64,000 nucleotides of DNA from an uncultured beta proteobacterium (GCA_963815365.1 CAWFGN010000012.1:128934-192933), one strand, 5' to 3'; positions 1 to 64,000 are shown, counted from the stretch's first letter. Notes: generated from the sequence alone by a model not told the origin. Translations and numbers: made by a program.

Positions 1-464
1 ATCTCTGGATCGCCAATATCGACCCCCCACCAGCGGGTAACCCGCCATTTGGCACCGACGTCATGACTCTTGCGATCTTTTCCGATGTAGAAGATCAGCG
101 GCTCCCCGGACGAGCCTCCTGTATTGTATCGGGTCAAATTCTGCTTCCCCTCGGCTTTCCAGGTGTCACCGGCCGCTCGTATGGTGGCCTTGTCGGTGAG
201 CGGGAGGCGCTGCAGGTCGGCGAGGCACGACACTCTTGTTGGTTCGAAGCCGATTTCACTAAACAGATTGCGGTAATAGGGAACGGTCGTCCCGACCTGC
301 ATCAGGAAGGCCTTCAGGCGCTCAACGCGCCAGGCTTCCAGGCGCGCCTTTGGCCAGCGCTCCTGTGCTTCCAGCCGCGATCGCACCGCAACTGATCGGT
401 GGCGCTTTAAACGCTCATGGAGTGGGAAGAGCAAACTGGAGCACAGGTTGGTGTAGAAACTCAT
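1..464 (-). CDS. CapK-like / phenylacetate-CoA ligase family adenylate-forming enzyme (runs off window edge, 3' part missing)
   Basis: Not in the ORF track. Manual translation from ATG at 464 (ATGA overlap with upstream stop): MSFYTNLCSSLLFPLHERLK...VPYYRNLF...LPLTDKATIR...YNTGGSSGEPL, which contains the ANL-superfamily P-loop TGGSSGEP. Confidence 0.8.
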   Translation of the reverse strand, partial: MSFYTNLCSSLLFPLHERLKRHRSVAVRSRLEAQERWPKARLEAWRVERLKAFLMQVGTTVPYYRNLFSEIGFEPTRVSCLADLQRLPLTDKATIRAAGDTWKAEGKQNLTRYNTGGSSGEPLIFYIGKDRKSHDVGAKWRVTRWWGVDIGDPE

Positions 465-2599
465 GTGTGTTCCTCAACTCGCACTTGCCTCGCGACAAGT
501 TCACGATACAAGCCGAGCCATTGGTCACGCACATTGCTCCACGCATAGGCCTGGGCCCGCTTTTTTCCTTCGAGCACCAGACGTTCGGCAAGTGAGTGAT
601 CCGTCAGGAGGCGCACGACCGCAATTGCCATTGCTTGCGGATCGCCCGGCGAAACAAGAAGTGCTGAATGTTCGTGTTCAGCGATGAAGGGGATCCCGCC
701 GACGTTAGTAGTTACCACTGGGACACCGCTGGCATAGGCCTCAAGAATGGAAATTGGCATGTTATCAATCGTGCTCGGATTCAACGTTACGTCGGCACAA
801 GCGTAGAGCGATGCGATGCTGTCGTTGTCGATCCTGCCGGCAAAGCGGATTGCCTCCGAAACTCCCAAATTTGCTGCTAATTGCTCACATTTTGATAACT
901 CGGGCCCGGTGCCCGCGACTGTCATTCGGGCTTCCGCGAAAGTAGACCGGATCAGGGCAAAGCTGCGAATTGCTGTCGGAATATCGTAGATGGCTTCCAG
1001 GTTGCGAGTGACAATCAAATGTGGGGCCCCCGGTTTCAGGCATCGCGCATCGGGATTGAATCGTTCGAGATCGACGATATTCGGGATAACCTGTGCCTGG
1101 ATTGAGTATTTTGCGAATACCCCACGAAGAAATTCGGAAGGAGTAATAACTGCTGCCGCTCCAGCCATCATTCTCTGAACGTAGCTGTAGGTTGATATAA
1201 GAAAGGCGTCCGCGTTTCCCCCACGATAATTAACAATTACTAATACTCCACGCCAGCGAGCAATGATCATCGCGGGTGCAGCAAATAGGTGCCAGGCCCA
1301 GCCAGAATTGGCAAAGACATGGAAAATCTGGTTGCGGCCGGCTGCTCGCCACAGTGAAAAAAGATAGGGAATAAGGCGGAACCCGGCGCGTATTACGGGA
1401 ATGCCCGATACCCAGGCTGGGCGATACACGGCGTTTGTCTGGACCAGTTCGACGGCAACTCCTTCCGATTGAAGTAGACGAAATAGCTGTCGACATTGAT
1501 TCGCCATTCCGCCTGGAGGAGGTGGGAGTGGGCCAATGATGGCTAATCGTAACTCTTTGACATGCCCCGAATCCGTGGCATCGTGGCATGCTTCAGTGTG
1601 CCGGCGATAACGCCAGGCGAAAAACAGGAAAACTGCAGCCACAGCCAGCATCAATCCCAGAATGGTCGCCAGAATAAGGTTGCTGCGCAGACGGAGCAGA
1701 GCGTTTATCTTTGCGGCGCTTTCCGGTGTTTCGACGACACGCAGCGCAGGTTGAACACCGACGAGGATGGCGGCTAACTGTTCCAGGTGACGAGACAGAC
1801 GGCCGGCTAATCTTACCCAGGGATCCTGGTCAACGGTGATGACATTGTTGCCCCACCACAGATACCACTGTTGAGCGCCACGCTGGTAATAGTCGAGAGC
1901 TTTTTCAGGAATGGCATAGCCGGGACGGGCCTGTGGATTCAGGACAGATATGCGAGCCGCCGGGCGTTCTCCACGCAGTGAGGAACGAAATTCGAGAGCC
2001 GAAAGAGGCTCGCCTGTATCTCCATCGAGGAACAGGTAATTGTTGAAGACGTCGATGGCCCGCCATTTTCCGGTAGTCCCGTCCCATATTTCGTTGAAGA
2101 TGTGACCATGGCCACCATAGCCATCAAAGGAGAAATTCCATTGGCGAGTGACAATCCCGTCGGCGCGGGCCAAGGCAGAGAAGACATCAGCAAAATCGCC
2201 ACAATAACCCTCGCCTTGATCGACGATACGTCCGTATGTTTCTTCCAACCCCGCCATGATTGGACCTTTGCCATCCAGACGGACCTGAAGATGCCGAGCT
2301 ATCGCCATAGCACGGGACCACTCGTCTTGATGGCTGTCCAGGTTTAGCTCATTCAGAACTTTCCGAAAGGATGGGGGTGCCTCGTGCCGTTCGAAACGGA
2401 AATCGGCTGGTGCGCTAGTCGGCGACCAGTTAAGATTTGCGGCCGGTTCGATGCCATCAAAGAGTAGTGCGTTGCGCAATCGCACGGCCTCACTACTAGG
2501 TGTTGCTTGCATCAGAACCCAAGTCATAACAGCGGCTAACAAGACGAGGTCAAGCGCCAGTAGTCGGCCGATCCACCGTCTGGAGAGGCGGGATGTCAC
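461..2599 (-). CDS. Membrane fusion protein: transglutaminase-like domain + GT4 glycosyltransferase
   Basis: TM at aa ~10-30; Cys-His-Asp motifs GYCGDF (C133), GHGHIFNE (H166), WRAIDVFN (D183); TM at aa ~308-329; GT4 from aa ~350 (GPLPPPPGGMA, DNMPISILEAYASGVPVVTTNVGG). Confidence 0.85.
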   Translation of the reverse strand: MTSRLSRRWIGRLLALDLVLLAAVMTWVLMQATPSSEAVRLRNALLFDGIEPAANLNWSPTSAPADFRFERHEAPPSFRKVLNELNLDSHQDEWSRAMAIARHLQVRLDGKGPIMAGLEETYGRIVDQGEGYCGDFADVFSALARADGIVTRQWNFSFDGYGGHGHIFNEIWDGTTGKWRAIDVFNNYLFLDGDTGEPLSALEFRSSLRGERPAARISVLNPQARPGYAIPEKALDYYQRGAQQWYLWWGNNVITVDQDPWVRLAGRLSRHLEQLAAILVGVQPALRVVETPESAAKINALLRLRSNLILATILGLMLAVAAVFLFFAWRYRRHTEACHDATDSGHVKELRLAIIGPLPPPPGGMANQCRQLFRLLQSEGVAVELVQTNAVYRPAWVSGIPVIRAGFRLIPYLFSLWRAAGRNQIFHVFANSGWAWHLFAAPAMIIARWRGVLVIVNYRGGNADAFLISTYSYVQRMMAGAAAVITPSEFLRGVFAKYSIQAQVIPNIVDLERFNPDARCLKPGAPHLIVTRNLEAIYDIPTAIRSFALIRSTFAEARMTVAGTGPELSKCEQLAANLGVSEAIRFAGRIDNDSIASLYACADVTLNPSTIDNMPISILEAYASGVPVVTTNVGGIPFIAEHEHSALLVSPGDPQAMAIAVVRLLTDHSLAERLVLEGKKRAQAYAWSNVRDQWLGLYRELVARQVRVEEHT

Positions 2600-3912
2600 C
2601 AGCAGAGACCCTCCACATGACCACGCAAGGCGCCAGGGTCAGGCAAGCCGACCAAGTCGAGTACGTAGTGCTTGTCTGACACATGCTTTTCCAGTGCGTC
2701 GAAAATCTCCTTGGTGGCCAATCCAATTACAAGCACGTCACACTCGGCGATTACCTCTGAGAGGTTTTCGCGCATAAGTTCGCCCAAGTGTGGCACGTGA
2801 TGTTCAATGAAGCGACGGTTGGCGCCGAGCAGGCGAGAGAGATGGACCTCCGGGTCATATACCCGCAGTTGAACACCCTTGCCGACTAGTTGTTCGGCAA
2901 GTGTTACCATCGGCGATTCGCGCAGATCGTCGGTGCCGGTCTTGAACGACAAGCCTACAAAACCCACCCTGCGTGAACCGGTAGCCAGTACTTTTTGGAT
3001 GGCATGCTCTATATGAATCTTGTTGGATGCCAGAATACCCGCGTGCATCGGCAGGTCAATATCACGCTGCTTGCCGAGATAGACGGTGGCTCGCAGGTCC
3101 TTGGGTAAACATGAACCGCCGAAAGCATAGCCGGGTTTCAGGTAGGCCCTGGAGATGTTGAGTTGGGTGTCCCGGCAGACCAGGTCCATAACCTCAAAGG
3201 GATCGACGCCGAGGGCTTCGCAAAGGCGAGCGGATTCGTTGGCAAAAGTGATTTTCAGGGCGTGGAAATTATTGCAGCAGTACTTGACCATTTCAGCTGA
3301 CCGCACACTGGTACGGTAAAACTCGCAGGGCAGGTGACCGAACAGGGTACGCAGGCGATCGGCCGGGTAATCGTGATTGCATCCGACAATTGTGAAGGGG
3401 GGCTTGTCGTAGTCGCGGATCGAACTACCTTCGCGCAGGAATTCTGGCTGGAAGCAGCAGAAGAAGTCCGTTCCTTCCTTCTTGCCGGAAGAGGCTTCAA
3501 TTATCGGTCGGATGACATCCTCGACGGTGCCCGGGACGAGAGTGGAACGAAAAACGAAGACATGCGGCTGGGTCTTGTCTCGCATTGCCTTGCCTACCTG
3601 CTCGGCAAGCCGCAACATCGCGCTTTGATCCTGGCTCCCGTTGGCCGCCGATGGCGTTCCGACGCAGACCAGTGAAATTTCGGAGTCCACAACTGCTCTG
3701 GCGGCATCTTGGGTAACCGATACTAGGCCGGAGGCAACGACACGCTGCATGAGGTTGACCATTCCTTCTTCGACGACTGGCGTGCTGCCGCTACTGATCA
3801 GATCGAGCTTCGTCTGGTCTATGTTTACACCAATGACTTCATGACCGTCGCGGGCGAGACAGGCCAGCGACACTGCACCTACGTAACCCAGACCAAATAT
3901 GCTGATTTTCAT
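2596..3912 (-). CDS. UDP-glucose/GDP-mannose dehydrogenase family (AlgD-like)
   Basis: GLGYVG Rossmann motif, PEFLREG, catalytic FGGSCLPKD, GLSFKTGTDDLRESP. Confidence 0.92.
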   Translation of the reverse strand: MKISIFGLGYVGAVSLACLARDGHEVIGVNIDQTKLDLISSGSTPVVEEGMVNLMQRVVASGLVSVTQDAARAVVDSEISLVCVGTPSAANGSQDQSAMLRLAEQVGKAMRDKTQPHVFVFRSTLVPGTVEDVIRPIIEASSGKKEGTDFFCCFQPEFLREGSSIRDYDKPPFTIVGCNHDYPADRLRTLFGHLPCEFYRTSVRSAEMVKYCCNNFHALKITFANESARLCEALGVDPFEVMDLVCRDTQLNISRAYLKPGYAFGGSCLPKDLRATVYLGKQRDIDLPMHAGILASNKIHIEHAIQKVLATGSRRVGFVGLSFKTGTDDLRESPMVTLAEQLVGKGVQLRVYDPEVHLSRLLGANRRFIEHHVPHLGELMRENLSEVIAECDVLVIGLATKEIFDALEKHVSDKHYVLDLVGLPDPGALRGHVEGLCW

Positions 3913-3942
3913 CGGATTGTCCTGTTGATTTGAATTGAAATA

Positions 3943-5142
3943 CTAGTTGGCTTGCCGGCGTGCCATCACGCGCGCAATGATGCTGTCGAGACGCCGCATG
4001 GAGGCCTGCCAGTCATGGTTGGTCAACATGCGTTCGCGACCAGCGACCGAAAAACGGGCTCGTTCATCGGCATCCTGCATCAGGCGAAGGCAGGCCTCGG
4101 CGTAGGAAGCGGGGTTTTCGCCGACGAGGAAGTGGACGCCATCCTGAGCATCGACACCGCCGGCTCCGGCGGGACTGGTAACGACGGGAACGCCCATCGC
4201 CATGGCTTCGAGAATCTTGTTCTGGGTGCCCCGCGCAATGTTGAGCGGGGCCACCATGGCGGCCGAACGAAGGATATAAGGCCGAACATCGGGAACAGAG
4301 CCGGTAACCGTGACGCCGGGCAACTCACCAAGCTTGCGGACCGCAGGTGTTGGATCGGCACCAACGATGATCAACTTGGCCTGCGGCCTTTTTGCGCGGA
4401 TCAGGGGCAGGGTGTTGCGGCAGAAATCGAACATGCACTCTTGATTGGGGTAGTAGTCCATGCGGCCGATGAAAGAGAGCGTATCGGCGTCGTAGCCGCC
4501 ACCGTCCGGTTTGAAGAAGCCCGCATCGACCCCGTTGGGAAACCAGTCGGTGGTCGGAGCGGTGCCATAGGACTGCAGGGTTTCCCATTCGGCGCGGGTG
4601 GTGGCAGTGCTGAAATCGAATTTTTTCGCCAGCCGCCGTTCCGCCAACTCCATCTTGCTGCCTTCGAGGCGGTAGCCGAGGGAAAGCGGGAAGGGCTTGT
4701 AATTGGCGTACTCTAACCATTTCTGCGAATCCATGTCGCCGAAATCGATAATCTTCGGAATGCCCTGAACGTCCTCGACATACTGGGCCACAGAGGAGCA
4801 ATGAACGAAGATGAGATCGAAATTTTCACTGGCGAGCAGTGCATCGACGCGATGCTTGAGGTCTGGCGAATAGAAGTAACCCATGGACGATGGCGTTAAC
4901 ACTGGCAGGCGGACGACCATCCGCAGCATCTGGATCGGATTCTTCACCGAAGCCATTTCGAATCGCTGGCAATGGCCGGCTATGCCTTCGCCCTCCCTCG
5001 CCTCATCCGGCGAACGGGATAGCGAGCATACCGTCACCTGATGGCCCTGGGATGTGAAATGGCGAATCATGTTGAAAGGGCGAATCTTTCCGCCCCGCTT
5101 GGGCGGAAAGGGAAAACGGTGGCATACGTAGAGAATCTTCAT
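3943..5142 (-). CDS. GT4 sugar transferase, PEP-CTERM/XrtA system (TIGR03087-like)
   Basis: HRFPFPPKRGGKIR, GRMDYYPN, APLNIARGTQNKILEAMAMG motifs. Confidence 0.88.
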   Translation of the reverse strand: MKILYVCHRFPFPPKRGGKIRPFNMIRHFTSQGHQVTVCSLSRSPDEAREGEGIAGHCQRFEMASVKNPIQMLRMVVRLPVLTPSSMGYFYSPDLKHRVDALLASENFDLIFVHCSSVAQYVEDVQGIPKIIDFGDMDSQKWLEYANYKPFPLSLGYRLEGSKMELAERRLAKKFDFSTATTRAEWETLQSYGTAPTTDWFPNGVDAGFFKPDGGGYDADTLSFIGRMDYYPNQECMFDFCRNTLPLIRAKRPQAKLIIVGADPTPAVRKLGELPGVTVTGSVPDVRPYILRSAAMVAPLNIARGTQNKILEAMAMGVPVVTSPAGAGGVDAQDGVHFLVGENPASYAEACLRLMQDADERARFSVAGRERMLTNHDWQASMRRLDSIIARVMARRQAN

Positions 5143-7064
5143 GCAAGCATTCCATGCAATTCGGCAGTCACGTCCTCGTGGCTGCGGCGGTCCAGATAAA
5201 TCCTCGCCCAGATCTCGAAGTTGAGTAGGGCGATCAGTGCATCGGTGTAGTCCTGACGATTCGCCCGATGGTCGGCCACCAACTGGGAAACCACGGCGGC
5301 ATCGAACAGCCCGCGGGCGTTGATGGCTTCCGGAGAGAGTATTCGGTCAAGCAGTCGACCCAGTTCGCCCTTTAGCCAGGCTCCCATCGGTGTACCGAAA
5401 CCGCGTTTCTTTCGGTGCAGGATATCCGGCGGCAAACGTCCGGCCAGAGCCTGCTTCATGGCCGACTTGAGAACGCCCCCTTTGATCTTGATCGCCTCCG
5501 GCATGGTCGCGGCCATTTCCAAGAGTTCATGATCCAGCAGGGGAACACGACATTCGAGCGAGACCGTCATGCTCATCTTGTCGGTCAGCATTAATAGGTC
5601 ATCCGGCAATTGCGACGCCATGTCAACGGCCAGCATATGGTTGCAAGGGTCATCCTGCTTGCTGGCGTCAAAGGCTTCCAGCAGTGGATCCCAGGCTGAA
5701 CCGCTACCGCCTTTGAGCAGGCGGCCAGCCAGGGAGCGGTCCATAATTTGCAGATAGGCGCGGTAACGCTCTTCAAAGGAAAGGTCGGCCGTTGCCAGGA
5801 AACCCTTTGCAAGACGAGCGATATTGAGCCACTTCGAGTGGCGGTCGGCCGGGAGTATCCGGCCGATGCCCTTGGCCGCATCCTGGAACGCATTTGGCAG
5901 ACGGCAGAATCGTTCGGCATAGTGGTTGCCGAGATATCGCCGGTAGCCACCGAACAACTCGTCACCGCCGACGCCGGAGAGGATTACGGTGACATCCTGG
6001 CGAGCGAACTCGCTGACCAGGTAGGTGGTGATGAAGGCCGTATCGGCTATAGGTTCGTCCATGTGCCAGAGCAACCGGGGCAGGAGCGCCACGACATCGG
6101 GCTTGACGACGATTTCATGGTGGTCGGTGCCGAACAGTTCGGCGACGCGTCGGGCGTAGGGCAGTTCATTGTAGAAATTATCGGCCGCAGAGCCAGCAAA
6201 GCCGATGGCGTAGGTCTTGACCGGCCGGGATGCTGCCTCGGCCATGCAGGCTACGACCGCCGATGAGTCAATGCCGCCAGACAGGAAGGCCCCGATGGGG
6301 ACATCGGAAACCATCTGCATGCGCACGGAGCGGTTAATGCCACTAGCTATCCGTTCTATCCACTCCCCTTCGCTGATCCCGGTTTCGACGTTTTCAGGAA
6401 GCGACCAATAGCAACGCGTGCTGGCGGCTCCGGCCTCGATGCTCATCAGGCTAGACACCGGCAGCTTGGAAATACTCTCGAACATGGAGCGCGGTGCAGA
6501 GACGTAACCGAGGTTGAGATAACTGGCGAGGGCAGTGTGATCAACCGCGGCGCTGACGCCCGGCAGGGCGAGCAAAGCCTTGGCTTCGGTAGCGAAGGCC
6601 AGGCGCTGGCCATCCCGCCGCCAATAGAGAGGCTTGACGCCAACCCGGTCGCGGCCGATCAGCAGGCGGCGACGCTTGGCATCCCACAGCGCAAAGTTGT
6701 ACATACCATTGAGGCGCAGGACAAAATCATCGCCCCAGGCTTCGTAAGCGTGCAGGATCACTTCGCAGTCGGAGCCCGTCTTGAATCGGTGACCGGCACT
6801 GGTCAGTTCGTCGCGCAGTCCGCGGAAATTATAGATTTCGCCATTGCAGACGAGCCATAGGCTCCCGTCTTCGTTGGTAAGCGGTTGGTGGCCGCCGGCC
6901 AGGTCGATAATGGACAGGCGGCGCATGCCGATGACGCAGTTGCCGTCGTGGTGCCAGCCATGATCGTCGGGGCCGCGGTGGCGGGTGATGTCTCCCATGC
7001 GTGCCATGAGCGCCGGGTCGGCGGAGCTGCCGTCAAGGTGAATGATGCCGTATATGCCACACAT
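5139..7064 (-). CDS. asnB: Asparagine synthase (glutamine-hydrolysing)-type amidotransferase
   Basis: N-terminal MCGI (Ntn Cys), HRGPD, NGEIYN, LSGGIDSS, SGVGGDELFGGY. Confidence 0.9.
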   Translation of the reverse strand: MCGIYGIIHLDGSSADPALMARMGDITRHRGPDDHGWHHDGNCVIGMRRLSIIDLAGGHQPLTNEDGSLWLVCNGEIYNFRGLRDELTSAGHRFKTGSDCEVILHAYEAWGDDFVLRLNGMYNFALWDAKRRRLLIGRDRVGVKPLYWRRDGQRLAFATEAKALLALPGVSAAVDHTALASYLNLGYVSAPRSMFESISKLPVSSLMSIEAGAASTRCYWSLPENVETGISEGEWIERIASGINRSVRMQMVSDVPIGAFLSGGIDSSAVVACMAEAASRPVKTYAIGFAGSAADNFYNELPYARRVAELFGTDHHEIVVKPDVVALLPRLLWHMDEPIADTAFITTYLVSEFARQDVTVILSGVGGDELFGGYRRYLGNHYAERFCRLPNAFQDAAKGIGRILPADRHSKWLNIARLAKGFLATADLSFEERYRAYLQIMDRSLAGRLLKGGSGSAWDPLLEAFDASKQDDPCNHMLAVDMASQLPDDLLMLTDKMSMTVSLECRVPLLDHELLEMAATMPEAIKIKGGVLKSAMKQALAGRLPPDILHRKKRGFGTPMGAWLKGELGRLLDRILSPEAINARGLFDAAVVSQLVADHRANRQDYTDALIALLNFEIWARIYLDRRSHEDVTAELHGMLA

Positions 7065-7082
7065 TTCCTGGTCTTCCTGCGA

Positions 7083-8360
7083 TCAGGTGGTGGTTGTAGC
7101 GTTGACAGCGCCACGTCGGGCAGGTGGCAGGAGCTCGCGATAAACTGCACGATAGTTGGAGGCACTGTGCGCCCATGTCCGCTCGTTTTCGACGAAGGCG
7201 CGACCAGCGCGACGCATCGCTTCCCAACGCTCGCGGTGGGCGAGCATGCGACTGATGGCTTCGGCCAGGGCGCCGGCATCTCCGGCGCGGAAGAGAGCGC
7301 CGGTTTCGCCATCGCGGATCAGTTCCCGGTGACCACCGACGTCCGAAGCAAGCAGAAGCTTGCCTTGTGCCATGGCTTCGAGAGGTTTGAGCGGGGTAAC
7401 CAGATCGGTAAGGCGCATCGATTTTCGGGGGTAGCACAACAGGTCGATCTGGCCGTAGTAGCGCTGAACTTCGCTGTGCGGCACGCGTCCGGTGAAGACG
7501 ACGCGACCGTTGAGCCCGAGTCGTTTAGTCTGCTCGCGCAGGGCTGCGTCCTGCGGGCCGCCGCCAACCAGCAGAATCTTGAGATCAGGGTGTTTGGGCA
7601 GCAATTGTTTGGCGGCATCCAGCAGCAGGTCGAGGCCTTCGTAACCATAAAACGATCCGGCAAAACCGAGAACGACACAGCCATCGAGGCCAAGTGCAGT
7701 GCGCAGCTCGGGTTCGGCTGCCGGCTCGTAGGCAAAGGAGTCAACATCGACAGCATTGGGGATAACCGTTACCTTTTCCGGGGATATTCCGCCACGCGAC
7801 ACGATGTCCTTGCGCAAGCCTTCGCAAATGGTGGTAACGGCATTGGCCCGGCGTAGTGCCCAAGTTTCGAGGGTGCGGGAAATCTTGTAACGCAGGCTGC
7901 CTTCCGCTGTCGTACCATGGTCGACCGCCGCATCCTCCCAAGAAGCGCGCATTTCGTACACCACAGGCAGGCCTAGCTTGCGCCCTGCGCGAATGGCGGG
8001 AATTGCATTGAGCACCGGCGAATGGGGGTGCAGGATGTCGGGACGCAGGCATTTGACAAGCTCTTCAATACGCTTCTGGGTCGCGGCCATCTGTCCGAAA
8101 TAGCCGCGGATGCCCGTCATTTCCTCTTTGGCGGTGGTGCGGTGGAATACCCAGCCGTCGACCTCTTCCTGATCGGAAAACGTGCTGCCCTGCTTGGGTG
8201 TTGTCAGGTGTAGCGTCTCCCAACCCATGCGCCGCTGTTCGGTGAGCAGGGCGAGCGAGCGGAAGGCGTAGCCGCTGTGCAGGGGAATGGAGTGATCGAG
8301 AATGTGCAGAATTCGCAGTGAGTCGGTCTTCGATTTTGATTTCTGTCGATCGTAGATCAT
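7083..8360 (-). CDS. GT4 glycosyltransferase, PEP-CTERM/XrtA system (TIGR04063-like)
   Basis: ILHILDHSIPLHSGY, WEDAAVDHG, VTPLKPLEAMAQG motifs; locus context. Confidence 0.88.
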   Translation of the reverse strand: MIYDRQKSKSKTDSLRILHILDHSIPLHSGYAFRSLALLTEQRRMGWETLHLTTPKQGSTFSDQEEVDGWVFHRTTAKEEMTGIRGYFGQMAATQKRIEELVKCLRPDILHPHSPVLNAIPAIRAGRKLGLPVVYEMRASWEDAAVDHGTTAEGSLRYKISRTLETWALRRANAVTTICEGLRKDIVSRGGISPEKVTVIPNAVDVDSFAYEPAAEPELRTALGLDGCVVLGFAGSFYGYEGLDLLLDAAKQLLPKHPDLKILLVGGGPQDAALREQTKRLGLNGRVVFTGRVPHSEVQRYYGQIDLLCYPRKSMRLTDLVTPLKPLEAMAQGKLLLASDVGGHRELIRDGETGALFRAGDAGALAEAISRMLAHRERWEAMRRAGRAFVENERTWAHSASNYRAVYRELLPPARRGAVNATTTT

Positions 8361-10283
8361 GCCGCCAGGCTCCCACGATCAAGTACGGCGTTGTCGCCAG
8401 CGTTGCGCAGGAAGGCTTCGAACATCAGCAGGGTCCAGATCGGGGCGCTGTAATCGCGGCCGCCGTTGTTGTGATCGTTGACCAGTTGTTGCAGATAGTT
8501 TCGGTTAAACCAGCCGGTGTCGGCCAGACGAGGGCCGAGGATGGCTTCCTGAACGCGCTGCTTGAGCGGGCCGCGGAACCAGCGGGCGAGCGGTACCGAG
8601 AACCCCATTTTGGGGCGATAGAGCACGTCGTTGGGCAGGTAGGGCTCCATGGCCTTCTTGAGCAGGTACTTGCCCTCCTGGCCGCGAACTTTTTGCGATG
8701 AACGTAGTGAGGCGAGCCATTCGACGAGTTCGTGATCCATCAAGGGTTCGCGAACCTCCAGCGAGTGTGCCATGCTGGCGCGGTCAACCTTGGTGTTGAT
8801 GTCGCCGATCAGGTAAGTCTTCAGATCGAGGTACTGAATCAGGGAAAGCGGATCGTCTGTGCAGGCCTTTGCTGCATGGCCGCAAAAAACTTCACTGGCA
8901 TCGTAGCCGCCAAGCGCGGATTTGAATTTGTCGGTGAATAGTTGATTGCGCATGGGGGCGCGCAGGATCGAAACCGAGTGGAAATATGCCTCGACGGAAG
9001 TCCGTGCCATGCCTTCGAAGGTGGTCTTCGCCCTGAAAACGCGCGGTGCCCAATCGGCTTTCGGATAAATCTTGCCCAGCGCACTGAATACCGACCGGCG
9101 CAGACCAAGAGGTAGGGCCGAGCGCATTTTTTCTTCCATCAGGTGCAGACGGTAGCGGCGATATCCACCGAAAATTTCGTCGCCGCCATCACCTGATAGC
9201 GCGACCGTGACATGTCGGCGTGCCAGTTTGACAGACGCGGTAGGTCGGGATGGCGGAACTGTCGGCGTAAGGCTCGTCATAGAGCTTGGCAAGCGTATCG
9301 ACGAGATCGAAATCATCGCTTTCGACCATGTCGAGGTGGTGATTTGTCTGGTAGCGGTCGGCCACCATCTTGGCGAATTCGGACTCGTTGAAGGCTGGAT
9401 CGGCAAAACCGATCGAGCAAGTGTTAACCGGTTTGTTCGACAACCCCGCCATCATTGCGACGACTGCGCTCGAGTCAACGCCTCCCGAAAGGAAGGCGCC
9501 AAGCGGTACTTCGGAAATCATCCGGAGCTTGATGGATTCTTCGAGGCGGCGGGTTAGTTCGGCGCAGGCATCGGCATCGCTGATCGGGTTGTTAAGTGTG
9601 AAACGGACGTCCCAGTATTCGCGGGGCTCACCGACCGGCTGTCCTCGACGTAGCAGCAACGTGTGGGCTGGTGGCAGCTTTTTCGCCTGTTTGAAGATGG
9701 CGCGTGGTTCGGCGACATAGCCAAGGGCAAAATATTCCTCGACAGCGCAAGGATCGATCTCGCGCTTCAGTCCGCCGTGAGCCAGCAGGGACTTGAGTTC
9801 CGAGCCAAAGAGGAAACTGCCGTCGTCAACAAAGGCATAGAAGAGCGGTTTGACACCGAGGCGATCACGGGCCAGGAACAGGGTTTCGCGATTGCGATCC
9901 CAGAGGGCGAAGGCGAACATGCCGCGAAAACGACCAACACAACTTGCTCCCCAAGCTTCCCAGGCATGCACGATGACTTCGGTGTCGCTGCGGGTATGGA
10001 ATACATGGCCCAGAGCCTGCAGTTCGGGGATCAGTTCCTGATAGTTGTAGATTTCGCCATTGAAAACAACGCAAACCGATTGGTCTTCGTTGTAGAGCGG
10101 TTGCTGGCCGGTGGACAGGTCGATGATCGAAAGACGACGATGGCCAAGGCCAACACCGGGCTCGATATGCATGCCGCCTTCGTCCGGGCCACGATGGAAT
10201 TGCGATTCGTTCATGCGATGGAGGGCTACGCGGTCAATATCGCGCTTGCCGCGTGTATCAAAAATTCCGGTAATTCCGCACAT
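8357..10283 (-). CDS. XrtA/PEP-CTERM system amidotransferase (AsnB family, TIGR03108-like); apparent +1 frameshift at ~9228
   Basis: MCGITG start at 10283. ORFs 9189..10313 and 8357..9406 join as PTYRVCQ-LARRHVTVALSGDGGDE if one base of ttt 9227-9229 is removed. Confidence 0.88.
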
Positions 10284-10284
10284 G

Positions 10285-11478
10285 CTAGGAAGGCTCCTCA
10301 ATCTTTCTGGCAATTGTGCCCGAGCCGATCAGAAGCCGTTCATAGGTGTCCTGGTAAGCAGCGACCATGGCGCTCATGCTGAACTTGCATTCGACGCTAT
10401 CCCGCCCTGCCCGACCCATGCGTCGGGCCATGTCCGGTTGATTGGCAAGACGACAGATTTGTTGGGCCATGGACTCGATATCGGCCGGCGGCACGAGTTC
10501 ACCGCTGATGCCTGTCGCGACCAAATCGACATTGCCGCCGACCGCCGTGGCGATGACCGGCAGGCCCGATGCCATGGCTTCAAGAACAGTATTCGAAATA
10601 CCTTCGGCGAGCGAGGGGAGGACAAAGCAGTCAAGTCCGCGCATTAACTCGGGAATGTCGCTGCGCTCTCCAGGCAGCCATGCCAATTCGCTCAGGCCGG
10701 CGTCGGCAAGGAGTTTCTGACATTCGCCGCGTAGTGGGCCATCTCCGATCATCGTCAAACGAAGATGCGGCCTGAGTGAGGGATCAATCTGCAGCGCTCG
10801 AATGAAGGCACGGGTCAAGCCTGGTTGATCCTTGACTTGCTGCATGCGGCCTACCGTGCCGACTATCCAGTGCTTTGGTCGCGCAAAGGGGCAACCCGCT
10901 GCGGAAGGGTTTCCCGCCTCGGCCGGCTGAAAACGTTCGGTATCGACGCCGTTATAGACTTGAAGCATTCTGTCTTCTGGAATGTGGATCTGACGGACCA
11001 GATAGTCGGCCAAGTCGCGCGACAGCGCGAGGTAATAACTCACGAACGGTCGATAAAACCGTCTCACCCGCTGATAGGTGAGATTCGATCCATCAAGGTC
11101 GCCCATATCCCATCCGTGCTCCCCATGGATGCGTACAGGAACCCCGGCCGCCCAGGCAGGGAGTTGCACCTCAAGCGCCGCCAGGTTGCGGCTGTGAACG
11201 ATAGCCGGACGCAATCTGCGAAAAAGGGCGAACAGTTTTGGAAAGAGCCAGATACCGTGCCCGGGAGCCTTGTTCAGGGCGATGAACTCGACGTCGTCGA
11301 GCCGGATTCGCTGGCGGAAATCAGTGATCTCGGTGAGGGCGATAACGACATGGCGAAAGCGGTCAGGCGGCAAGTGGTTGATCAGATTGACAACGCCATT
11401 TTCCAGGCCGCCGGTATCGAAGCGGTAAATGACATGGGCGACCAGCGGGCGCGGATCAGACTTCGGCTCAACGCGCAT
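10285..11478 (-). CDS. GT4 sugar transferase, PEP-CTERM/XrtA system (TIGR03088-like)
   Basis: AHVIYRFDTGGLENGVVNLIN, HGEHGWD, EGISNTVLEAMASG. Start moved to ATG 11478. Confidence 0.88.
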   Translation of the reverse strand: MRVEPKSDPRPLVAHVIYRFDTGGLENGVVNLINHLPPDRFRHVVIALTEITDFRQRIRLDDVEFIALNKAPGHGIWLFPKLFALFRRLRPAIVHSRNLAALEVQLPAWAAGVPVRIHGEHGWDMGDLDGSNLTYQRVRRFYRPFVSYYLALSRDLADYLVRQIHIPEDRMLQVYNGVDTERFQPAEAGNPSAAGCPFARPKHWIVGTVGRMQQVKDQPGLTRAFIRALQIDPSLRPHLRLTMIGDGPLRGECQKLLADAGLSELAWLPGERSDIPELMRGLDCFVLPSLAEGISNTVLEAMASGLPVIATAVGGNVDLVATGISGELVPPADIESMAQQICRLANQPDMARRMGRAGRDSVECKFSMSAMVAAYQDTYERLLIGSGTIARKIEEPS

Positions 11479-12985
11479 CGTAGGTCTTGGACAGCAAATG
11501 GAGAATCTGTGGGCCGGCCAAATCGGCAAAGTCAGCCAGACTGGAGGAAGCATATTCCGCAGGCGCGAAGAGCATGACTACCGCCGAATCGTCGCCTTGG
11601 CCGCGCAGGCGCGCGAGAGCGGTGAGCAGCTTGGCTTTAAAATCGCTGGTCGTCAGCCGTCCGTTGATCCAGTACCAATGCCAGACGACCAGTCGAGTTT
11701 CGACCCCGGCATGTCGGCCGCGAAGGTCGGCGGTGCGAACGTCACCGGTTGCCAGCGTGACACGACCGCGCGCGAGAAGCGACCACACAGGATCATTGCT
11801 GACAACAAGTGCGTTGGTGGAGGTGATCAGCTTGCGTTCGTAATCCTGATTGCGGTAGTAGGCGATGTAGAGGCCGACAGCCTGCCCGTCATGCTTGAAG
11901 CTCTGGTCCAGGATAGCCGACGGGTTGAGATAAGCCGGTTTCCAGTCTGTAAATGGTGGCGTTTCATCCCAGCCGGCCGGCGGGGCGAGGCGACTTAGTT
12001 GCGGCGCCGCCGCCTGGTCGGACAGGCTGATGGCAGCGAAGGCAAGCGGCCCCAAGGTGGTGATCGCAGCCAGGCCGAGGGCAATCAGCCAGGCTCGCGC
12101 TGGGCCGGCCGGGTTCCGGCTGAGAGGCTGCACCGCAATAGACGCGGCTGGCTGTTCTTCGCTCCAGCGTGCACCGATGGCGAACATGCCAAGGATGACA
12201 ATGCCGAAAAAAAGCCACCCGTAGATCAGATGGTCGACTCCGGCTGCCAGCCTGTTGCCCGAGAGGTGTCCGATCATCACAATCAGATAGGCGCGTAGCC
12301 AGTTGGCGACGACAGGCACCAGGATAGAGGCGAGAATGAAGAGCAGGCGTCGGCGTAGCGAGACGTAGTTGAGGTAGGCAAACAGTGTGCCGACGGTGAC
12401 CGAGGCGATGATGTAGCGTATGCCGCTGCATGCCTCGACGACCGACCAGTTACCGGAAGGGATGACGAACTGCAAGCCTTCCTGATAGACCGGTATACCA
12501 CTCGCCCGCAGGGCAACAACTGTGAAATTGGCAGTCCAGTCCATCAATCTGGGCATCATGAAGTCACCCATCGGGACGGAGAAAAGCAGGAAAGCCAGTG
12601 GAAAGGCAATGTGGCGGCTTACGTGGAAACCGAGAACAGAAACTATTGCAATGATCAACGTGGCAACCAAAGCGAACTGGGTCAGTGCGTTGACTGCAGT
12701 AAGTTCTCCGAGCAGCCAGATAACCGTCATGGCCGCCAGCGGAATTGCCAGCCAGAATGTCGGCGCCGGTTGCAACTTGGCAAGTTCGAGCCGCTTGCGC
12801 CAGATCAGCCAGAGGCTGATCGGTAGCACCAGAAAGGCATGGGCATAGGTGTCGGAGCGTGCCCAGATCGTAACCATCGCGATGGCCGTATCGCGATACC
12901 AGAACAATATCCACAGAATAGCTGCCAGCAGGAGTGGAAGAGATCGCCTCCATGCGTCGCTGGAAAGGCTTTGATCAGTGTTCAT
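11468..12985 (-). CDS. xrtA: Exosortase A with C-terminal EpsI domain
   Basis: Multi-TM protein with the exosortase Cys/Arg/His motifs VVEACSG, ANWLR, DHLIYGW, followed by an EpsI-like domain (WYWING, GDDSAV). Confidence 0.93.
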   Translation of the reverse strand: MNTDQSLSSDAWRRSLPLLLAAILWILFWYRDTAIAMVTIWARSDTYAHAFLVLPISLWLIWRKRLELAKLQPAPTFWLAIPLAAMTVIWLLGELTAVNALTQFALVATLIIAIVSVLGFHVSRHIAFPLAFLLFSVPMGDFMMPRLMDWTANFTVVALRASGIPVYQEGLQFVIPSGNWSVVEACSGIRYIIASVTVGTLFAYLNYVSLRRRLLFILASILVPVVANWLRAYLIVMIGHLSGNRLAAGVDHLIYGWLFFGIVILGMFAIGARWSEEQPAASIAVQPLSRNPAGPARAWLIALGLAAITTLGPLAFAAISLSDQAAAPQLSRLAPPAGWDETPPFTDWKPAYLNPSAILDQSFKHDGQAVGLYIAYYRNQDYERKLITSTNALVVSNDPVWSLLARGRVTLATGDVRTADLRGRHAGVETRLVVWHWYWINGRLTTSDFKAKLLTALARLRGQGDDSAVVMLFAPAEYASSSLADFADLAGPQILHLLSKTYDAR

Positions 12986-14193
12986 GCGGACGAAACCTCG
13001 GCACCGGGGAGATAACGGTCAATGCTGATGAGTTTTGCACCCCAGTTGTAGTTCTCGGCTACCCGGCGACGCGCTGCTTCGCCGATGTGGGTAGCGGCTT
13101 CGGGTTCTTGGAGTATTCTATTGATTGCCTCGACATATTCGCCAGGAACTGCAGCAATGAGCAATTCCGACCCGGAATTGGCGTTGACCGCAACAGCGGA
13201 TTCGGCCGATGCGATAACCGGGCGCGACATCGCCATGGCTTCGAGAATTTTGCTATGGGTGTGGCGGGAAATACGTGATGGGGCAACGACTGCGGCCGCG
13301 TATTGTAGCCAGGGGCGTTCATCGGAAACGCTACCAGTGACTGATATCCATTCGTTTGTCAGCGCACGAACTCTTGGTGTCGGACTGTGACCGACAATAT
13401 GTATACGGATGTTCGGATGGTGCCGCGACAGGTCAGGTAGAACTGTTGCACAAAACCAGAATATGGCTTCGATGTTGGCTCGGCAACTCATGGCGCCGAT
13501 GAGTACGATGGGGATTTCTCCGGCCTGATAGGGTGACGGCCGCTGGGGGTCGGGCGCGAAAAAATCTGTGTCGACACCGTTGCCCAATGCTTCAACGCGC
13601 ACGCCACATTCGGGCGCCCGGTTGCGGAACAGGGTGGCCTCGCTTTCAGTGACGAAAAACGAGCGGGCGGCGTGCACCGCCATCTTTCTCTCGTAGGCAA
13701 GCATCAGTCGGCCTTCGCGCCGGTAGAGCCAGGATAGCGGCCAACGGCAGTGCGCGGCGTACTGGATCCATCTGGCGGAATCGACATCGGCGAAATCGAT
13801 CACGGTTCTCAGGCGTGGCAGGTGTCCGATGTACTGGGCCATGGCCGGGGAAATGATAACTGCTGCATCGATATGCCGCCGCTGGCAGGTCGCATCTACC
13901 CAATCCTGCAGATCGCCGTTGCGATAGAAGCGCAGCGTCAGCGCCTCACCGGCAAGTAAACCGGCCAAGCTGCGGATTTTGGCCAGGCGCGGCATTAGCC
14001 GGTTGATGTGGAGGTTGGCGCACAGCGAGCGCACAGCCTCAAGATGCGCCTCGTCTTCCGGGTTGTCAATGAAGGTGCCGAGGAAAATCCGATGCGTGCG
14101 GGCGAGGTGCTTGAGTAGATGGTAGGAGCGCGCCTTGCTGCCCTTGTTGGGCGGGTAAGGCAGGCGGTGAGCGAGAAACAGGATATTGGCCAT
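12982..14193 (-). CDS. GT4 sugar transferase (TIGR03087-like) with eroded conserved motifs
   Basis: Start MANILFLAHRLPYPPNKG at 14193; clear paralog of 3943..5142. Confidence 0.82.
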   Translation of the reverse strand: MANILFLAHRLPYPPNKGSKARSYHLLKHLARTHRIFLGTFIDNPEDEAHLEAVRSLCANLHINRLMPRLAKIRSLAGLLAGEALTLRFYRNGDLQDWVDATCQRRHIDAAVIISPAMAQYIGHLPRLRTVIDFADVDSARWIQYAAHCRWPLSWLYRREGRLMLAYERKMAVHAARSFFVTESEATLFRNRAPECGVRVEALGNGVDTDFFAPDPQRPSPYQAGEIPIVLIGAMSCRANIEAIFWFCATVLPDLSRHHPNIRIHIVGHSPTPRVRALTNEWISVTGSVSDERPWLQYAAAVVAPSRISRHTHSKILEAMAMSRPVIASAESAVAVNANSGSELLIAAVPGEYVEAINRILQEPEAATHIGEAARRRVAENYNWGAKLISIDRYLPGAEVSSA

Positions 14194-14201
14194 CGCCGCG
14201 C

Positions 14202-15239
14202 TCACCCCAGGCTGCGCACGATATGCGGGCCTAGCCAGTTGGCGAGGCCGATCGGCATCCGCCGCCAGGCTTCGATCAGGAGACGGTACTTGGCGTTGGC
14301 CGGGTTGTTCTGCGGAACGCTGTCGCGTTTGTACAGGCAGTATTCGTAATGCAGCGGCCGTGGTTCGAAACCCCAATTCTTCTTGAAGGCGAAGGAGCCG
14401 GTGTCCCGCTTGCTGCGGCCGTAGTCGAAGACCTTGATGCCGCGTTCGCAACTGCGGCGCATTAGTTCCCAGTACTTGAAGTCGTTGGCGGCCAGGTGGC
14501 GGGCGCTTTCGTCGTCCCCGGCGTAGTAGGGCAGCACTTCGTCGCGGAAATAGAAGGACAGGACGCTGCTCAGGAGGCGACCATCGGGACCGCTGACGGT
14601 CAGTATTTCGCAGTCATCGCCAAAGACGCGGAGCAGTGTGTCGAAATAGCGCTTGGGCATGGCCGGCGTACCGTGGCGATGGACGTTGTCGGCGTAGAGG
14701 GCGAAAAAGCGGTCAGTATTGCGGTCAACCGTGGAAACCAGGCCATTTTTGATGCCCTTGCGCACCATCGCCCGTTGTTTGCGGGGAATGGCGAGCATGT
14801 TTGCCTCGACCTCAGGCAGGATTTCCTTGCGGAACGTCACGTAAAGATCCTGGGTTGGCCAGTCGGCATGGCGTTGGTTGACGTTGCGGAATTCCAGATG
14901 ATCGACGCCCAACTTGCCCGCCAGGGCGCGAGCCTCGGCTTCCAGTGCATCGGCGGCTTGAGGATCGCTGGCGGCGACACCACCATAGACAGCAAAGGGC
15001 ATGGCGACCAGGGAATTGCCGAAAATCAGGCTGTGGACGTGGGCGAGCGGCAATATGCCGTGAATTTCGCCAGCAGATTCCGCGTACAGGAAGTGAGTCG
15101 GGTGGCGGAAAATGTCGCGCAGGATACCCTGCCAGGATGAACGGTGAAAAAACGTGGCTTCCGGGCAGGCGCGGACAAAGTCGTCCCAGCGGCTTGCGGT
15201 GGCAGTATCGCTAGCGTCCAGGCGTCTGATGTTGAGCAT
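14202..15239 (-). CDS. FemAB-related GNAT protein, PEP-CTERM/XrtA system (TIGR03019-like)
   Basis: PEATFFH, IPRKQRAMVRKG, FDYGRSK, FKKNWGF motifs. Confidence 0.9.
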   Translation of the reverse strand: MLNIRRLDASDTATASRWDDFVRACPEATFFHRSSWQGILRDIFRHPTHFLYAESAGEIHGILPLAHVHSLIFGNSLVAMPFAVYGGVAASDPQAADALEAEARALAGKLGVDHLEFRNVNQRHADWPTQDLYVTFRKEILPEVEANMLAIPRKQRAMVRKGIKNGLVSTVDRNTDRFFALYADNVHRHGTPAMPKRYFDTLLRVFGDDCEILTVSGPDGRLLSSVLSFYFRDEVLPYYAGDDESARHLAANDFKYWELMRRSCERGIKVFDYGRSKRDTGSFAFKKNWGFEPRPLHYEYCLYKRDSVPQNNPANAKYRLLIEAWRRMPIGLANWLGPHIVRSLG

Positions 15240-15244
15240 GCGGT

Positions 15245-16084
15245 TTAGCCCTCAACCAGAAAGAGCCGGTCCATGCGTTCCCAGTGAAAATCGCCCAGCA
15301 ACCGGTTGAGGCGTGCTTCCATTTGACCAATGTTGACGTAGTGGCGGAAGCGGGTCTTGACGCCGATACCGGGAATGCGTGGCTGGTCGCCATCGATTTC
15401 CCAGGGATGGAAATAGAAGACGGCGGGAAGCTTATCAACGTGGTTGACCCTGCGCAGCATCCAGCGCGACAGCTCATAGGGCATCAGGCGGAAATAGCCG
15501 CCGCCGCTGGCCGGCCAGTTGCGGTTGAGAAGGCGCAGCGTGGTGGCCGGAATTTCGAGCAACGCGCCGATCGCATGCGCGTGCCTTGGTGCATCCGGCA
15601 TGCCGTAATGATCATGGCGGATGGGATAGATGCTCGAACTGTATAGGTATCCCGCCCGTTCGAGGCACTCGAAGGCCCACATATTGGCATGGCCGATCGA
15701 AAAGCTGGGGGCGCGGTAGCCTTTGACCGCCTGGCCGGTCAGGTCTTCCAGAATCAGCTTGGCCAGGTGGATATCCGCGAAAAATGCCGCTTCGCTCTGG
15801 TCGCTGGCCCGTTCATGTCCATAGCCATGGCTAGCCACTTCATGCCCTGCCGCAGCAATGCGCTTGACCAGTTCCGGATAGCGCTCGGCGATCCAGCCCA
15901 GGGTGAAAAAGGTTGCGCTGACGCCATACTGGTCGAGCATCGCAAGAATGCGGTCAACATTGCGCTCGACGCGGCACTCACGGGTCGGCCATTCGCTGCG
16001 CGGTATGTGTGGCGCAAATGCGGAAACCTGAAAATAGTCCTCGACATCGATGGTAAGGGCGTTGGAGACCTGGGGTGCTTGCAT
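15245..16084 (-). CDS. Polysaccharide deacetylase, PEP-CTERM locus (TIGR03006-like)
   Basis: TIDVEDYFQV, ASHGYGH, GYRAPSFS, GGGYFR, YFHPWE motifs. Confidence 0.92.
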   Translation of the reverse strand: MQAPQVSNALTIDVEDYFQVSAFAPHIPRSEWPTRECRVERNVDRILAMLDQYGVSATFFTLGWIAERYPELVKRIAAAGHEVASHGYGHERASDQSEAAFFADIHLAKLILEDLTGQAVKGYRAPSFSIGHANMWAFECLERAGYLYSSSIYPIRHDHYGMPDAPRHAHAIGALLEIPATTLRLLNRNWPASGGGYFRLMPYELSRWMLRRVNHVDKLPAVFYFHPWEIDGDQPRIPGIGVKTRFRHYVNIGQMEARLNRLLGDFHWERMDRLFLVEG

Positions 16085-16101
16085 GGTGAGCGGCGTCCGG
16101 A

Positions 16102-17274
16102 TCAGCGAGCGGCCAGGTCTGCATGCCGGGCGAGCAACCAGGCAGCGAGATCGCCCGCAATGCGTTCAGCCGCGTGGCCATCCCAGCGTTCCGGCACGCG
16201 ACCCTGCTTGCCCCGACCGGCCAGGATCTCTTCCGAATGAAAGCGGATGGCGCTGGTGTCGCGCCCGACCATGGTGTTGGTGCCTTGCTCGACGGTAATC
16301 GGCCGTTCGGTATTTTCCCGCATGGTGAGGCAGGGGATGCCCAACGCCGTGGTTTCTTCCTGCAGGCCGCCGGAATCGGTCAGCACAATGCGGGCGCCGG
16401 CCATCAGGCCGAGCATCTCGAGATAGCCCTGGGGTGGAAGCAGGATGAGTTGCGGATTGTCGATCAGCCGCCCCAGGCCGAAGCGTTCGATATTGGCGCG
16501 CGTACGCGGATGCAAGGCAAAGACCAGTGGCAGCTTGCGTGAAATCTTGAGCAGTACCGCGAGCAGTGATGCCAGCGTATCGGCATGGTCGACGTTGGAC
16601 GGGCGATGCAGGGTCACAACGCCATAACCGGCGCTACCGGCGATCAGTTCGGGATCGGCCCCGCCGGCGGCCACCGTCGCCGAAGGTGCGCGGGCAAATT
16701 CGCGGTTGTGAAGCAGCGAGTCGATCATCACGTTGCCGACGAAGCGGACACGTTCGCTGCCAATGCCTTCACGAGCCAGATTGGCTTCGGCGCTGCGCTC
16801 GGTGGTGTAGAGCAGGTCGGCGATCTGGTCGGTGAGCACACGATTGATTTCTTCCGGCATGGCGCGGTCATAACTGCGCAGCCCGGCCTCGACATGCACG
16901 ACGGGTACCCCCTTCTTGACGGCAACCAGGGTGCATGCCAGCGTCGAATTGACATCGCCGACTACCAGAACGCAGGAAGGCCGGTGATCGTCTATCACCG
17001 GCTCGAAGCGGCGCATGACTTCTGCCGTTTGCACTGCGTGCGACCCGGAACCGACCTCCAGGTTGATGTCCGGCCGGGGCAGGCGCAGATCTTCGAACAG
17101 CTTGTCGTTCATGTCCTTGTCGTAATGCTGGCCGGTATGGACGAGCAGGGCAGGGATAGCCGGAACGTGAGCGGCAAAGGCGCGCAGTATGGGCGCCATT
17201 TTCATGAAATTGGGCCGGGCGCCGACGACGCAGATGACTGGCCCAAGGCCAACCGGCCAATGCGCGGAGGTCAC
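16102..17274 (-). CDS. wecB: UDP-N-acetylglucosamine 2-epimerase (non-hydrolysing)
   Basis: GARPNFMK, HTGQHYD, HVEAGLRS, TDSGGLQEE, RENTERP. Confidence 0.93.
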   Translation of the reverse strand: MTSAHWPVGLGPVICVVGARPNFMKMAPILRAFAAHVPAIPALLVHTGQHYDKDMNDKLFEDLRLPRPDINLEVGSGSHAVQTAEVMRRFEPVIDDHRPSCVLVVGDVNSTLACTLVAVKKGVPVVHVEAGLRSYDRAMPEEINRVLTDQIADLLYTTERSAEANLAREGIGSERVRFVGNVMIDSLLHNREFARAPSATVAAGGADPELIAGSAGYGVVTLHRPSNVDHADTLASLLAVLLKISRKLPLVFALHPRTRANIERFGLGRLIDNPQLILLPPQGYLEMLGLMAGARIVLTDSGGLQEETTALGIPCLTMRENTERPITVEQGTNTMVGRDTSAIRFHSEEILAGRGKQGRVPERWDGHAAERIAGDLAAWLLARHADLAAR

Positions 17275-18371
17275 TCGTTATCCTTGGTAGCGCCGCTATT
17301 CGCAGCCGGTATTGCCGCGACAAATTGCTGCAGGAGGCTCAGTGTCGCCGCGTTGATGCGTTCCAATTGCACGAGACCTTGTTCAAGTCGTGCCAGGCGC
17401 TCGTCGAACTGACCGGCACTGAGTCCGGCGAGCAGTTGCCCGACTTCTTCCGCAGAGCCGGTATGCGGGCCTGGGTGGGATGAGTTCAGCGACGTGTAGC
17501 GGATCTGGTCGGGAACAGCGGGTACGTAGGGCTGGCCAGAACTGCCGGAACTGCCAAGGGTTTCTTCGTGAATTTCGCGGGCGACCTCTTCGACGTCGGC
17601 GGCGTTGAATTCTTTCTTCTCGCTCAGGTAGCCCATCAGCAACAAACGGTCGCAGACGGAGTTGATACGTCGGGGGATGCCGCTGCTGGCCTTGAAAATT
17701 GCTTCAAAGGCGTCGGGAAGAATTGCCAGGCTGTCCTCAGTGGCGCCCGCCCGTTTCAAACGGTGCTCGATGTAACTCCGTGTCTCGTCGACATCCAGCG
17801 GCCCGATATGGCAGGCAGCAATCACACGCTGACGAAATTGCATCATGTGTGGACTTTGCAGGATTTCCCTGAATTCCGGCTGACCGACCAGGAAACTTTG
17901 CAGCAAAGCACGGTTGCCGTACTGGAAGTTGGAGAGCATGCGCAGTTCCTCGACGGCCCGCGCGGTGAGGTTCTGCGCTTCATCCACAATCAGCAGACAG
18001 CGCTTGCCTTTACTGGTCAGGTTGATCAGGAAGGCCTCCAGCGCCATCAATACATCGGACTTTGCGACGTCCCGGGTGCGGATCCCAAAAGCCGCACCAA
18101 CCAGGCGCAAGGTATCGTCGGCATCGAGTTGCGTGCTGACCAGCGTGGCGGCGACCACTTTTTCCTGATCCAGGCTCTCCAGCAGTCCCCTTACGATCGT
18201 CGTCTTGCCTGCACCGACTTCACCTGTGACGACGATAAATCCTTCGTTTTGGTGCATCCCATATTCAAGATATGCCGTGGCGCGACGGTGCTGCTTGCTG
18301 CCGAAATAAAAGCTCGGGTCAGGGTTGAGCTGGAACGGCTTGTCGGTCAGCCCAAAAAAGGATTCGTACAT
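17271..18371 (-). CDS. XrtA/PEP-CTERM system ExeA-like ATPase (TIGR03015-like)
   Basis: MYESFFGL..PF start at 18371; Walker A GEVGAGKT; Walker B VDEAQNL; GIPRRIN. Confidence 0.9.
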   Translation of the reverse strand: MYESFFGLTDKPFQLNPDPSFYFGSKQHRRATAYLEYGMHQNEGFIVVTGEVGAGKTTIVRGLLESLDQEKVVAATLVSTQLDADDTLRLVGAAFGIRTRDVAKSDVLMALEAFLINLTSKGKRCLLIVDEAQNLTARAVEELRMLSNFQYGNRALLQSFLVGQPEFREILQSPHMMQFRQRVIAACHIGPLDVDETRSYIEHRLKRAGATEDSLAILPDAFEAIFKASSGIPRRINSVCDRLLLMGYLSEKKEFNAADVEEVAREIHEETLGSSGSSGQPYVPAVPDQIRYTSLNSSHPGPHTGSAEEVGQLLAGLSAGQFDERLARLEQGLVQLERINAATLSLLQQFVAAIPAANSGATKDNE

Positions 18372-18375
18372 GGGC

Positions 18376-20001
18376 TCAGAACAAAAACGAAATGCTACCG
18401 ACGATTGCGCTCTCGTCATAGGGATTGGTCGGGCTATCAAACTGGGAATAGCGCGCATAGAGAGAGCCCACTGTCTTGGACCCGAAACGGGTCGTTATTC
18501 CGGCCCGGTAGGTCGTCATCGTGGTCGTCACGACTGCGAACTCGCCGCTTTCAGTCCGCTGCCTCGAGCCGACCAGATTCAGTGCCGTCAGCGGAGTCAG
18601 GCGATGCGCAAAGCTGAGGCTGTACCCTTGTTGTTCGACACGCGAGAGATTGCTGATCGCCTGTCCGCCCGCTCCCGGAACTACGCTTAAAGCCTCGTTG
18701 TTGTTGCGACCAGCGAGGAAAGTGAGGGAATTCCGGCTGCCGTACAAGGTCATGGTCAACTGCTGACGGCGCTGGATGCGCGGACGATTGGCCAGGTAAT
18801 CACTAGTAACCTGGGCGTTGGGGGCAAGGCCCGCCTGAGTGAGCAAATTGCTGACGTATGCGGCGCGGGCGCCCGGATCCGGAATCAGTGTGGCGAACTG
18901 TTCATAGTAGATATCGTAGAGTGACCCGATCCCGTAGGTCGCGCTCTGGTTGGGAATGAAGGAGACGTCACGAGTATCGATATAGCGAATGGAACTCAGT
19001 GGGAATCGATGGCTGATTACGACGTTGTGGCCCTTGCCAAAAAAGCGCTCTTCCATGAAGCCATACACCTGACTGCGCTCGGTTGGTCGCCAGTCAAGTC
19101 CATAGCCATAGGTTTCCTGGCGTTCGTCATTGAGCGACTGATAATTGTTCGATTCGGTTCCAACGCTTGCCATTACGTTCAGTTGCGGAAACAGGCGGTA
19201 GACCAGCATGGCTCGCAGGCGCTGATCATTGTAGTCGCGACCGTTGCTGTAATCGGTATTTTGCTGACTGCCGTCAATGACCCAACTCAGGTTCTGGAAC
19301 CTGGTATTGCCCCTGAGTTGCCCCAACCACTGGGCGAGGTCAACATTGGAATAGCCACTGGCACCCGAATTCGTAAATGAACGGTTGTAGCGAAGCGAGT
19401 AATCGACCAGGCCACCGAGTTCGCCTCTGATGTAGGGCGAGATTCGATAGGTTCCGGTATCGGCGACATTGTTATTGAAGGCGTTGCTGGGGGTTTGCTG
19501 CCCGAACGGGTTGATTAATTGCTGAGATATATTGGCGCCAAAATCAATGAACATCCAATTGTCGACTGCTTCGAGAGTGCCGAACATATTCAGTCGGTTC
19601 TGGCTAAAGCTCTTTTGTGACTCGCTCGCGTAAAAGCTGCCGATCAAAGCGTAATCAAGATACATGTTCATGCGAGCGGTCTGGCCATCGATTCGAACCC
19701 CGGGCGCCACCTGCGAAATCAGGTCATTCTGCTTGTTTGTCGAACTGAGATTGACGTTGTTGGTCAGTGTTTCGGTCAGCGAGATGCGCGGGACGATATT
19801 CCAGGAGCGACCGACGGTGCTCCCTGGATCGGCCTCACCGGGAATGCCACCGGCGGGAGCCAATGAGGTGCCACCCGGAACATTCTGTCCACCGCTGATC
19901 GAGGGAGTACTTAAACCCATTCCCTGGCCAAAAACCGGTGTCGCCATACCGAGCAGGGTGACACCTGCAACGATGATAATCCTGCGGGCTTTAGTTTCCA
20001 T
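18376..20001 (-). CDS. PEP-CTERM system outer-membrane beta-barrel protein (TIGR03016-like)
   Basis: Signal peptide after METKARR, beta-strand-rich body, C-terminal Phe, canonical position in the locus. Confidence 0.8.
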   Translation of the reverse strand: METKARRIIIVAGVTLLGMATPVFGQGMGLSTPSISGGQNVPGGTSLAPAGGIPGEADPGSTVGRSWNIVPRISLTETLTNNVNLSSTNKQNDLISQVAPGVRIDGQTARMNMYLDYALIGSFYASESQKSFSQNRLNMFGTLEAVDNWMFIDFGANISQQLINPFGQQTPSNAFNNNVADTGTYRISPYIRGELGGLVDYSLRYNRSFTNSGASGYSNVDLAQWLGQLRGNTRFQNLSWVIDGSQQNTDYSNGRDYNDQRLRAMLVYRLFPQLNVMASVGTESNNYQSLNDERQETYGYGLDWRPTERSQVYGFMEERFFGKGHNVVISHRFPLSSIRYIDTRDVSFIPNQSATYGIGSLYDIYYEQFATLIPDPGARAAYVSNLLTQAGLAPNAQVTSDYLANRPRIQRRQQLTMTLYGSRNSLTFLAGRNNNEALSVVPGAGGQAISNLSRVEQQGYSLSFAHRLTPLTALNLVGSRQRTESGEFAVVTTTMTTYRAGITTRFGSKTVGSLYARYSQFDSPTNPYDESAIVGSISFLF

Positions 20002-20953
20002 TTCCGTAGCCATATCCATAAGCATAACCATAGCCATAGCCATCGGATGCGGATTGTCGAGCCTGATTGAGCACCATCAGTTTGACGGGACACGACTCGA
20101 TGGCGGCGATAGATTCCTTGACCGCCGCCTGCGCCGTCACTCCTGCATTGACTACCATAACAATCTGACCCATGTGTGTAGCCAATGCACGCGCTTCAGT
20201 TGTCAGGAGCAGTGGTGGTGAATCGAATACGATGATCCGATCCGGGTAACGCCTCGACATGTCTTCGAGCAGGCGAATCATGGCATCGCTGGCCAGCAGT
20301 TCGGTCGCGCGTGCGTGAGCAGTCCCGCTGGGCAAAATCGAGAGTTTTTCAATATTGGTGCGCAACAACACGCCTGAAATATCGAGCGAATTGCTCTCGA
20401 CGATATCAAGGAGCCCCGGGGAGGGCGGCAGCCCAAGCATGTTCAGGATCGACGGGCGCGCAACGTCCGCATCCACCAGCATTACGGTGTTGTCCAGTTC
20501 CATGGCAATGCTGATCGCTAGGTTGGCAGCGGTAAAGCTCTTGCCTTCGCCGGGCAGCGCGCTGGTGACCATGATCAGATTTCCGTTGGCAACCGGCACG
20601 GGACCTCGACCCATTGCGTTGGCGATCAGCGGCCGCTTGATTACCCGGAATTCATTGGCCAGCAGCGAACGCGTTGCGTTCGGTACGAGCAATCCTGATG
20701 CGGCGATCGATTCCAGATCAATCTCGACGTGCCTGGCGACCGGGGAGGGTTGTGCGATTGTTGCACTTTTCCCGATGCTGGCGTCAGCTTGTCGGGCCGA
20801 AGAAACCGGTTCTGCACCCGCCTGCACGGCAGAAGGCCGGATTTCCGGCGCGATCTGCGAATGACGTGTCGCCGAAGGGTCGTCATCGGGCAGTTCGACG
20901 CCCGCCTGGCGGAGTTGTTCCAGGCGCTTCGCTGCTTGTTCAATCAGACTCAT
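19991..20953 (-). CDS. Protein-tyrosine autokinase (BY-kinase), XrtA-associated
   Basis: Walker A PGEGKS, LVDADV, VFDSPP and a C-terminal Tyr cluster GYGYGYAYGYGYG. Confidence 0.92.
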   Translation of the reverse strand: MSLIEQAAKRLEQLRQAGVELPDDDPSATRHSQIAPEIRPSAVQAGAEPVSSARQADASIGKSATIAQPSPVARHVEIDLESIAASGLLVPNATRSLLANEFRVIKRPLIANAMGRGPVPVANGNLIMVTSALPGEGKSFTAANLAISIAMELDNTVMLVDADVARPSILNMLGLPPSPGLLDIVESNSLDISGVLLRTNIEKLSILPSGTAHARATELLASDAMIRLLEDMSRRYPDRIIVFDSPPLLLTTEARALATHMGQIVMVVNAGVTAQAAVKESIAAIESCPVKLMVLNQARQSASDGYGYGYAYGYGYGNGN

Positions 20954-20962
20954 CGATTATCC

Positions 20963-22522
20963 TCAGGCAGCACGTTGTGTCAAAAATGCAAGCACTGCGA
21001 CCCCGGTGCCATATGCAATCACCAGTCCAACGCCTGCCAAAACAAAGCGACGCAGACTGGTGCGCTCTTGCAAACGACGGGTATCACTGGGCAGCACCGT
21101 GATAATCCCCAGAACCGGCATTCCGGTTACATCACGCAGCGATTTTCCGTCAAAGAATACCGGGCGCAATTGGCTTGCGACGAACGCCACCAGGAAACCT
21201 GTGGCCAGCGCGATGAGAAGCCCAAGAGGTAGAAGGACGAGGCGGTTCGGAGCCACCGGCTTGGGCGAAACCCGCGGCGGGTCGATCAGCCGGAAGTCGG
21301 CGATACCGCCTGCCGATTCGAGATCTCCGGTGAGTTCGGCCGATTCCCGGCGCGTTACCAACTGTTCGTAATTTTTCTTGTGGATCTCGTAGTCGCGATT
21401 CAGTTGGGTGTATTCGACCTCAAGTTGGGGCATTGTCTTCAACAATTCGGTCGAACGCTTGTAGCGAGACTCGTATTCGGCCACCCGCGTGCGCAATGAC
21501 GCGACATTGGCTTCGGCCTCGGCAAGCGACACTTTCAGTTGCTGAAAAACCGGGTTGTTGCTGACTGCGGAACCGGGGTTCGCCGCGGCAAATTTTCGCC
21601 GGGCGATCAGTTCCTGCCGCTTTTGCTCCTCAAGATCCTTGATCAGCCGGCGCGTGCCGATCACATCCGGGTGCTGATCGGTATAGCGCTGAAGGAGGGT
21701 GTCCAAATTTCGTTTTTGAACATCAATGCGGCCATCAATTTCTGGCAGCGACACGCCAGAATCCGAGCCGGGAGCGTCTGGCAGCAGAACTGGTTCCTCA
21801 CCGACAATCTGGCGCTTCAATGCATCTCTGGCTTGCTCGGCTTCACGCAGTTCAAGTTTCGATTTGTTGAGAATGAGCGACACTTCAGAAAGGCGATCTA
21901 CGCCGGTCTTTCCCTCACCGGTCTGCATTTCGACGTTGCGCAACTTGAAGTCCTTGAGCCTTGCCTCGGCTTCCTCAAGTTTTTTCTCGTAGACACGAAT
22001 CTGGTCGTCGATGAACTTGCGTGCTGACGTGGAGTCCTGGCGTTTGTCGCCAAGACTGGACTCGACAAAGATGGACACGAGTGCTTGAACCACGCGTTGC
22101 GCCTTGGCTGGTTCCGTGGCGCGGTAGGAAATGGTGTAGAGGTTGTCGCGGTTGGTGCTCTTGACTTGCAGGCTGCTCGCCAAAGTTTCCAGCAATTCTT
22201 CCCGGTCAGCCTTGCTTTGCGTCGCCAGGTCGAGATCTGCCATGCGAATCAGCTTTTCCAGATTCGGGCGGCTGATCAGCGTGCGGCTGAGCATCATGAC
22301 CTGCTGTTCGACATTGGGCTGAACCGCCAGCCCTGCCATCAGCGGCTTCAGGATCGATTGCGTGTCTACGAAGACCCGGGCGGAGGCTTCATATTTGTCC
22401 GGGATGCGCAGGATGACACCTGCGGCAATTGCACCGACGAGCCATGCGACAAGCATGCCGAGGCGCCGGTGCTGCCACGCAGCGCGCGCGAAAACCATCG
22501 CCTGGCGAAGAATATCTTCCAT
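20963..22522 (-). CDS. Polysaccharide chain-length determinant / co-polymerase (Wzc N-terminal-like)
   Basis: Two terminal TMs, coiled-coil periplasmic region, YTDQHPDV, IDPPRVSPKPVAPNR. Confidence 0.9.
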   Translation of the reverse strand: MEDILRQAMVFARAAWQHRRLGMLVAWLVGAIAAGVILRIPDKYEASARVFVDTQSILKPLMAGLAVQPNVEQQVMMLSRTLISRPNLEKLIRMADLDLATQSKADREELLETLASSLQVKSTNRDNLYTISYRATEPAKAQRVVQALVSIFVESSLGDKRQDSTSARKFIDDQIRVYEKKLEEAEARLKDFKLRNVEMQTGEGKTGVDRLSEVSLILNKSKLELREAEQARDALKRQIVGEEPVLLPDAPGSDSGVSLPEIDGRIDVQKRNLDTLLQRYTDQHPDVIGTRRLIKDLEEQKRQELIARRKFAAANPGSAVSNNPVFQQLKVSLAEAEANVASLRTRVAEYESRYKRSTELLKTMPQLEVEYTQLNRDYEIHKKNYEQLVTRRESAELTGDLESAGGIADFRLIDPPRVSPKPVAPNRLVLLPLGLLIALATGFLVAFVASQLRPVFFDGKSLRDVTGMPVLGIITVLPSDTRRLQERTSLRRFVLAGVGLVIAYGTGVAVLAFLTQRAA

Positions 22523-22588
22523 CTGGAGACCTGATCTAGAGAACCACGCCCGGCTCAGGCCGGGACGGGGTCAGTATGACGAACGGGA

Positions 22589-23215
22589 TCAAAACCAGCT
22601 TTGCGGAATGATCAGGATATCGCCCGGCTTCATGTCCACATTCGCGGAAATATCGCCGCGCTTGATCAGATCACGCAGGCGCACGGTGTATTGAGCGTTG
22701 CTTTCCGAAGTGCGGAGGATCGTGGCGCGATTTCCATCCGCGAAATCAGTGATGCCGCCGACGACGATCATCACGTCAAGCACAGTCATGTTCTGCTTGT
22801 AGGGCAGCGTCTGCGGTTTTGCAGCCTCGCCGACTACCCGGATCTGCTCGCTGTATGGCCCCACGAAATTGGTGACCACCACGGTGACGACGGGATCGCG
22901 AATGAACTTGCCAAGTTCCTTCTCGATGTCACGTGCCAGAGTGGACGGCTCCTTGTTGAAGGCGTTCAGGTCATCGATCAGCGGAGCGGAAATCTTGCCA
23001 TCCGGCCGCACCGGAACACTCATCGAAAGTTCGGGATTGCGCCAGACGACAATATTGAGGTTGTCGCCAGGGCCGATCCTGTAATTGTAGTCAGCGGAAG
23101 CTGCCGCCGGTGGAGCAGCCGGAAAACTGGTGGCGCAGGCAGCCAGAGCCAAAGTGACGACGACAAGCATTACGTGCTTGATGCCGGAAGTAAACGCGGT
23201 ACGGATCATGGACAT
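22589..23215 (-). CDS. Polysaccharide export lipoprotein (Wza-like, XrtA system)
   Basis: Lipobox LAAC, YRIGPGDNL, VRPDGKIS, SLBB domain. ATG at 23215 follows a purine-rich RBS. Confidence 0.9.
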   Translation of the reverse strand: MSMIRTAFTSGIKHVMLVVVTLALAACATSFPAAPPAAASADYNYRIGPGDNLNIVVWRNPELSMSVPVRPDGKISAPLIDDLNAFNKEPSTLARDIEKELGKFIRDPVVTVVVTNFVGPYSEQIRVVGEAAKPQTLPYKQNMTVLDVMIVVGGITDFADGNRATILRTSESNAQYTVRLRDLIKRGDISANVDMKPGDILIIPQSWF

Positions 23216-23420
23216 ATTTTCCCCCAATCAGGTCACAGGGCTAGCCTGCGGAGCAAAGACACAGTTCAATATCATAATGGAAACATGAACAGGATAGCGC
23301 AGGTCATGCATTATCAATGCGGAACTATTTCACGCTGATGATCGATCACGTTTTTTTAAGGTACCCATTTTCGGCTTTATCACCATGAATCGATAGTGAT
23401 GCAGGGTCGCGCCTGCGTGT

Positions 23421-24948
23421 TCAGAGCGGGAGGTTATAGCGGCCGGGTGCGATCACGTTGTCGGGGTCGAACACGTCCTTCAGGCGGCGGATGGTTTGCC
23501 AGTAGGCATTGTCTTCGACGACCTGATGCATCATGTCGGCCCGGGCGCGATAGACCTCCAGTCCGTGCTCGCGAATGCAGGCGAAAAGGTCGTCTGCACA
23601 ACGATGGGCGCGCTCCACCTGCTCTGGCTGATCGCGTTCGAACAACAGATTGATGACGGCAACCAGTGAAGTCATGGTTTCGATGTTGATGGTCATGTAC
23701 AGACGATGTCGGTAGCGATCTCCAATCGCCTCAAGGTCGCGGACCAAGGCCGCCACCCGCCTGCCATCAGCCGGTAGGGCGGGATTGATGAACAGGAGGC
23801 CGCAACGCGATTGATCGAGTGTCGTCGGATGTTGGCCCGGCGCCCCGAATTTCCATAACAGGTTATCTATGGCTACGTCCGTCGGAACCCCGAGTGCGAG
23901 GCTGTGCAGTGGCCGGACGGCATCGATTGCTGCCGCTTGTGCCCGCGCTGCCGGGAGAAAGTTGAACGGCCGCAGGAGCGCTGCGCCGACATCGAGGCGA
24001 CGCTCGGTGACGACCCGGATGACGGCATGGCGACCGATCCGCGCCCGGATTTCGCGGATCGCCGAATTTACCTGCCCGCGGTTTCCAGTCACTGCGGCCA
24101 GACTGGTCCAGGCGTTGGGGGCCACGATTTCGAGCACCCGCTCAGCTTCGCTCGCTGCCTCTGCTGCCGAGAGGCCTCGGCGCTCAAGAGACCGGAGAAT
24201 GCCGTACATCAGCGTGGAGTGCGTGCGCGGACGGTTGCCGATGTGGGTCACCGAGGTGAGCAGGCCGTCGCGCTTTATGCGCGCCAGTTCGTCGATGAAC
24301 CCAGCAAGGTCCTCGGGTTTGCGCAACGCCATGGAGACTGCGACCTCGATCGGGCGCCGAGGCAGCAGGCGGAAGCAGGCGCTGGTTACAATGCCGAAAT
24401 TACTCTGGAAAAATATCCCGTCGATCATCGGACCCAGCCCGAAAGGATGGGAGTGCGCGAGGGGGGAAGACTCTCCCAGGCGGCGGAACCCAGTCTGCAG
24501 GATTTCCCCAGTACCAGTCACCAGTTCAAGACCGAACACATCATCCTTGCGCGGCCCAAAGTAGCCCACACCGCGATCCAGCGCATTGCCCAGTATGCTT
24601 GTTGCGCCGCCTGCGCCGGTCACGTTGAAGGTCAGTCCGGGACAATTGGCCTGCAGGAAATCATAAAGCTGGCGCTGGGTCACTCCCGGTTCGATCACCG
24701 CCACCGGATTGTTCTACGGATATTTCATCGGCATTGAGGATGCGGCTCAGCCGCGACAGATCGACCAGCACGTTGCCTTCAGTGACTGGTGAGCGCGATC
24801 CGTATCCCCAGTTGAGGCCGGTGGATAGCGGGTAGAGCTTCTGACCCGAGGTTCGGGCAGTGCGAACCAGAGCCTGAACCTCTTCAGTGTTGACGGGCTT
24901 GATCAGTGAGGCTGTCGATTGGTGATAACCAGTGACGTTCGATGTCAT
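23421..24948 (-). CDS. FAD-binding oxidoreductase, VAO/p-cresol methylhydroxylase family; apparent +1 frameshift at ~24712
   Basis: STGLNWGYGS, EPGVTQ, GNALDRGVGY, SNFGIVT, FDPDNVIAPGRY. ORFs 24661..25092 and 23421..24704 join on removing one base of tt 24712-24713. Confidence 0.82.
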
Positions 24949-25149
24949 GATTCCGCGATGTCCGGAAAATGGAAATTCCTGCGTCAGCGAATGATAGACG
25001 CAATGACGCCCTTCGGTATTCTTTGATGACATTTGACCGGCGGACTCGTCTGCTTTCAATTGGCAAAGCCATCGACTATGCCAGCTATCCATTACAATAC
25101 GCTCGTGTGTCTCTGTGATAGCGATCGTTGATCTATTGTCCGGTTCTCA

Positions 25150-26604
25150 TTGTCCGACGAGGTTCCCTTGGAACTATTGCCTGTTGTTCTCTCCGGTGGC
25201 TCCGGTACCCGCCTGTGGCCGATTTCGCGCGAAAAGTACCCCAAGCAGCTACTGCCTCTGGTCGATGACCAGACGATGTTGCAGGCGACTGCGGCGCGTC
25301 TCGACGGGGTGTCGGGCTTGCTCGATCCCCTGGTGGTGTGCAACGAGGAGCATCGCTTCGCGGTCGCCGAACAGTTGCGACTGCTCGGCAAACGCGGCGC
25401 CATCGTGCTTGAACCGTGCGGCCGGAATACGGCGCCGGCCCTGACGCTGGCTGCCTTGTGGGCGACGAAAAGGGGGGGCGACCCCGTGCTGGTGGTGATG
25501 CCGGCCGATCATGTCATCCACCAGGGAGATGTTTTCCGCGCGGCAGTCGGGCGGGCGGCACGCCTGGCCGAGGAAGGTTTCGCGGTCACCTTCGGCATCA
25601 CGCCGGATTGCCCGGAAACGGGCTATGGCTACATTCAGCAGGGCGCGGCCTTGCCGGGCGATTCGGGCGGATTCCAGCTTGCCCGGTTTGTCGAAAAGCC
25701 CGACCGGGAAACGGCGCAGGCCTATCTGGACTCGGGCGAATACCTGTGGAACAGCGGCATTTTCGTCATGCGCGCCTCGACATGGCTGGCGGCACTGGCA
25801 ATCTGCCGACCGGATATTCTTGAAGCATGCCGGGCGGCACTGGCCGGCGTGAGCGAAGATGGGGATTTCGTCCGTGTGGCCCGCCTGGCTTTCGAAAAAT
25901 GTCCGGCAGACTCGATCGACTACGCGGTCATGGAACGGTTGGCCAGCGGGCTTGCCGGGCTTCCGGGCGGCGTCGTCATCCCGCTGTCGGCGGGGTGGTC
26001 GGATGTCGGGGCCTGGGATGCCTTGTGGAAAGTCCTGCCCCGCTGCGCTGACGGCAATGCGACGCGCGGCGATGTATTGCTGGAAAATTGTCGCGATACG
26101 CTGGCGATTTCTGAGGGGCGGGTCGTTGCCTGCGTCGGCGTCAGCAATCTGGTGGTTGTCGAAACCGACGATGCCGTTCTGGTAGCCCACCACGACGCGA
26201 CGCAGGATGTCAAAAAGATCGTCGACCGCCTGAAGGCCGAGCGGCGCAGTGTGACCCAATGGCAGCGCAAGGTGCATCGACCGTGGGGCTGGTACGACGG
26301 GGTCGATGCGGGCGAGCGTTTTCAGGTCAAGCGGATCGGCGTCAAACCGGGCGCGTCGCTTTCGTTGCAGATGCACCACCATCGGGCGGAGCACTGGATT
26401 GTGGTCAGCGGTACGGCGAGTGTGACGCGGGGCGAAGAGGTGTTTCTGGTTTCCGAGAACCAGTCGACCTACATTCCGCTGGGCGTCAAACACCGCCTGG
26501 AGAATCCGGGCAAGGTGATGCTGGAGATGATCGAAGTCCAGTCCGGCAGTTATCTGGGTGAGGACGACATCGTCCGCTTCGAGGACAACTACGGGCGCAG
26601 CTGA
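25150..26604 (+). CDS. manC: Mannose-1-phosphate guanylyltransferase / mannose-6-phosphate isomerase
   Basis: LSGGSGTRLWP, EPCGRNTAPA, WSDVGAW, cupin RPWG...HHHRAEHW. TTG start is uncertain. Confidence 0.93.
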   Translation: MSDEVPLELLPVVLSGGSGTRLWPISREKYPKQLLPLVDDQTMLQATAARLDGVSGLLDPLVVCNEEHRFAVAEQLRLLGKRGAIVLEPCGRNTAPALTLAALWATKRGGDPVLVVMPADHVIHQGDVFRAAVGRAARLAEEGFAVTFGITPDCPETGYGYIQQGAALPGDSGGFQLARFVEKPDRETAQAYLDSGEYLWNSGIFVMRASTWLAALAICRPDILEACRAALAGVSEDGDFVRVARLAFEKCPADSIDYAVMERLASGLAGLPGGVVIPLSAGWSDVGAWDALWKVLPRCADGNATRGDVLLENCRDTLAISEGRVVACVGVSNLVVVETDDAVLVAHHDATQDVKKIVDRLKAERRSVTQWQRKVHRPWGWYDGVDAGERFQVKRIGVKPGASLSLQMHHHRAEHWIVVSGTASVTRGEEVFLVSENQSTYIPLGVKHRLENPGKVMLEMIEVQSGSYLGEDDIVRFEDNYGRS

Positions 26605-26976
26605 TTAGTCGAAGAGCAGGGCGGCCGCAACCTTGCGGCCTTCCGCCGCGAGGATGTTGTAGGTACGGCAGGCCGCCTGAAGATCCATGATTTCCAGCCC
26701 GATGCCGGCCGGTGCGAACGGGCGCAGCAGGGTGCCGGGCGGGAAACGCAGCCGGCTGCCGGTGCCGAGCAGGATGATTTCGGTACCGAGTCCGAGCAAC
26801 TGCTGCATGTCGCTTGCCGTGAGCGTCTCAACGCTGGCTGTCGACCATCCGGGAATGATCGATTCCGGCAGGACGATCAGGTTTTCTTCGTATTTTTCAT
26901 GGTTGACCGCAACATAGTCGGCACCATAGGCGGTAAAGATGTTGAGGCCGGCGGTGTTGGCGAGATGAAGTTTCAC
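26605..26976 (-). CDS. Mth938-like domain protein
   Basis: LLGTG and AACRTYNILAAEGRKVAAAL motifs. Confidence 0.88.
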   Translation of the reverse strand: MKLHLANTAGLNIFTAYGADYVAVNHEKYEENLIVLPESIIPGWSTASVETLTASDMQQLLGLGTEIILLGTGSRLRFPPGTLLRPFAPAGIGLEIMDLQAACRTYNILAAEGRKVAAALLFD

Positions 26977-27084
26977 TGATCAGATGTCCCGAGAAGCCCG
27001 CCGAAATTGCGGTGCACCATGCGTTGAAGTAGGATTATACCTTTGGCCTTCACCGGCCATGCGCCGCCGAGCCGGAAGATTCCC

Positions 27085-28329
27085 ATGAAACATGTCAAGA
27101 AGTCCGCCAAACTCGCCAACGTCTGCTACGACATTCGCGGCCCCGTGCTGCAAAAGGCCAAGCAGATGGAGGAAGAGGGCCACAAGATCATCAAGCTGAA
27201 CATCGGCAACCTGGCTGCGTTCGGCTTCGATTCGCCCGAGGAAATCCAGCAGGACATCATCCGCAACCTGCCCGGCGCCGCCGGCTATACCGATTCGAAG
27301 GGTATCTTCGCGGCACGCAAGGCGATCATGCATTACTGCCAGCAGAAGCACATCAAGGGTGTGACGCTGGACGACATCTATGTCGGCAACGGTGTTTCCG
27401 AACTGATCGTGATGGCCATGAACGCGCTGCTCGATGCGGGTGACGAAGTGCTGGTGCCGGCGCCGGATTACCCGTTGTGGACGGCGGCGATCAGCCTGTC
27501 CGGCGGTACGCCGAAGCACTACCTGTGCGACGAAAGCAAGGGCTGGCTGCCCGATCTGGCCGACATCCGCAGCAAGATCAACGCACACACCCGGGCGATC
27601 GTCCTGATCAATCCGAACAATCCCACCGGCGCGCTGTACCCGGACGATCTGCTCTGTGAAATCATCGACATCGCGCGCCAGCATCACCTGATCATCTACG
27701 CCGACGAGGTGTACGACAAGGTGCTCTACGACGGTGAGAAGCACACTTCGGTGGCCGCGCTTTCGGATGACGTGCTGACCCTTACCTTCAACGGTCTTTC
27801 GAAGAACTATCGTTCCTGTGGCTATCGCGCCGGCTGGATGGTGGTTTCCGGCGACAAGCGCCATGCCCGGGATTACATCGAGGGCCTCGACATGCTGGCC
27901 TCGATGCGCCTGTGCGCCAATGCACCGGGGCAACATGGAATCCAGACTGCGCTGGGCGGCTACCAGAGCATCGACGACCTGGTCAATGAAGGCGGCCGCA
28001 TGCGTCGGCAGCGGGATGTCGCCTACGAGCTGATCAATGCGATTCCCGGGGTCAGCTGCGTCAAGCCGAAGGCCACGCTCTACATGTTCCCGAAGCTTGA
28101 TCCAAAGATCTACCCGATCAAGAACGACCAGGCCTTCATCACCGAACTGCTGCAGGAAGAAAAGGTGCTGCTGGTGCAGGGCACCGGCTTCAACTGGCCG
28201 CACCCGGATCACTTCCGGCTGGTCTTCCTGCCGCACGAAGATGACCTCAAGGAGGCCATTGGCCGTATCGCCCGCTTTCTCGAAAACTATCGCAAGCGTC
28301 ACAACACCAACCATCTCATCAAAGACTGA
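27085..28329 (+). CDS. alaA: PLP-dependent alanine aminotransferase (AlaA/YfbQ)
   Basis: NVCYDIRGPV, INPNNPTG, DEVYDK, GLSK PLP lysine. Confidence 0.9.
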   Translation: MKHVKKSAKLANVCYDIRGPVLQKAKQMEEEGHKIIKLNIGNLAAFGFDSPEEIQQDIIRNLPGAAGYTDSKGIFAARKAIMHYCQQKHIKGVTLDDIYVGNGVSELIVMAMNALLDAGDEVLVPAPDYPLWTAAISLSGGTPKHYLCDESKGWLPDLADIRSKINAHTRAIVLINPNNPTGALYPDDLLCEIIDIARQHHLIIYADEVYDKVLYDGEKHTSVAALSDDVLTLTFNGLSKNYRSCGYRAGWMVVSGDKRHARDYIEGLDMLASMRLCANAPGQHGIQTALGGYQSIDDLVNEGGRMRRQRDVAYELINAIPGVSCVKPKATLYMFPKLDPKIYPIKNDQAFITELLQEEKVLLVQGTGFNWPHPDHFRLVFLPHEDDLKEAIGRIARFLENYRKRHNTNHLIKD

Positions 28330-28331
28330 AC

Positions 28332-29642
28332 ATGAAACCCATCAATGTTGGCCTTATCGGCATCGGCACCGTCGGCGGTGGCACCTGGACCGTTCTCAAG
28401 CGCAACGCGGAAGAAATTACCCGGCGCGCCGGGCGTCCGATTCGCATCACGGCCGTGGCCGACAAGAATGTCGAACTGGCGAAGCAGGTGACCGGCGGCG
28501 AAGCCCGGGTGACCGATGATGCGTTTTCGCTGGTCAATGATCCGGAAATCGACATCATCGTCGAACTGATTGGCGGCTATGGCGTGGCCAAGGATGTCGT
28601 GCTGCAGTCCATCGCCAATGGCAAGCATGTGGTCACCGCCAACAAGGCGCTGCTCGCCGTGCATGGCACCGAGATTTTCACTGCGGCCCAGCAGAAGGGT
28701 GTCATGGTCGCCTTCGAAGCGGCGGTTGCCGGCGGCATCCCGATCATCAAGGCGCTGCGCGAGGGTCTGAGCGCCAACCGCATCGAATGGGCGGCCGGCA
28801 TCATCAACGGCACGACCAATTTCATTCTCTCCGAAATGCGCGACAAGGGCCTGTCGTTCGACGACGTGCTCAAGGAAGCCCAGCGTCTTGGCTATGCCGA
28901 AGCCGACCCGACCTTCGACATCGAAGGCGTCGACGCGGCGCACAAGGCCACCCTGATCGCCTCGATCGCCTTCGGTATTCCGGTTCAGTTCGACAAGGCG
29001 TACATCGAGGGCATCACCAAACTTGAGGCTTCGGATATCAAGTACGCCGAACAGCTTGGTTACCGCATCAAGCTGCTCGGCATCGCCAAGCGTCGCGAAA
29101 AGGGGATCGAACTGCGCGTGCATCCGACGCTGATCCCGGCCAAGCGCCTGCTGGCTAATGTCGAAGGCGCGATGAACGCCGTCGTCGTCAAATGCGATGC
29201 GGTCGGCACCACGCTGTACTACGGCAAGGGCGCCGGCGCCGAGCCCACCGCCTCGGCCGTGATCGCCGACCTCGTCGATGTCACCCGCCTGGCGACCGCC
29301 GATGCCGCCCATCGCGTGCCGCACCTGGCCTTCCAGCCGGACGCCATGTCCAGCCTGCCGATCCTGCCGATGAGCGAGGTCGAAACCGGCTATTACCTGC
29401 GTTTGCGCGTCGAGGACAAACCCGGCGTGCTGGCCGATGTGACCCGCATCCTCGCCGACCAGCAGATCTCGATCGACGCCATGCTGCAGCGCGAACCGGA
29501 AGAGGGCGAGGGTGAAACCGATATCATCATCCTGACCCACGTCTGCAAGGAAAGCGCCGCCGATGCCGCGATTGCGAAAATCGAGGGGCTGGGCGCGCAA
29601 AAGGGCAAGGTCAAGCGCATTCGTCTGGAAGAACTGCAATAG
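28332..29642 (+). CDS. hom: Homoserine dehydrogenase
   Basis: GIGTVG, VVTANK, EAAVAGGIP, GYAEADP, C-terminal ACT domain. Confidence 0.96.
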   Translation: MKPINVGLIGIGTVGGGTWTVLKRNAEEITRRAGRPIRITAVADKNVELAKQVTGGEARVTDDAFSLVNDPEIDIIVELIGGYGVAKDVVLQSIANGKHVVTANKALLAVHGTEIFTAAQQKGVMVAFEAAVAGGIPIIKALREGLSANRIEWAAGIINGTTNFILSEMRDKGLSFDDVLKEAQRLGYAEADPTFDIEGVDAAHKATLIASIAFGIPVQFDKAYIEGITKLEASDIKYAEQLGYRIKLLGIAKRREKGIELRVHPTLIPAKRLLANVEGAMNAVVVKCDAVGTTLYYGKGAGAEPTASAVIADLVDVTRLATADAAHRVPHLAFQPDAMSSLPILPMSEVETGYYLRLRVEDKPGVLADVTRILADQQISIDAMLQREPEEGEGETDIIILTHVCKESAADAAIAKIEGLGAQKGKVKRIRLEELQ

Positions 29643-29663
29643 CCGGTTCCGAACGAAGATACG

Positions 29664-29695
29664 GAAGCGGGGGCTACGGCTCCCGTTTTTCGTTT
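29664..29695 (+). terminator. Rho-independent terminator after hom
   Basis: CGGGGGC-TACG-GCTCCCG stem-loop followed by TTTTTCGTTT. Confidence 0.75.
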
Positions 29696-29706
29696 ACCGG
29701 ACAGCC

Positions 29707-29946
29707 TCAGGAATGTCGCTCATCGTGTTTCTTGTCCGACTTGTCGGCGGGGCGCGCCGGCGGCGGCGGGGTATGCATGCCAACCATGGCCAGGAGCACG
29801 ATCAGGACAATGAACACAATGGCGCCGGCAAGAACGAAGCCGGTCAGCATCAGCAGCAAGGGCACGATGGCGAGACCGGTCATGATGAACTCGATGGCAT
29901 CGTCTGCATTTTGGTAACCGATGCGGTTGAGCAGATGACGCAGCAT
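29707..29946 (-). CDS. Small membrane protein (79 aa)
   Basis: AGGAGG RBS before MLRHLLNRIG; ~35-aa hydrophobic hairpin; Pro-rich, charged tail. Confidence 0.65.
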   Translation of the reverse strand: MLRHLLNRIGYQNADDAIEFIMTGLAIVPLLLMLTGFVLAGAIVFIVLIVLLAMVGMHTPPPPARPADKSDKKHDERHS

Positions 29947-30150
29947 GAGATCCTCCTGGAAAACGCACCGTTCGTGCGAACGATGCTTCATTAGAGACCC
30001 GCACCTCGCCGTTGGCAAGAACTGACTGCAATTTCCGGCTTCCACCCTGCAACTCAAAGGGGCATTGCGACCCGGATCAAGGAAATTCCGCCCGTCAATC
30101 GACACAATCAGTTTCAATTGCCGTTCCGGCAAGTCTTTCAAGGAGCCATC

Positions 30151-30417
30151 ATGCAAGCCATTCACGTCTGTAACCACACCACGCCTGAAGCGCTGTATCC
30201 GTTCGATGCGCGCGGAATCGCCAAGCGTTTTCGCCACGCAGCCATTTTTGGTGCGCTGGATGCGCTGCAGCCCGGCGAAACCATGCGCTTTTGCAATGAT
30301 CACGATCCCTTGCCGCTGCTTGCGCAGTTGCAGCAACGCTACGGGGAGCGGCTGAATATTGCGTATCAGCAGCGCGAACCCGGCGCCATCGTGATCGATT
30401 TTGCCGTTGTGAACTGA
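30151..30417 (+). CDS. DUF2249 domain protein
   Basis: AGGAG RBS; FDARG...RHAAIF..LDALQPGE...NDHDPLPL signature. Confidence 0.85.
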   Translation: MQAIHVCNHTTPEALYPFDARGIAKRFRHAAIFGALDALQPGETMRFCNDHDPLPLLAQLQQRYGERLNIAYQQREPGAIVIDFAVVN

Positions 30418-31542
30418 TTGCTCGCTACCGCCAGCCTGACCCTCCTCGCAGTGTTCGGCAGCGCCCTCCTGGCGCTGGCCGGAGTGGGGTCGCCGCTGGC
30501 GGTCGCGCATCTGGCTTTCGCCGTCGGCATCGTGCCGCTGATTTTTGCGGCGATGAGCCATTTTGTTCCGGTACTGACCCGCACCGGCGACCCGGGGCCC
30601 TGGGTGGCCCGACTGCCTGCGTCTGCGCAACTTGCCGGCCTGCTGGCAGTCTGCGCCATGCAGGGATGGCTGGCGCGCGGATGGTTGCATCTGGCGCTTG
30701 CGCTCGACCTGCTTCTGGCGCTGTGGTTGCTGGCCTGGATTGCCACCCGTGCACGGGCGGCGCTTGGCGCGCCGCACCCGGGCTGGCGCTGGTATGGCGC
30801 TGCACTTGGCTGCCTGATGCTGGCCCTGGCCGCCATCCTGCTGCAGAGCGCCATCCCGTCACACTGGCAAGCGCTGCGCCTGTTCCACCTGCATCTGAAT
30901 ACCCTCGGGCTGGTCGGACTGGCGGCACTGGGTACGCTGCCGGTTCTGCTGCCGACGGCGCTGGGCAAGTTCGACCCGGAGGCCGGCAGCTGGCTGCGCC
31001 GTCGCCTCTGGCTGGTGACCGGAGGCGTGCTGCTGATCAGTGGCGGCGCGGTGATTGGCTGGCCGTTCGCCGTTTCGGGCGCGGTGATGATGCTGGTTGC
31101 GGTACTTGGCCTGGTTGTCCAGTGGATCCGGCGTTTCGGCATGGCGGCGCTGTTCGCCGACGGGGTCTCGGCTTCGTTGATCTCAGCGGTGGCTGGCCTG
31201 CTACTGACGCTGTTGTCCGGGGTCGCGCATGGCACAGGGTTCATGGGAGGGCGCCAGACCCTGTTCGCCTGGGGCGCGGGCTTCCTGCTGCCGCTGATTT
31301 CGGGTGCACTCAGTCAGTTGTTGCCCGTCTGGCGCTGGCCGGGTCCGTCCACACCCGAACGCGCGCTGATGCGCCAGCGACTGGCGGTGACCGGCACCTG
31401 GCGTGCCGGGTTGTTTTTCGCCGCGGAGCTGCTTCTGCTGACGGGTTTCAAAACGCTGGCCGGCATCCTGTTGATGTTCGCGTTAGCCTTGTTTGCAGTC
31501 GGCCTGCTGCAAGCCGTGCGCGTGTCACGGTTGACGCGGTAA
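30418..31542 (+). CDS. Multi-pass membrane protein with intramembrane His motifs (NnrS/heme-Cu oxidase-like motifs)
   Basis: About 12 TMs; HLAFAVG, MSHFVPVL, HLHLNTLG; abuts the DUF2249 stop. Confidence 0.7.
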   Translation: MLATASLTLLAVFGSALLALAGVGSPLAVAHLAFAVGIVPLIFAAMSHFVPVLTRTGDPGPWVARLPASAQLAGLLAVCAMQGWLARGWLHLALALDLLLALWLLAWIATRARAALGAPHPGWRWYGAALGCLMLALAAILLQSAIPSHWQALRLFHLHLNTLGLVGLAALGTLPVLLPTALGKFDPEAGSWLRRRLWLVTGGVLLISGGAVIGWPFAVSGAVMMLVAVLGLVVQWIRRFGMAALFADGVSASLISAVAGLLLTLLSGVAHGTGFMGGRQTLFAWGAGFLLPLISGALSQLLPVWRWPGPSTPERALMRQRLAVTGTWRAGLFFAAELLLLTGFKTLAGILLMFALALFAVGLLQAVRVSRLTR

Positions 31543-31574
31543 AATCACGTTTTTTCGCCTTTCAGGTTTATTCC

Positions 31575-33003
31575 ATGCGCTATATCTCGACCCGCGGCCA
31601 TGCCACGCCCCAGTCCTTCTGCGACATTCTGCTCGGTGGCCTGGCGCCCGATGGCGGCCTCTACCTGCCGGAGGGCTACCCACAGGTCAGCCGTGCCGAA
31701 CTGGATGCCTGGCGCAAGCTGTCGTATGCCGACCTGGCCTACGAAATCCTCTCCAGGTTCATCACCGACATTCCGCCGGCCGATCTCAAGACGCTCGTCG
31801 CCAAAACCTACACTGCGCAGGTTTATTGCCACACGCGCAACGGTGGCGACGCAGCGCAGATCACACCGCTGACCAAACTGGATGAGGGCCTGTACACGCA
31901 GGAACTGTCCAACGGCCCGACGCTGGCCTTCAAGGACATGGCCATGCAGTTGCTCGGCAACCTGTTCGAGTACGTGCTCGACAAGCGCGGCGAGTCGATC
32001 AACATCCTCGGTGCCACCTCCGGCGACACCGGCTCCGCGGCCGAGTACGCGATGCGCGGCAAGCACAACGTCAAGGTTTTCATGCTCTCGCCCGAGGGCA
32101 AGATGAGCGCCTTCCAGCGCGCCCAGATGTACTCGCTGCAGGACCCGAACATCTTCAACATCGCCGTCACCGGCCTGTTCGACGACGCCCAGGACATCGT
32201 CAAGGCCGTTTCCAACGACGCCGAATTCAAGGCCCGATACAAGATCGGCGCCGTCAATTCGATCAACTGGGCCCGCGTCGCGGCGCAGATCGTCTATTAC
32301 TTCCAGGGCTATTTCCTGGCCACCCAGTCGAACGACGAGCAGGTCGCCTTCGCGGTGCCCTCGGGCAATTTCGGCAACATCTGCGCCGGCCATATCGCCC
32401 GCCAGATGGGCCTGCCGATTGCCCAACTGGTGCTGGCCACCAACGAGAACGACGTGCTCGACGAGTTCTTCCGCAGCGGTGTCTATCGCCCTCGCACTGC
32501 CGCCCAGACCAGCATCACCTCCAGCCCGTCGATGGACATCTCCAAGGCGTCCAACTTCGAGCGCTTCGTGTTCGATCTGGTAGGCCGTGATCCGGCCGTG
32601 GTGAGTGAACTGTGGGCCAGGGTCGACAAGGGCGAAGCTTTTGATCTGTCGGCTACGGTTCTACTGGAAAAACCTGCCGAAATTCGGTTTTGTCTCCGGC
32701 AAGAGCACGCATCTCGATCGCATCAGAACCATCCGTTACGCGCAGGGCCGTTACAACGTCATGCTCGACACACACACCGCCGATGGCCTGAAAGTGGCGC
32801 TCGAACACCGGCTGCCGAATACCCCGATGATCGTTCTGGAAACCGCCCAGCCGGCCAAGTTCGAGGAAACGATCCGCGAGGCCCTGGGCGTCGAGCCGTT
32901 ACGTCCGGCCGACCTGGTTGGCATCGAAACGCTGGAACAGCGCGTTGTGGTCATGGCGCCTGACGTAGTCGCCGTCAAGCGATTCATCGTCAACCACGTT
33001 TGA
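31575..33003 (+). CDS. thrC: Threonine synthase; apparent +1 frameshift at ~32657-32672
   Basis: MRYISTRG, PTLAFKD (PLP Lys), ATSGDTG, NSINWAR, PSGNFGN. C-terminus (DTHTADG, ETAQPAKF) continues in ORF 32605..33003. Confidence 0.92.
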
Positions 33004-33036
33004 ATGTCGGCCCGATGATGAGCCGAAGCGTCCGCC

Positions 33037-33174
33037 TCAGAGGTAGATGACGGCGGGGAAAACAGCGACGGCCAGCACCAGAACCAGCCATTCAAGATTG
33101 TTGCGGGCCAGGAAGCCGGTGAAATGCAAAACCAGAATGATGATGGCGAAGACATAAAACAGCGCAAATAACAT
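33037..33174 (-). CDS. Small 2-TM membrane protein (45 aa)
   Basis: GGAG RBS; MLFALFYVFAIIILVLHFTGFLARNNLEWLVLVLAVAVFPAVIYL; below the ORF-track cutoff. Confidence 0.7.
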   Translation of the reverse strand: MLFALFYVFAIIILVLHFTGFLARNNLEWLVLVLAVAVFPAVIYL

Positions 33175-33269
33175 TCGTGGCTCCAGAAGAGGGTGTTAAT
33201 TGTTGCCTGGCACCAGGCAGTGTATGGTCAGGATTATAAGACGAAGTCGCCACCTGGCAATACGCGGCA

Positions 33270-34133
33270 TCAGCCGATAAAGCGCATCGACAGGTCGAGT
33301 GCCTTGACATCCTTGGTCAGCGCCCCGACGGAAATCCGGTCGACACCGGTTTCGGCGATGCCGCGTATGGTCTCCAGGCTGACGTTGCCCGAGGCTTCGA
33401 GGACAGCGCGCCCGGCATTGATGCGCGCCGCATCGCGCATCATGTCGAGGCTGAAGTTGTCGAGCAGCACCATTCGGGCACCATGATTCAGCGCCGTTTC
33501 CAGTTCCGCGAGGCTTTCCACCTCGATCTGGACGAAGGTGCAGCGTTCCGCTGCCCTTTGCGCTACCTCGGCAGCGGCCGCCAGGGCTGGCGCTATCCCG
33601 CCGGCGGCGAGGATATGGTTTTCCTTGATCAGGATGGCATCCCACAGTGCCAGCCGGTGATTGCCGCCGCCCCCGCAGCGAACGGCATATTTTTGCGCGA
33701 TGCGCAGGCCGGGCAGGGTTTTTCGGGTGTCGACCACCTGAGCGCCGGTTCCGGCGATCGCGTCGGCATAGGTGCGCGCCTTGGTGGCCACGGCTGAGAG
33801 CAACTGGAGAAAATTGAGCGCGCTGCGCTCGGCGCTTAGCAGGGCGCGGCCGTCAGCGCTGATTTCGCAAAGCGTTTGACCGGCGGCGATGCGGTCGCCA
33901 TCGTGCGCCCCCCAGCGCACCGATGCCTGCGCATCGAGTTGGCGAATGCACGCGTCGAACCAGGCGCACCCGCAGAGCACCCCCGTTTCGCGCGAGATGA
34001 CCGTGGCCCTGGCCGTGCGTCCGGCGGGGACAAGTTCGGCGGTGAGGTCGCCGGGGCCGATGTCCTCGTTCAGGGCATTACTGACATTAAGGGTAATTTC
34101 CGGAGCGAGCGGGAAGGGGAAGTCGATGGGCAT
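33270..34133 (-). CDS. nadC: Nicotinate-nucleotide diphosphorylase (carboxylating)
   Basis: DTRKTLPGLR, NHR, LIKENH, EVE, LLDN, EASG. Confidence 0.96.
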   Translation of the reverse strand: MPIDFPFPLAPEITLNVSNALNEDIGPGDLTAELVPAGRTARATVISRETGVLCGCAWFDACIRQLDAQASVRWGAHDGDRIAAGQTLCEISADGRALLSAERSALNFLQLLSAVATKARTYADAIAGTGAQVVDTRKTLPGLRIAQKYAVRCGGGGNHRLALWDAILIKENHILAAGGIAPALAAAAEVAQRAAERCTFVQIEVESLAELETALNHGARMVLLDNFSLDMMRDAARINAGRAVLEASGNVSLETIRGIAETGVDRISVGALTKDVKALDLSMRFIG

Positions 34134-34182
34134 GGAATGGGCGATCCGGCGATTTGATGGAGGGATTGTACCTGCGGGCTGG

Positions 34183-35676
34183 TTAATGATTCCGAACCGG
34201 CGCCACCCAGTCGTTGAACAATTTACGGGCTGCGTCGATCACTTCACCAGCGGTCAGCCCGATTGGGCCGCAGCCCTGGCTGACCAGTTGGTCAGCGGCC
34301 GCGCCATGCAGGTGCACGGCGACGAGCAAGGCGCCTTCCGCCGGCCAGCCCTGGGCGAGCAGGGCGGTGATCAGGCCGGTCAGGACGTCACCCATACCGG
34401 CGGTCGCCATGCCCGGATTGCCGGTGGAATTGATCCACCAGCGGCCATCGACTGTCGCGGTGACGGTGCCGCAACCCTTGAGCGCAATGTGGCAACGGTA
34501 GCGCGCGGCAAGTTCGCGCGCGGCCTCGATGCGGTCCGCCTGAACCTCGCGCGTCGGGCAGCCGAGAAGACGCGCGGCTTCGGCCGGGTGCGGCGTAAGG
34601 ATGACGGGTGCGAGGCGGTTGTAGAGATGTCCTTCGAGCCGGCCATCGGTTGCCAGTATATTCAGGGCGTCTGCATCGAGAACGACGGGAACGGGGCACC
34701 TGAGCGCCTGGTCTAGCAGGCGGATGGCCTCGCCGGAGCGGCCCAGGCCAGGGCCGCAGGCCAGTGCCTGAAAGTCGGCCTGCAGCAAGGTATCGGCCCG
34801 CCGGACCATGAGTTCGGGCTGGCCGGGATCCACGGTTAACGCGTCGGGATCGAGCAGGCCGAGATAGACGCGTCCGCTGCCCAGTTTCAGTGCAGCGCGC
34901 CCGGCGAGCAGCGCTGCGCCGACCATCGACTTGCTGCCGCCGAGGATGCCGGCGCTGCCGAAACTCCCCTTGTGGCTGTTGCGCGCCCGCGGCTGCAGCA
35001 ACGACGAAAAATCGGCGAGGCTGACGATATGGCCGTCGGCCGTGAACTCCGGTTGAAGCGACAGATCGAGCCCGGCAACCCGGATTTCTCCGGCAAAATC
35101 GGGTCCTCCGGCAGTCAATAACCCGGGCTTGGCGGAAATGAAGGTGATCGTATGGCTGGCCCTGATTGCCTCGCCGAAAACCTGGCCGGTGTCGGCATTG
35201 AGGCCGGAGGGGCAGTCAAGGGCGAGTAGTGGACAGCCATCACGCTCCGCCAGGTGGTTTGCGGCATGAATCCACTCCGCATAACGCCCTTCCGCGGCCC
35301 GGGTCAGGCCGATTCCGAACAGTCCGTCGATAATCAGCGACCAGCGCCCCGCATCGGGAATGGTCCCGGTGACCTTGCCGCCCGTCGCGATGAATCGCTG
35401 ATGCGCGGCGGCGGCATCCGCGGGGAGATGCGCCGGGTCGCCGGCAAAAACCAAGCGCACGTCGAAAAACGACTCACGCAGGCGGCGGGCCGCTTCGAAG
35501 GCATCGCCCCCATTGTTGCCGGGGCCGGCAAGAACGAGAACCGGTCGTGCCTGATCGCCGGCCAGCGTGACAGCCCACGCCGCTGCGGCGGCGCCGGCCC
35601 GCTGCATCAGCGGCGCATCAGCGAAGCGGGCTTCGATCCGGCGCAGCGTGGGGCCGCGGAATAGTGAAGTGTCCAT
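34183..35676 (-). CDS. nnr: Bifunctional NAD(P)HX epimerase/dehydratase
   Basis: GPGNNGGD, DGLFGIG, HKGSFG, DADAL, TPHPAEA, AGMGDVL. Confidence 0.93.
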   Translation of the reverse strand: MDTSLFRGPTLRRIEARFADAPLMQRAGAAAAAWAVTLAGDQARPVLVLAGPGNNGGDAFEAARRLRESFFDVRLVFAGDPAHLPADAAAAHQRFIATGGKVTGTIPDAGRWSLIIDGLFGIGLTRAAEGRYAEWIHAANHLAERDGCPLLALDCPSGLNADTGQVFGEAIRASHTITFISAKPGLLTAGGPDFAGEIRVAGLDLSLQPEFTADGHIVSLADFSSLLQPRARNSHKGSFGSAGILGGSKSMVGAALLAGRAALKLGSGRVYLGLLDPDALTVDPGQPELMVRRADTLLQADFQALACGPGLGRSGEAIRLLDQALRCPVPVVLDADALNILATDGRLEGHLYNRLAPVILTPHPAEAARLLGCPTREVQADRIEAARELAARYRCHIALKGCGTVTATVDGRWWINSTGNPGMATAGMGDVLTGLITALLAQGWPAEGALLVAVHLHGAAADQLVSQGCGPIGLTAGEVIDAARKLFNDWVAPVRNH

Positions 35677-35685
35677 GAGGGAATT

Positions 35686-36586
35686 CTAGCGCCAATAGCG
35701 CCTTGCGTTCCGGATGGTGTTGGCATGGATAGATACCGTATCGTCGATCTGTCGCGCGTAACCGCCCGCCATGGCGAGGGCAAGCGGAATGCCGGGTGCC
35801 CGGCAGCGGCTGAAAACGCGCCGGTCACGCTCGGCCAGGCCGTCGATGCTCAGGCCGAGGCGGCCGAAACGGTCGTCCTTGTAGGGGTCGGCACCGGCGA
35901 GGTAGATCACGAGATCGGGCCGGGCGAGGTCGAAGGCCGTGTTCAGGCCATCTTCGAGGTGAAGCAGATAGGCGTCGTCTGAGCAGCCGTCGGGCAACTC
36001 GATGTCAAGATCGCTGATTTCCTTTTCGAAAGGAAAGTTGCGCGCGCCGTGGATCGAAAAGGTGAAGATGCTGGCGTCGCCGTCCAGAATGCTCGCGGTG
36101 CCATTGCCCTGGTGAACGTCGCAGTCGACAATCAGCACGCGTTCGACGCGGCCTTCGGCCTGCATGGCGCGAGCGGCGACGGCGGCGTCGTTAAAGACGC
36201 AAAAACCTTCCCCGCGGTCGCGGAAGGCGTGATGGGTGCCGCCCGCCAGATTGGCAGCAACACCGTCGGCGAGGGCGGCGCGGCAGGCGCCGATGGTCGC
36301 GCCGGCGGAACGGCGGGAGCGTTCGACCATGCCCTGCGCTCCATGGAAAGCCGATGGCTTTTTGGGCCTTTTCCGGGAGTTCACCGCATCCGACCCGGCG
36401 GATGTAGTCGGGATCGTGGGCGCGCGCCAGTTCTTCATCGCTGGCTGCGTGCGGCAGATGGAAATCTGCATCGCTGAATTCGCCGCTGGCGAGCAAGGCC
36501 TGACGCAGCCGGGCGTATTTTTCCATCGGGAAACGGTGGCCGGCCGGCAAGGGGAGGACGAAGACATCGGTATAGAAAAGCTGCAT
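35686..36586 (-). CDS. Histone deacetylase family protein; apparent +1 frameshift at ~36333
   Basis: HRFPMEKY, GGTHHA, GFCVFND, DCDVHQGNG, AGADP, GGY. The two halves join on removing one base of ccc 36332-36334. Confidence 0.88.
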
Positions 36587-36608
36587 CGCCGATGCCTGCG
36601 CAGGCGGA

Positions 36609-37466
36609 TCAGTTCAGTGCGGCCGACATCTTGCGCCGGAATTCGCGGATCAGGTCGTCGTATTGCTCGCTGCCGCCAAGGGCTTCGAACAGTTGGAGCA
36701 CGGCCTTGCGGCCGGCGCCTTCGTCGAAAAAGCGGTCGCGGACAACGACTTCCAGCGCGGCTTCGAGGGCTTCGCGGAAGCGGCTTTGCGCGGCGTAGGC
36801 ACGGGAGAGTTCGAGGCGCGCCACATGGTCGGCCGGGTTGGCGGCCAGCCGGGCTTCGATTTCGGCCGTGTCGGCGGCACCGGCGGCCAGCGCCAGGCGG
36901 GCGCGCAGCGCGTTGGCACGGTCGGGTTCGCTGGTGTATTCGCCGGCCAGCAGTTGCTTGGACTCATCGTTGCGGCCGAGTTGAAGCAGGACGTCGATGG
37001 CGTCGAGTTGGACGGCCTGGTCATCCGGTTTGGCGTGGCTGGCCTCGACCAGCTTGGCCAGCGCCTCCTCCAGCTTGCCTTCGCCGACCAGTGCCGCGGC
37101 TTCCTCGCGCAGGTTGCCGCCAGGGCCGGCGGGCAGGGCGATGCGGTCAAGAAAGGCACGTACCTGGCTTTCCGGTAGCGCGCCGTTGAATTCATCAACC
37201 AGCTGGCCCTGAAAAAGCACCTTGACCGAGGGAATGCTGCGCACACCGAAGTGCTGGGCAATTTCCGGGTTGGCGTCGGAATCGATCTTGGCCAGCAGGA
37301 AGCGGCCGCCGTATTCCTCGGCCAGCTTTTCCAGCATCGGCTTCAGGACCTTGCATGGTTCGCACCAGGGCGCCCAGAAATCGACGACCACCGGCACGGT
37401 TTCCGAGGGGATGAGGACTTTGGCTTCAAATTCTTCAATGGCAACGTCAAAGGCAAACTGGGACAT
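36609..37466 (-). CDS. cnoX: Thioredoxin-TPR chaperedoxin (YbbN/CnoX)
   Basis: DFWAPWCEPC thioredoxin domain followed by TPR repeats and a C-terminal RRKMSAAL. Confidence 0.88.
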   Translation of the reverse strand: MSQFAFDVAIEEFEAKVLIPSETVPVVVDFWAPWCEPCKVLKPMLEKLAEEYGGRFLLAKIDSDANPEIAQHFGVRSIPSVKVLFQGQLVDEFNGALPESQVRAFLDRIALPAGPGGNLREEAAALVGEGKLEEALAKLVEASHAKPDDQAVQLDAIDVLLQLGRNDESKQLLAGEYTSEPDRANALRARLALAAGAADTAEIEARLAANPADHVARLELSRAYAAQSRFREALEAALEVVVRDRFFDEGAGRKAVLQLFEALGGSEQYDDLIREFRRKMSAALN

Positions 37467-37517
37467 TTAAGGGCACCGGGGATTGAATTGCGACGATTAT
37501 AGATGATGCCGGTTTGA

Positions 37518-40042
<2,525 letters not shown>

Positions 40043-40081
40043 TTTAATGTGTCAGTTTAAATAATTCTTCCAACTATATGA

Positions 40082-41380
<1,299 letters not shown>

Positions 41381-41386
41381 CGCCTG

Positions 41387-41671
41387 ATGCGCTGGCTGAC
41401 GGTCGGCCTCCTCGCAGTCATCGGCCTGCTCCAGTATCCGCTCTGGCTGGGCAAGGGCGGCTGGCTGAAGGTCTGGGAGTACGACCGTCAATTGCAGCAG
41501 CAGAAGGAAGTCACGCGCAAGCTGGAAATCAGGAACGCGGGCCTCGATGCCGAGGTGCGCGACCTGAAGCAGGGCTACGATGCGATCGAGGAGCGCGCCC
41601 GCTTTGAGTTGGGCATGGTGCGCAAGGATGAAATCTTCGTGCAGATTCCGGAAAAAGTTCCCGGAAAATAG
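41387..41671 (+). CDS. ftsB: Cell division protein FtsB
   Basis: TM + LWLGKGG + coiled coil + [10 protein letters not shown]; follows eno. Confidence 0.95.
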
Positions 41672-41767
41672 TGGAAATATTGGCGTCAACCGCAGTAGTC
41701 ACGGGCATTTGCCTCCGTTAGAATCGCTCTCAGAAGTCCCCCTCGCAGAGCGCTCAAGGAGAACCAC

Positions 41768-42241
41768 ATGCGACTCAAGGTTGGCGATGTCGCACCGTCG
41801 GTTTCATTGCCGGATGCCGATATGGAAACCATTGATGTGGCGGCCTACAAAGGCAGCAAGCATGTCGTGCTTTTCTTTTACCCGAAGGACGGTACGCCCT
41901 GTTGCACCAGAGAGGCCACTGACTTCTCCGACCATGAGGACGAATTCAGTCGGCAGAACTGTGTTCTGTTCGGCATCAGCCGCGACGAGTGCCTGAAGCA
42001 CGCCGAGTTTCGCGACAAGGAGGGCATCAGTACCGAATTGCTCTCCGATGCCGAAGGTGTCGTCTGCAAGCAATACGGCGTCTGGCAGGCGAAGGAAGTC
42101 GATGGCCACAAGAAATTCGGCATCCTTCGATCCACGTTTGTCATCGACAGATCCGGCGTGATTCGTCACGCGCTTTATGGTGTCAATTACAAGGGCCACG
42201 CACTGGATGTGCTGCGCCTGGTCAAGGAATTGAATTCCTGA
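41768..42241 (+). CDS. bcp: Peroxiredoxin (BCP/PrxQ family)
   Basis: FYPKDGTPCCTREA peroxidatic motif; RSTFVID. Confidence 0.88.
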   Translation: MRLKVGDVAPSVSLPDADMETIDVAAYKGSKHVVLFFYPKDGTPCCTREATDFSDHEDEFSRQNCVLFGISRDECLKHAEFRDKEGISTELLSDAEGVVCKQYGVWQAKEVDGHKKFGILRSTFVIDRSGVIRHALYGVNYKGHALDVLRLVKELNS

Positions 42242-42435
42242 GCAGGCGGGCTATCTGTGGGTTTTCGCAGATACCGTTCTGAATGAAATTACCCTTCAGA
42301 CTGGCCATCGTTACAAATCTGTCACAGCAATTTTTAATCCCGGGCGCTATGGTTATCGATCAAGCGTTCGTCCAGCGGAAGCAGGCAATTCTTCCGACCG
42401 CGGGTGGTACTGATCGATCATGGCGGAGACAGTAT

Positions 42436-42615
42436 ATGGAGAGCATCATTCTTGAACGACGCCAGAGAGTGCGTCAACAGCAGCAACCTCTGCAGCAAGC
42501 AGAACAGTATTTCCATCGACAGACAGGCGATGGTGGCGCGAAGACTGCGCCAAAAATCGAGACTTGGCAGTCACGAGCCAATGCGCAAGCCCGAAGGCAA
42601 TTGGGGGACCTTTAG
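42436..42615 (+). CDS. Hypothetical small Gln/Arg-rich protein (59 aa)
   Basis: GGAG RBS upstream of the ATG; a hairpin spans the stop codon; no recognisable domain. Confidence 0.4.
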   Translation: MESIILERRQRVRQQQQPLQQAEQYFHRQTGDGGAKTAPKIETWQSRANAQARRQLGDL

Positions 42616-42805
42616 CGTCCCCCGCGGAGAGTGCAAAACGGGTTGGCGGGTGTCTGGTTCCCCCGCGATGGACACGACAGCCACTGAGCTTTGCGGCGGG
42701 GGTGATAGAATCCGCCCACCGCCCCCGGCGGCTTTTTGTCGTGTGCGCATCCAGTAGCACATCCGGACTGCCGGAAACACCCATCAATACTAGGAACTTC
42801 ACAAA

Positions 42806-43303
42806 ATGAACATGCAGGTTGCCAAAGATACGGTCATTACGCTCGACTACCACGTGACTGACCCGGACGGGGAAGTGGTTGACGAAGGGCGCGAACCGCT
42901 CATTTATCTGCATGGCGGCTACGACGATATTTTCCCGCTGATCGAGGAGGCGCTGCAGGGCAAGAAGGTCAGCGAATCAGTCCAGGTCAAGTTGCAGCCG
43001 GACGAAGCCTTCGGCGATTATGATGCGGAACTGGTCCAGATCGAGCCGCGCAAGGATTTCCCCAAGGAGATCCAGGTCGGCATGCAGTTCGAAGGGGGCG
43101 CCGAAGGAGATGAAGAAGACTTCATCATCTATCGCGTGACCGACATTGCCGACGACAAGGTCGTGCTCGACGGCAACCATCCGCTGGCCGGAATGGCGCT
43201 GGTGTTCACCTGCACGGTCACGGCAATTCGCCCGGCCAGCGCGGAAGAAATCGAACACGGTCACGTCCATCATCCGGACGACGACGAGGAAACCTGTCAC
43301 TGA
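42806..43303 (+). CDS. slyD: FKBP-type peptidyl-prolyl isomerase
   Basis: YLHGG, DGNHPLAG, EEIEHGHVHH tail. Start could be 42812. Confidence 0.93.
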   Translation: MNMQVAKDTVITLDYHVTDPDGEVVDEGREPLIYLHGGYDDIFPLIEEALQGKKVSESVQVKLQPDEAFGDYDAELVQIEPRKDFPKEIQVGMQFEGGAEGDEEDFIIYRVTDIADDKVVLDGNHPLAGMALVFTCTVTAIRPASAEEIEHGHVHHPDDDEETCH

Positions 43304-44259
43304 GCCTTGGGTGGCCAGGGGTGGGCTTCGAAGCGGAACAATGCGGGTGAGTCGGTATCGATGAGTCCGCGCGTCCACCCCATCAGCGGATAGCCGAATG
43401 TCTCGACGCGGGTGAATTTGGCGATCAGCTTCCCGTTGACGTCACGCAAGGGCTGATCGATGCGGCTGAAGTGGGTGTCGCCATGCACCGCAACGACCTT
43501 TCCCGTGAAATCCAGCGTCTCCCGGCGCAGGGTTTCAAGAAAATCACGGAAGCCACGATGCGCCAGGCCTTCCGCGAAGTGCGCGAAACCCGGATTGGCC
43601 TGAAACAGCAGGACGATTCCCGCCAGCTTTGCGCGCCGGGCCAGCGCGAAGCTGTCGGTCAACCAGGCGAGTACGAGCGGATTGCGCTCGAGAAATTCGC
43701 GCCGGGGTTCGGCGACTTTGCCGAAGTTGTTGTCATCACCCGGCAGGTTGAGCGTGACGAACAGCACCGGCCCGAGCCGGAAACGCGAGTGTTCGCGGTA
43801 GGCGCCGGGCTGACGTTCCAGCGCAATCCGCCTGCGGCCGAGCGATTCCGGCTGCTGCCAAAACAGCGTGCGCAGGGTGGCCAGCCGTTCGAGCGGGTCG
43901 TAGGCGCCGCTTGCAACGCGTCGGCAATCGGTCCATTCGTTGTCGCCGGGCACGAAAATGAGAGGCGCCGGGTTGCCATCGAAGAGTAGCTGGCGATCCT
44001 TGAACAGCGCATCGTCGCAACGGTCCTGCCCATCCTTGAAGTCGCCGACGTGGATGACGACGTCCACCTGGCTCTCGGCAATCGCCTCGAGCATGCGTGG
44101 CAATTCGCGGCGCTCGCGATCGGAATAAGGCGTGTCGCCGATCAGCGCGAAGCGCCAGGTTTCGGCGCCGGCCAAGCCGATCCAGCCGGCAAAAATTGCG
44201 GTCAACGCGAATTTCAGGGCAAAAACGACGTCGACCGCAACCCGGCTCAGCCGGCTCAC
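43297..44259 (-). CDS. Exported metallophosphoesterase
   Basis: Signal peptide; [24 protein letters not shown]. Confidence 0.82.
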
Positions 44260-46835
44260 CGCAGCAAGCCCTTCAGGAGATAGAGCGCATCGAGTGCTTC
44301 GCGCGGCGTCAGGCTGTCGGGGTCGAGTCCGGCCAGTCGTTCCAGGGCAGGGTGTGGCTCGGGGTCGGCCGGTTCCGGGTCACCTTGCGCGAACAGGTCG
44401 GGTTGCAGCGGATCGACCGTGGCGCGCTGCTCGAATTCACGCAACTGCTTGCGGGCAGCGCGCACGACGGCGGTCGGGATGCCGGCCAGCGCCGCGACCT
44501 GAATCCCGTAGCTCTGGTTGGCCGGGCCTTCCTCGACGGCGTGCATGAAGACGATGCGGTCGTTGTGCTCGACGGCGCCGAGGTGGACGTTGGCCAGTTC
44601 GGTATATTCGTGCGACAGCCGGGTCATTTCGAAATAGTGTGTGGCAAATAGCGTCAGGCAGCGGTTCTTGTCGATCAGATGGCGCAGGATGGCGAAGGCC
44701 AGCGCCATGCCGTCGAAGGTCGAGGTGCCGCGGCCGATTTCGTCCATCAGCACGAGGCTGTTGGCCGTCGCGTGGTGCAGGATGGCGGCGGCTTCGGTCA
44801 TTTCGACCATGAAGGTCGAACGGCCGGAAGCCAGGTCGTCGGAAGCCCCGATGCGGGTGAAGATGCGGTCGAGCGGGCCGAGCACGCATCGGTCGGCCGG
44901 CACGTAGCAGCCGATGTGGGCGAGCAGGGCGATCAGCGCCACCTGTCGCATGTAGGTCGATTTACCGCCCATGTTCGGGCCGGTGATGAGCAGCAGGCGA
45001 CGGTTTTCGGCGAGCAGGCAGTCGTTGGCGATGAAGGTTTCGGCGTTGTTGGCCAGTTCGCCCTCAACCACCGGATGACGACCGCCTTCCACGGTCAACC
45101 CGATTTCTTCGGCAAATTCGGGCTTGCACCAGTTGCGCTTGAGGGCGGTTTCAGCGAAGCCGGCCAGCAGGTCGAGATGGGCGACGGCGCGGGCGATGAT
45201 TTGCAGGGTTGGAATGACTGGTTGCAGTTCGTCGAGAATGGCCTCGTAGAGCAGCTTCTCGCGGGCCAGGGCGCGTTCCTGGGCCGACAGTGCTTTGTCC
45301 TCGAAAGCCTTGAGTTCCGGCGTGATGTAGCGCTCGGCATTCTTCAGCGTTTGCCGGCGGCGGTAGTCTTCCGGGATTTTCTCGGTATTGGCGTGCGTGA
45401 CTTCGATGTAGAAGCCATGCACCTTGTTGTACTCGACCTTGAGGCTGCTGATACCAGTGCGCTCGCGTTCGCGGGCTTCCATGTGAACGAGGTAGGCGCC
45501 GCAGTTGTCGTTCAGCGAGCGGTATTCGTCGAGGTCGGCATCGAAGCCCGGCGCGATGACACCGCCGTCGCGCACCTGGGCGCCCGGTTCGGCGGCGATG
45601 GCGCGAACCAGCAGGTCGAGTGCCTCGGCCGGCGTCGCCAGTTCGGCAAAGGCCTGAGTCAGCAGTGCGGAGGTCGTGCCAGCCAGCGGTGCACGCAGTT
45701 CCGACAGGCGGGCCAGCGATTCGCGCAGGCTGGCCAGATCGCGCGGTCGGGCATTCCTCAAGGCGATGCGCCCGGCAATGCGCTCGATGTCGGCGATACC
45801 GCGCAGGGCCTTGCGCGTGTCACCGGCCAGGCGGCCGTAGTCTTCCAGCAGCGCCTCGACAGCGCCGTGGCGGGCCGCGGGAATCGCCCGCTCGCGCAGC
45901 GGATGGTGCAAGGTGTGGCGGAGCAGGCGCGAGCCCATGCTGGTGACGCAATTGTCGAGCAGCGAAAACAGCGTAGGCGACGGCTGGCCGCGCAGGGTCT
46001 CGGTCAGTTCCAGATTGCGCCGGGTGGCGAGGTCGAGGCCGAGATAGGCGCCCTCGATCTCTACGGTCAAGCCGCGCAGATGCGGCAATTTGCCCGATTG
46101 CGTCGCCTGGGCGTACTGGAGCAGGGCACCGGCCGCAGCAATCGCCGGCTTCAGGCCTTCGGCACCGAAACCGGCGAGCGAGGCAACCTCGAACTGTTCG
46201 CACAACAGGCGCTTGGCCGAGTCGAAATCGAAATACCAGTCCGGCTGGCGCGTGCGCGCCGCATCGACGCCGAAATTCGGCGTCCAGCTTTCCGGATAGA
46301 GGATTTCCGTCGGGCGGATGCGCTCCAGCGTCGCCGCGATTTGTTCGGCCGCTACCTCGATCAGGATGAATTCGCCGCTGGCCAGGTTCAGCCGGGCAAT
46401 GCCGGCCGTATTGCGCAGCGTCGTCACCGCCAGCAGCCAGATGTCCTGCTTGTCGTCGATCAGCGCCGCGTCAGTCAGCGTGCCCGGCGTGACGATGCGC
46501 GCCACGGCCCTTTCGACGGGTCCCTTGCTGGTCGCCGGATCGCCGATCTGCTCGCAGATCACCGCCGATTCGCCCAGCTTCACCAGCCGCGCCAGGTAGG
46601 GCTCCAGCGAATGAAAAGGCACGCCGCACATCTTGATCGGCACTCCGGCCGACTGGCCGCGCGTGGTCAGCGTGATGTCGAGCAGTCGCGCGGCCTTCTC
46701 GGCGTCCTCATAGAACAACTCGTAGAAGTCGCCCATCCGGTAAAAGAGCAGTGTTCCAGGATGTCCGGCCTTGAGCGCCAGATACTGCTGCATCATCGGG
46801 GTGTGTTTTGAGAGATCGGGCGTTTCGTTGGCCAT
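44256..46835 (-). CDS. mutS: DNA mismatch repair protein MutS
   Basis: [31 protein letters not shown]. Confidence 0.98.
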
Positions 46836-46913
46836 TGATTCAGGGCGACTGGATAGTGCGTGGCTGGGGCGCAATTGTCCCATCAACGGGCGATGCCTGC
46901 CACCGGTTGCCGG

Positions 46914-48533
46914 TCAGCGGACGACAAGTTCAATCAAATGTGGACCGCCGGCGTGGATGGCCTGGCGCAGGGCATGACTGAAAGAGTCGCGACATCTGGC
47001 CTGGGCAAAACCGATGTCGAAGGTCAGTGCGGCATGCTCGAAGCTGAATTGCTGCGGCGTGCGCCAGCCTTGTTCGAATTCGGGCAGAGCGGCTTGCGGC
47101 AAATGAGTGAAAATGCCGCCGCCGCCGTTGTTGACGGCGACGATGATCGCGTCGCGCCCCTGCGCCAGCGCCAGGCCGCCGATATCGTGCTGGCAGGTCA
47201 GGTCGCCGAGCATGGCGACGACGCGGCCATGGACGGCGGCGATGCCGAGCGCCGTGGAAATATTCCCGTCAATGCCGCTGGCGCCGCGGTTGCCATAGAA
47301 GACAAGGGGCTTTGCACCGCTGCCGGAAGCGCTGTCCAGTTCACGGATGGCCAGCGAATTGCCGACGAACAGCGGGGTGTTGGCCGACAATTCGTCGAGC
47401 AGCAACGCAATGTAATCTGTCGCGGCGTTACCTGGCTGCTCTGCGGATTCGCACGCCATGAAGCCAGGAAGCCAGTCGGCGGGCGCAGCCGCAGGGCGTG
47501 CCGCCAGCAACGCCCGACACACGGCGAGCGGCGCGGCCCGCAGCAGGTGGGTGAGGCGATACGCCGGATCGCTCCAGCGCGGCCAGGGGTCGATCAGAGC
47601 ATGAACGGCCGGGTTGCAGTTCAGGTAGTTTTGCAGCCTGCGGTTCACCGGAAAGCTGCCGAAGCGCAGAATCCATTCGGGTCGCCGTGCCGCCACAGCC
47701 GTTAGGTCGGCCAGCCAGAGGTTGTAGCGGACACACACATGCGAGCGATCATGCGCGCCGAAGCGCAGGTTGGACAGCGGTTCGGCCAGTATCGGGCAGT
47801 CGAGGCGGGCGGCAAGCGCGGTCAACGCCTCGGCGAGGCCGTTTTCCATCGGTAGTTCACCGCAGACGATGACACCGGGACGGCCGGCGATGGCCTCGGT
47901 CAGCGCGTGAATGTCGTCGTTGTTCGGCCACAACAAGGGTTGGAAGATAGCAATTCTTTCCGGCAGGCAAGGTGCTGTTGTTGCGCCCGCCGGCAGCAGT
48001 GGCTCGCGAAAGGGCTGGTTGATATGCACCGGCCCCGGGTGCGGCCAGCAGGCCTGTTCGCAGGCCCGGGCAGCGAAATGCTGAAGATAAGCCGGATCAA
48101 GGTCGTCCCCGGGGGTGCCGAGCAGGTGGCTGGCGCGGACATGGGCGCCGAAAAGCGCGCGTTGATCGATGGTCTGGTTGGCGCCGCAGCCCTGCAGTTC
48201 CGGCGGCCGGTCGGCCGAAATGGCGATCAGCGGCACGCCGGCCTGGCTGGCCTCGATGATGGCCGGCAGCCAGTTGGCCGGCGCCGTCCCGGATGTGGCG
48301 AGCAGCAGCACCGGGCGGCGGCTGGCCTTGGCGATGCCGAGTGCAAAAAAGGCTGCGCTGCGCTCGTCCACTGCAACCGTGCACTGCAGTCCGGGCTGGC
48401 GCAGCATGGCCAGCGCCAGCGGCGTCGACCGGGAACCGGGAGAAATGACCGCGTGCGTTACGCCGGAAGCGACAAAGCCGGCGACCATCGCCTGTGACCA
48501 GAGAAAGTTGAGCGTGCCGGTATCGGTCATCAT
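46914..48533 (-). CDS. menD: SEPHCHC synthase (ThDP-dependent)
   Basis: SPGSRSTPL, DERSAAF, TSGTA, FREPL, NRGASGIDG, GDL..NNGGG. Confidence 0.92.
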   Translation of the reverse strand: MMTDTGTLNFLWSQAMVAGFVASGVTHAVISPGSRSTPLALAMLRQPGLQCTVAVDERSAAFFALGIAKASRRPVLLLATSGTAPANWLPAIIEASQAGVPLIAISADRPPELQGCGANQTIDQRALFGAHVRASHLLGTPGDDLDPAYLQHFAARACEQACWPHPGPVHINQPFREPLLPAGATTAPCLPERIAIFQPLLWPNNDDIHALTEAIAGRPGVIVCGELPMENGLAEALTALAARLDCPILAEPLSNLRFGAHDRSHVCVRYNLWLADLTAVAARRPEWILRFGSFPVNRRLQNYLNCNPAVHALIDPWPRWSDPAYRLTHLLRAAPLAVCRALLAARPAAAPADWLPGFMACESAEQPGNAATDYIALLLDELSANTPLFVGNSLAIRELDSASGSGAKPLVFYGNRGASGIDGNISTALGIAAVHGRVVAMLGDLTCQHDIGGLALAQGRDAIIVAVNNGGGGIFTHLPQAALPEFEQGWRTPQQFSFEHAALTFDIGFAQARCRDSFSHALRQAIHAGGPHLIELVVR

Positions 48534-48606
48534 GTCCGGCCCAGCGCCGGCGGGATCAACAAAACGGGAATTGTAGTCGCTTGGGCCGCTTTGCGCGGGA
48601 GCGCTG

Positions 48607-48623
48607 TGATACTATCCGCCCCG
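48607..48623 (+). promoter_or_regulatory. Putative extended -10 promoter with GC-rich discriminator for tRNA-Asp
   Basis: TG-A-TACTAT followed by CCGCCCCG, about 45 nt upstream of the tRNA. Confidence 0.4.
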
Positions 48624-48659
48624 TTCCTGGTTCCCGGATTTGTCCGGGCAGGCAGGGAA

Positions 48660-48736
48660 GGAGTGGTAGTTCAGTTGGTTAGAATACCGGCCTGTCACGC
48701 CGGGGGTCGCGGGTTCGAGTCCCGTCCACTCCGCCA
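48660..48736 (+). tRNA. tRNA-Asp (GTC)
   Basis: GGAGTGG/CCACTCC acceptor stem, D-arm, anticodon loop CTGTCAC, GGTTCGAGTCC T-loop, encoded CCA. Confidence 0.97.
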
Positions 48737-48745
48737 ACATCATGC

Positions 48746-48783
48746 AACCCGTTGAGAATCTTCCTGATTTCAACGGGTTATTT
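48746..48783. terminator. Hairpin terminator between convergent tRNA-Asp and the TRIC-family gene
   Basis: AACCCGTTGA...TCAACGGGTT perfect 10-bp stem followed by ATTTGTT. Confidence 0.7.
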
Positions 48784-49396
48784 GTTGGCCGAAGGCGGGC
48801 AGGGTCAGGTTGAAGTGCATTGCCGCCAGGCGCAGTCCGAGGACGATTCCCATGCCGGCCCACGCCGCAATGACCGGAGATAGCCCGGCTTCCTGCAGGC
48901 CGATCATGACGAGCGCCCCGGCCCATGCCGCCGAGGCGTAGAGTTCGCCCTTGAGGAAGACCAGCGGCACGTCGTTGCACAGGACGTCACGCAGGACGCC
49001 GCCGACCACGCCGGTGATGACTCCCATCAGGCTGGCAACCAGCCACGGTGCGTGCCATTGCAGCGCCACCTGGGTGCCGACGATGGTAAATAGCGCCAGG
49101 CCGAGGGCGTCGGGAATCAGGAAAAGCCGGGGGGGAAGCGTGAAGGCGCGCGCCACGAAAAAGGTGACCAGTCCGGCGCCCAGAGCGACCACCAGATAGG
49201 TCTGGTCGACCACCCAGAACACGTTGCGATCGAGCAGCAGGTCGCGAATGGTGCCGCCGCCGAGCGCGGTCGCCACGCCGACCAGCAAGGCGCCGATCAG
49301 GTCCATGTGCTTGCGGCCGGAATCGAGCACGCCGGTCAGCGCATTGACCGCCACGGCCGCCAGTCCGACCCAGTAGAGCAGGGCGTCCAAGCTCAC
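48770..49396 (-). CDS. Trimeric intracellular cation channel family (UPF0126, YadS/YicG)
   Basis: Duplicated motif TALGGGTIRD / TGVVGGVLRD, DALGL, ELYA. Confidence 0.88.
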   Translation of the reverse strand: MSLDALLYWVGLAAVAVNALTGVLDSGRKHMDLIGALLVGVATALGGGTIRDLLLDRNVFWVVDQTYLVVALGAGLVTFFVARAFTLPPRLFLIPDALGLALFTIVGTQVALQWHAPWLVASLMGVITGVVGGVLRDVLCNDVPLVFLKGELYASAAWAGALVMIGLQEAGLSPVIAAWAGMGIVLGLRLAAMHFNLTLPAFGQQITR

Positions 49397-49397
49397 C

Positions 49398-49847
49398 TCA
49401 ACGCTGCAGATCTTTCACTGCGCGCTGGGCTTCGCGCTTCGAATCCTTCTCTTCCTCGTCGGCGCGTTTGTCATGTTGCTTCTTGCCCTTGGCAAGGCCG
49501 ATTTCTAGCTTGATGCGGCCACGGGCGTAGTGCAGATCGAGCGGCACAAGGGCATAGCCGGCACGTTCCACCTTGCCGATCAGCTTCATGATCTCGTGCT
49601 CGTGCAGCAGGAGCTTGCGCGTGCGGGTCGGGTCGGGGTTGACGTGCGTGGAGGCAGTCGGCAGCGCGGTGATATGCATGCCGATCAGGTAGATTTCGCC
49701 ACCCTTGACGATGACGTAGGATTCCTTGATGTTCATCCGGCCGGCGCGGATGGCCTTGACTTCCCATCCCTGAAGGGCAATGCCCGCCTCGTACTTCTCT
49801 TCGATGAAGTAGTCGTGGAAGGCTTTTTTATTGACCGTGATGCTCAT
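49398..49847 (-). CDS. smpB: SsrA-binding protein
   Basis: [35 protein letters not shown]. Confidence 0.97.
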
Positions 49848-49907
49848 GCTGCCGGGTGATCCTTTAAAATTCGCGCATTTTACAGGATACAGGAACGCGC
49901 CCGCCGC

Positions 49908-50351
49908 ATGGCTCTGGTCGAAAAATCCGTACTCATCGAGCAATCCGCGGCCCGCATGTTCGAGCTGGTGGATCGTTGCGAGGACTATCCCGCCTTTCTG
50001 CCGTGGTGCAGCCAGACCGAGGTCAAGTATCGCGATGCCCTGAAAACCGTGGCGACCCTGCACGTCAATTATCACAGCGTAAAGACCTGCTTCACGACCG
50101 AGAACGACAAGGCACACCCGCAGGACATGACCATCCGCCTGGTCGATGGGCCATTTCGGCGGCTTGAAGGCTCATGGCATTTCCGGGCGCTGGCAGAAAA
50201 CGCCTGCAAGATCGAGTTCCAGCTGCACTACGAGTTTTCCAGCAAGGTGTTCGAGAAGGTGATCGGCCCGGTCTTCAGCCATATCGCGAACACCTTTGTC
50301 GATGCCTTCGTGCGCCGTGCAGCCCACGTCTATGGAGAAAGCAATGGCTGA
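49908..50351 (+). CDS. ratA: RatA/PasT (Coq10-like START domain)
   Basis: [26 protein letters not shown]; divergent from smpB. Confidence 0.92.
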
Positions 50352-50670
50352 AATGCTGAAAGTCGAAGTCTGCTATGCACTGCCGGAAAAGCAGTTGCTG
50401 GTTCCGGTAAAACTGCCGGAAGGCGCCACGCTGCAACAGGCGATCGAGGCCTCGGGGCTGCTGGAAAAGTATCCGGAAATCGACGTGAAGAAGAACAAGG
50501 TCGGGATCTTCGCCAAGCTGTCCAAGCTCGACACGGTCTTGCGCGATCACGACCGCGTCGAAATCTACCGCCCGCTGATCGCCGACCCCAAGGAAGTCCG
50601 CAAGCAGCGCGCGGCTGAAGGGAAAGTAATGAAGAAGGGCGCCGGCGAGGCCGACACCCCGGAGTCCTGA
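50344..50670 (+). CDS. ratB: RnfH/RatB ubiquitin-like protein
   Basis: [27 protein letters not shown]. Confidence 0.9.
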
Positions 50671-50699
50671 GAAAACTTCACAGGTTCAGCAGCCTTCTT

Positions 50700-51176
50700 C
50701 TATTTGCAGGACTCGGCGATGACCTTGCGGGCACGGTCGATTTCGTCGCCGCGCTGCTCATCTTCCAGGAAGGTCTCGCCGCCCTTGCCGTCAGGCAGGA
50801 TCATGCGCCGGCCGGATTCCAGGGCTTGCAGGTGAAGCCGGGCCCGGTCGCAGTTCTCGCGAAGCTGGGCAGTCTGGGCCGCTTCCTTCGCTTCCTTTTC
50901 GGACTTTTCCCGTGCTTCCTGCTGCCGCTTGCGGAACTCCATGTTCTTTTCGGCGGTCGTCTTCGGCTCATCCGTTGGTTTGGCAACCCCGCCCACCGTA
51001 GGCGGCGGCGATGTGCCAACGGCCCGCGAGTCGCGTGCGGAAGCCGGCGGCGGCGTGTCGGAGATCACCGTGCGGCCGCTACTGTCCTTCCATTGATAGG
51101 TTTGGGCACAAACCGTAGGGGCAGTCGCGGTCAACGCTAAAAACAGGGCGAAAATCAGGGCGCGGTTCATGGTCAT
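50700..51176 (-). CDS. DUF4124 domain exported protein
   Basis: Signal peptide, [17 protein letters not shown], coiled coil with a Cys pair. Start is 51176 or 51170. Confidence 0.85.
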
Positions 51177-51232
51177 CCAGTGTTTTGTGTGATTTCTGTA
51201 TAATACGTTTTTGTGACCTTGGAACAAAGGCC

Positions 51233-52696
51233 ATGCGCATTTTGCAAAAAGCCCTGACTTTCGACGACGTTCTGCTTGTCCCCGCCCATTCACAGATTCT
51301 GCCGCGCGATGTGAATCTCGCGACCCGGCTGACACGCAACATTTCCCTGAACCTGCCGCTCCTTTCTGCGGCCATGGATACCGTGACCGAAGGCCGGCTG
51401 GCCATCGCCCTCGCCCAGGAAGGCGGGATCGGCATCATCCACAAGAACCTTTCGCCCAAGGCCCAGGCTGCCGAAGTGGCGAAGGTCAAGCGCTTCGAAT
51501 CCGGCATCCTCAAGGATCCGATTACCGTTTCGCCGCTGATGACGGTGCGTGACGTGATCGAAATTACCCGCCAGTACCGCATCTCCGGGCTTCCGGTGAT
51601 TGACAAGGCGGGCAAGGTGGTGGGCATCGTCACCAACCGTGACCTGCGTTTCGAAACCAATCTCGACCAGCCGGTCAAGGCCATCATGACCCCGCGCAAG
51701 CGCCTGGTGACGGTGAAGGAGGGCGCCAGTGTCGAGGATGCCCAGGAACTGATCCGCAAGCACCGCCTGGAGCGCGTGCTGGTCATCGACGATGACTGGC
51801 GGATGCGCGGCCTGATCACGGTCAAGGATATTCTCAAGTCTACCGAACACCCGCTGGCCAACAAGGATGTCTCGGGCAGCCTGCGGGCCGGCGCGGCAGT
51901 CGGCGTCGGTGCGGGGACCGAAGAGCGCGTCGAACTGCTGGCCGAAGCCGGCATCGACGTGATCGTGGTCGATACCGCGCACGGCCATTCGCAAGGCGTG
52001 CTTGACCGCGTCAAATGGGTCAAGCGGAACTTCCCGCAGATTGAAGTCATTGGTGGCAACATCGCCACCGGCGATGCGGCGCGGGCGTTGCTCGACAACG
52101 GTGCTGACGGGGTCAAGGTCGGGATCGGCCCCGGTTCGATCTGCACGACGCGCATCGTGGCCGGGGTTGGCGTGCCGCAGATCACCGCCATCCAGAACGT
52201 TTCCGAGGCACTCAAGGGCAGCGGCGTGCCGATGATCGCTGACGGCGGCATCCGCTACTCCGGCGATATCGCCAAGGCGATTGCCGCCGGTGCCGATACG
52301 GTGATGCTCGGCGGCCTGTTCGCCGGTACCGAGGAAGCGCCGGGCGAGGTCGAACTGTTCCAGGGTCGCTCGTACAAGTCCTACCGCGGCATGGGCTCGC
52401 TGGGCGCCATGCAGGCCGGATCATCCGACCGCTATTTCCAGGAAAACACCGCCAACGTCAACAAGTTCGTGCCCGAGGGTATCGAAGGCCGGGTGCCTTA
52501 CAAGGGGTCGGTACTGGCGGTGATCCACCAACTGATGGGCGGCCTGCGTTCGTCGATGGGCTACCTTGGTTGTGCGACGATTCCCCTGATGCACGATCAG
52601 GCTTGCTTCGTGGAGATCACTTCGGCCGGCGTGCGCGAATCGCACGTGCACGACGTGCAGATCACCAAGGAAGCGCCGAATTACCACGTCGAATAA
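51233..52696 (+). CDS. guaB: IMP dehydrogenase
   Basis: [11 protein letters not shown] pair, [11 protein letters not shown]. Confidence 0.98.
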
Positions 52697-52700
52697 CTCC

Positions 52701-52823
52701 ATGGCTCAATGGCCGACCTGGCTGAAGGTGGTGATCGCCGTTGCCGGCATCGCCGGCGTCATTGCCTTCTCCCAGTTGCTGCTCTATCTCGACCGGATGG
52801 GCGCGAGCAAGTTCGATCTCTGA
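52701..52823 (+). CDS. Small single-TM protein (40 aa) between guaB and guaA
   Basis: MAQWPTWLKVVIAVAGIAGVIAFSQLLLYLDRMGASKFDL; starts 4 nt after the guaB stop; host-like GC3-rich codons. Confidence 0.65.
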   Translation: MAQWPTWLKVVIAVAGIAGVIAFSQLLLYLDRMGASKFDL

Positions 52824-52880
52824 CAGGTGCCGGATTTTTCCGGCACTTTTTCATTCATCGCTGAATCGCCACATTTCCTC

Positions 52881-54446
52881 ATGTCCCACCAGAAAATCCT
52901 CATTCTCGACTTCGGTTCCCAGGTGACCCAGCTGATCGCACGCCGCGTGCGCGAGCAGCAGGTCTATTGCGAGCTGCATCCCTTTGACGTTTCCGCAGAG
53001 TTCATCCGCAACTTCAACCCGCAAGGCATCATCCTTTCCGGCGGGCCGAACTCGGTTTATGAAGCGATCGAATGGAAGGCGCCGCAGGTGGTTTTCGAAC
53101 TGGGGGTTCCGGTCCTTGGCATCTGCTACGGCATGCAGACGATGGCCCAGCAACTGGGCGGCAAGGTCGAAAGCTCCGGGAAGCGCGAGTTCGGTTTCGC
53201 CGAAGTGCGCGCCCGCGGCCATTCCCGGCTGTTCAACGGGATTCAGGACCGCAGCAATGCCGAAGGCCACGGCCTGCTCGAAGTCTGGATGAGTCACGGC
53301 GACAAGGTCACCGAACTGCCGGCCGGCTTCAAGGTCATCGGCAGCAGCGAATCGTGCCCGGTGGCGGCGATGGCCGACGAGGAACGCGGCTTCTACGCTG
53401 TCCAGTTCCACCCGGAAGTCACGCACACCCTCAAGGGCAAGGAGATGATCGCCCGCTTCGTGCATGACATCTGCGGCTGCGGTCACGACTGGAACATGCC
53501 CGACTACGTCAACGAAGCGATCGCCAGAGTGCGCGCCCAGGTCGGCGCCGACGAAGTCATTCTCGGCCTCTCCGGCGGCGTCGATTCATCGGTCGTCGCC
53601 GCGCTGCTGCACAAGGCGATTGGCGACCAGCTGACCTGCGTTTTTGTCGACAACGGCCTGCTGCGCCTCAACGAAGGCGAGCAGGTCATGCAGACCTTCG
53701 CCCGCAATCTTGGCGTCAAGGTCATCCACGTCGATGCCAGCGACCAGTTCCTGGGCCACCTGAAAGGCATCTCCGATCCGGAGGCCAAGCGCAAGATCAT
53801 CGGCCGCGAGTTCGTCGAAGTCTTCCAGGCCGAAGCGGCAAAACTGCCGAATGCCAAATGGCTGGCACAAGGCACGATCTATCCGGACGTGATCGAATCC
53901 GCCGGCGCGAAGACCGGCAAGGCGCATGCGATCAAGAGCCACCACAACGTGGGCGGCCTGCCGGAGACGCTGAACCTCAAGCTGCTCGAACCGCTGCGCG
54001 AACTGTTCAAGGATGAAGTGCGCGAACTCGGTGTGGCACTGGGCCTGCCGCACGAGATGGTCTATCGCCACCCATTCCCCGGCCCCGGCCTCGGCGTGCG
54101 CATCCTTGGCGAGGTGAAACACGAATTCGCTGACCTGCTGCGCCGCGCCGATGCCATCTTCATCGACGAACTGCGCGCCGCCGACTGGTACGACAAGACC
54201 AGCCAGGCCTTTGCCGTCTTCCTGCCGGTGAAGTCGGTCGGCGTCATGGGTGACGGGCGTACCTACGAATATGTGGTTGCGCTGCGTGCCGTGCAGACCC
54301 AGGATTTCATGACGGCGCACTGGGCAGAACTGCCGCACTCGCTACTTGGCAAGGTGAGCAACCGCATCATCAACGAAGTGCGCGGCATCAACCGGGTGGT
54401 CTACGACATCTCCGGCAAGCCGCCGGCAACGATAGAGTGGGAATGA
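52881..54446 (+). CDS. guaA: GMP synthase
   Basis: [34 protein letters not shown]. Confidence 0.98.
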
Positions 54447-54472
54447 TTACACTGAAATTGCTGGCTTGAATT

Positions 54473-55753
<1,281 letters not shown>

Positions 55754-55763
55754 GGGAGTACTT

Positions 55764-56234
55764 TCAGTGAGGCAGCCAGGTGGGGCGGCGGGAAGAAATG
55801 AGTCTGGTATTGACGCCGAACCAGTTGAGGCCGCCGAACAGGCGGGCATATTCGATCTTGACGCAGCGGTCCATCACCACGGTCAACCCGGAATTTTCGG
55901 CAATTTTCACAGCCTCGTCGTTGATCACGCCGATCTGCAGCCACAGGGTCCTGGCGCCGATGGCAACGGCTTCGCGGGCGATGTCCGGCGTATCTGCCGG
56001 TTTGCGGAAGACGTCAACCAGATCGACCGGCTCAGGAATTGCCGACAGGGTGGGGTAGCACTTCTCGCCCAGGATTTCGTCGTATTTCGGATTGACCGGG
56101 ATGATCCGGTAACCATGTGCCTGCATGTACTTGGCGGCGAAGTTGGACGGCCGGAACCAGTCGGCGGAAAGGCCGACGATGGCCAGGGTCCGGCTTTCGC
56201 GCAGTACGCGGCGCAGGGTGTTGATATCGCTCAT
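55764..56234 (-). CDS. CoA-binding protein (YccU-like)
   Basis: AIVGLS, IPVNP, DLVDVFR, LWLQIG, VMDRC. Confidence 0.9.
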   Translation of the reverse strand: MSDINTLRRVLRESRTLAIVGLSADWFRPSNFAAKYMQAHGYRIIPVNPKYDEILGEKCYPTLSAIPEPVDLVDVFRKPADTPDIAREAVAIGARTLWLQIGVINDEAVKIAENSGLTVVMDRCVKIEYARLFGGLNWFGVNTRLISSRRPTWLPH

Positions 56235-56338
56235 GGGCGCATCTCAGGCGGCAGAACCATGAAAAAAGTTGGGCGCTTATGGTAATCGGTGAGGGAGTTT
56301 CTGTCACGGCCAGAGCGACGGTAGCACTCACGCGGCGG

Positions 56339-56875
56339 CTATTCGAGGGCGAACCACAGCCCGCCGCAGGAAAGCAGCAGAGCCACGCTCAGAATCAGTC
56401 CGTAGTGGATGGCCCGGTCCAGAATGATCAACTCATCCTGGCTCAGCGTCTGGTGGCTACGGATCAATTCGAGGTCGTTCACGCTTTGGCTACAGGGAAA
56501 TGACATTCCCGACAGTACCCTCTGCCGAACATCCTGGGAACGAATTGTTCCCCATAGCCCGTTCTGGATCATCAGGAACTGGGTGTTCGACCCTGCCCAG
56601 GCTGCCATGTCCGGCAAAGCTGCCGGCAGTTGATGAGCCTTGACGGCAACGACGAGGAGGTCCTGCACTACTGCATCCCAGGCGGCGGACACAGTAATCC
56701 CTTCGCACGCCTCGTTGCGCCCGTTCTCCTCGATTATCACCGGCAAGGGAAAACGCGGGCCGGGGCGAACGATCAGTGTCACCTGGTAGCCGGCGCGGGC
56801 CAGGCGTCCGGCCAAATAAAGGCCGGTGGCGCCGGCGCCGAAGACCCCGATGCGTAACGGACTGGAATCGGTCAT
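56339..56875 (-). pseudogene. Truncated ketopantoate reductase (PanE/ApbA) N-terminal domain fused in frame to an unrelated TM tail
   Basis: GAGATG, VAVKAHQ and IQNG are present, then homology stops at ~56555. The C-terminal catalytic domain is absent. Confidence 0.65.
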
Positions 56876-56882
56876 GGGTGGC

Positions 56883-57269
56883 CTATTGCGTATCGACGCT
56901 GGCCAGATAGGCCGCGGCGTCGAGCAGGCCTGCGAGTCCGGCGGGGCGATCGGGACGGAGCCGGAACAGCCATGTTGCATAGGGATCGGAATTGACCTGT
57001 TCCGGGGCGTCAACCGCAACTGCATTGGTTTCGATGATGGTTCCGGAAATCGGCGCGTAGACATCGGCGGCCGCCTTGACCGACTCGACGATGGCAAGGG
57101 ACTGTCCGGCTTCAAAGTGGGCATCGACTGCCGGCAATTCGACGAAGACCAGATCGCCCAGCGCTTCCTGGGCGTGGTCGGTGATCCCGACGGTGATGCT
57201 GCCGTCGGCTTCGAGGCGCAGCCATTCGTGCGATGCGGCGTATTTCAGTTCGGTTGGGGCGAGTGACAT
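56883..57269 (-). CDS. gcvH: Glycine cleavage H protein (lipoyl carrier), orphan
   Basis: [21 protein letters not shown] (lipoyl Lys), NSDPY. Confidence 0.9.
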
Positions 57270-57301
57270 GATTCGGAGATTTCGGGTGGTGAATGGAAGG
57301 C

Positions 57302-57544
57302 TTAGTCTGCGGGCAAGGTGGCCAACGGCGAAGTGTCGTTGTCTTCAACGGCAACGGAATGCGTGATCACCGTCAGGCCGAACCCGACGAGCGTTGCAGC
57401 CAGCATCAGGGGGAGATATTCTGGGCCCGGGGGTGCGGCAGTGACCGACGGGTAATTGAGACAAGCGAAGGCGACAACGCTGCCCAGAGTGGCGAAAAAC
57501 AATCCCGCAAGCAAGTCCCGGAGTTTCCTGATTCGCAAACGCAT
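57302..57544 (-). pseudogene. TctB-like fragment (tripartite tricarboxylate transporter small subunit, N-terminal half)
   Basis: GGAGG RBS; DLLAGLFF...NY...PGPEYLP resembles the TctB GPGYFP motif; only 2 TMs (80 aa). Confidence 0.5.
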
Positions 57545-57698
57545 GTTAACCTCCCTGTCCGCATGTTGAGTTGGAGCAAGCTAACAGAGGCTGCGAGACA
57601 GGTGAATGACTTAAAATTTATTAGTTAATTGTTCTGAAAAGCCGATTTGGCGGGCATTTTGATGAGTTATAAAAAATGAAACTTACGGGCAGACAGCG

Positions 57699-59000
57699 AT
57701 GAGCTACAAATTCGATACCCTTTCGCTGCATGCCGGCCAGGTGCCGGACAGCCAGTACGGCGCGCGGGCGCAGCCGATCTACCTGACCTCGTCCTTCGTC
57801 TTCAAGGACGCCGACCAGGCGGCCTCGTTGTTCAACATGGAGCGCGGCGGCCACGTCTATTCCCGGATTTCCAATCCGACCAACGCCGTGCTCGAAGAGC
57901 GCATGGCGGCGCTTGAGGGCGGGGTTGGCGGCATTGCCGTGGCCTCGGGGCAGGCTGCCATGCACCTGGCGATCACGACACTGATGGGGGCCGGCGGTCA
58001 CATCGTCGCCAGCCGCTCGCTCTACGGCGGTTCGCACAACCTGCTCGAATACACGCTGCCGCGCTTCGGAATCACGACGACCTTCGTCGATCCACGCGAT
58101 CTCGACGCCTGGAAGGCAGCGATCCGCCCGGAAACCCGGCTGCTGTTCGGCGAGACGCTGGGCAACCCGGGTCTGGACGTACTCGACATCCCCCGTGTTG
58201 CGGCGCTGGCCCATGACCACGGCCTGCCGCTGCTGGTCGATTCGACCTTCACCACGCCTTACCTGCTCAAGCCCTTCGCGCTCGGCGCCGACCTCGTTTT
58301 CCATTCCGCCACCAAATTCCTCTCCGGCCACGGAACGGTGATCGGCGGCGTCGTGGTCGATTCCGGCGCCTTCGACTGGGTGGGTAGCGGGAATACTGCC
58401 GGCAAATTCCCGACCCTGGCCGAGCCCTACGAGGGTTTCCACGACATGGTCTTCACCGAGGAGTCGCCCGTAGCCGCCTTCCTGCTGCGCGCCCGGCGCG
58501 AGGGCTTGCGCGATTTCGGCGCCTGTCTGAGCCCGCTGTCCGCCTTCCAGATACTGCAGGGCCTCGAGACGCTACCGCTGCGCATGGCGCGGCATATAGA
58601 CAACACACGCAAGGTGGTGGCACATCTGGCGACCCTGGTCGGCGGCGCGGTCGACGCCGTGGTCCATCCGGATTTGCCGGATCATCCCGATTATGCGCTG
58701 GCGCAACATCTGCTGCCGCGCGGCAGCAGTTCGGTCTTCACCTTCAACCTGAGCGGGGGCCGGGCGGCAGGGCGCAAGTTCATCGAGGCGCTCAGGGTCT
58801 TTTCGCACCTGGCCAATGTCGGCGATGCCAAGTCGCTGGTGATCCATCCCGCCTCGACGACGCATTTCCGCATGTCGGATGCGGCCCTGGCGGCGGCCGG
58901 CATTCATCCCGGGACAATCCGCCTGTCGATCGGGCTGGAAGACCCGGACGACCTGATCGAAGACATCAATCGCGGTCTCGCCGCAGCGGCCCGGGCCTGA
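57699..59000 (+). CDS. O-acetylhomoserine aminocarboxypropyltransferase (MetY-like) 2
   Basis: PIYLTSSF, YSRISNPT, HSATKFLSGHG, HPASTTHFRM. Confidence 0.88.
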   Translation: MSYKFDTLSLHAGQVPDSQYGARAQPIYLTSSFVFKDADQAASLFNMERGGHVYSRISNPTNAVLEERMAALEGGVGGIAVASGQAAMHLAITTLMGAGGHIVASRSLYGGSHNLLEYTLPRFGITTTFVDPRDLDAWKAAIRPETRLLFGETLGNPGLDVLDIPRVAALAHDHGLPLLVDSTFTTPYLLKPFALGADLVFHSATKFLSGHGTVIGGVVVDSGAFDWVGSGNTAGKFPTLAEPYEGFHDMVFTEESPVAAFLLRARREGLRDFGACLSPLSAFQILQGLETLPLRMARHIDNTRKVVAHLATLVGGAVDAVVHPDLPDHPDYALAQHLLPRGSSSVFTFNLSGGRAAGRKFIEALRVFSHLANVGDAKSLVIHPASTTHFRMSDAALAAAGIHPGTIRLSIGLEDPDDLIEDINRGLAAAARA

Positions 59001-59003
59001 AGC

Positions 59004-59810
59004 ATGGAAATCGAAGTTCTCGGGCAGCAAGCCCACGTTTATACCGGCGGCAAGCATCTGGAGATTGCTGCGGTCGACCGCCAGCCGGTGGTCGTTTTCA
59101 TCCACGGCGCGCAGCAGGATCATTCATGCTGGGTGTTGCAGAGCCGCTGGTTCGCGCATCACGGGTTTTCGGTCCTTGTGCCGGATCTGCCGGGGCACGG
59201 GCGGAGCGGCGGCGATCCCCTGCCGTCGGTCGAGGCGCTCGCCGGATGGGTCGTGGCCCTGCTCGATGCGGCAGGGGTCGGGCGGGCGACGATCGTCGGG
59301 CACAGCATGGGTTCGCTGGTGGCGCTCGAAGTGGCTGCCAGTTTCCCGGCCAGGATCTGCAGGACGGTGCTAATCGGCAGTTCCCTGCCGATGCCCGTGG
59401 CGCAGGTGCTGCTCGATGCCGCACGGGCTGACGAGCCGAAGGCGGCGGACATGATCAACGCCTGGTCGTATTCGCCGGCCGGGCAGATCGGCGGCAATCC
59501 GGTGCCCGGCCTGTGGCTGCTCGGCATGAACCAGCGCGTGATGCAACGCCAGAAGAAAGGCGTGTTCCATACCGACCTGAATGCCTGCAATACCTATGCG
59601 CGCAGTCCGGAGAGCCTGGGCGGCATCGCCACGCCGGTGCTGATCATCGCCGGCACCGCGGACCGGATGACCTCGCCGAAGGCGGCGAAGGCCCTGCTCG
59701 GCTTCATTCCCGGCGCCCGGCTGGCATTAATCGAAGGCAGCGGGCATGCCCTGATGGCCGAGCGCCCGGATGCCGTGCTCGACGCCCTGCGCAATTTCAT
59801 CGCTGTCTGA
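59004..59810 (+). CDS. Alpha/beta hydrolase
   Basis: IHGA, DLPGHG, nucleophile GHSMG, D (ADRMT), H (SGHAL). Confidence 0.9.
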   Translation: MEIEVLGQQAHVYTGGKHLEIAAVDRQPVVVFIHGAQQDHSCWVLQSRWFAHHGFSVLVPDLPGHGRSGGDPLPSVEALAGWVVALLDAAGVGRATIVGHSMGSLVALEVAASFPARICRTVLIGSSLPMPVAQVLLDAARADEPKAADMINAWSYSPAGQIGGNPVPGLWLLGMNQRVMQRQKKGVFHTDLNACNTYARSPESLGGIATPVLIIAGTADRMTSPKAAKALLGFIPGARLALIEGSGHALMAERPDAVLDALRNFIAV

Positions 59811-59914
59811 AAATGCTTATGGCTCAGGCGCTTATGTTGATCAAAAAATAAGCTCGTTCCGCCGGCGGCGTGCTCCCGCTAGATTGAAGCTGTCGAAACA
59901 GCAGGGAGCACGGC

Positions 59915-60196
59915 ATGGCAGCATTGATCGTCGGCGGTGATCGCGTCGGTACCTACAAGGATTTCCTGGTCCAGCAGGGTTACGAGCCTGTCCGGCACTG
60001 GAGCGGGCGCAAGCAGAGCGAATGCCATCGGAGCATTCCGATCGATACGCGCGTTGTCGTGGTCCTCGTCGACTACGTCAATCACGGCCTGGCGCGCAAG
60101 ATTCGCCGCCTCGCGGAAGACATGGAGGTGCCGGTACTCTTCAGTCGGCGCAGCGTCGGCCAACTGAGCAGCACCCTGGCCAGCATCGCGGCCTGA
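59915..60196 (+). CDS. DUF2325 domain protein
   Basis: GGGAG RBS; LIVGGDR, HWSGRK, DYVNH, FSRRS. Confidence 0.8.
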   Translation: MAALIVGGDRVGTYKDFLVQQGYEPVRHWSGRKQSECHRSIPIDTRVVVVLVDYVNHGLARKIRRLAEDMEVPVLFSRRSVGQLSSTLASIAA

Positions 60197-60216
60197 CCGG
60201 CATCGCGGCCTGATCG
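60183..60216 (+). repeat. 17-bp tandem duplication spanning the DUF2325 stop
   Basis: GCATCGCGGCCTGACCG followed by GCATCGCGGCCTGATCG. Confidence 0.7.
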
Positions 60217-60293
60217 GCCGGAAAAGCACGCTCGCGGGGTGCATGGCCGGTAGGCAAGGGCACCACTGGAGCCGGGCGTGACCACGGTCGGTT

Positions 60294-61640
60294 TCAGCTC
60301 CAGACGTTCTGGCGGCGGTCGTCGACCCGTCTGGCCTTGTGCGTGGCGCGGGGCAGGGTGTCGGGAGGCAGGATGACGACCTGCGCCGCGACGCCGGTAA
60401 TGGACCTGAGCTGCCCGGCGAAGCGGCTGGCCAATTCACCATCGTTTCCGGCGTCGACCGCAACACGTTCGATTTCGACCGTCAGGCGGTCGAGATGGTT
60501 TTCACGCTCGACGATCAGCCGGTACTCGCCAGTCAGGTCGTGGTCCTTGCGGGCGATGGCCTCGACGTCGCTGGGGAAGATGTTGACGCCCTTGATGATC
60601 AGCATGTCGTCGAGGCGGCCATGTGTTCCCAGCATGCGCTGCGACGTGCGGCCGCAGGCGCAGGGTTCGCTGGTGAACGAGACGATGTCGCCGGTACGGA
60701 AGCGGATCATCGGCCGGGCGCGCTTCTTCAGCGTGGTCAGCACCAGTTCGCCGCGCTCGCCTTCGCCAACTGCCTGGCCCGTCTCGGGATCGAGCACCTC
60801 GACGAGGATGTGGTCCTCGGCCCAGTGCAGGCCATGTTTTTCCTCGCACATGCCGGCGCAGGCACCGAAGATGTCGGACAGGCCGTAGTAGTCGTAAACC
60901 GAGGCGCCCCAAAGGGCTTCGATGCGTTCACGGGTTTCCGGGATCGAGCCGCCCGGCTCGCCGGCGACGAAGATGCGCCGGATGCCAAGATCCTTCTTCG
61001 GGTCGATGCCTTCCTTGATCGCCGTTTCACCGAGATACCAGGCATAGGAGGGTGTCGTCCACATCGCGGTCGCCTGGAACTGTCTGGCAATTGCCAGCAG
61101 CCGCTCCGAGGGCACGGTGCCGGCGTGGATCGAGAGGGCGCCAAGCTTTTGCGCACCGAGCACGCATGGACCGCCGACGAAGAGCGAGAAATTCAGCGAA
61201 TGGCAGTAGCGGTCTTCCGGGCGCAGGCCGGACGACCAGAACTGACGGGCCTCGTAATCGATCCACTCGTCGAAATCCTGGGCCGTGAACGGGGATGCCG
61301 TCGGCACGCCGGTCGAACCGCTCGACGCCGAGATATAGACGATGTCACGCTCCGGGACGGCGACCAGGTCGCCGAAGGGCGGCACGGCAGTCTGCCGGTC
61401 GCGCAGCACCTTCTTGTCGACGAAGGGAAATCGCCGGATATCGGCGATCGATTCAACCTGATCGGGGTGCACGCCGGCGGCATCGAAACTTTGCCGGTAA
61501 TAAGGCGAGTTGGCGTAGGCGTGGTGCAGGTGCTTTTGCAACAGGTCGAGCTTGAGCGCATCCCAGTCGGTACGCGACTGGGTTTCCAGCTTTTCGTCCC
61601 AGAAATTGCGGTTGACCATGGGGTTGAAGCGGCTCTTCAT
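60294..61640 (-). CDS. Phenylacetate-CoA ligase family (PaaK-like) acyl-CoA ligase
   Basis: SSGSTG P-loop, AGEPG, YGLSD, RFRTGD, GRLDDMLIIKGVN. Confidence 0.9.
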   Translation of the reverse strand: MKSRFNPMVNRNFWDEKLETQSRTDWDALKLDLLQKHLHHAYANSPYYRQSFDAAGVHPDQVESIADIRRFPFVDKKVLRDRQTAVPPFGDLVAVPERDIVYISASSGSTGVPTASPFTAQDFDEWIDYEARQFWSSGLRPEDRYCHSLNFSLFVGGPCVLGAQKLGALSIHAGTVPSERLLAIARQFQATAMWTTPSYAWYLGETAIKEGIDPKKDLGIRRIFVAGEPGGSIPETRERIEALWGASVYDYYGLSDIFGACAGMCEEKHGLHWAEDHILVEVLDPETGQAVGEGERGELVLTTLKKRARPMIRFRTGDIVSFTSEPCACGRTSQRMLGTHGRLDDMLIIKGVNIFPSDVEAIARKDHDLTGEYRLIVERENHLDRLTVEIERVAVDAGNDGELASRFAGQLRSITGVAAQVVILPPDTLPRATHKARRVDDRRQNVWS

Positions 61641-61831
61641 CGGAATTCCTTGATTTCGTCCAATCGCAAATTCTCGCTACCTGACAGCGCATCGGGAAGG
61701 ATGGATTTCTTATGTCTTTATGGCTGGAGATTCGGATCTGGTGTAATCGCGACGACTACGTCCCCAGGTGAAGGTAGAATCCCGATTCGTGCAGGGCCCC
61801 GTCGTTCCTCCTCAATTCATGGATCTCCACG

Positions 61832-62272
61832 ATGACGATATTCCGGACACTGTTGGCCGTGATCACCTACGCCGTCAGCTTCTGCGTTCTGGCCCAGGGC
61901 GCCATGCCGCAGGTCGAGGTTTACCAGAACCCGGCCTGTCCCTGCTGCAAGAAATGGGTGGCGCATCTGCAGTCGAACGGGTTCAAGGTCAAGGTCAACG
62001 AGGTCGATGACATCGATGTCGCGCGCGCCAAACTGGGCATGCCCGCCCGCTATGGCTCCTGCCATACCGCGGTGGTTGGCGGCTATCTGGTCGAGGGGCA
62101 TGTCCCGGCCGGCGATATCCGGGTGCTGCTCAAGGAGCGCCCGAAGGCCATCGGACTTTCGGTACCCGGGATGGTGACCGGATCGCCAGGCATGGAAGGA
62201 CCGAACCCGCAACCCTATGAAACGCTGCTGATAAAACCGGATGGTACCGCCAGCGTTTTCGCCCGGCACTGA
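61832..62272 (+). CDS. DUF411 (CopG-like) periplasmic metal-binding protein
   Basis: Signal peptide; CPCC, SCHT, EGHVP, GSPGME. Confidence 0.9.
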   Translation: MTIFRTLLAVITYAVSFCVLAQGAMPQVEVYQNPACPCCKKWVAHLQSNGFKVKVNEVDDIDVARAKLGMPARYGSCHTAVVGGYLVEGHVPAGDIRVLLKERPKAIGLSVPGMVTGSPGMEGPNPQPYETLLIKPDGTASVFARH

Positions 62273-62335
62273 CGGCCGGTTTGTTCGATGTCCGGGCCCC
62301 GGGCCGAGCCCCGCAGGCCGCGCGCCGACGGCGGC

Positions 62336-64000
62336 TTAATGAAATAGTCGCTGCCAGCGCTGCTCCAGATCGGCCACGATGCTGTTGCCCAGTGCAACTG
62401 GGTCAGTGTTGATGACCATCCGCCCGCCCAGCAGTTCTGTGGTGTCCTGTTCGAAAAAATCCTGAACCCGCTGCGAGCCGCCAATGGGGGCCGGGATGCA
62501 GTGGTAGGAGTCAAGGCCGAGCAGACGGAAGCCGAGCGAGGCGCCAACGCCTTTTTCGTTGCTCCATTCCGGGCTCGAAAAGGCGAAGGGCATCTCTTTC
62601 AGCGGCCGCCCGAGCGTGTCGGCAAGAACCCGGAAGAGGCCCGAGGCGCGGGCGTTGTCCAGGCATTCGCCCATGTGCCAGACCGGTGGCAGGCTTTTCT
62701 CTTCGAGCAGGGCACGCAGAGGCGGGCTGGTCTTGTCGGCCGCCGACTGCTGGCAGTAGCCGAGCTTCAGGAGCGGGAAAGAGGCGCAGCCGTTGGTCAG
62801 GACGATGATGTCGTTGGCCAGCAGGATGTCGGTCACCTGGGCGATGGCCTTTTCGTAGAGCACCTTGGGATTGTTGCAGCCAACCAGATTGACGATGCCG
62901 CGTATGGTGCCGTCCCTGAGATGTCCCGCCAGACCGGCGGCACCGCCGAATTCGGGAAGGATGTTCTCGATCGAAAAACCGATTTCGGCTTCGACCGAGG
63001 TGCGCGGAATGAAGACATTGGCCTTGCGCCGCAGCGGAAAGTTCTCGATGCCGATGCGCACGATCTCTTCGGCCATTTTCTGCGCCTCGGCGAGATTGGA
63101 ATGCTCGTGGTCGAAGGCTATATGCAGCGCCCCCGGCAGGCGGCAGGAGTCGCTGGTGGTGATGACCTTGGTGTGGAAACATTTGGCGACTTCCATGATG
63201 CCGGGGTAAACGTCCTGCACGTCGGCCACCCAGGCGTCGAGGGCGCCGGTGCCGAGGACCAGTTCGGCGCCGACCGCATTGGCCAGCGGCGAGACGGCGC
63301 CGTAGCGGTAGAGGCTGGACAGGCCGGAGCAGCAGATGCCGTAGAAACGGATGCCCCTGGCGCCCTTGCTTTCGGCGAGCGCCTTCAGCTCCGGCAGGTC
63401 GCCGGCATGGACGATGGCCGATGGCAGCACCGGCGAATGACCGTGCAGGGCAATATTGACGTAATCGGGTTCGAGGGCGCCGAAGCCGGCGTCAATCCGC
63501 GAGCGTTGCGGCGGACCGTACAGGATGTCCTGGGCGATGGAGCCGCCGGCCACGCTGCTCCAGGCAAAGGCCAGGCCGCAGCGCAGCAGTTGCTGCATCA
63601 GGTTGCGCCAGTCGCCATCGGTGCCGACGCCGGTCCGGTGATAGGCCTCGAAAACTTCGTGATAGGCGCTGATCGGCAGGATGTCGAGCGATTTCCACAG
63701 GGCCAGGCGCTCGGGCGGCACCATGGCGGCCAGCGTACGATGTGCGGCGGGCGTCGTGCGCGACAGGTCTTCGAGCAGGATGTCGGCGATTTCGCCGGCG
63801 ACTTCAGGGAGACGGCGCTCTTCCGTGTTTAGGCCGAAGGCGCGCGCCACCGCCAGCACCTTGGCCTCGCCCTTGATCGGCAGATCGAGCCGGCCATCGG
63901 CAGCGCCCTTCAGGGTCAGCATCACTTCGCGGCTGCGCGCCCCGTGCGAGGCAACGGCAGCGGCCACCCAGCGCAGGATGTTGCGGGCGACGATGACATG
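62336..64000 (-). CDS. cooS: Anaerobic Ni-CO dehydrogenase (CooS)-like protein with an atypical C-cluster ligand (5' end beyond window)
   Basis: IVARNILR, HGHSP, GICCSG, DVQD (canonical DxQC), GCNN, NGC, HMGECLDN, EK. The frame stays open to the window edge. Confidence 0.88.
   Translation of the reverse strand, partial: HVIVARNILRWVAAAVASHGARSREVMLTLKGAADGRLDLPIKGEAKVLAVARAFGLNTEERRLPEVAGEIADILLEDLSRTTPAAHRTLAAMVPPERLALWKSLDILPISAYHEVFEAYHRTGVGTDGDWRNLMQQLLRCGLAFAWSSVAGGSIAQDILYGPPQRSRIDAGFGALEPDYVNIALHGHSPVLPSAIVHAGDLPELKALAESKGARGIRFYGICCSGLSSLYRYGAVSPLANAVGAELVLGTGALDAWVADVQDVYPGIMEVAKCFHTKVITTSDSCRLPGALHIAFDHEHSNLAEAQKMAEEIVRIGIENFPLRRKANVFIPRTSVEAEIGFSIENILPEFGGAAGLAGHLRDGTIRGIVNLVGCNNPKVLYEKAIAQVTDILLANDIIVLTNGCASFPLLKLGYCQQSAADKTSPPLRALLEEKSLPPVWHMGECLDNARASGLFRVLADTLGRPLKEMPFAFSSPEWSNEKGVGASLGFRLLGLDSYHCIPAPIGGSQRVQDFFEQDTTELLGGRMVINTDPVALGNSIVADLEQRWQRLFH

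Follow-up and report, generated by a model that had tools for sequence, protein, structure and literature searches.

A predicted periplasmic transglutaminase-fold domain joined to a GT4 glycosyltransferase: a recurrent fused form of a gene pair from a subset of XrtA/PEP-CTERM exopolysaccharide loci

Results

The fusion gene and its locus

The window analysed here, 64,000 nucleotides from an uncultured beta proteobacterium (GCA_963815365.1 CAWFGN010000012.1:128934-192933), carries at positions 461..2599 of the minus strand a single ORF of 712 amino acids with a GTG start and full-length homologues, which encodes a fusion (P0001) of a transglutaminase-like (TGL) domain and a GT4-type glycosyltransferase (GT). 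Its start overlaps the stop of the upstream gene (GTGA), a nucleotide-sugar dehydrogenase (2596..3912, minus; TIGR03026, 347.8 bits) to which it is translationally coupled, and its stop shares an ATGA overlap with the start codon of the next gene, similarly coupled, for a CapK/PaaK-like adenylate-forming ligase; the N-terminal part of this ligase is present, the gene being cut by the end of the window (3..464, minus). Further upstream lie an stp1-type GT (3943-5142, minus) and AsnB2, a second AsnB-type amidotransferase (5139-7064, minus); these two genes (3943..7064) form with the dehydrogenase an AsnB2–stp1–dehydrogenase triad.

The surroundings are those of a textbook XrtA/PEP-CTERM EPS cluster, with xrtA 9 kb from the fusion gene. 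The stp1, stp2 and stp3 GTs, XrtA-EpsI, FemAB, the deacetylase, an ATPase, an outer-membrane protein, a Tyr kinase, a chain-length determinant and an exporter all score above their NCBIfam cut-offs; the amidotransferase model TIGR03108 (cut-off 817) is matched below cut-off only, by AsnB2 (555 bits) and by the two halves (443 and 625 bits) of a copy interrupted by a 1-nt frameshift. The exosortase-type EPS setting proposed by the initial annotation therefore stands, and within it P0001 is linked in particular to the dehydrogenase and to AsnB2. The GC content is 55% over positions 1-3000 of the window, versus 57–62% in most of the locus further in, but 18001-22500 is also at 56–57%, and so slight a dip makes no case for a recent transfer of the cassette.

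Domain layout and membrane topology

P0001 is composed of TM1, a TGL domain with C133, H166 and D183, TM2 followed by RYRR, and a complete GT4, which is the layout first described for this ORF, on a strand, the minus, that had been left unstated. All coordinates in this section refer to that strand. TM1 (residues 11–31, 2507..2569) follows the basic N-terminus SRLSRRWIGR, reaches a Kyte-Doolittle peak of 2.09 and is part of a helix spanning residues 2–32 in the AF2 model. The transglutaminase-fold domain, predicted to be periplasmic, covers residues 33–305 (1685..2503; AF2 pLDDT 96, VIA-align, Foldseek), and within it the Pfam Transglut_core match (residues 125–183, 2051..2227; 29.4 bits, cut-off 23) holds the triad codons, C133 (2201-2203), H166 (2102-2104) and D183 (2051-2053), checked on the translation; the GYCGDF motif begins at residue 131. 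TM2 (residues 306–328, 1616..1684), with a Kyte-Doolittle peak of 2.83, belongs to a long helix (292–338) that is paired with TM1 in the models. The fusion junction (1550..1612) consists of the stop-transfer motif RYRR (330–333), predicted to be cytoplasmic, and a flexible linker (334–350) whose pLDDT falls below 50 at residues 338–347, and the remainder is a GT4 (GT-B) domain, residues 351–705 (485..1549), predicted to lie in the cytoplasm.

The two hydrophobic segments, at about 11–31 and 306–328, and the RYRR motif suggest a coherent topology with the N-terminus inside, the TGL domain in the periplasm and the C-terminal GT4 inside, as had been proposed. The full-length AF2 model has a mean pLDDT of 91.2 and a pTM of 0.63; given this pTM and the disordered linker at 338–347, the TGL and GT4 halves behave as independent domains in spite of the high pLDDT.

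The TGL domain

The triad is indeed intact and correctly ordered: among 52 homologues, with identities down to about 35%, C133 is conserved in 52/52, H166 in 51/52 and D183 in 51/52, and all three residues are invariant in a 33-sequence full-length alignment. The GYCxDF and GGxGH motifs are also conserved, and C133 is the sole cysteine of the periplasmic part in 52/52 homologues, which, since this compartment is oxidising, fits a free nucleophile. The Transglut_core (PF01841) score exceeds the gathering threshold, and most homologues carry a precomputed assignment to it as well. Scanned against NCBIfam, the first 345 residues of P0001 and two standalone relatives matched no family.

By VIA-align, the TGL model resembles the TG2, factor XIII and TG3 cores (Z 8.2–9.3, 172–180 residues aligned, rmsd about 4 A) and PNGase (Z about 8 over about 165 residues). 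The best Foldseek matches are 3isr, a putative Cys protease, and the periplasmic domain of TgpA (6g49), both with probability 1.00 and E about 2e-3; other Foldseek neighbours are LapG (weak, E 0.025), PeiP and putative Cys proteases. A profile search of PDB sequences gave only two sub-threshold matches, PNGase (E 0.54, with all three triad residues aligned) and 3isr (E 1.2). A VIA-align search against 48,161 PDB representatives was uninformative on the catalytic domain, being dominated by coiled-coil and helical-hairpin matches to the paired TM1/TM2 helices. As judged from the models, the TGL domain has a papain-like/transglutaminase core, a moderate likeness at the level of the fold that is silent on the substrate.

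The GT4 half

Residues 362–688 match three Pfam families above their cut-offs, Glyco_transf_4 (PF13439, 40.0 bits, cut-off 28.5), Glycos_transf_1 (PF00534, 96.7 bits, cut-off 26.4) and Glyco_trans_1_4 (PF13692, 104.4 bits, cut-off 27), so that both halves of a GT4 enzyme are above threshold and P0001 belongs to this family of retaining GT-B enzymes. In the model the GT4 half forms two domains of alternating beta/alpha pattern, where pLDDT is above 90 for the most part, and 65 positions of the GT4 half are invariant in the 33-sequence alignment. The XrtA-associated stp1, stp2 and stp3 (TIGR03087, TIGR03088, TIGR04063) are likewise GT4 enzymes, and stp2 is the best named match among them (94 bits), but P0001 remains below the NCBIfam cut-offs of the XrtA-associated GTs (94.2 versus 409, 59.9 versus 442 and 24.6 versus 317 bits). 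Moreover, stp1 (in two copies), stp2 and stp3 are present as separate genes in the same locus, none of them with a TGL domain.

Fused and split forms

Clustering at 90% identity sorts the full-length homologues of about 700 amino acids (687–741), which come from independent assemblies, into more than 100 groups, and one homologue, of 714 amino acids and 65% identical to P0001, is encoded in a complete Azonexus genome; the fusion is therefore genuine, as initially argued from its topology. It is nevertheless a minority state. Among 77 species-level loci, 9 encode the fused form, 51 have adjacent separate genes, 7 have a deacetylase gene between the two and 10 have no nearby GT4. Homologues always encoded as two genes had been named as a finding that would speak against the fusion; "always" fails, with 9/77 loci fused, but "mostly" is correct, with 58/77 split. 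The separate TGL genes encode proteins of about 340 amino acids with two TM segments, and the GT4 of the split forms lacks a TM segment; the end of the TGL gene and the beginning of the GT4 gene correspond to the fusion junction of P0001, and in close Zoogloea relatives the separate ORFs overlap at this junction. At least seven fusion/fission switches are needed on the N-domain tree of the 77 loci, the fused forms cluster in several clades, the linker of P0001 can be aligned to the linkers of other fusions, and two fusions join the TGL domain to a different GT4 paralogue (about 27% identity). The fusion is thus a recurrent variant of a gene pair and not a unique architecture, and the existence of fused and split states shows that the two halves work together, the globular parts being predicted to lie on opposite sides of the membrane. 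One distant relative has a third TM inserted, followed by disaggregatase-repeat and PL14 lyase domains, which argues that the TGL domain is extracytoplasmic and stands beside polysaccharide-acting modules.

In databases, where this architecture is common, members of the family are annotated as "glycosyltransferase" or "hypothetical protein".

Co-occurrence and dispensability

In related loci the dehydrogenase gene is immediately upstream of the TGL gene in 65/70 cases, stp1 is present in 57/64 and AsnB2 in 51/60, and a CapK orthologue follows the TGL/GT4 pair in 52/65. These genes define an optional cassette, AsnB2–stp1–dehydrogenase–TGL–GT4–CapK-like ligase–Wzy_C–deacetylase, carried by part of the XrtA/PEP-CTERM EPS loci of Burkholderiales and Rhodocyclales. 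Co-occurrence was measured in an order-level sample, which replaced a class-level one where matches in only 3/300 genomes were too sparse for this purpose; it comprises 301 genomes, 92 XrtA-positive and 209 without XrtA, which are related to one another so that the counts are dependent. The TGL gene is present in 7/301 genomes, all seven being XrtA-positive (above cut-off) and none among the 209 without XrtA, and in six of the seven it lies about 10.5 kb from xrtA on the same contig. It is absent from 85 of the 92 XrtA genomes sampled and is hence an accessory, not a core, component of XrtA systems. It occurs in 7/17 genomes with the orthologous dehydrogenase of the AsnB2–stp1–dehydrogenase triad, versus 0/284 without. 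The triad is also found without the TGL gene, in AsnB2–stp1–dehydrogenase–GT4–CapK cassettes that are otherwise identical, and three loci (L089, L091 and L094) have the dehydrogenase, GT4 and CapK genes but lack TGL. In one genome the TGL copy lies away from EPS genes, beside a PQQ-dehydrogenase and two-component genes (sensor kinase and sigma-54 regulator).

Discussion

A candidate amide editor of the exopolysaccharide

The reading that we favour, with somewhat better than even confidence, is that P0001 is a two-pass inner-membrane protein combining a TGL-fold periplasmic amide editor with a GT4, in the fused form of a conserved pair. Its two enzymes would function autonomously, connected through TM2 and a flexible linker of roughly 15 residues. 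In the cytoplasm, the GT4 would extend the lipid-linked EPS repeat unit by one sugar, probably the uronic acid that the coupled dehydrogenase produces; once this unit has been flipped, the periplasmic TGL domain, with its free catalytic thiol and the C133–H166–D183 triad, would act on a group held by an amide bond in that uronic-acid-containing polymer, presumably via a thioester acyl-enzyme. The computed features would be compatible with hydrolysis, transamidation or proteolysis; hydrolysis that trims or edits the polymer would be the most likely outcome, with acyl transfer to amines a minority possibility. A fixed role on this EPS is made less certain by the three loci in which the cassette does without TGL and by the copy away from EPS genes, and a sugar-editing role by HvyA, a characterised TGL-type enzyme of a capsule locus, which appears to be a regulator and not a sugar editor (PMC4241560).

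Alternative activities

The periplasmic domain might instead be a true transamidase, an unlikely but coherent proposal in which a carboxamide, for instance a uronamide made by the dehydrogenase and AsnB2, serves as acyl donor, ammonia is released and the floc matrix is cross-linked covalently without ATP; the acceptors proposed are a de-N-acetylated sugar, an amino acid added by FemAB, or a lysine of a PEP-CTERM protein. In favour of this proposal, the animal transglutaminase cores are the best VIA-align match (Z about 9), the periplasmic TGL domain of TgpA is active as a transglutaminase in vitro (PMC3507681), and the TGL gene is found only with the AsnB2–stp1–dehydrogenase triad and, in 65/70 loci, directly after the dehydrogenase. 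A carboxamide made at the expense of ATP would also be a suitable stored donor for an ATP-free compartment. However, no computed feature tells transfer from hydrolysis, the nearest sequence match, PNGase, is a hydrolase, and 3isr, LapG and PeiP are putative or proven hydrolases. The TGL gene is missing from most of the XrtA genomes sampled and from otherwise identical cassettes, and floc-type XrtA matrices generally do without it; being optional, it cannot encode a general matrix cross-linker of XrtA systems. In addition, a supply of uronamides and amines had been put forward as an argument for cross-linking, but FemAB, the deacetylase and AsnB are already covered by a published model in which a linking sugar is used by the exosortase as transpeptidase (PMC7468200), a model that requires no transglutaminase. 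In its most specific form, which is a shade more speculative, the enzyme would be a polysaccharide transglutaminase: the uronamide would be a pre-activated donor, C133 would form the thioester with loss of ammonia, and the uronyl group would be passed to an amine on a neighbouring EPS chain or a PEP-CTERM protein. If true, this would amount to a covalent, ATP-independent extracytoplasmic curing of the floc matrix, analogous to peptidoglycan transpeptidation, and the repeated GT4 fusion would link the step that adds the donor sugar with the one that later consumes it.

Characterised microbial members of the transglutaminase-like superfamily are mostly hydrolases, and the TGL domain could be a cysteine protease like LapG and HvyA, cutting a PEP-CTERM protein or a protein of polymerisation or export and regulating EPS output. 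This possibility, which we also regard as improbable, is suggested by the Foldseek list, whose best matches include LapG as well as putative Cys proteases, by the one TGL copy beside a sensor kinase and a sigma-54 regulator, and by HvyA itself, which is encoded within the capsule export locus of Caulobacter, prevents capsulation and requires its Cys, His and Asp (PMC4241560). The TGL gene lies, however, among genes that make or modify sugars (dehydrogenase, GT4, ligase), away from export genes and PEP-CTERM substrates; the domain is anchored in the membrane at both ends whereas LapG and HvyA are soluble; no BTLCP match is found in Pfam at E<=1; and a regulator of protein stability would have little obvious reason to fuse repeatedly to a glycosyltransferase.

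It is much less likely that the TGL domain is non-catalytic, a two-TM anchor or scaffold that brings the GT4 to the site of assembly or holds the growing polymer in the periplasm. The independence of the halves, the floppy linker, the lack of a TM in the GT4 of split forms and the fusion of the same N-domain to two unrelated GT4 paralogues would agree with such a role, but orthologous GT4s work without a TGL gene in the three loci mentioned above, and the near-invariant triad, the GYCxDF and GGxGH motifs and the single cysteine across 52 sequences would rather point to selection on catalysis. Finally, an artefactual ORF joining two genes by frameshift or misassembly, which could be feared from a draft MAG (77% complete, 15 contigs) with a 1-nt frameshift in the TIGR03108 amidotransferase of the same locus and overlapping ORFs in Zoogloea relatives, is rejected with near certainty by the independent fused clusters in several clades, the complete genome and the aligned linker.

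Significance

Floc formation in activated-sludge bacteria, among them Zoogloea, Thauera, Accumulibacter and Aquincola, is driven by XrtA/PEP-CTERM loci, as is the formation of a matrix by many environmental Proteobacteria. The present analysis delimits an unnamed family, covered by no NCBIfam model, of two-TM periplasmic putative thiol enzymes that is specific to a subset of these loci, strictly accompanies the uronic-acid/amidotransferase triad and is repeatedly fused to a GT. If the amide-editing reading that we favour is correct, or if the enzyme cross-links amide-bearing EPS, the family would represent a rare case of transglutaminase-fold chemistry on polysaccharide and would offer a handle on sludge settling; if the TGL domain is a protease or regulator, it would extend the HvyA paradigm of capsule control.

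Comparison with known systems

The statement that no enzyme with the TGL–GT4 architecture has been characterised stands as far as literature searches reach: searches for PEP-CTERM with transglutaminase, or for TGL with exopolysaccharide, glycosyltransferase and periplasm, did not retrieve the family, and HvyA was the sole relevant precedent. HvyA of Caulobacter crescentus (structural type LapG) shares with P0001 the superfamily, a periplasmic thiol and a Wzx/Wzy-type locus; it is a negative regulator of capsulation whose triad is required for function (PMC4241560), and provides a precedent for transglutaminase-like enzymes in capsule/EPS biogenesis. HvyA is, however, a soluble protein of the BTLCP family with a signal peptide and no adjacent or fused GT, while P0001 is anchored by two predicted TM helices and has no Pfam match to the BTLCP/Peptidase C93 profile at E<=1, and so does not classify with that family.

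TgpA (PA2873) of Pseudomonas aeruginosa (PDB 6g49) also has a membrane-anchored periplasmic Cys-His-Asp Transglut_core domain, which aligns with the TGL domain over about 128 columns with 18% identity, and transglutaminase activity in vitro was reported for TgpA, not for members of the P0001 family (PMC3507681). The N-terminal membrane region of TgpA is multi-pass and is not combined with a glycosyltransferase; the protein is essential and is encoded outside EPS loci. With a single TM on each side of the domain and none of the TgpA-associated membrane families in Pfam, P0001 is not of the TgpA type.

PNGase (PDB 2f4m/1x3w), the best profile match among solved structures although not a significant one (E 0.54), presents GRCGEW, HVWTEV and WLHCD where P0001 has GYCGDF, GHIFNEI and WRAID, and its amidase activity is directed at an amide linked to a sugar. 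Unlike P0001, it is cytosolic and eukaryotic, with a zinc-binding motif, other partner domains and no membrane anchors. The cores of TG2, TG3 and factor XIII give the highest VIA-align scores, over model residues 60–296, with the same order of triad residues, but identity is 13–16%, the beta-sandwich and barrel domains are missing in P0001 and there is no evidence for the tunnel tryptophans. The Cys-to-His spacing is 33 residues in P0001 and 58 in TG2.

Finally, the present locus and the Wbp/Vim pathway of Porphyromonas and Tannerella have in common a FemAB/VimA-like aminoacyl transferase, a VimE-like deacetylase of family CE4 and an amidotransferase of AsnB/WbpS type whose substrate is a uronic acid sugar. 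The Wbp/Vim pathway builds an aminoacyl-uronamide linking sugar for the sortase-type transpeptidase PorU, and its authors point to XrtA loci (PMC7468200). This pathway has no transglutaminase-like component, and so explains the neighbours of P0001 but not P0001 itself.

Results

The TGL-GT4 fusion is encoded on the minus strand at positions 461-2599 of the window, as an ORF of 712 codons; the nucleotide-sugar dehydrogenase gene upstream ends in a TGA that overlaps the GTG start of this ORF (GTGA). At its other end, the TGA stop shares an ATGA overlap with the ATG of a gene for a CapK/PaaK-like adenylate-forming ligase, which runs beyond the window end. The layout read from the sequence in the initial annotation, a TM segment (TM1), a transglutaminase-like (TGL) domain, a second TM segment (TM2) and a complete GT4, is recovered by the ORF call, by Pfam (Transglut_core at residues 125-183, 29.4 bits for a cut-off of 23; complete GT4 at residues 362-688) and by the hydrophobic segments at about 11-31 and 306-328. 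The triad residues C133 (in GYCGDF, starting at residue 131), H166 and D183, and the RYRR motif behind TM2, are also present where they had been placed. Residues 33-305 are predicted to lie in the periplasm, since the N-terminus is basic, TM2 is followed by RYRR and a GT4 depends on cytoplasmic nucleotide sugars. The full-length AF2 model consists of two confident domains (mean pLDDT 91.2; pTM 0.63) joined by a disordered linker (338-347); the fusion junction falls within window positions 1537-1612.

The fusion is real: both halves occur together in proteins of 687-741 amino acids (45-85% identity), for which a search of 5.8 billion sequences gave more than 100 clusters. These stem from independent assemblies (Azonexus, Rubrivivax, Rhodocyclaceae and Burkholderiales), among them a complete genome (714 amino acids, 65%), and bear out the first reading of this ORF. 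The intact triad, on the conservation of which that reading had been staked, is invariant in an alignment of 33 full-length fused homologues and near-invariant in 52 N-terminal regions (C 52/52, H 51/52, D 51/52). The proposed nucleophile is the only cysteine of the periplasmic part in 52/52 homologues, which fits with a free thiol in an oxidising compartment. R40, R42, R152, W58, W154, W179 and W245 are invariant as well.

The fold class predicted for the periplasmic domain can be considered settled. The AF2 model of residues 1-345 has a pLDDT of 96 and a pTM of 0.92, and its weak Foldseek matches in the PDB fall in one superfamily: 3isr (putative Cys protease, E 1.7e-3), the TgpA periplasmic domain (6g49, 2.1e-3), TglA, LapG, arylamine N-acetyltransferases, PNGase, PeiP and TG2/FXIII. 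VIA-align superposed the TG2, TG3 and FXIII cores on model residues 60-296 (Z 8.2-9.3, 172-180 residues, rmsd about 4 A) and PNGase with Z about 8, and mouse PNGase came top, with C/H/D aligned, in a profile search of PDB sequences, though at a non-significant E of 0.54. A wide VIA search with the same model was swamped by the TM helical hairpin and was set aside. None of the NCBIfam models covers the TGL domain, which is not a BTLCP domain by Pfam search, and its standalone members are named 'hypothetical protein'.

Fusion is nevertheless the minority state of a gene pair. Residues 30-320 gave 438 HMMER matches among 1.84 billion representatives, the majority of them standalone proteins of 320-360 amino acids with the same TM-domain-TM layout and few of about 700. 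A scan of 185,579 species genomes identified 168 carriers; in the best 80 loci, which were analysed further, nearly every carrier belongs to the Burkholderiales or Rhodocyclales (Zoogloea, Dechloromonas, Accumulibacter, Thauera, Aromatoleum, Rhodoferax, Roseateles, Ideonella and Aquabacterium), and a few are Methylomonas or Steroidobacter. The objection that homologues might always be encoded by two genes describes most of the 77 classifiable loci among these 80, with separate adjacent genes for TGL and the orthologous GT4 in 51 and a deacetylase gene between them in 7, yet the fused state is found in 9; GT4 is absent within 2.5 kb of the TGL gene in 10. Zoogloea has N-domains that count among those closest to the window's (59-63% identity); its TGL gene (342 amino acids) and GT4 gene (366 amino acids) share a few codons, read in different frames, so that a small indel interconverts the two states. 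At least seven fused/split switches are required on a maximum-likelihood tree of N-domains. The fusions of loci L009 (P0122) and L026 (P0131) involve a different GT4 paralogue, about 27% identical to the window's. TGL seems to pair with 'a GT4' in general and not with a single orthologous group. The same 'type B' paralogue (26-35% identity) follows or is fused to the TGL domain in loci L014, L051, L056 and L073, and the two type B fusion proteins measure 755 (P0122) and 772 (P0131) amino acids. Taken together, the fused, split and GT4-less counts, the switches, the paralogue fusions and the two-domain model with its disordered linker form a Rosetta-stone pattern, that of two autonomous enzymes working together.

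About 24 kb around the fusion gene form a canonical XrtA/PEP-CTERM EPS locus, in which NCBIfam cut-offs are exceeded for stp1 (two copies), stp2, stp3, XrtA-EpsI, FemAB, the deacetylase, WecB, the ATPase, the outer-membrane protein, the tyrosine kinase, the chain-length determinant and the exporter. The amidotransferase model TIGR03108 has sub-cut-off matches only, to AsnB2, the second AsnB paralogue, which passes the general asparagine-synthase model TIGR01536, and to the two halves of a frameshifted copy (8357-10313, minus strand). This copy, first annotated as one gene, is in fact two overlapping ORFs (9189-10313 and 8357-9406) split by a 1-nt indel near 9217-9239, within RVC/KLARRHVTVALSGDGGDE; its Azonexus orthologue is intact (641 amino acids; 93% and 87% identity on either side of the break). 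The MAG is 77% complete, and the frameshift reflects either a faulty assembly or a gene that has recently become a pseudogene.

An orthologous dehydrogenase gene lies directly upstream of the TGL gene in 65/70 loci, stp1 (57/64) and AsnB2 (51/60) also precede it, and GT4, the CapK-like ligase (52/65), a Wzy_C/DUF5935 protein and a second deacetylase are encoded downstream. Across 301 evenly sampled genomes of the window's order, which are related so that the counts are descriptive and not statistical, XrtA scores above cut-off in 92, and the TGL domain is present in 7, all XrtA-positive, six of the seven copies sharing a contig with xrtA at about 10.5 kb. The co-occurrence with xrtA and amidotransferases that the initial annotation had proposed to check is therefore observed. 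The orthologous dehydrogenase (at least 69% identity) is present in 17/301 genomes, and TGL in 7 of these 17 versus 0/284 others. These order tallies include the unpublished genomes G326 and G593, and a class-level sample includes the unpublished G296; the sequences of these three genomes do not enter the analysis. Three loci (L089, L091 and L094) carry an AsnB2-stp1-dehydrogenase-GT4-CapK cassette without the TGL gene. In four further genomes of the order, among them one from the window's genus and two from its family, the XrtA locus has no close match to AsnB2, stp1, the dehydrogenase or GT4. These distributions mark the cassette as accessory and the TGL gene as an optional insertion in it, one linked to the uronic-acid/amidotransferase branch although this branch does not require it.

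Several loci deserve separate mention. In L091 (G397 contig 16, 19500-37000), which retains dehydrogenase-GT4-CapK without TGL, the whole cassette (stp3, AsnB2, stp1 and Wzy_C) appears as many short tblastn pieces in different frames, which suggests decay of the locus or assembly of low quality. In L085, from a complete genome of the window's genus (G429), there is neither a TGL homologue nor the AsnB2-stp1-dehydrogenase cassette, and XrtA shares only about 36% identity with that of the window; conservation of the window's EPS locus thus does not extend across the genus, and the locus may have undergone exchange. GC content is 55% at window positions 1-3000 and 57-62% across most of the locus further in. 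A TGL homologue of 354 amino acids (43% identity) lies away from the XrtA locus in G320 (contig 10; L095, 8269-9333), flanked by a PQQ-dependent dehydrogenase and cytochrome c, and by a HAMP histidine kinase and a sigma-54 response regulator, while the AsnB2-stp1-dehydrogenase triad of this genome adjoins xrtA on another contig (L096).

Discussion

The two domains come from superfamilies already known, there is a precedent for TGL enzymes in polysaccharide loci, and the fused architecture is already abundant, though unnamed, in databases. What is new is the definition of the 2-TM TGL family, its confinement to some of the XrtA loci, its strict association with the AsnB2-stp1-dehydrogenase triad and its recurrent joining to GT4s.

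We propose that the GT4 would add a sugar at the cytoplasmic face, probably a uronic acid because of the translational coupling to the dehydrogenase, and that, after flipping, the membrane-tethered thiol enzyme would attack an amide-type bond on the polymer that carries this sugar, via a thioester intermediate. As hydrolases (PNGase, the PeiW/PeiP isopeptidases, LapG) make up most of the microbial enzymes characterised in the superfamily, hydrolytic editing is the likelier activity of the TGL domain and ranks before transfer to an amine. Such a transfer, by which the domain would covalently cross-link the matrix as first proposed, would be of high interest if true; it is chemically elegant and consistent with the strict association of TGL with AsnB2 and the dehydrogenase, but we consider it rather improbable, as the TGL gene is missing from most XrtA systems and as a published rationale already covers FemAB, deacetylase and AsnB in XrtA loci, in which they make an aminoacyl-uronamide as the linking sugar that a sortase-type transpeptidase uses (PMC7468200). 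For a role as protease or regulator, HvyA is a direct precedent, since blocking of capsulation in Caulobacter requires its triad (PMC4241560), but the recurrent GT4 fusion and the sugar-modifying neighbourhood fit such a role less well.

A single sequence, the distant TGL relative P0258 (metagenome, 1257 amino acids), supports a putative extracytoplasmic, polysaccharide-directed role. Behind TM1-TGL-TM2 it has one more hydrophobic segment (334-355) and, after that, a disaggregatase-related repeat and a PL14 (polysaccharide lyase 14) domain, and because of this third TM the TGL and lyase modules would both be extracytoplasmic. Another relative, P0216, likewise has a third TM, plus TPR repeats.

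Among known systems, TgpA has a periplasmic TGL domain with transglutaminase activity in vitro (PMC3507681). Within the window, the FemAB-like (14202-15239), CE4 deacetylase (15245-16084) and AsnB-like (5139-7064 and 8357-10313) genes follow the logic of VimA/VimE/WbpS in linking-sugar synthesis by Porphyromonas (PMC7468200), a likeness which suggests that the locus makes an acceptor, an aminoacyl-uronamide, to which the exosortase would attach PEP-CTERM proteins.
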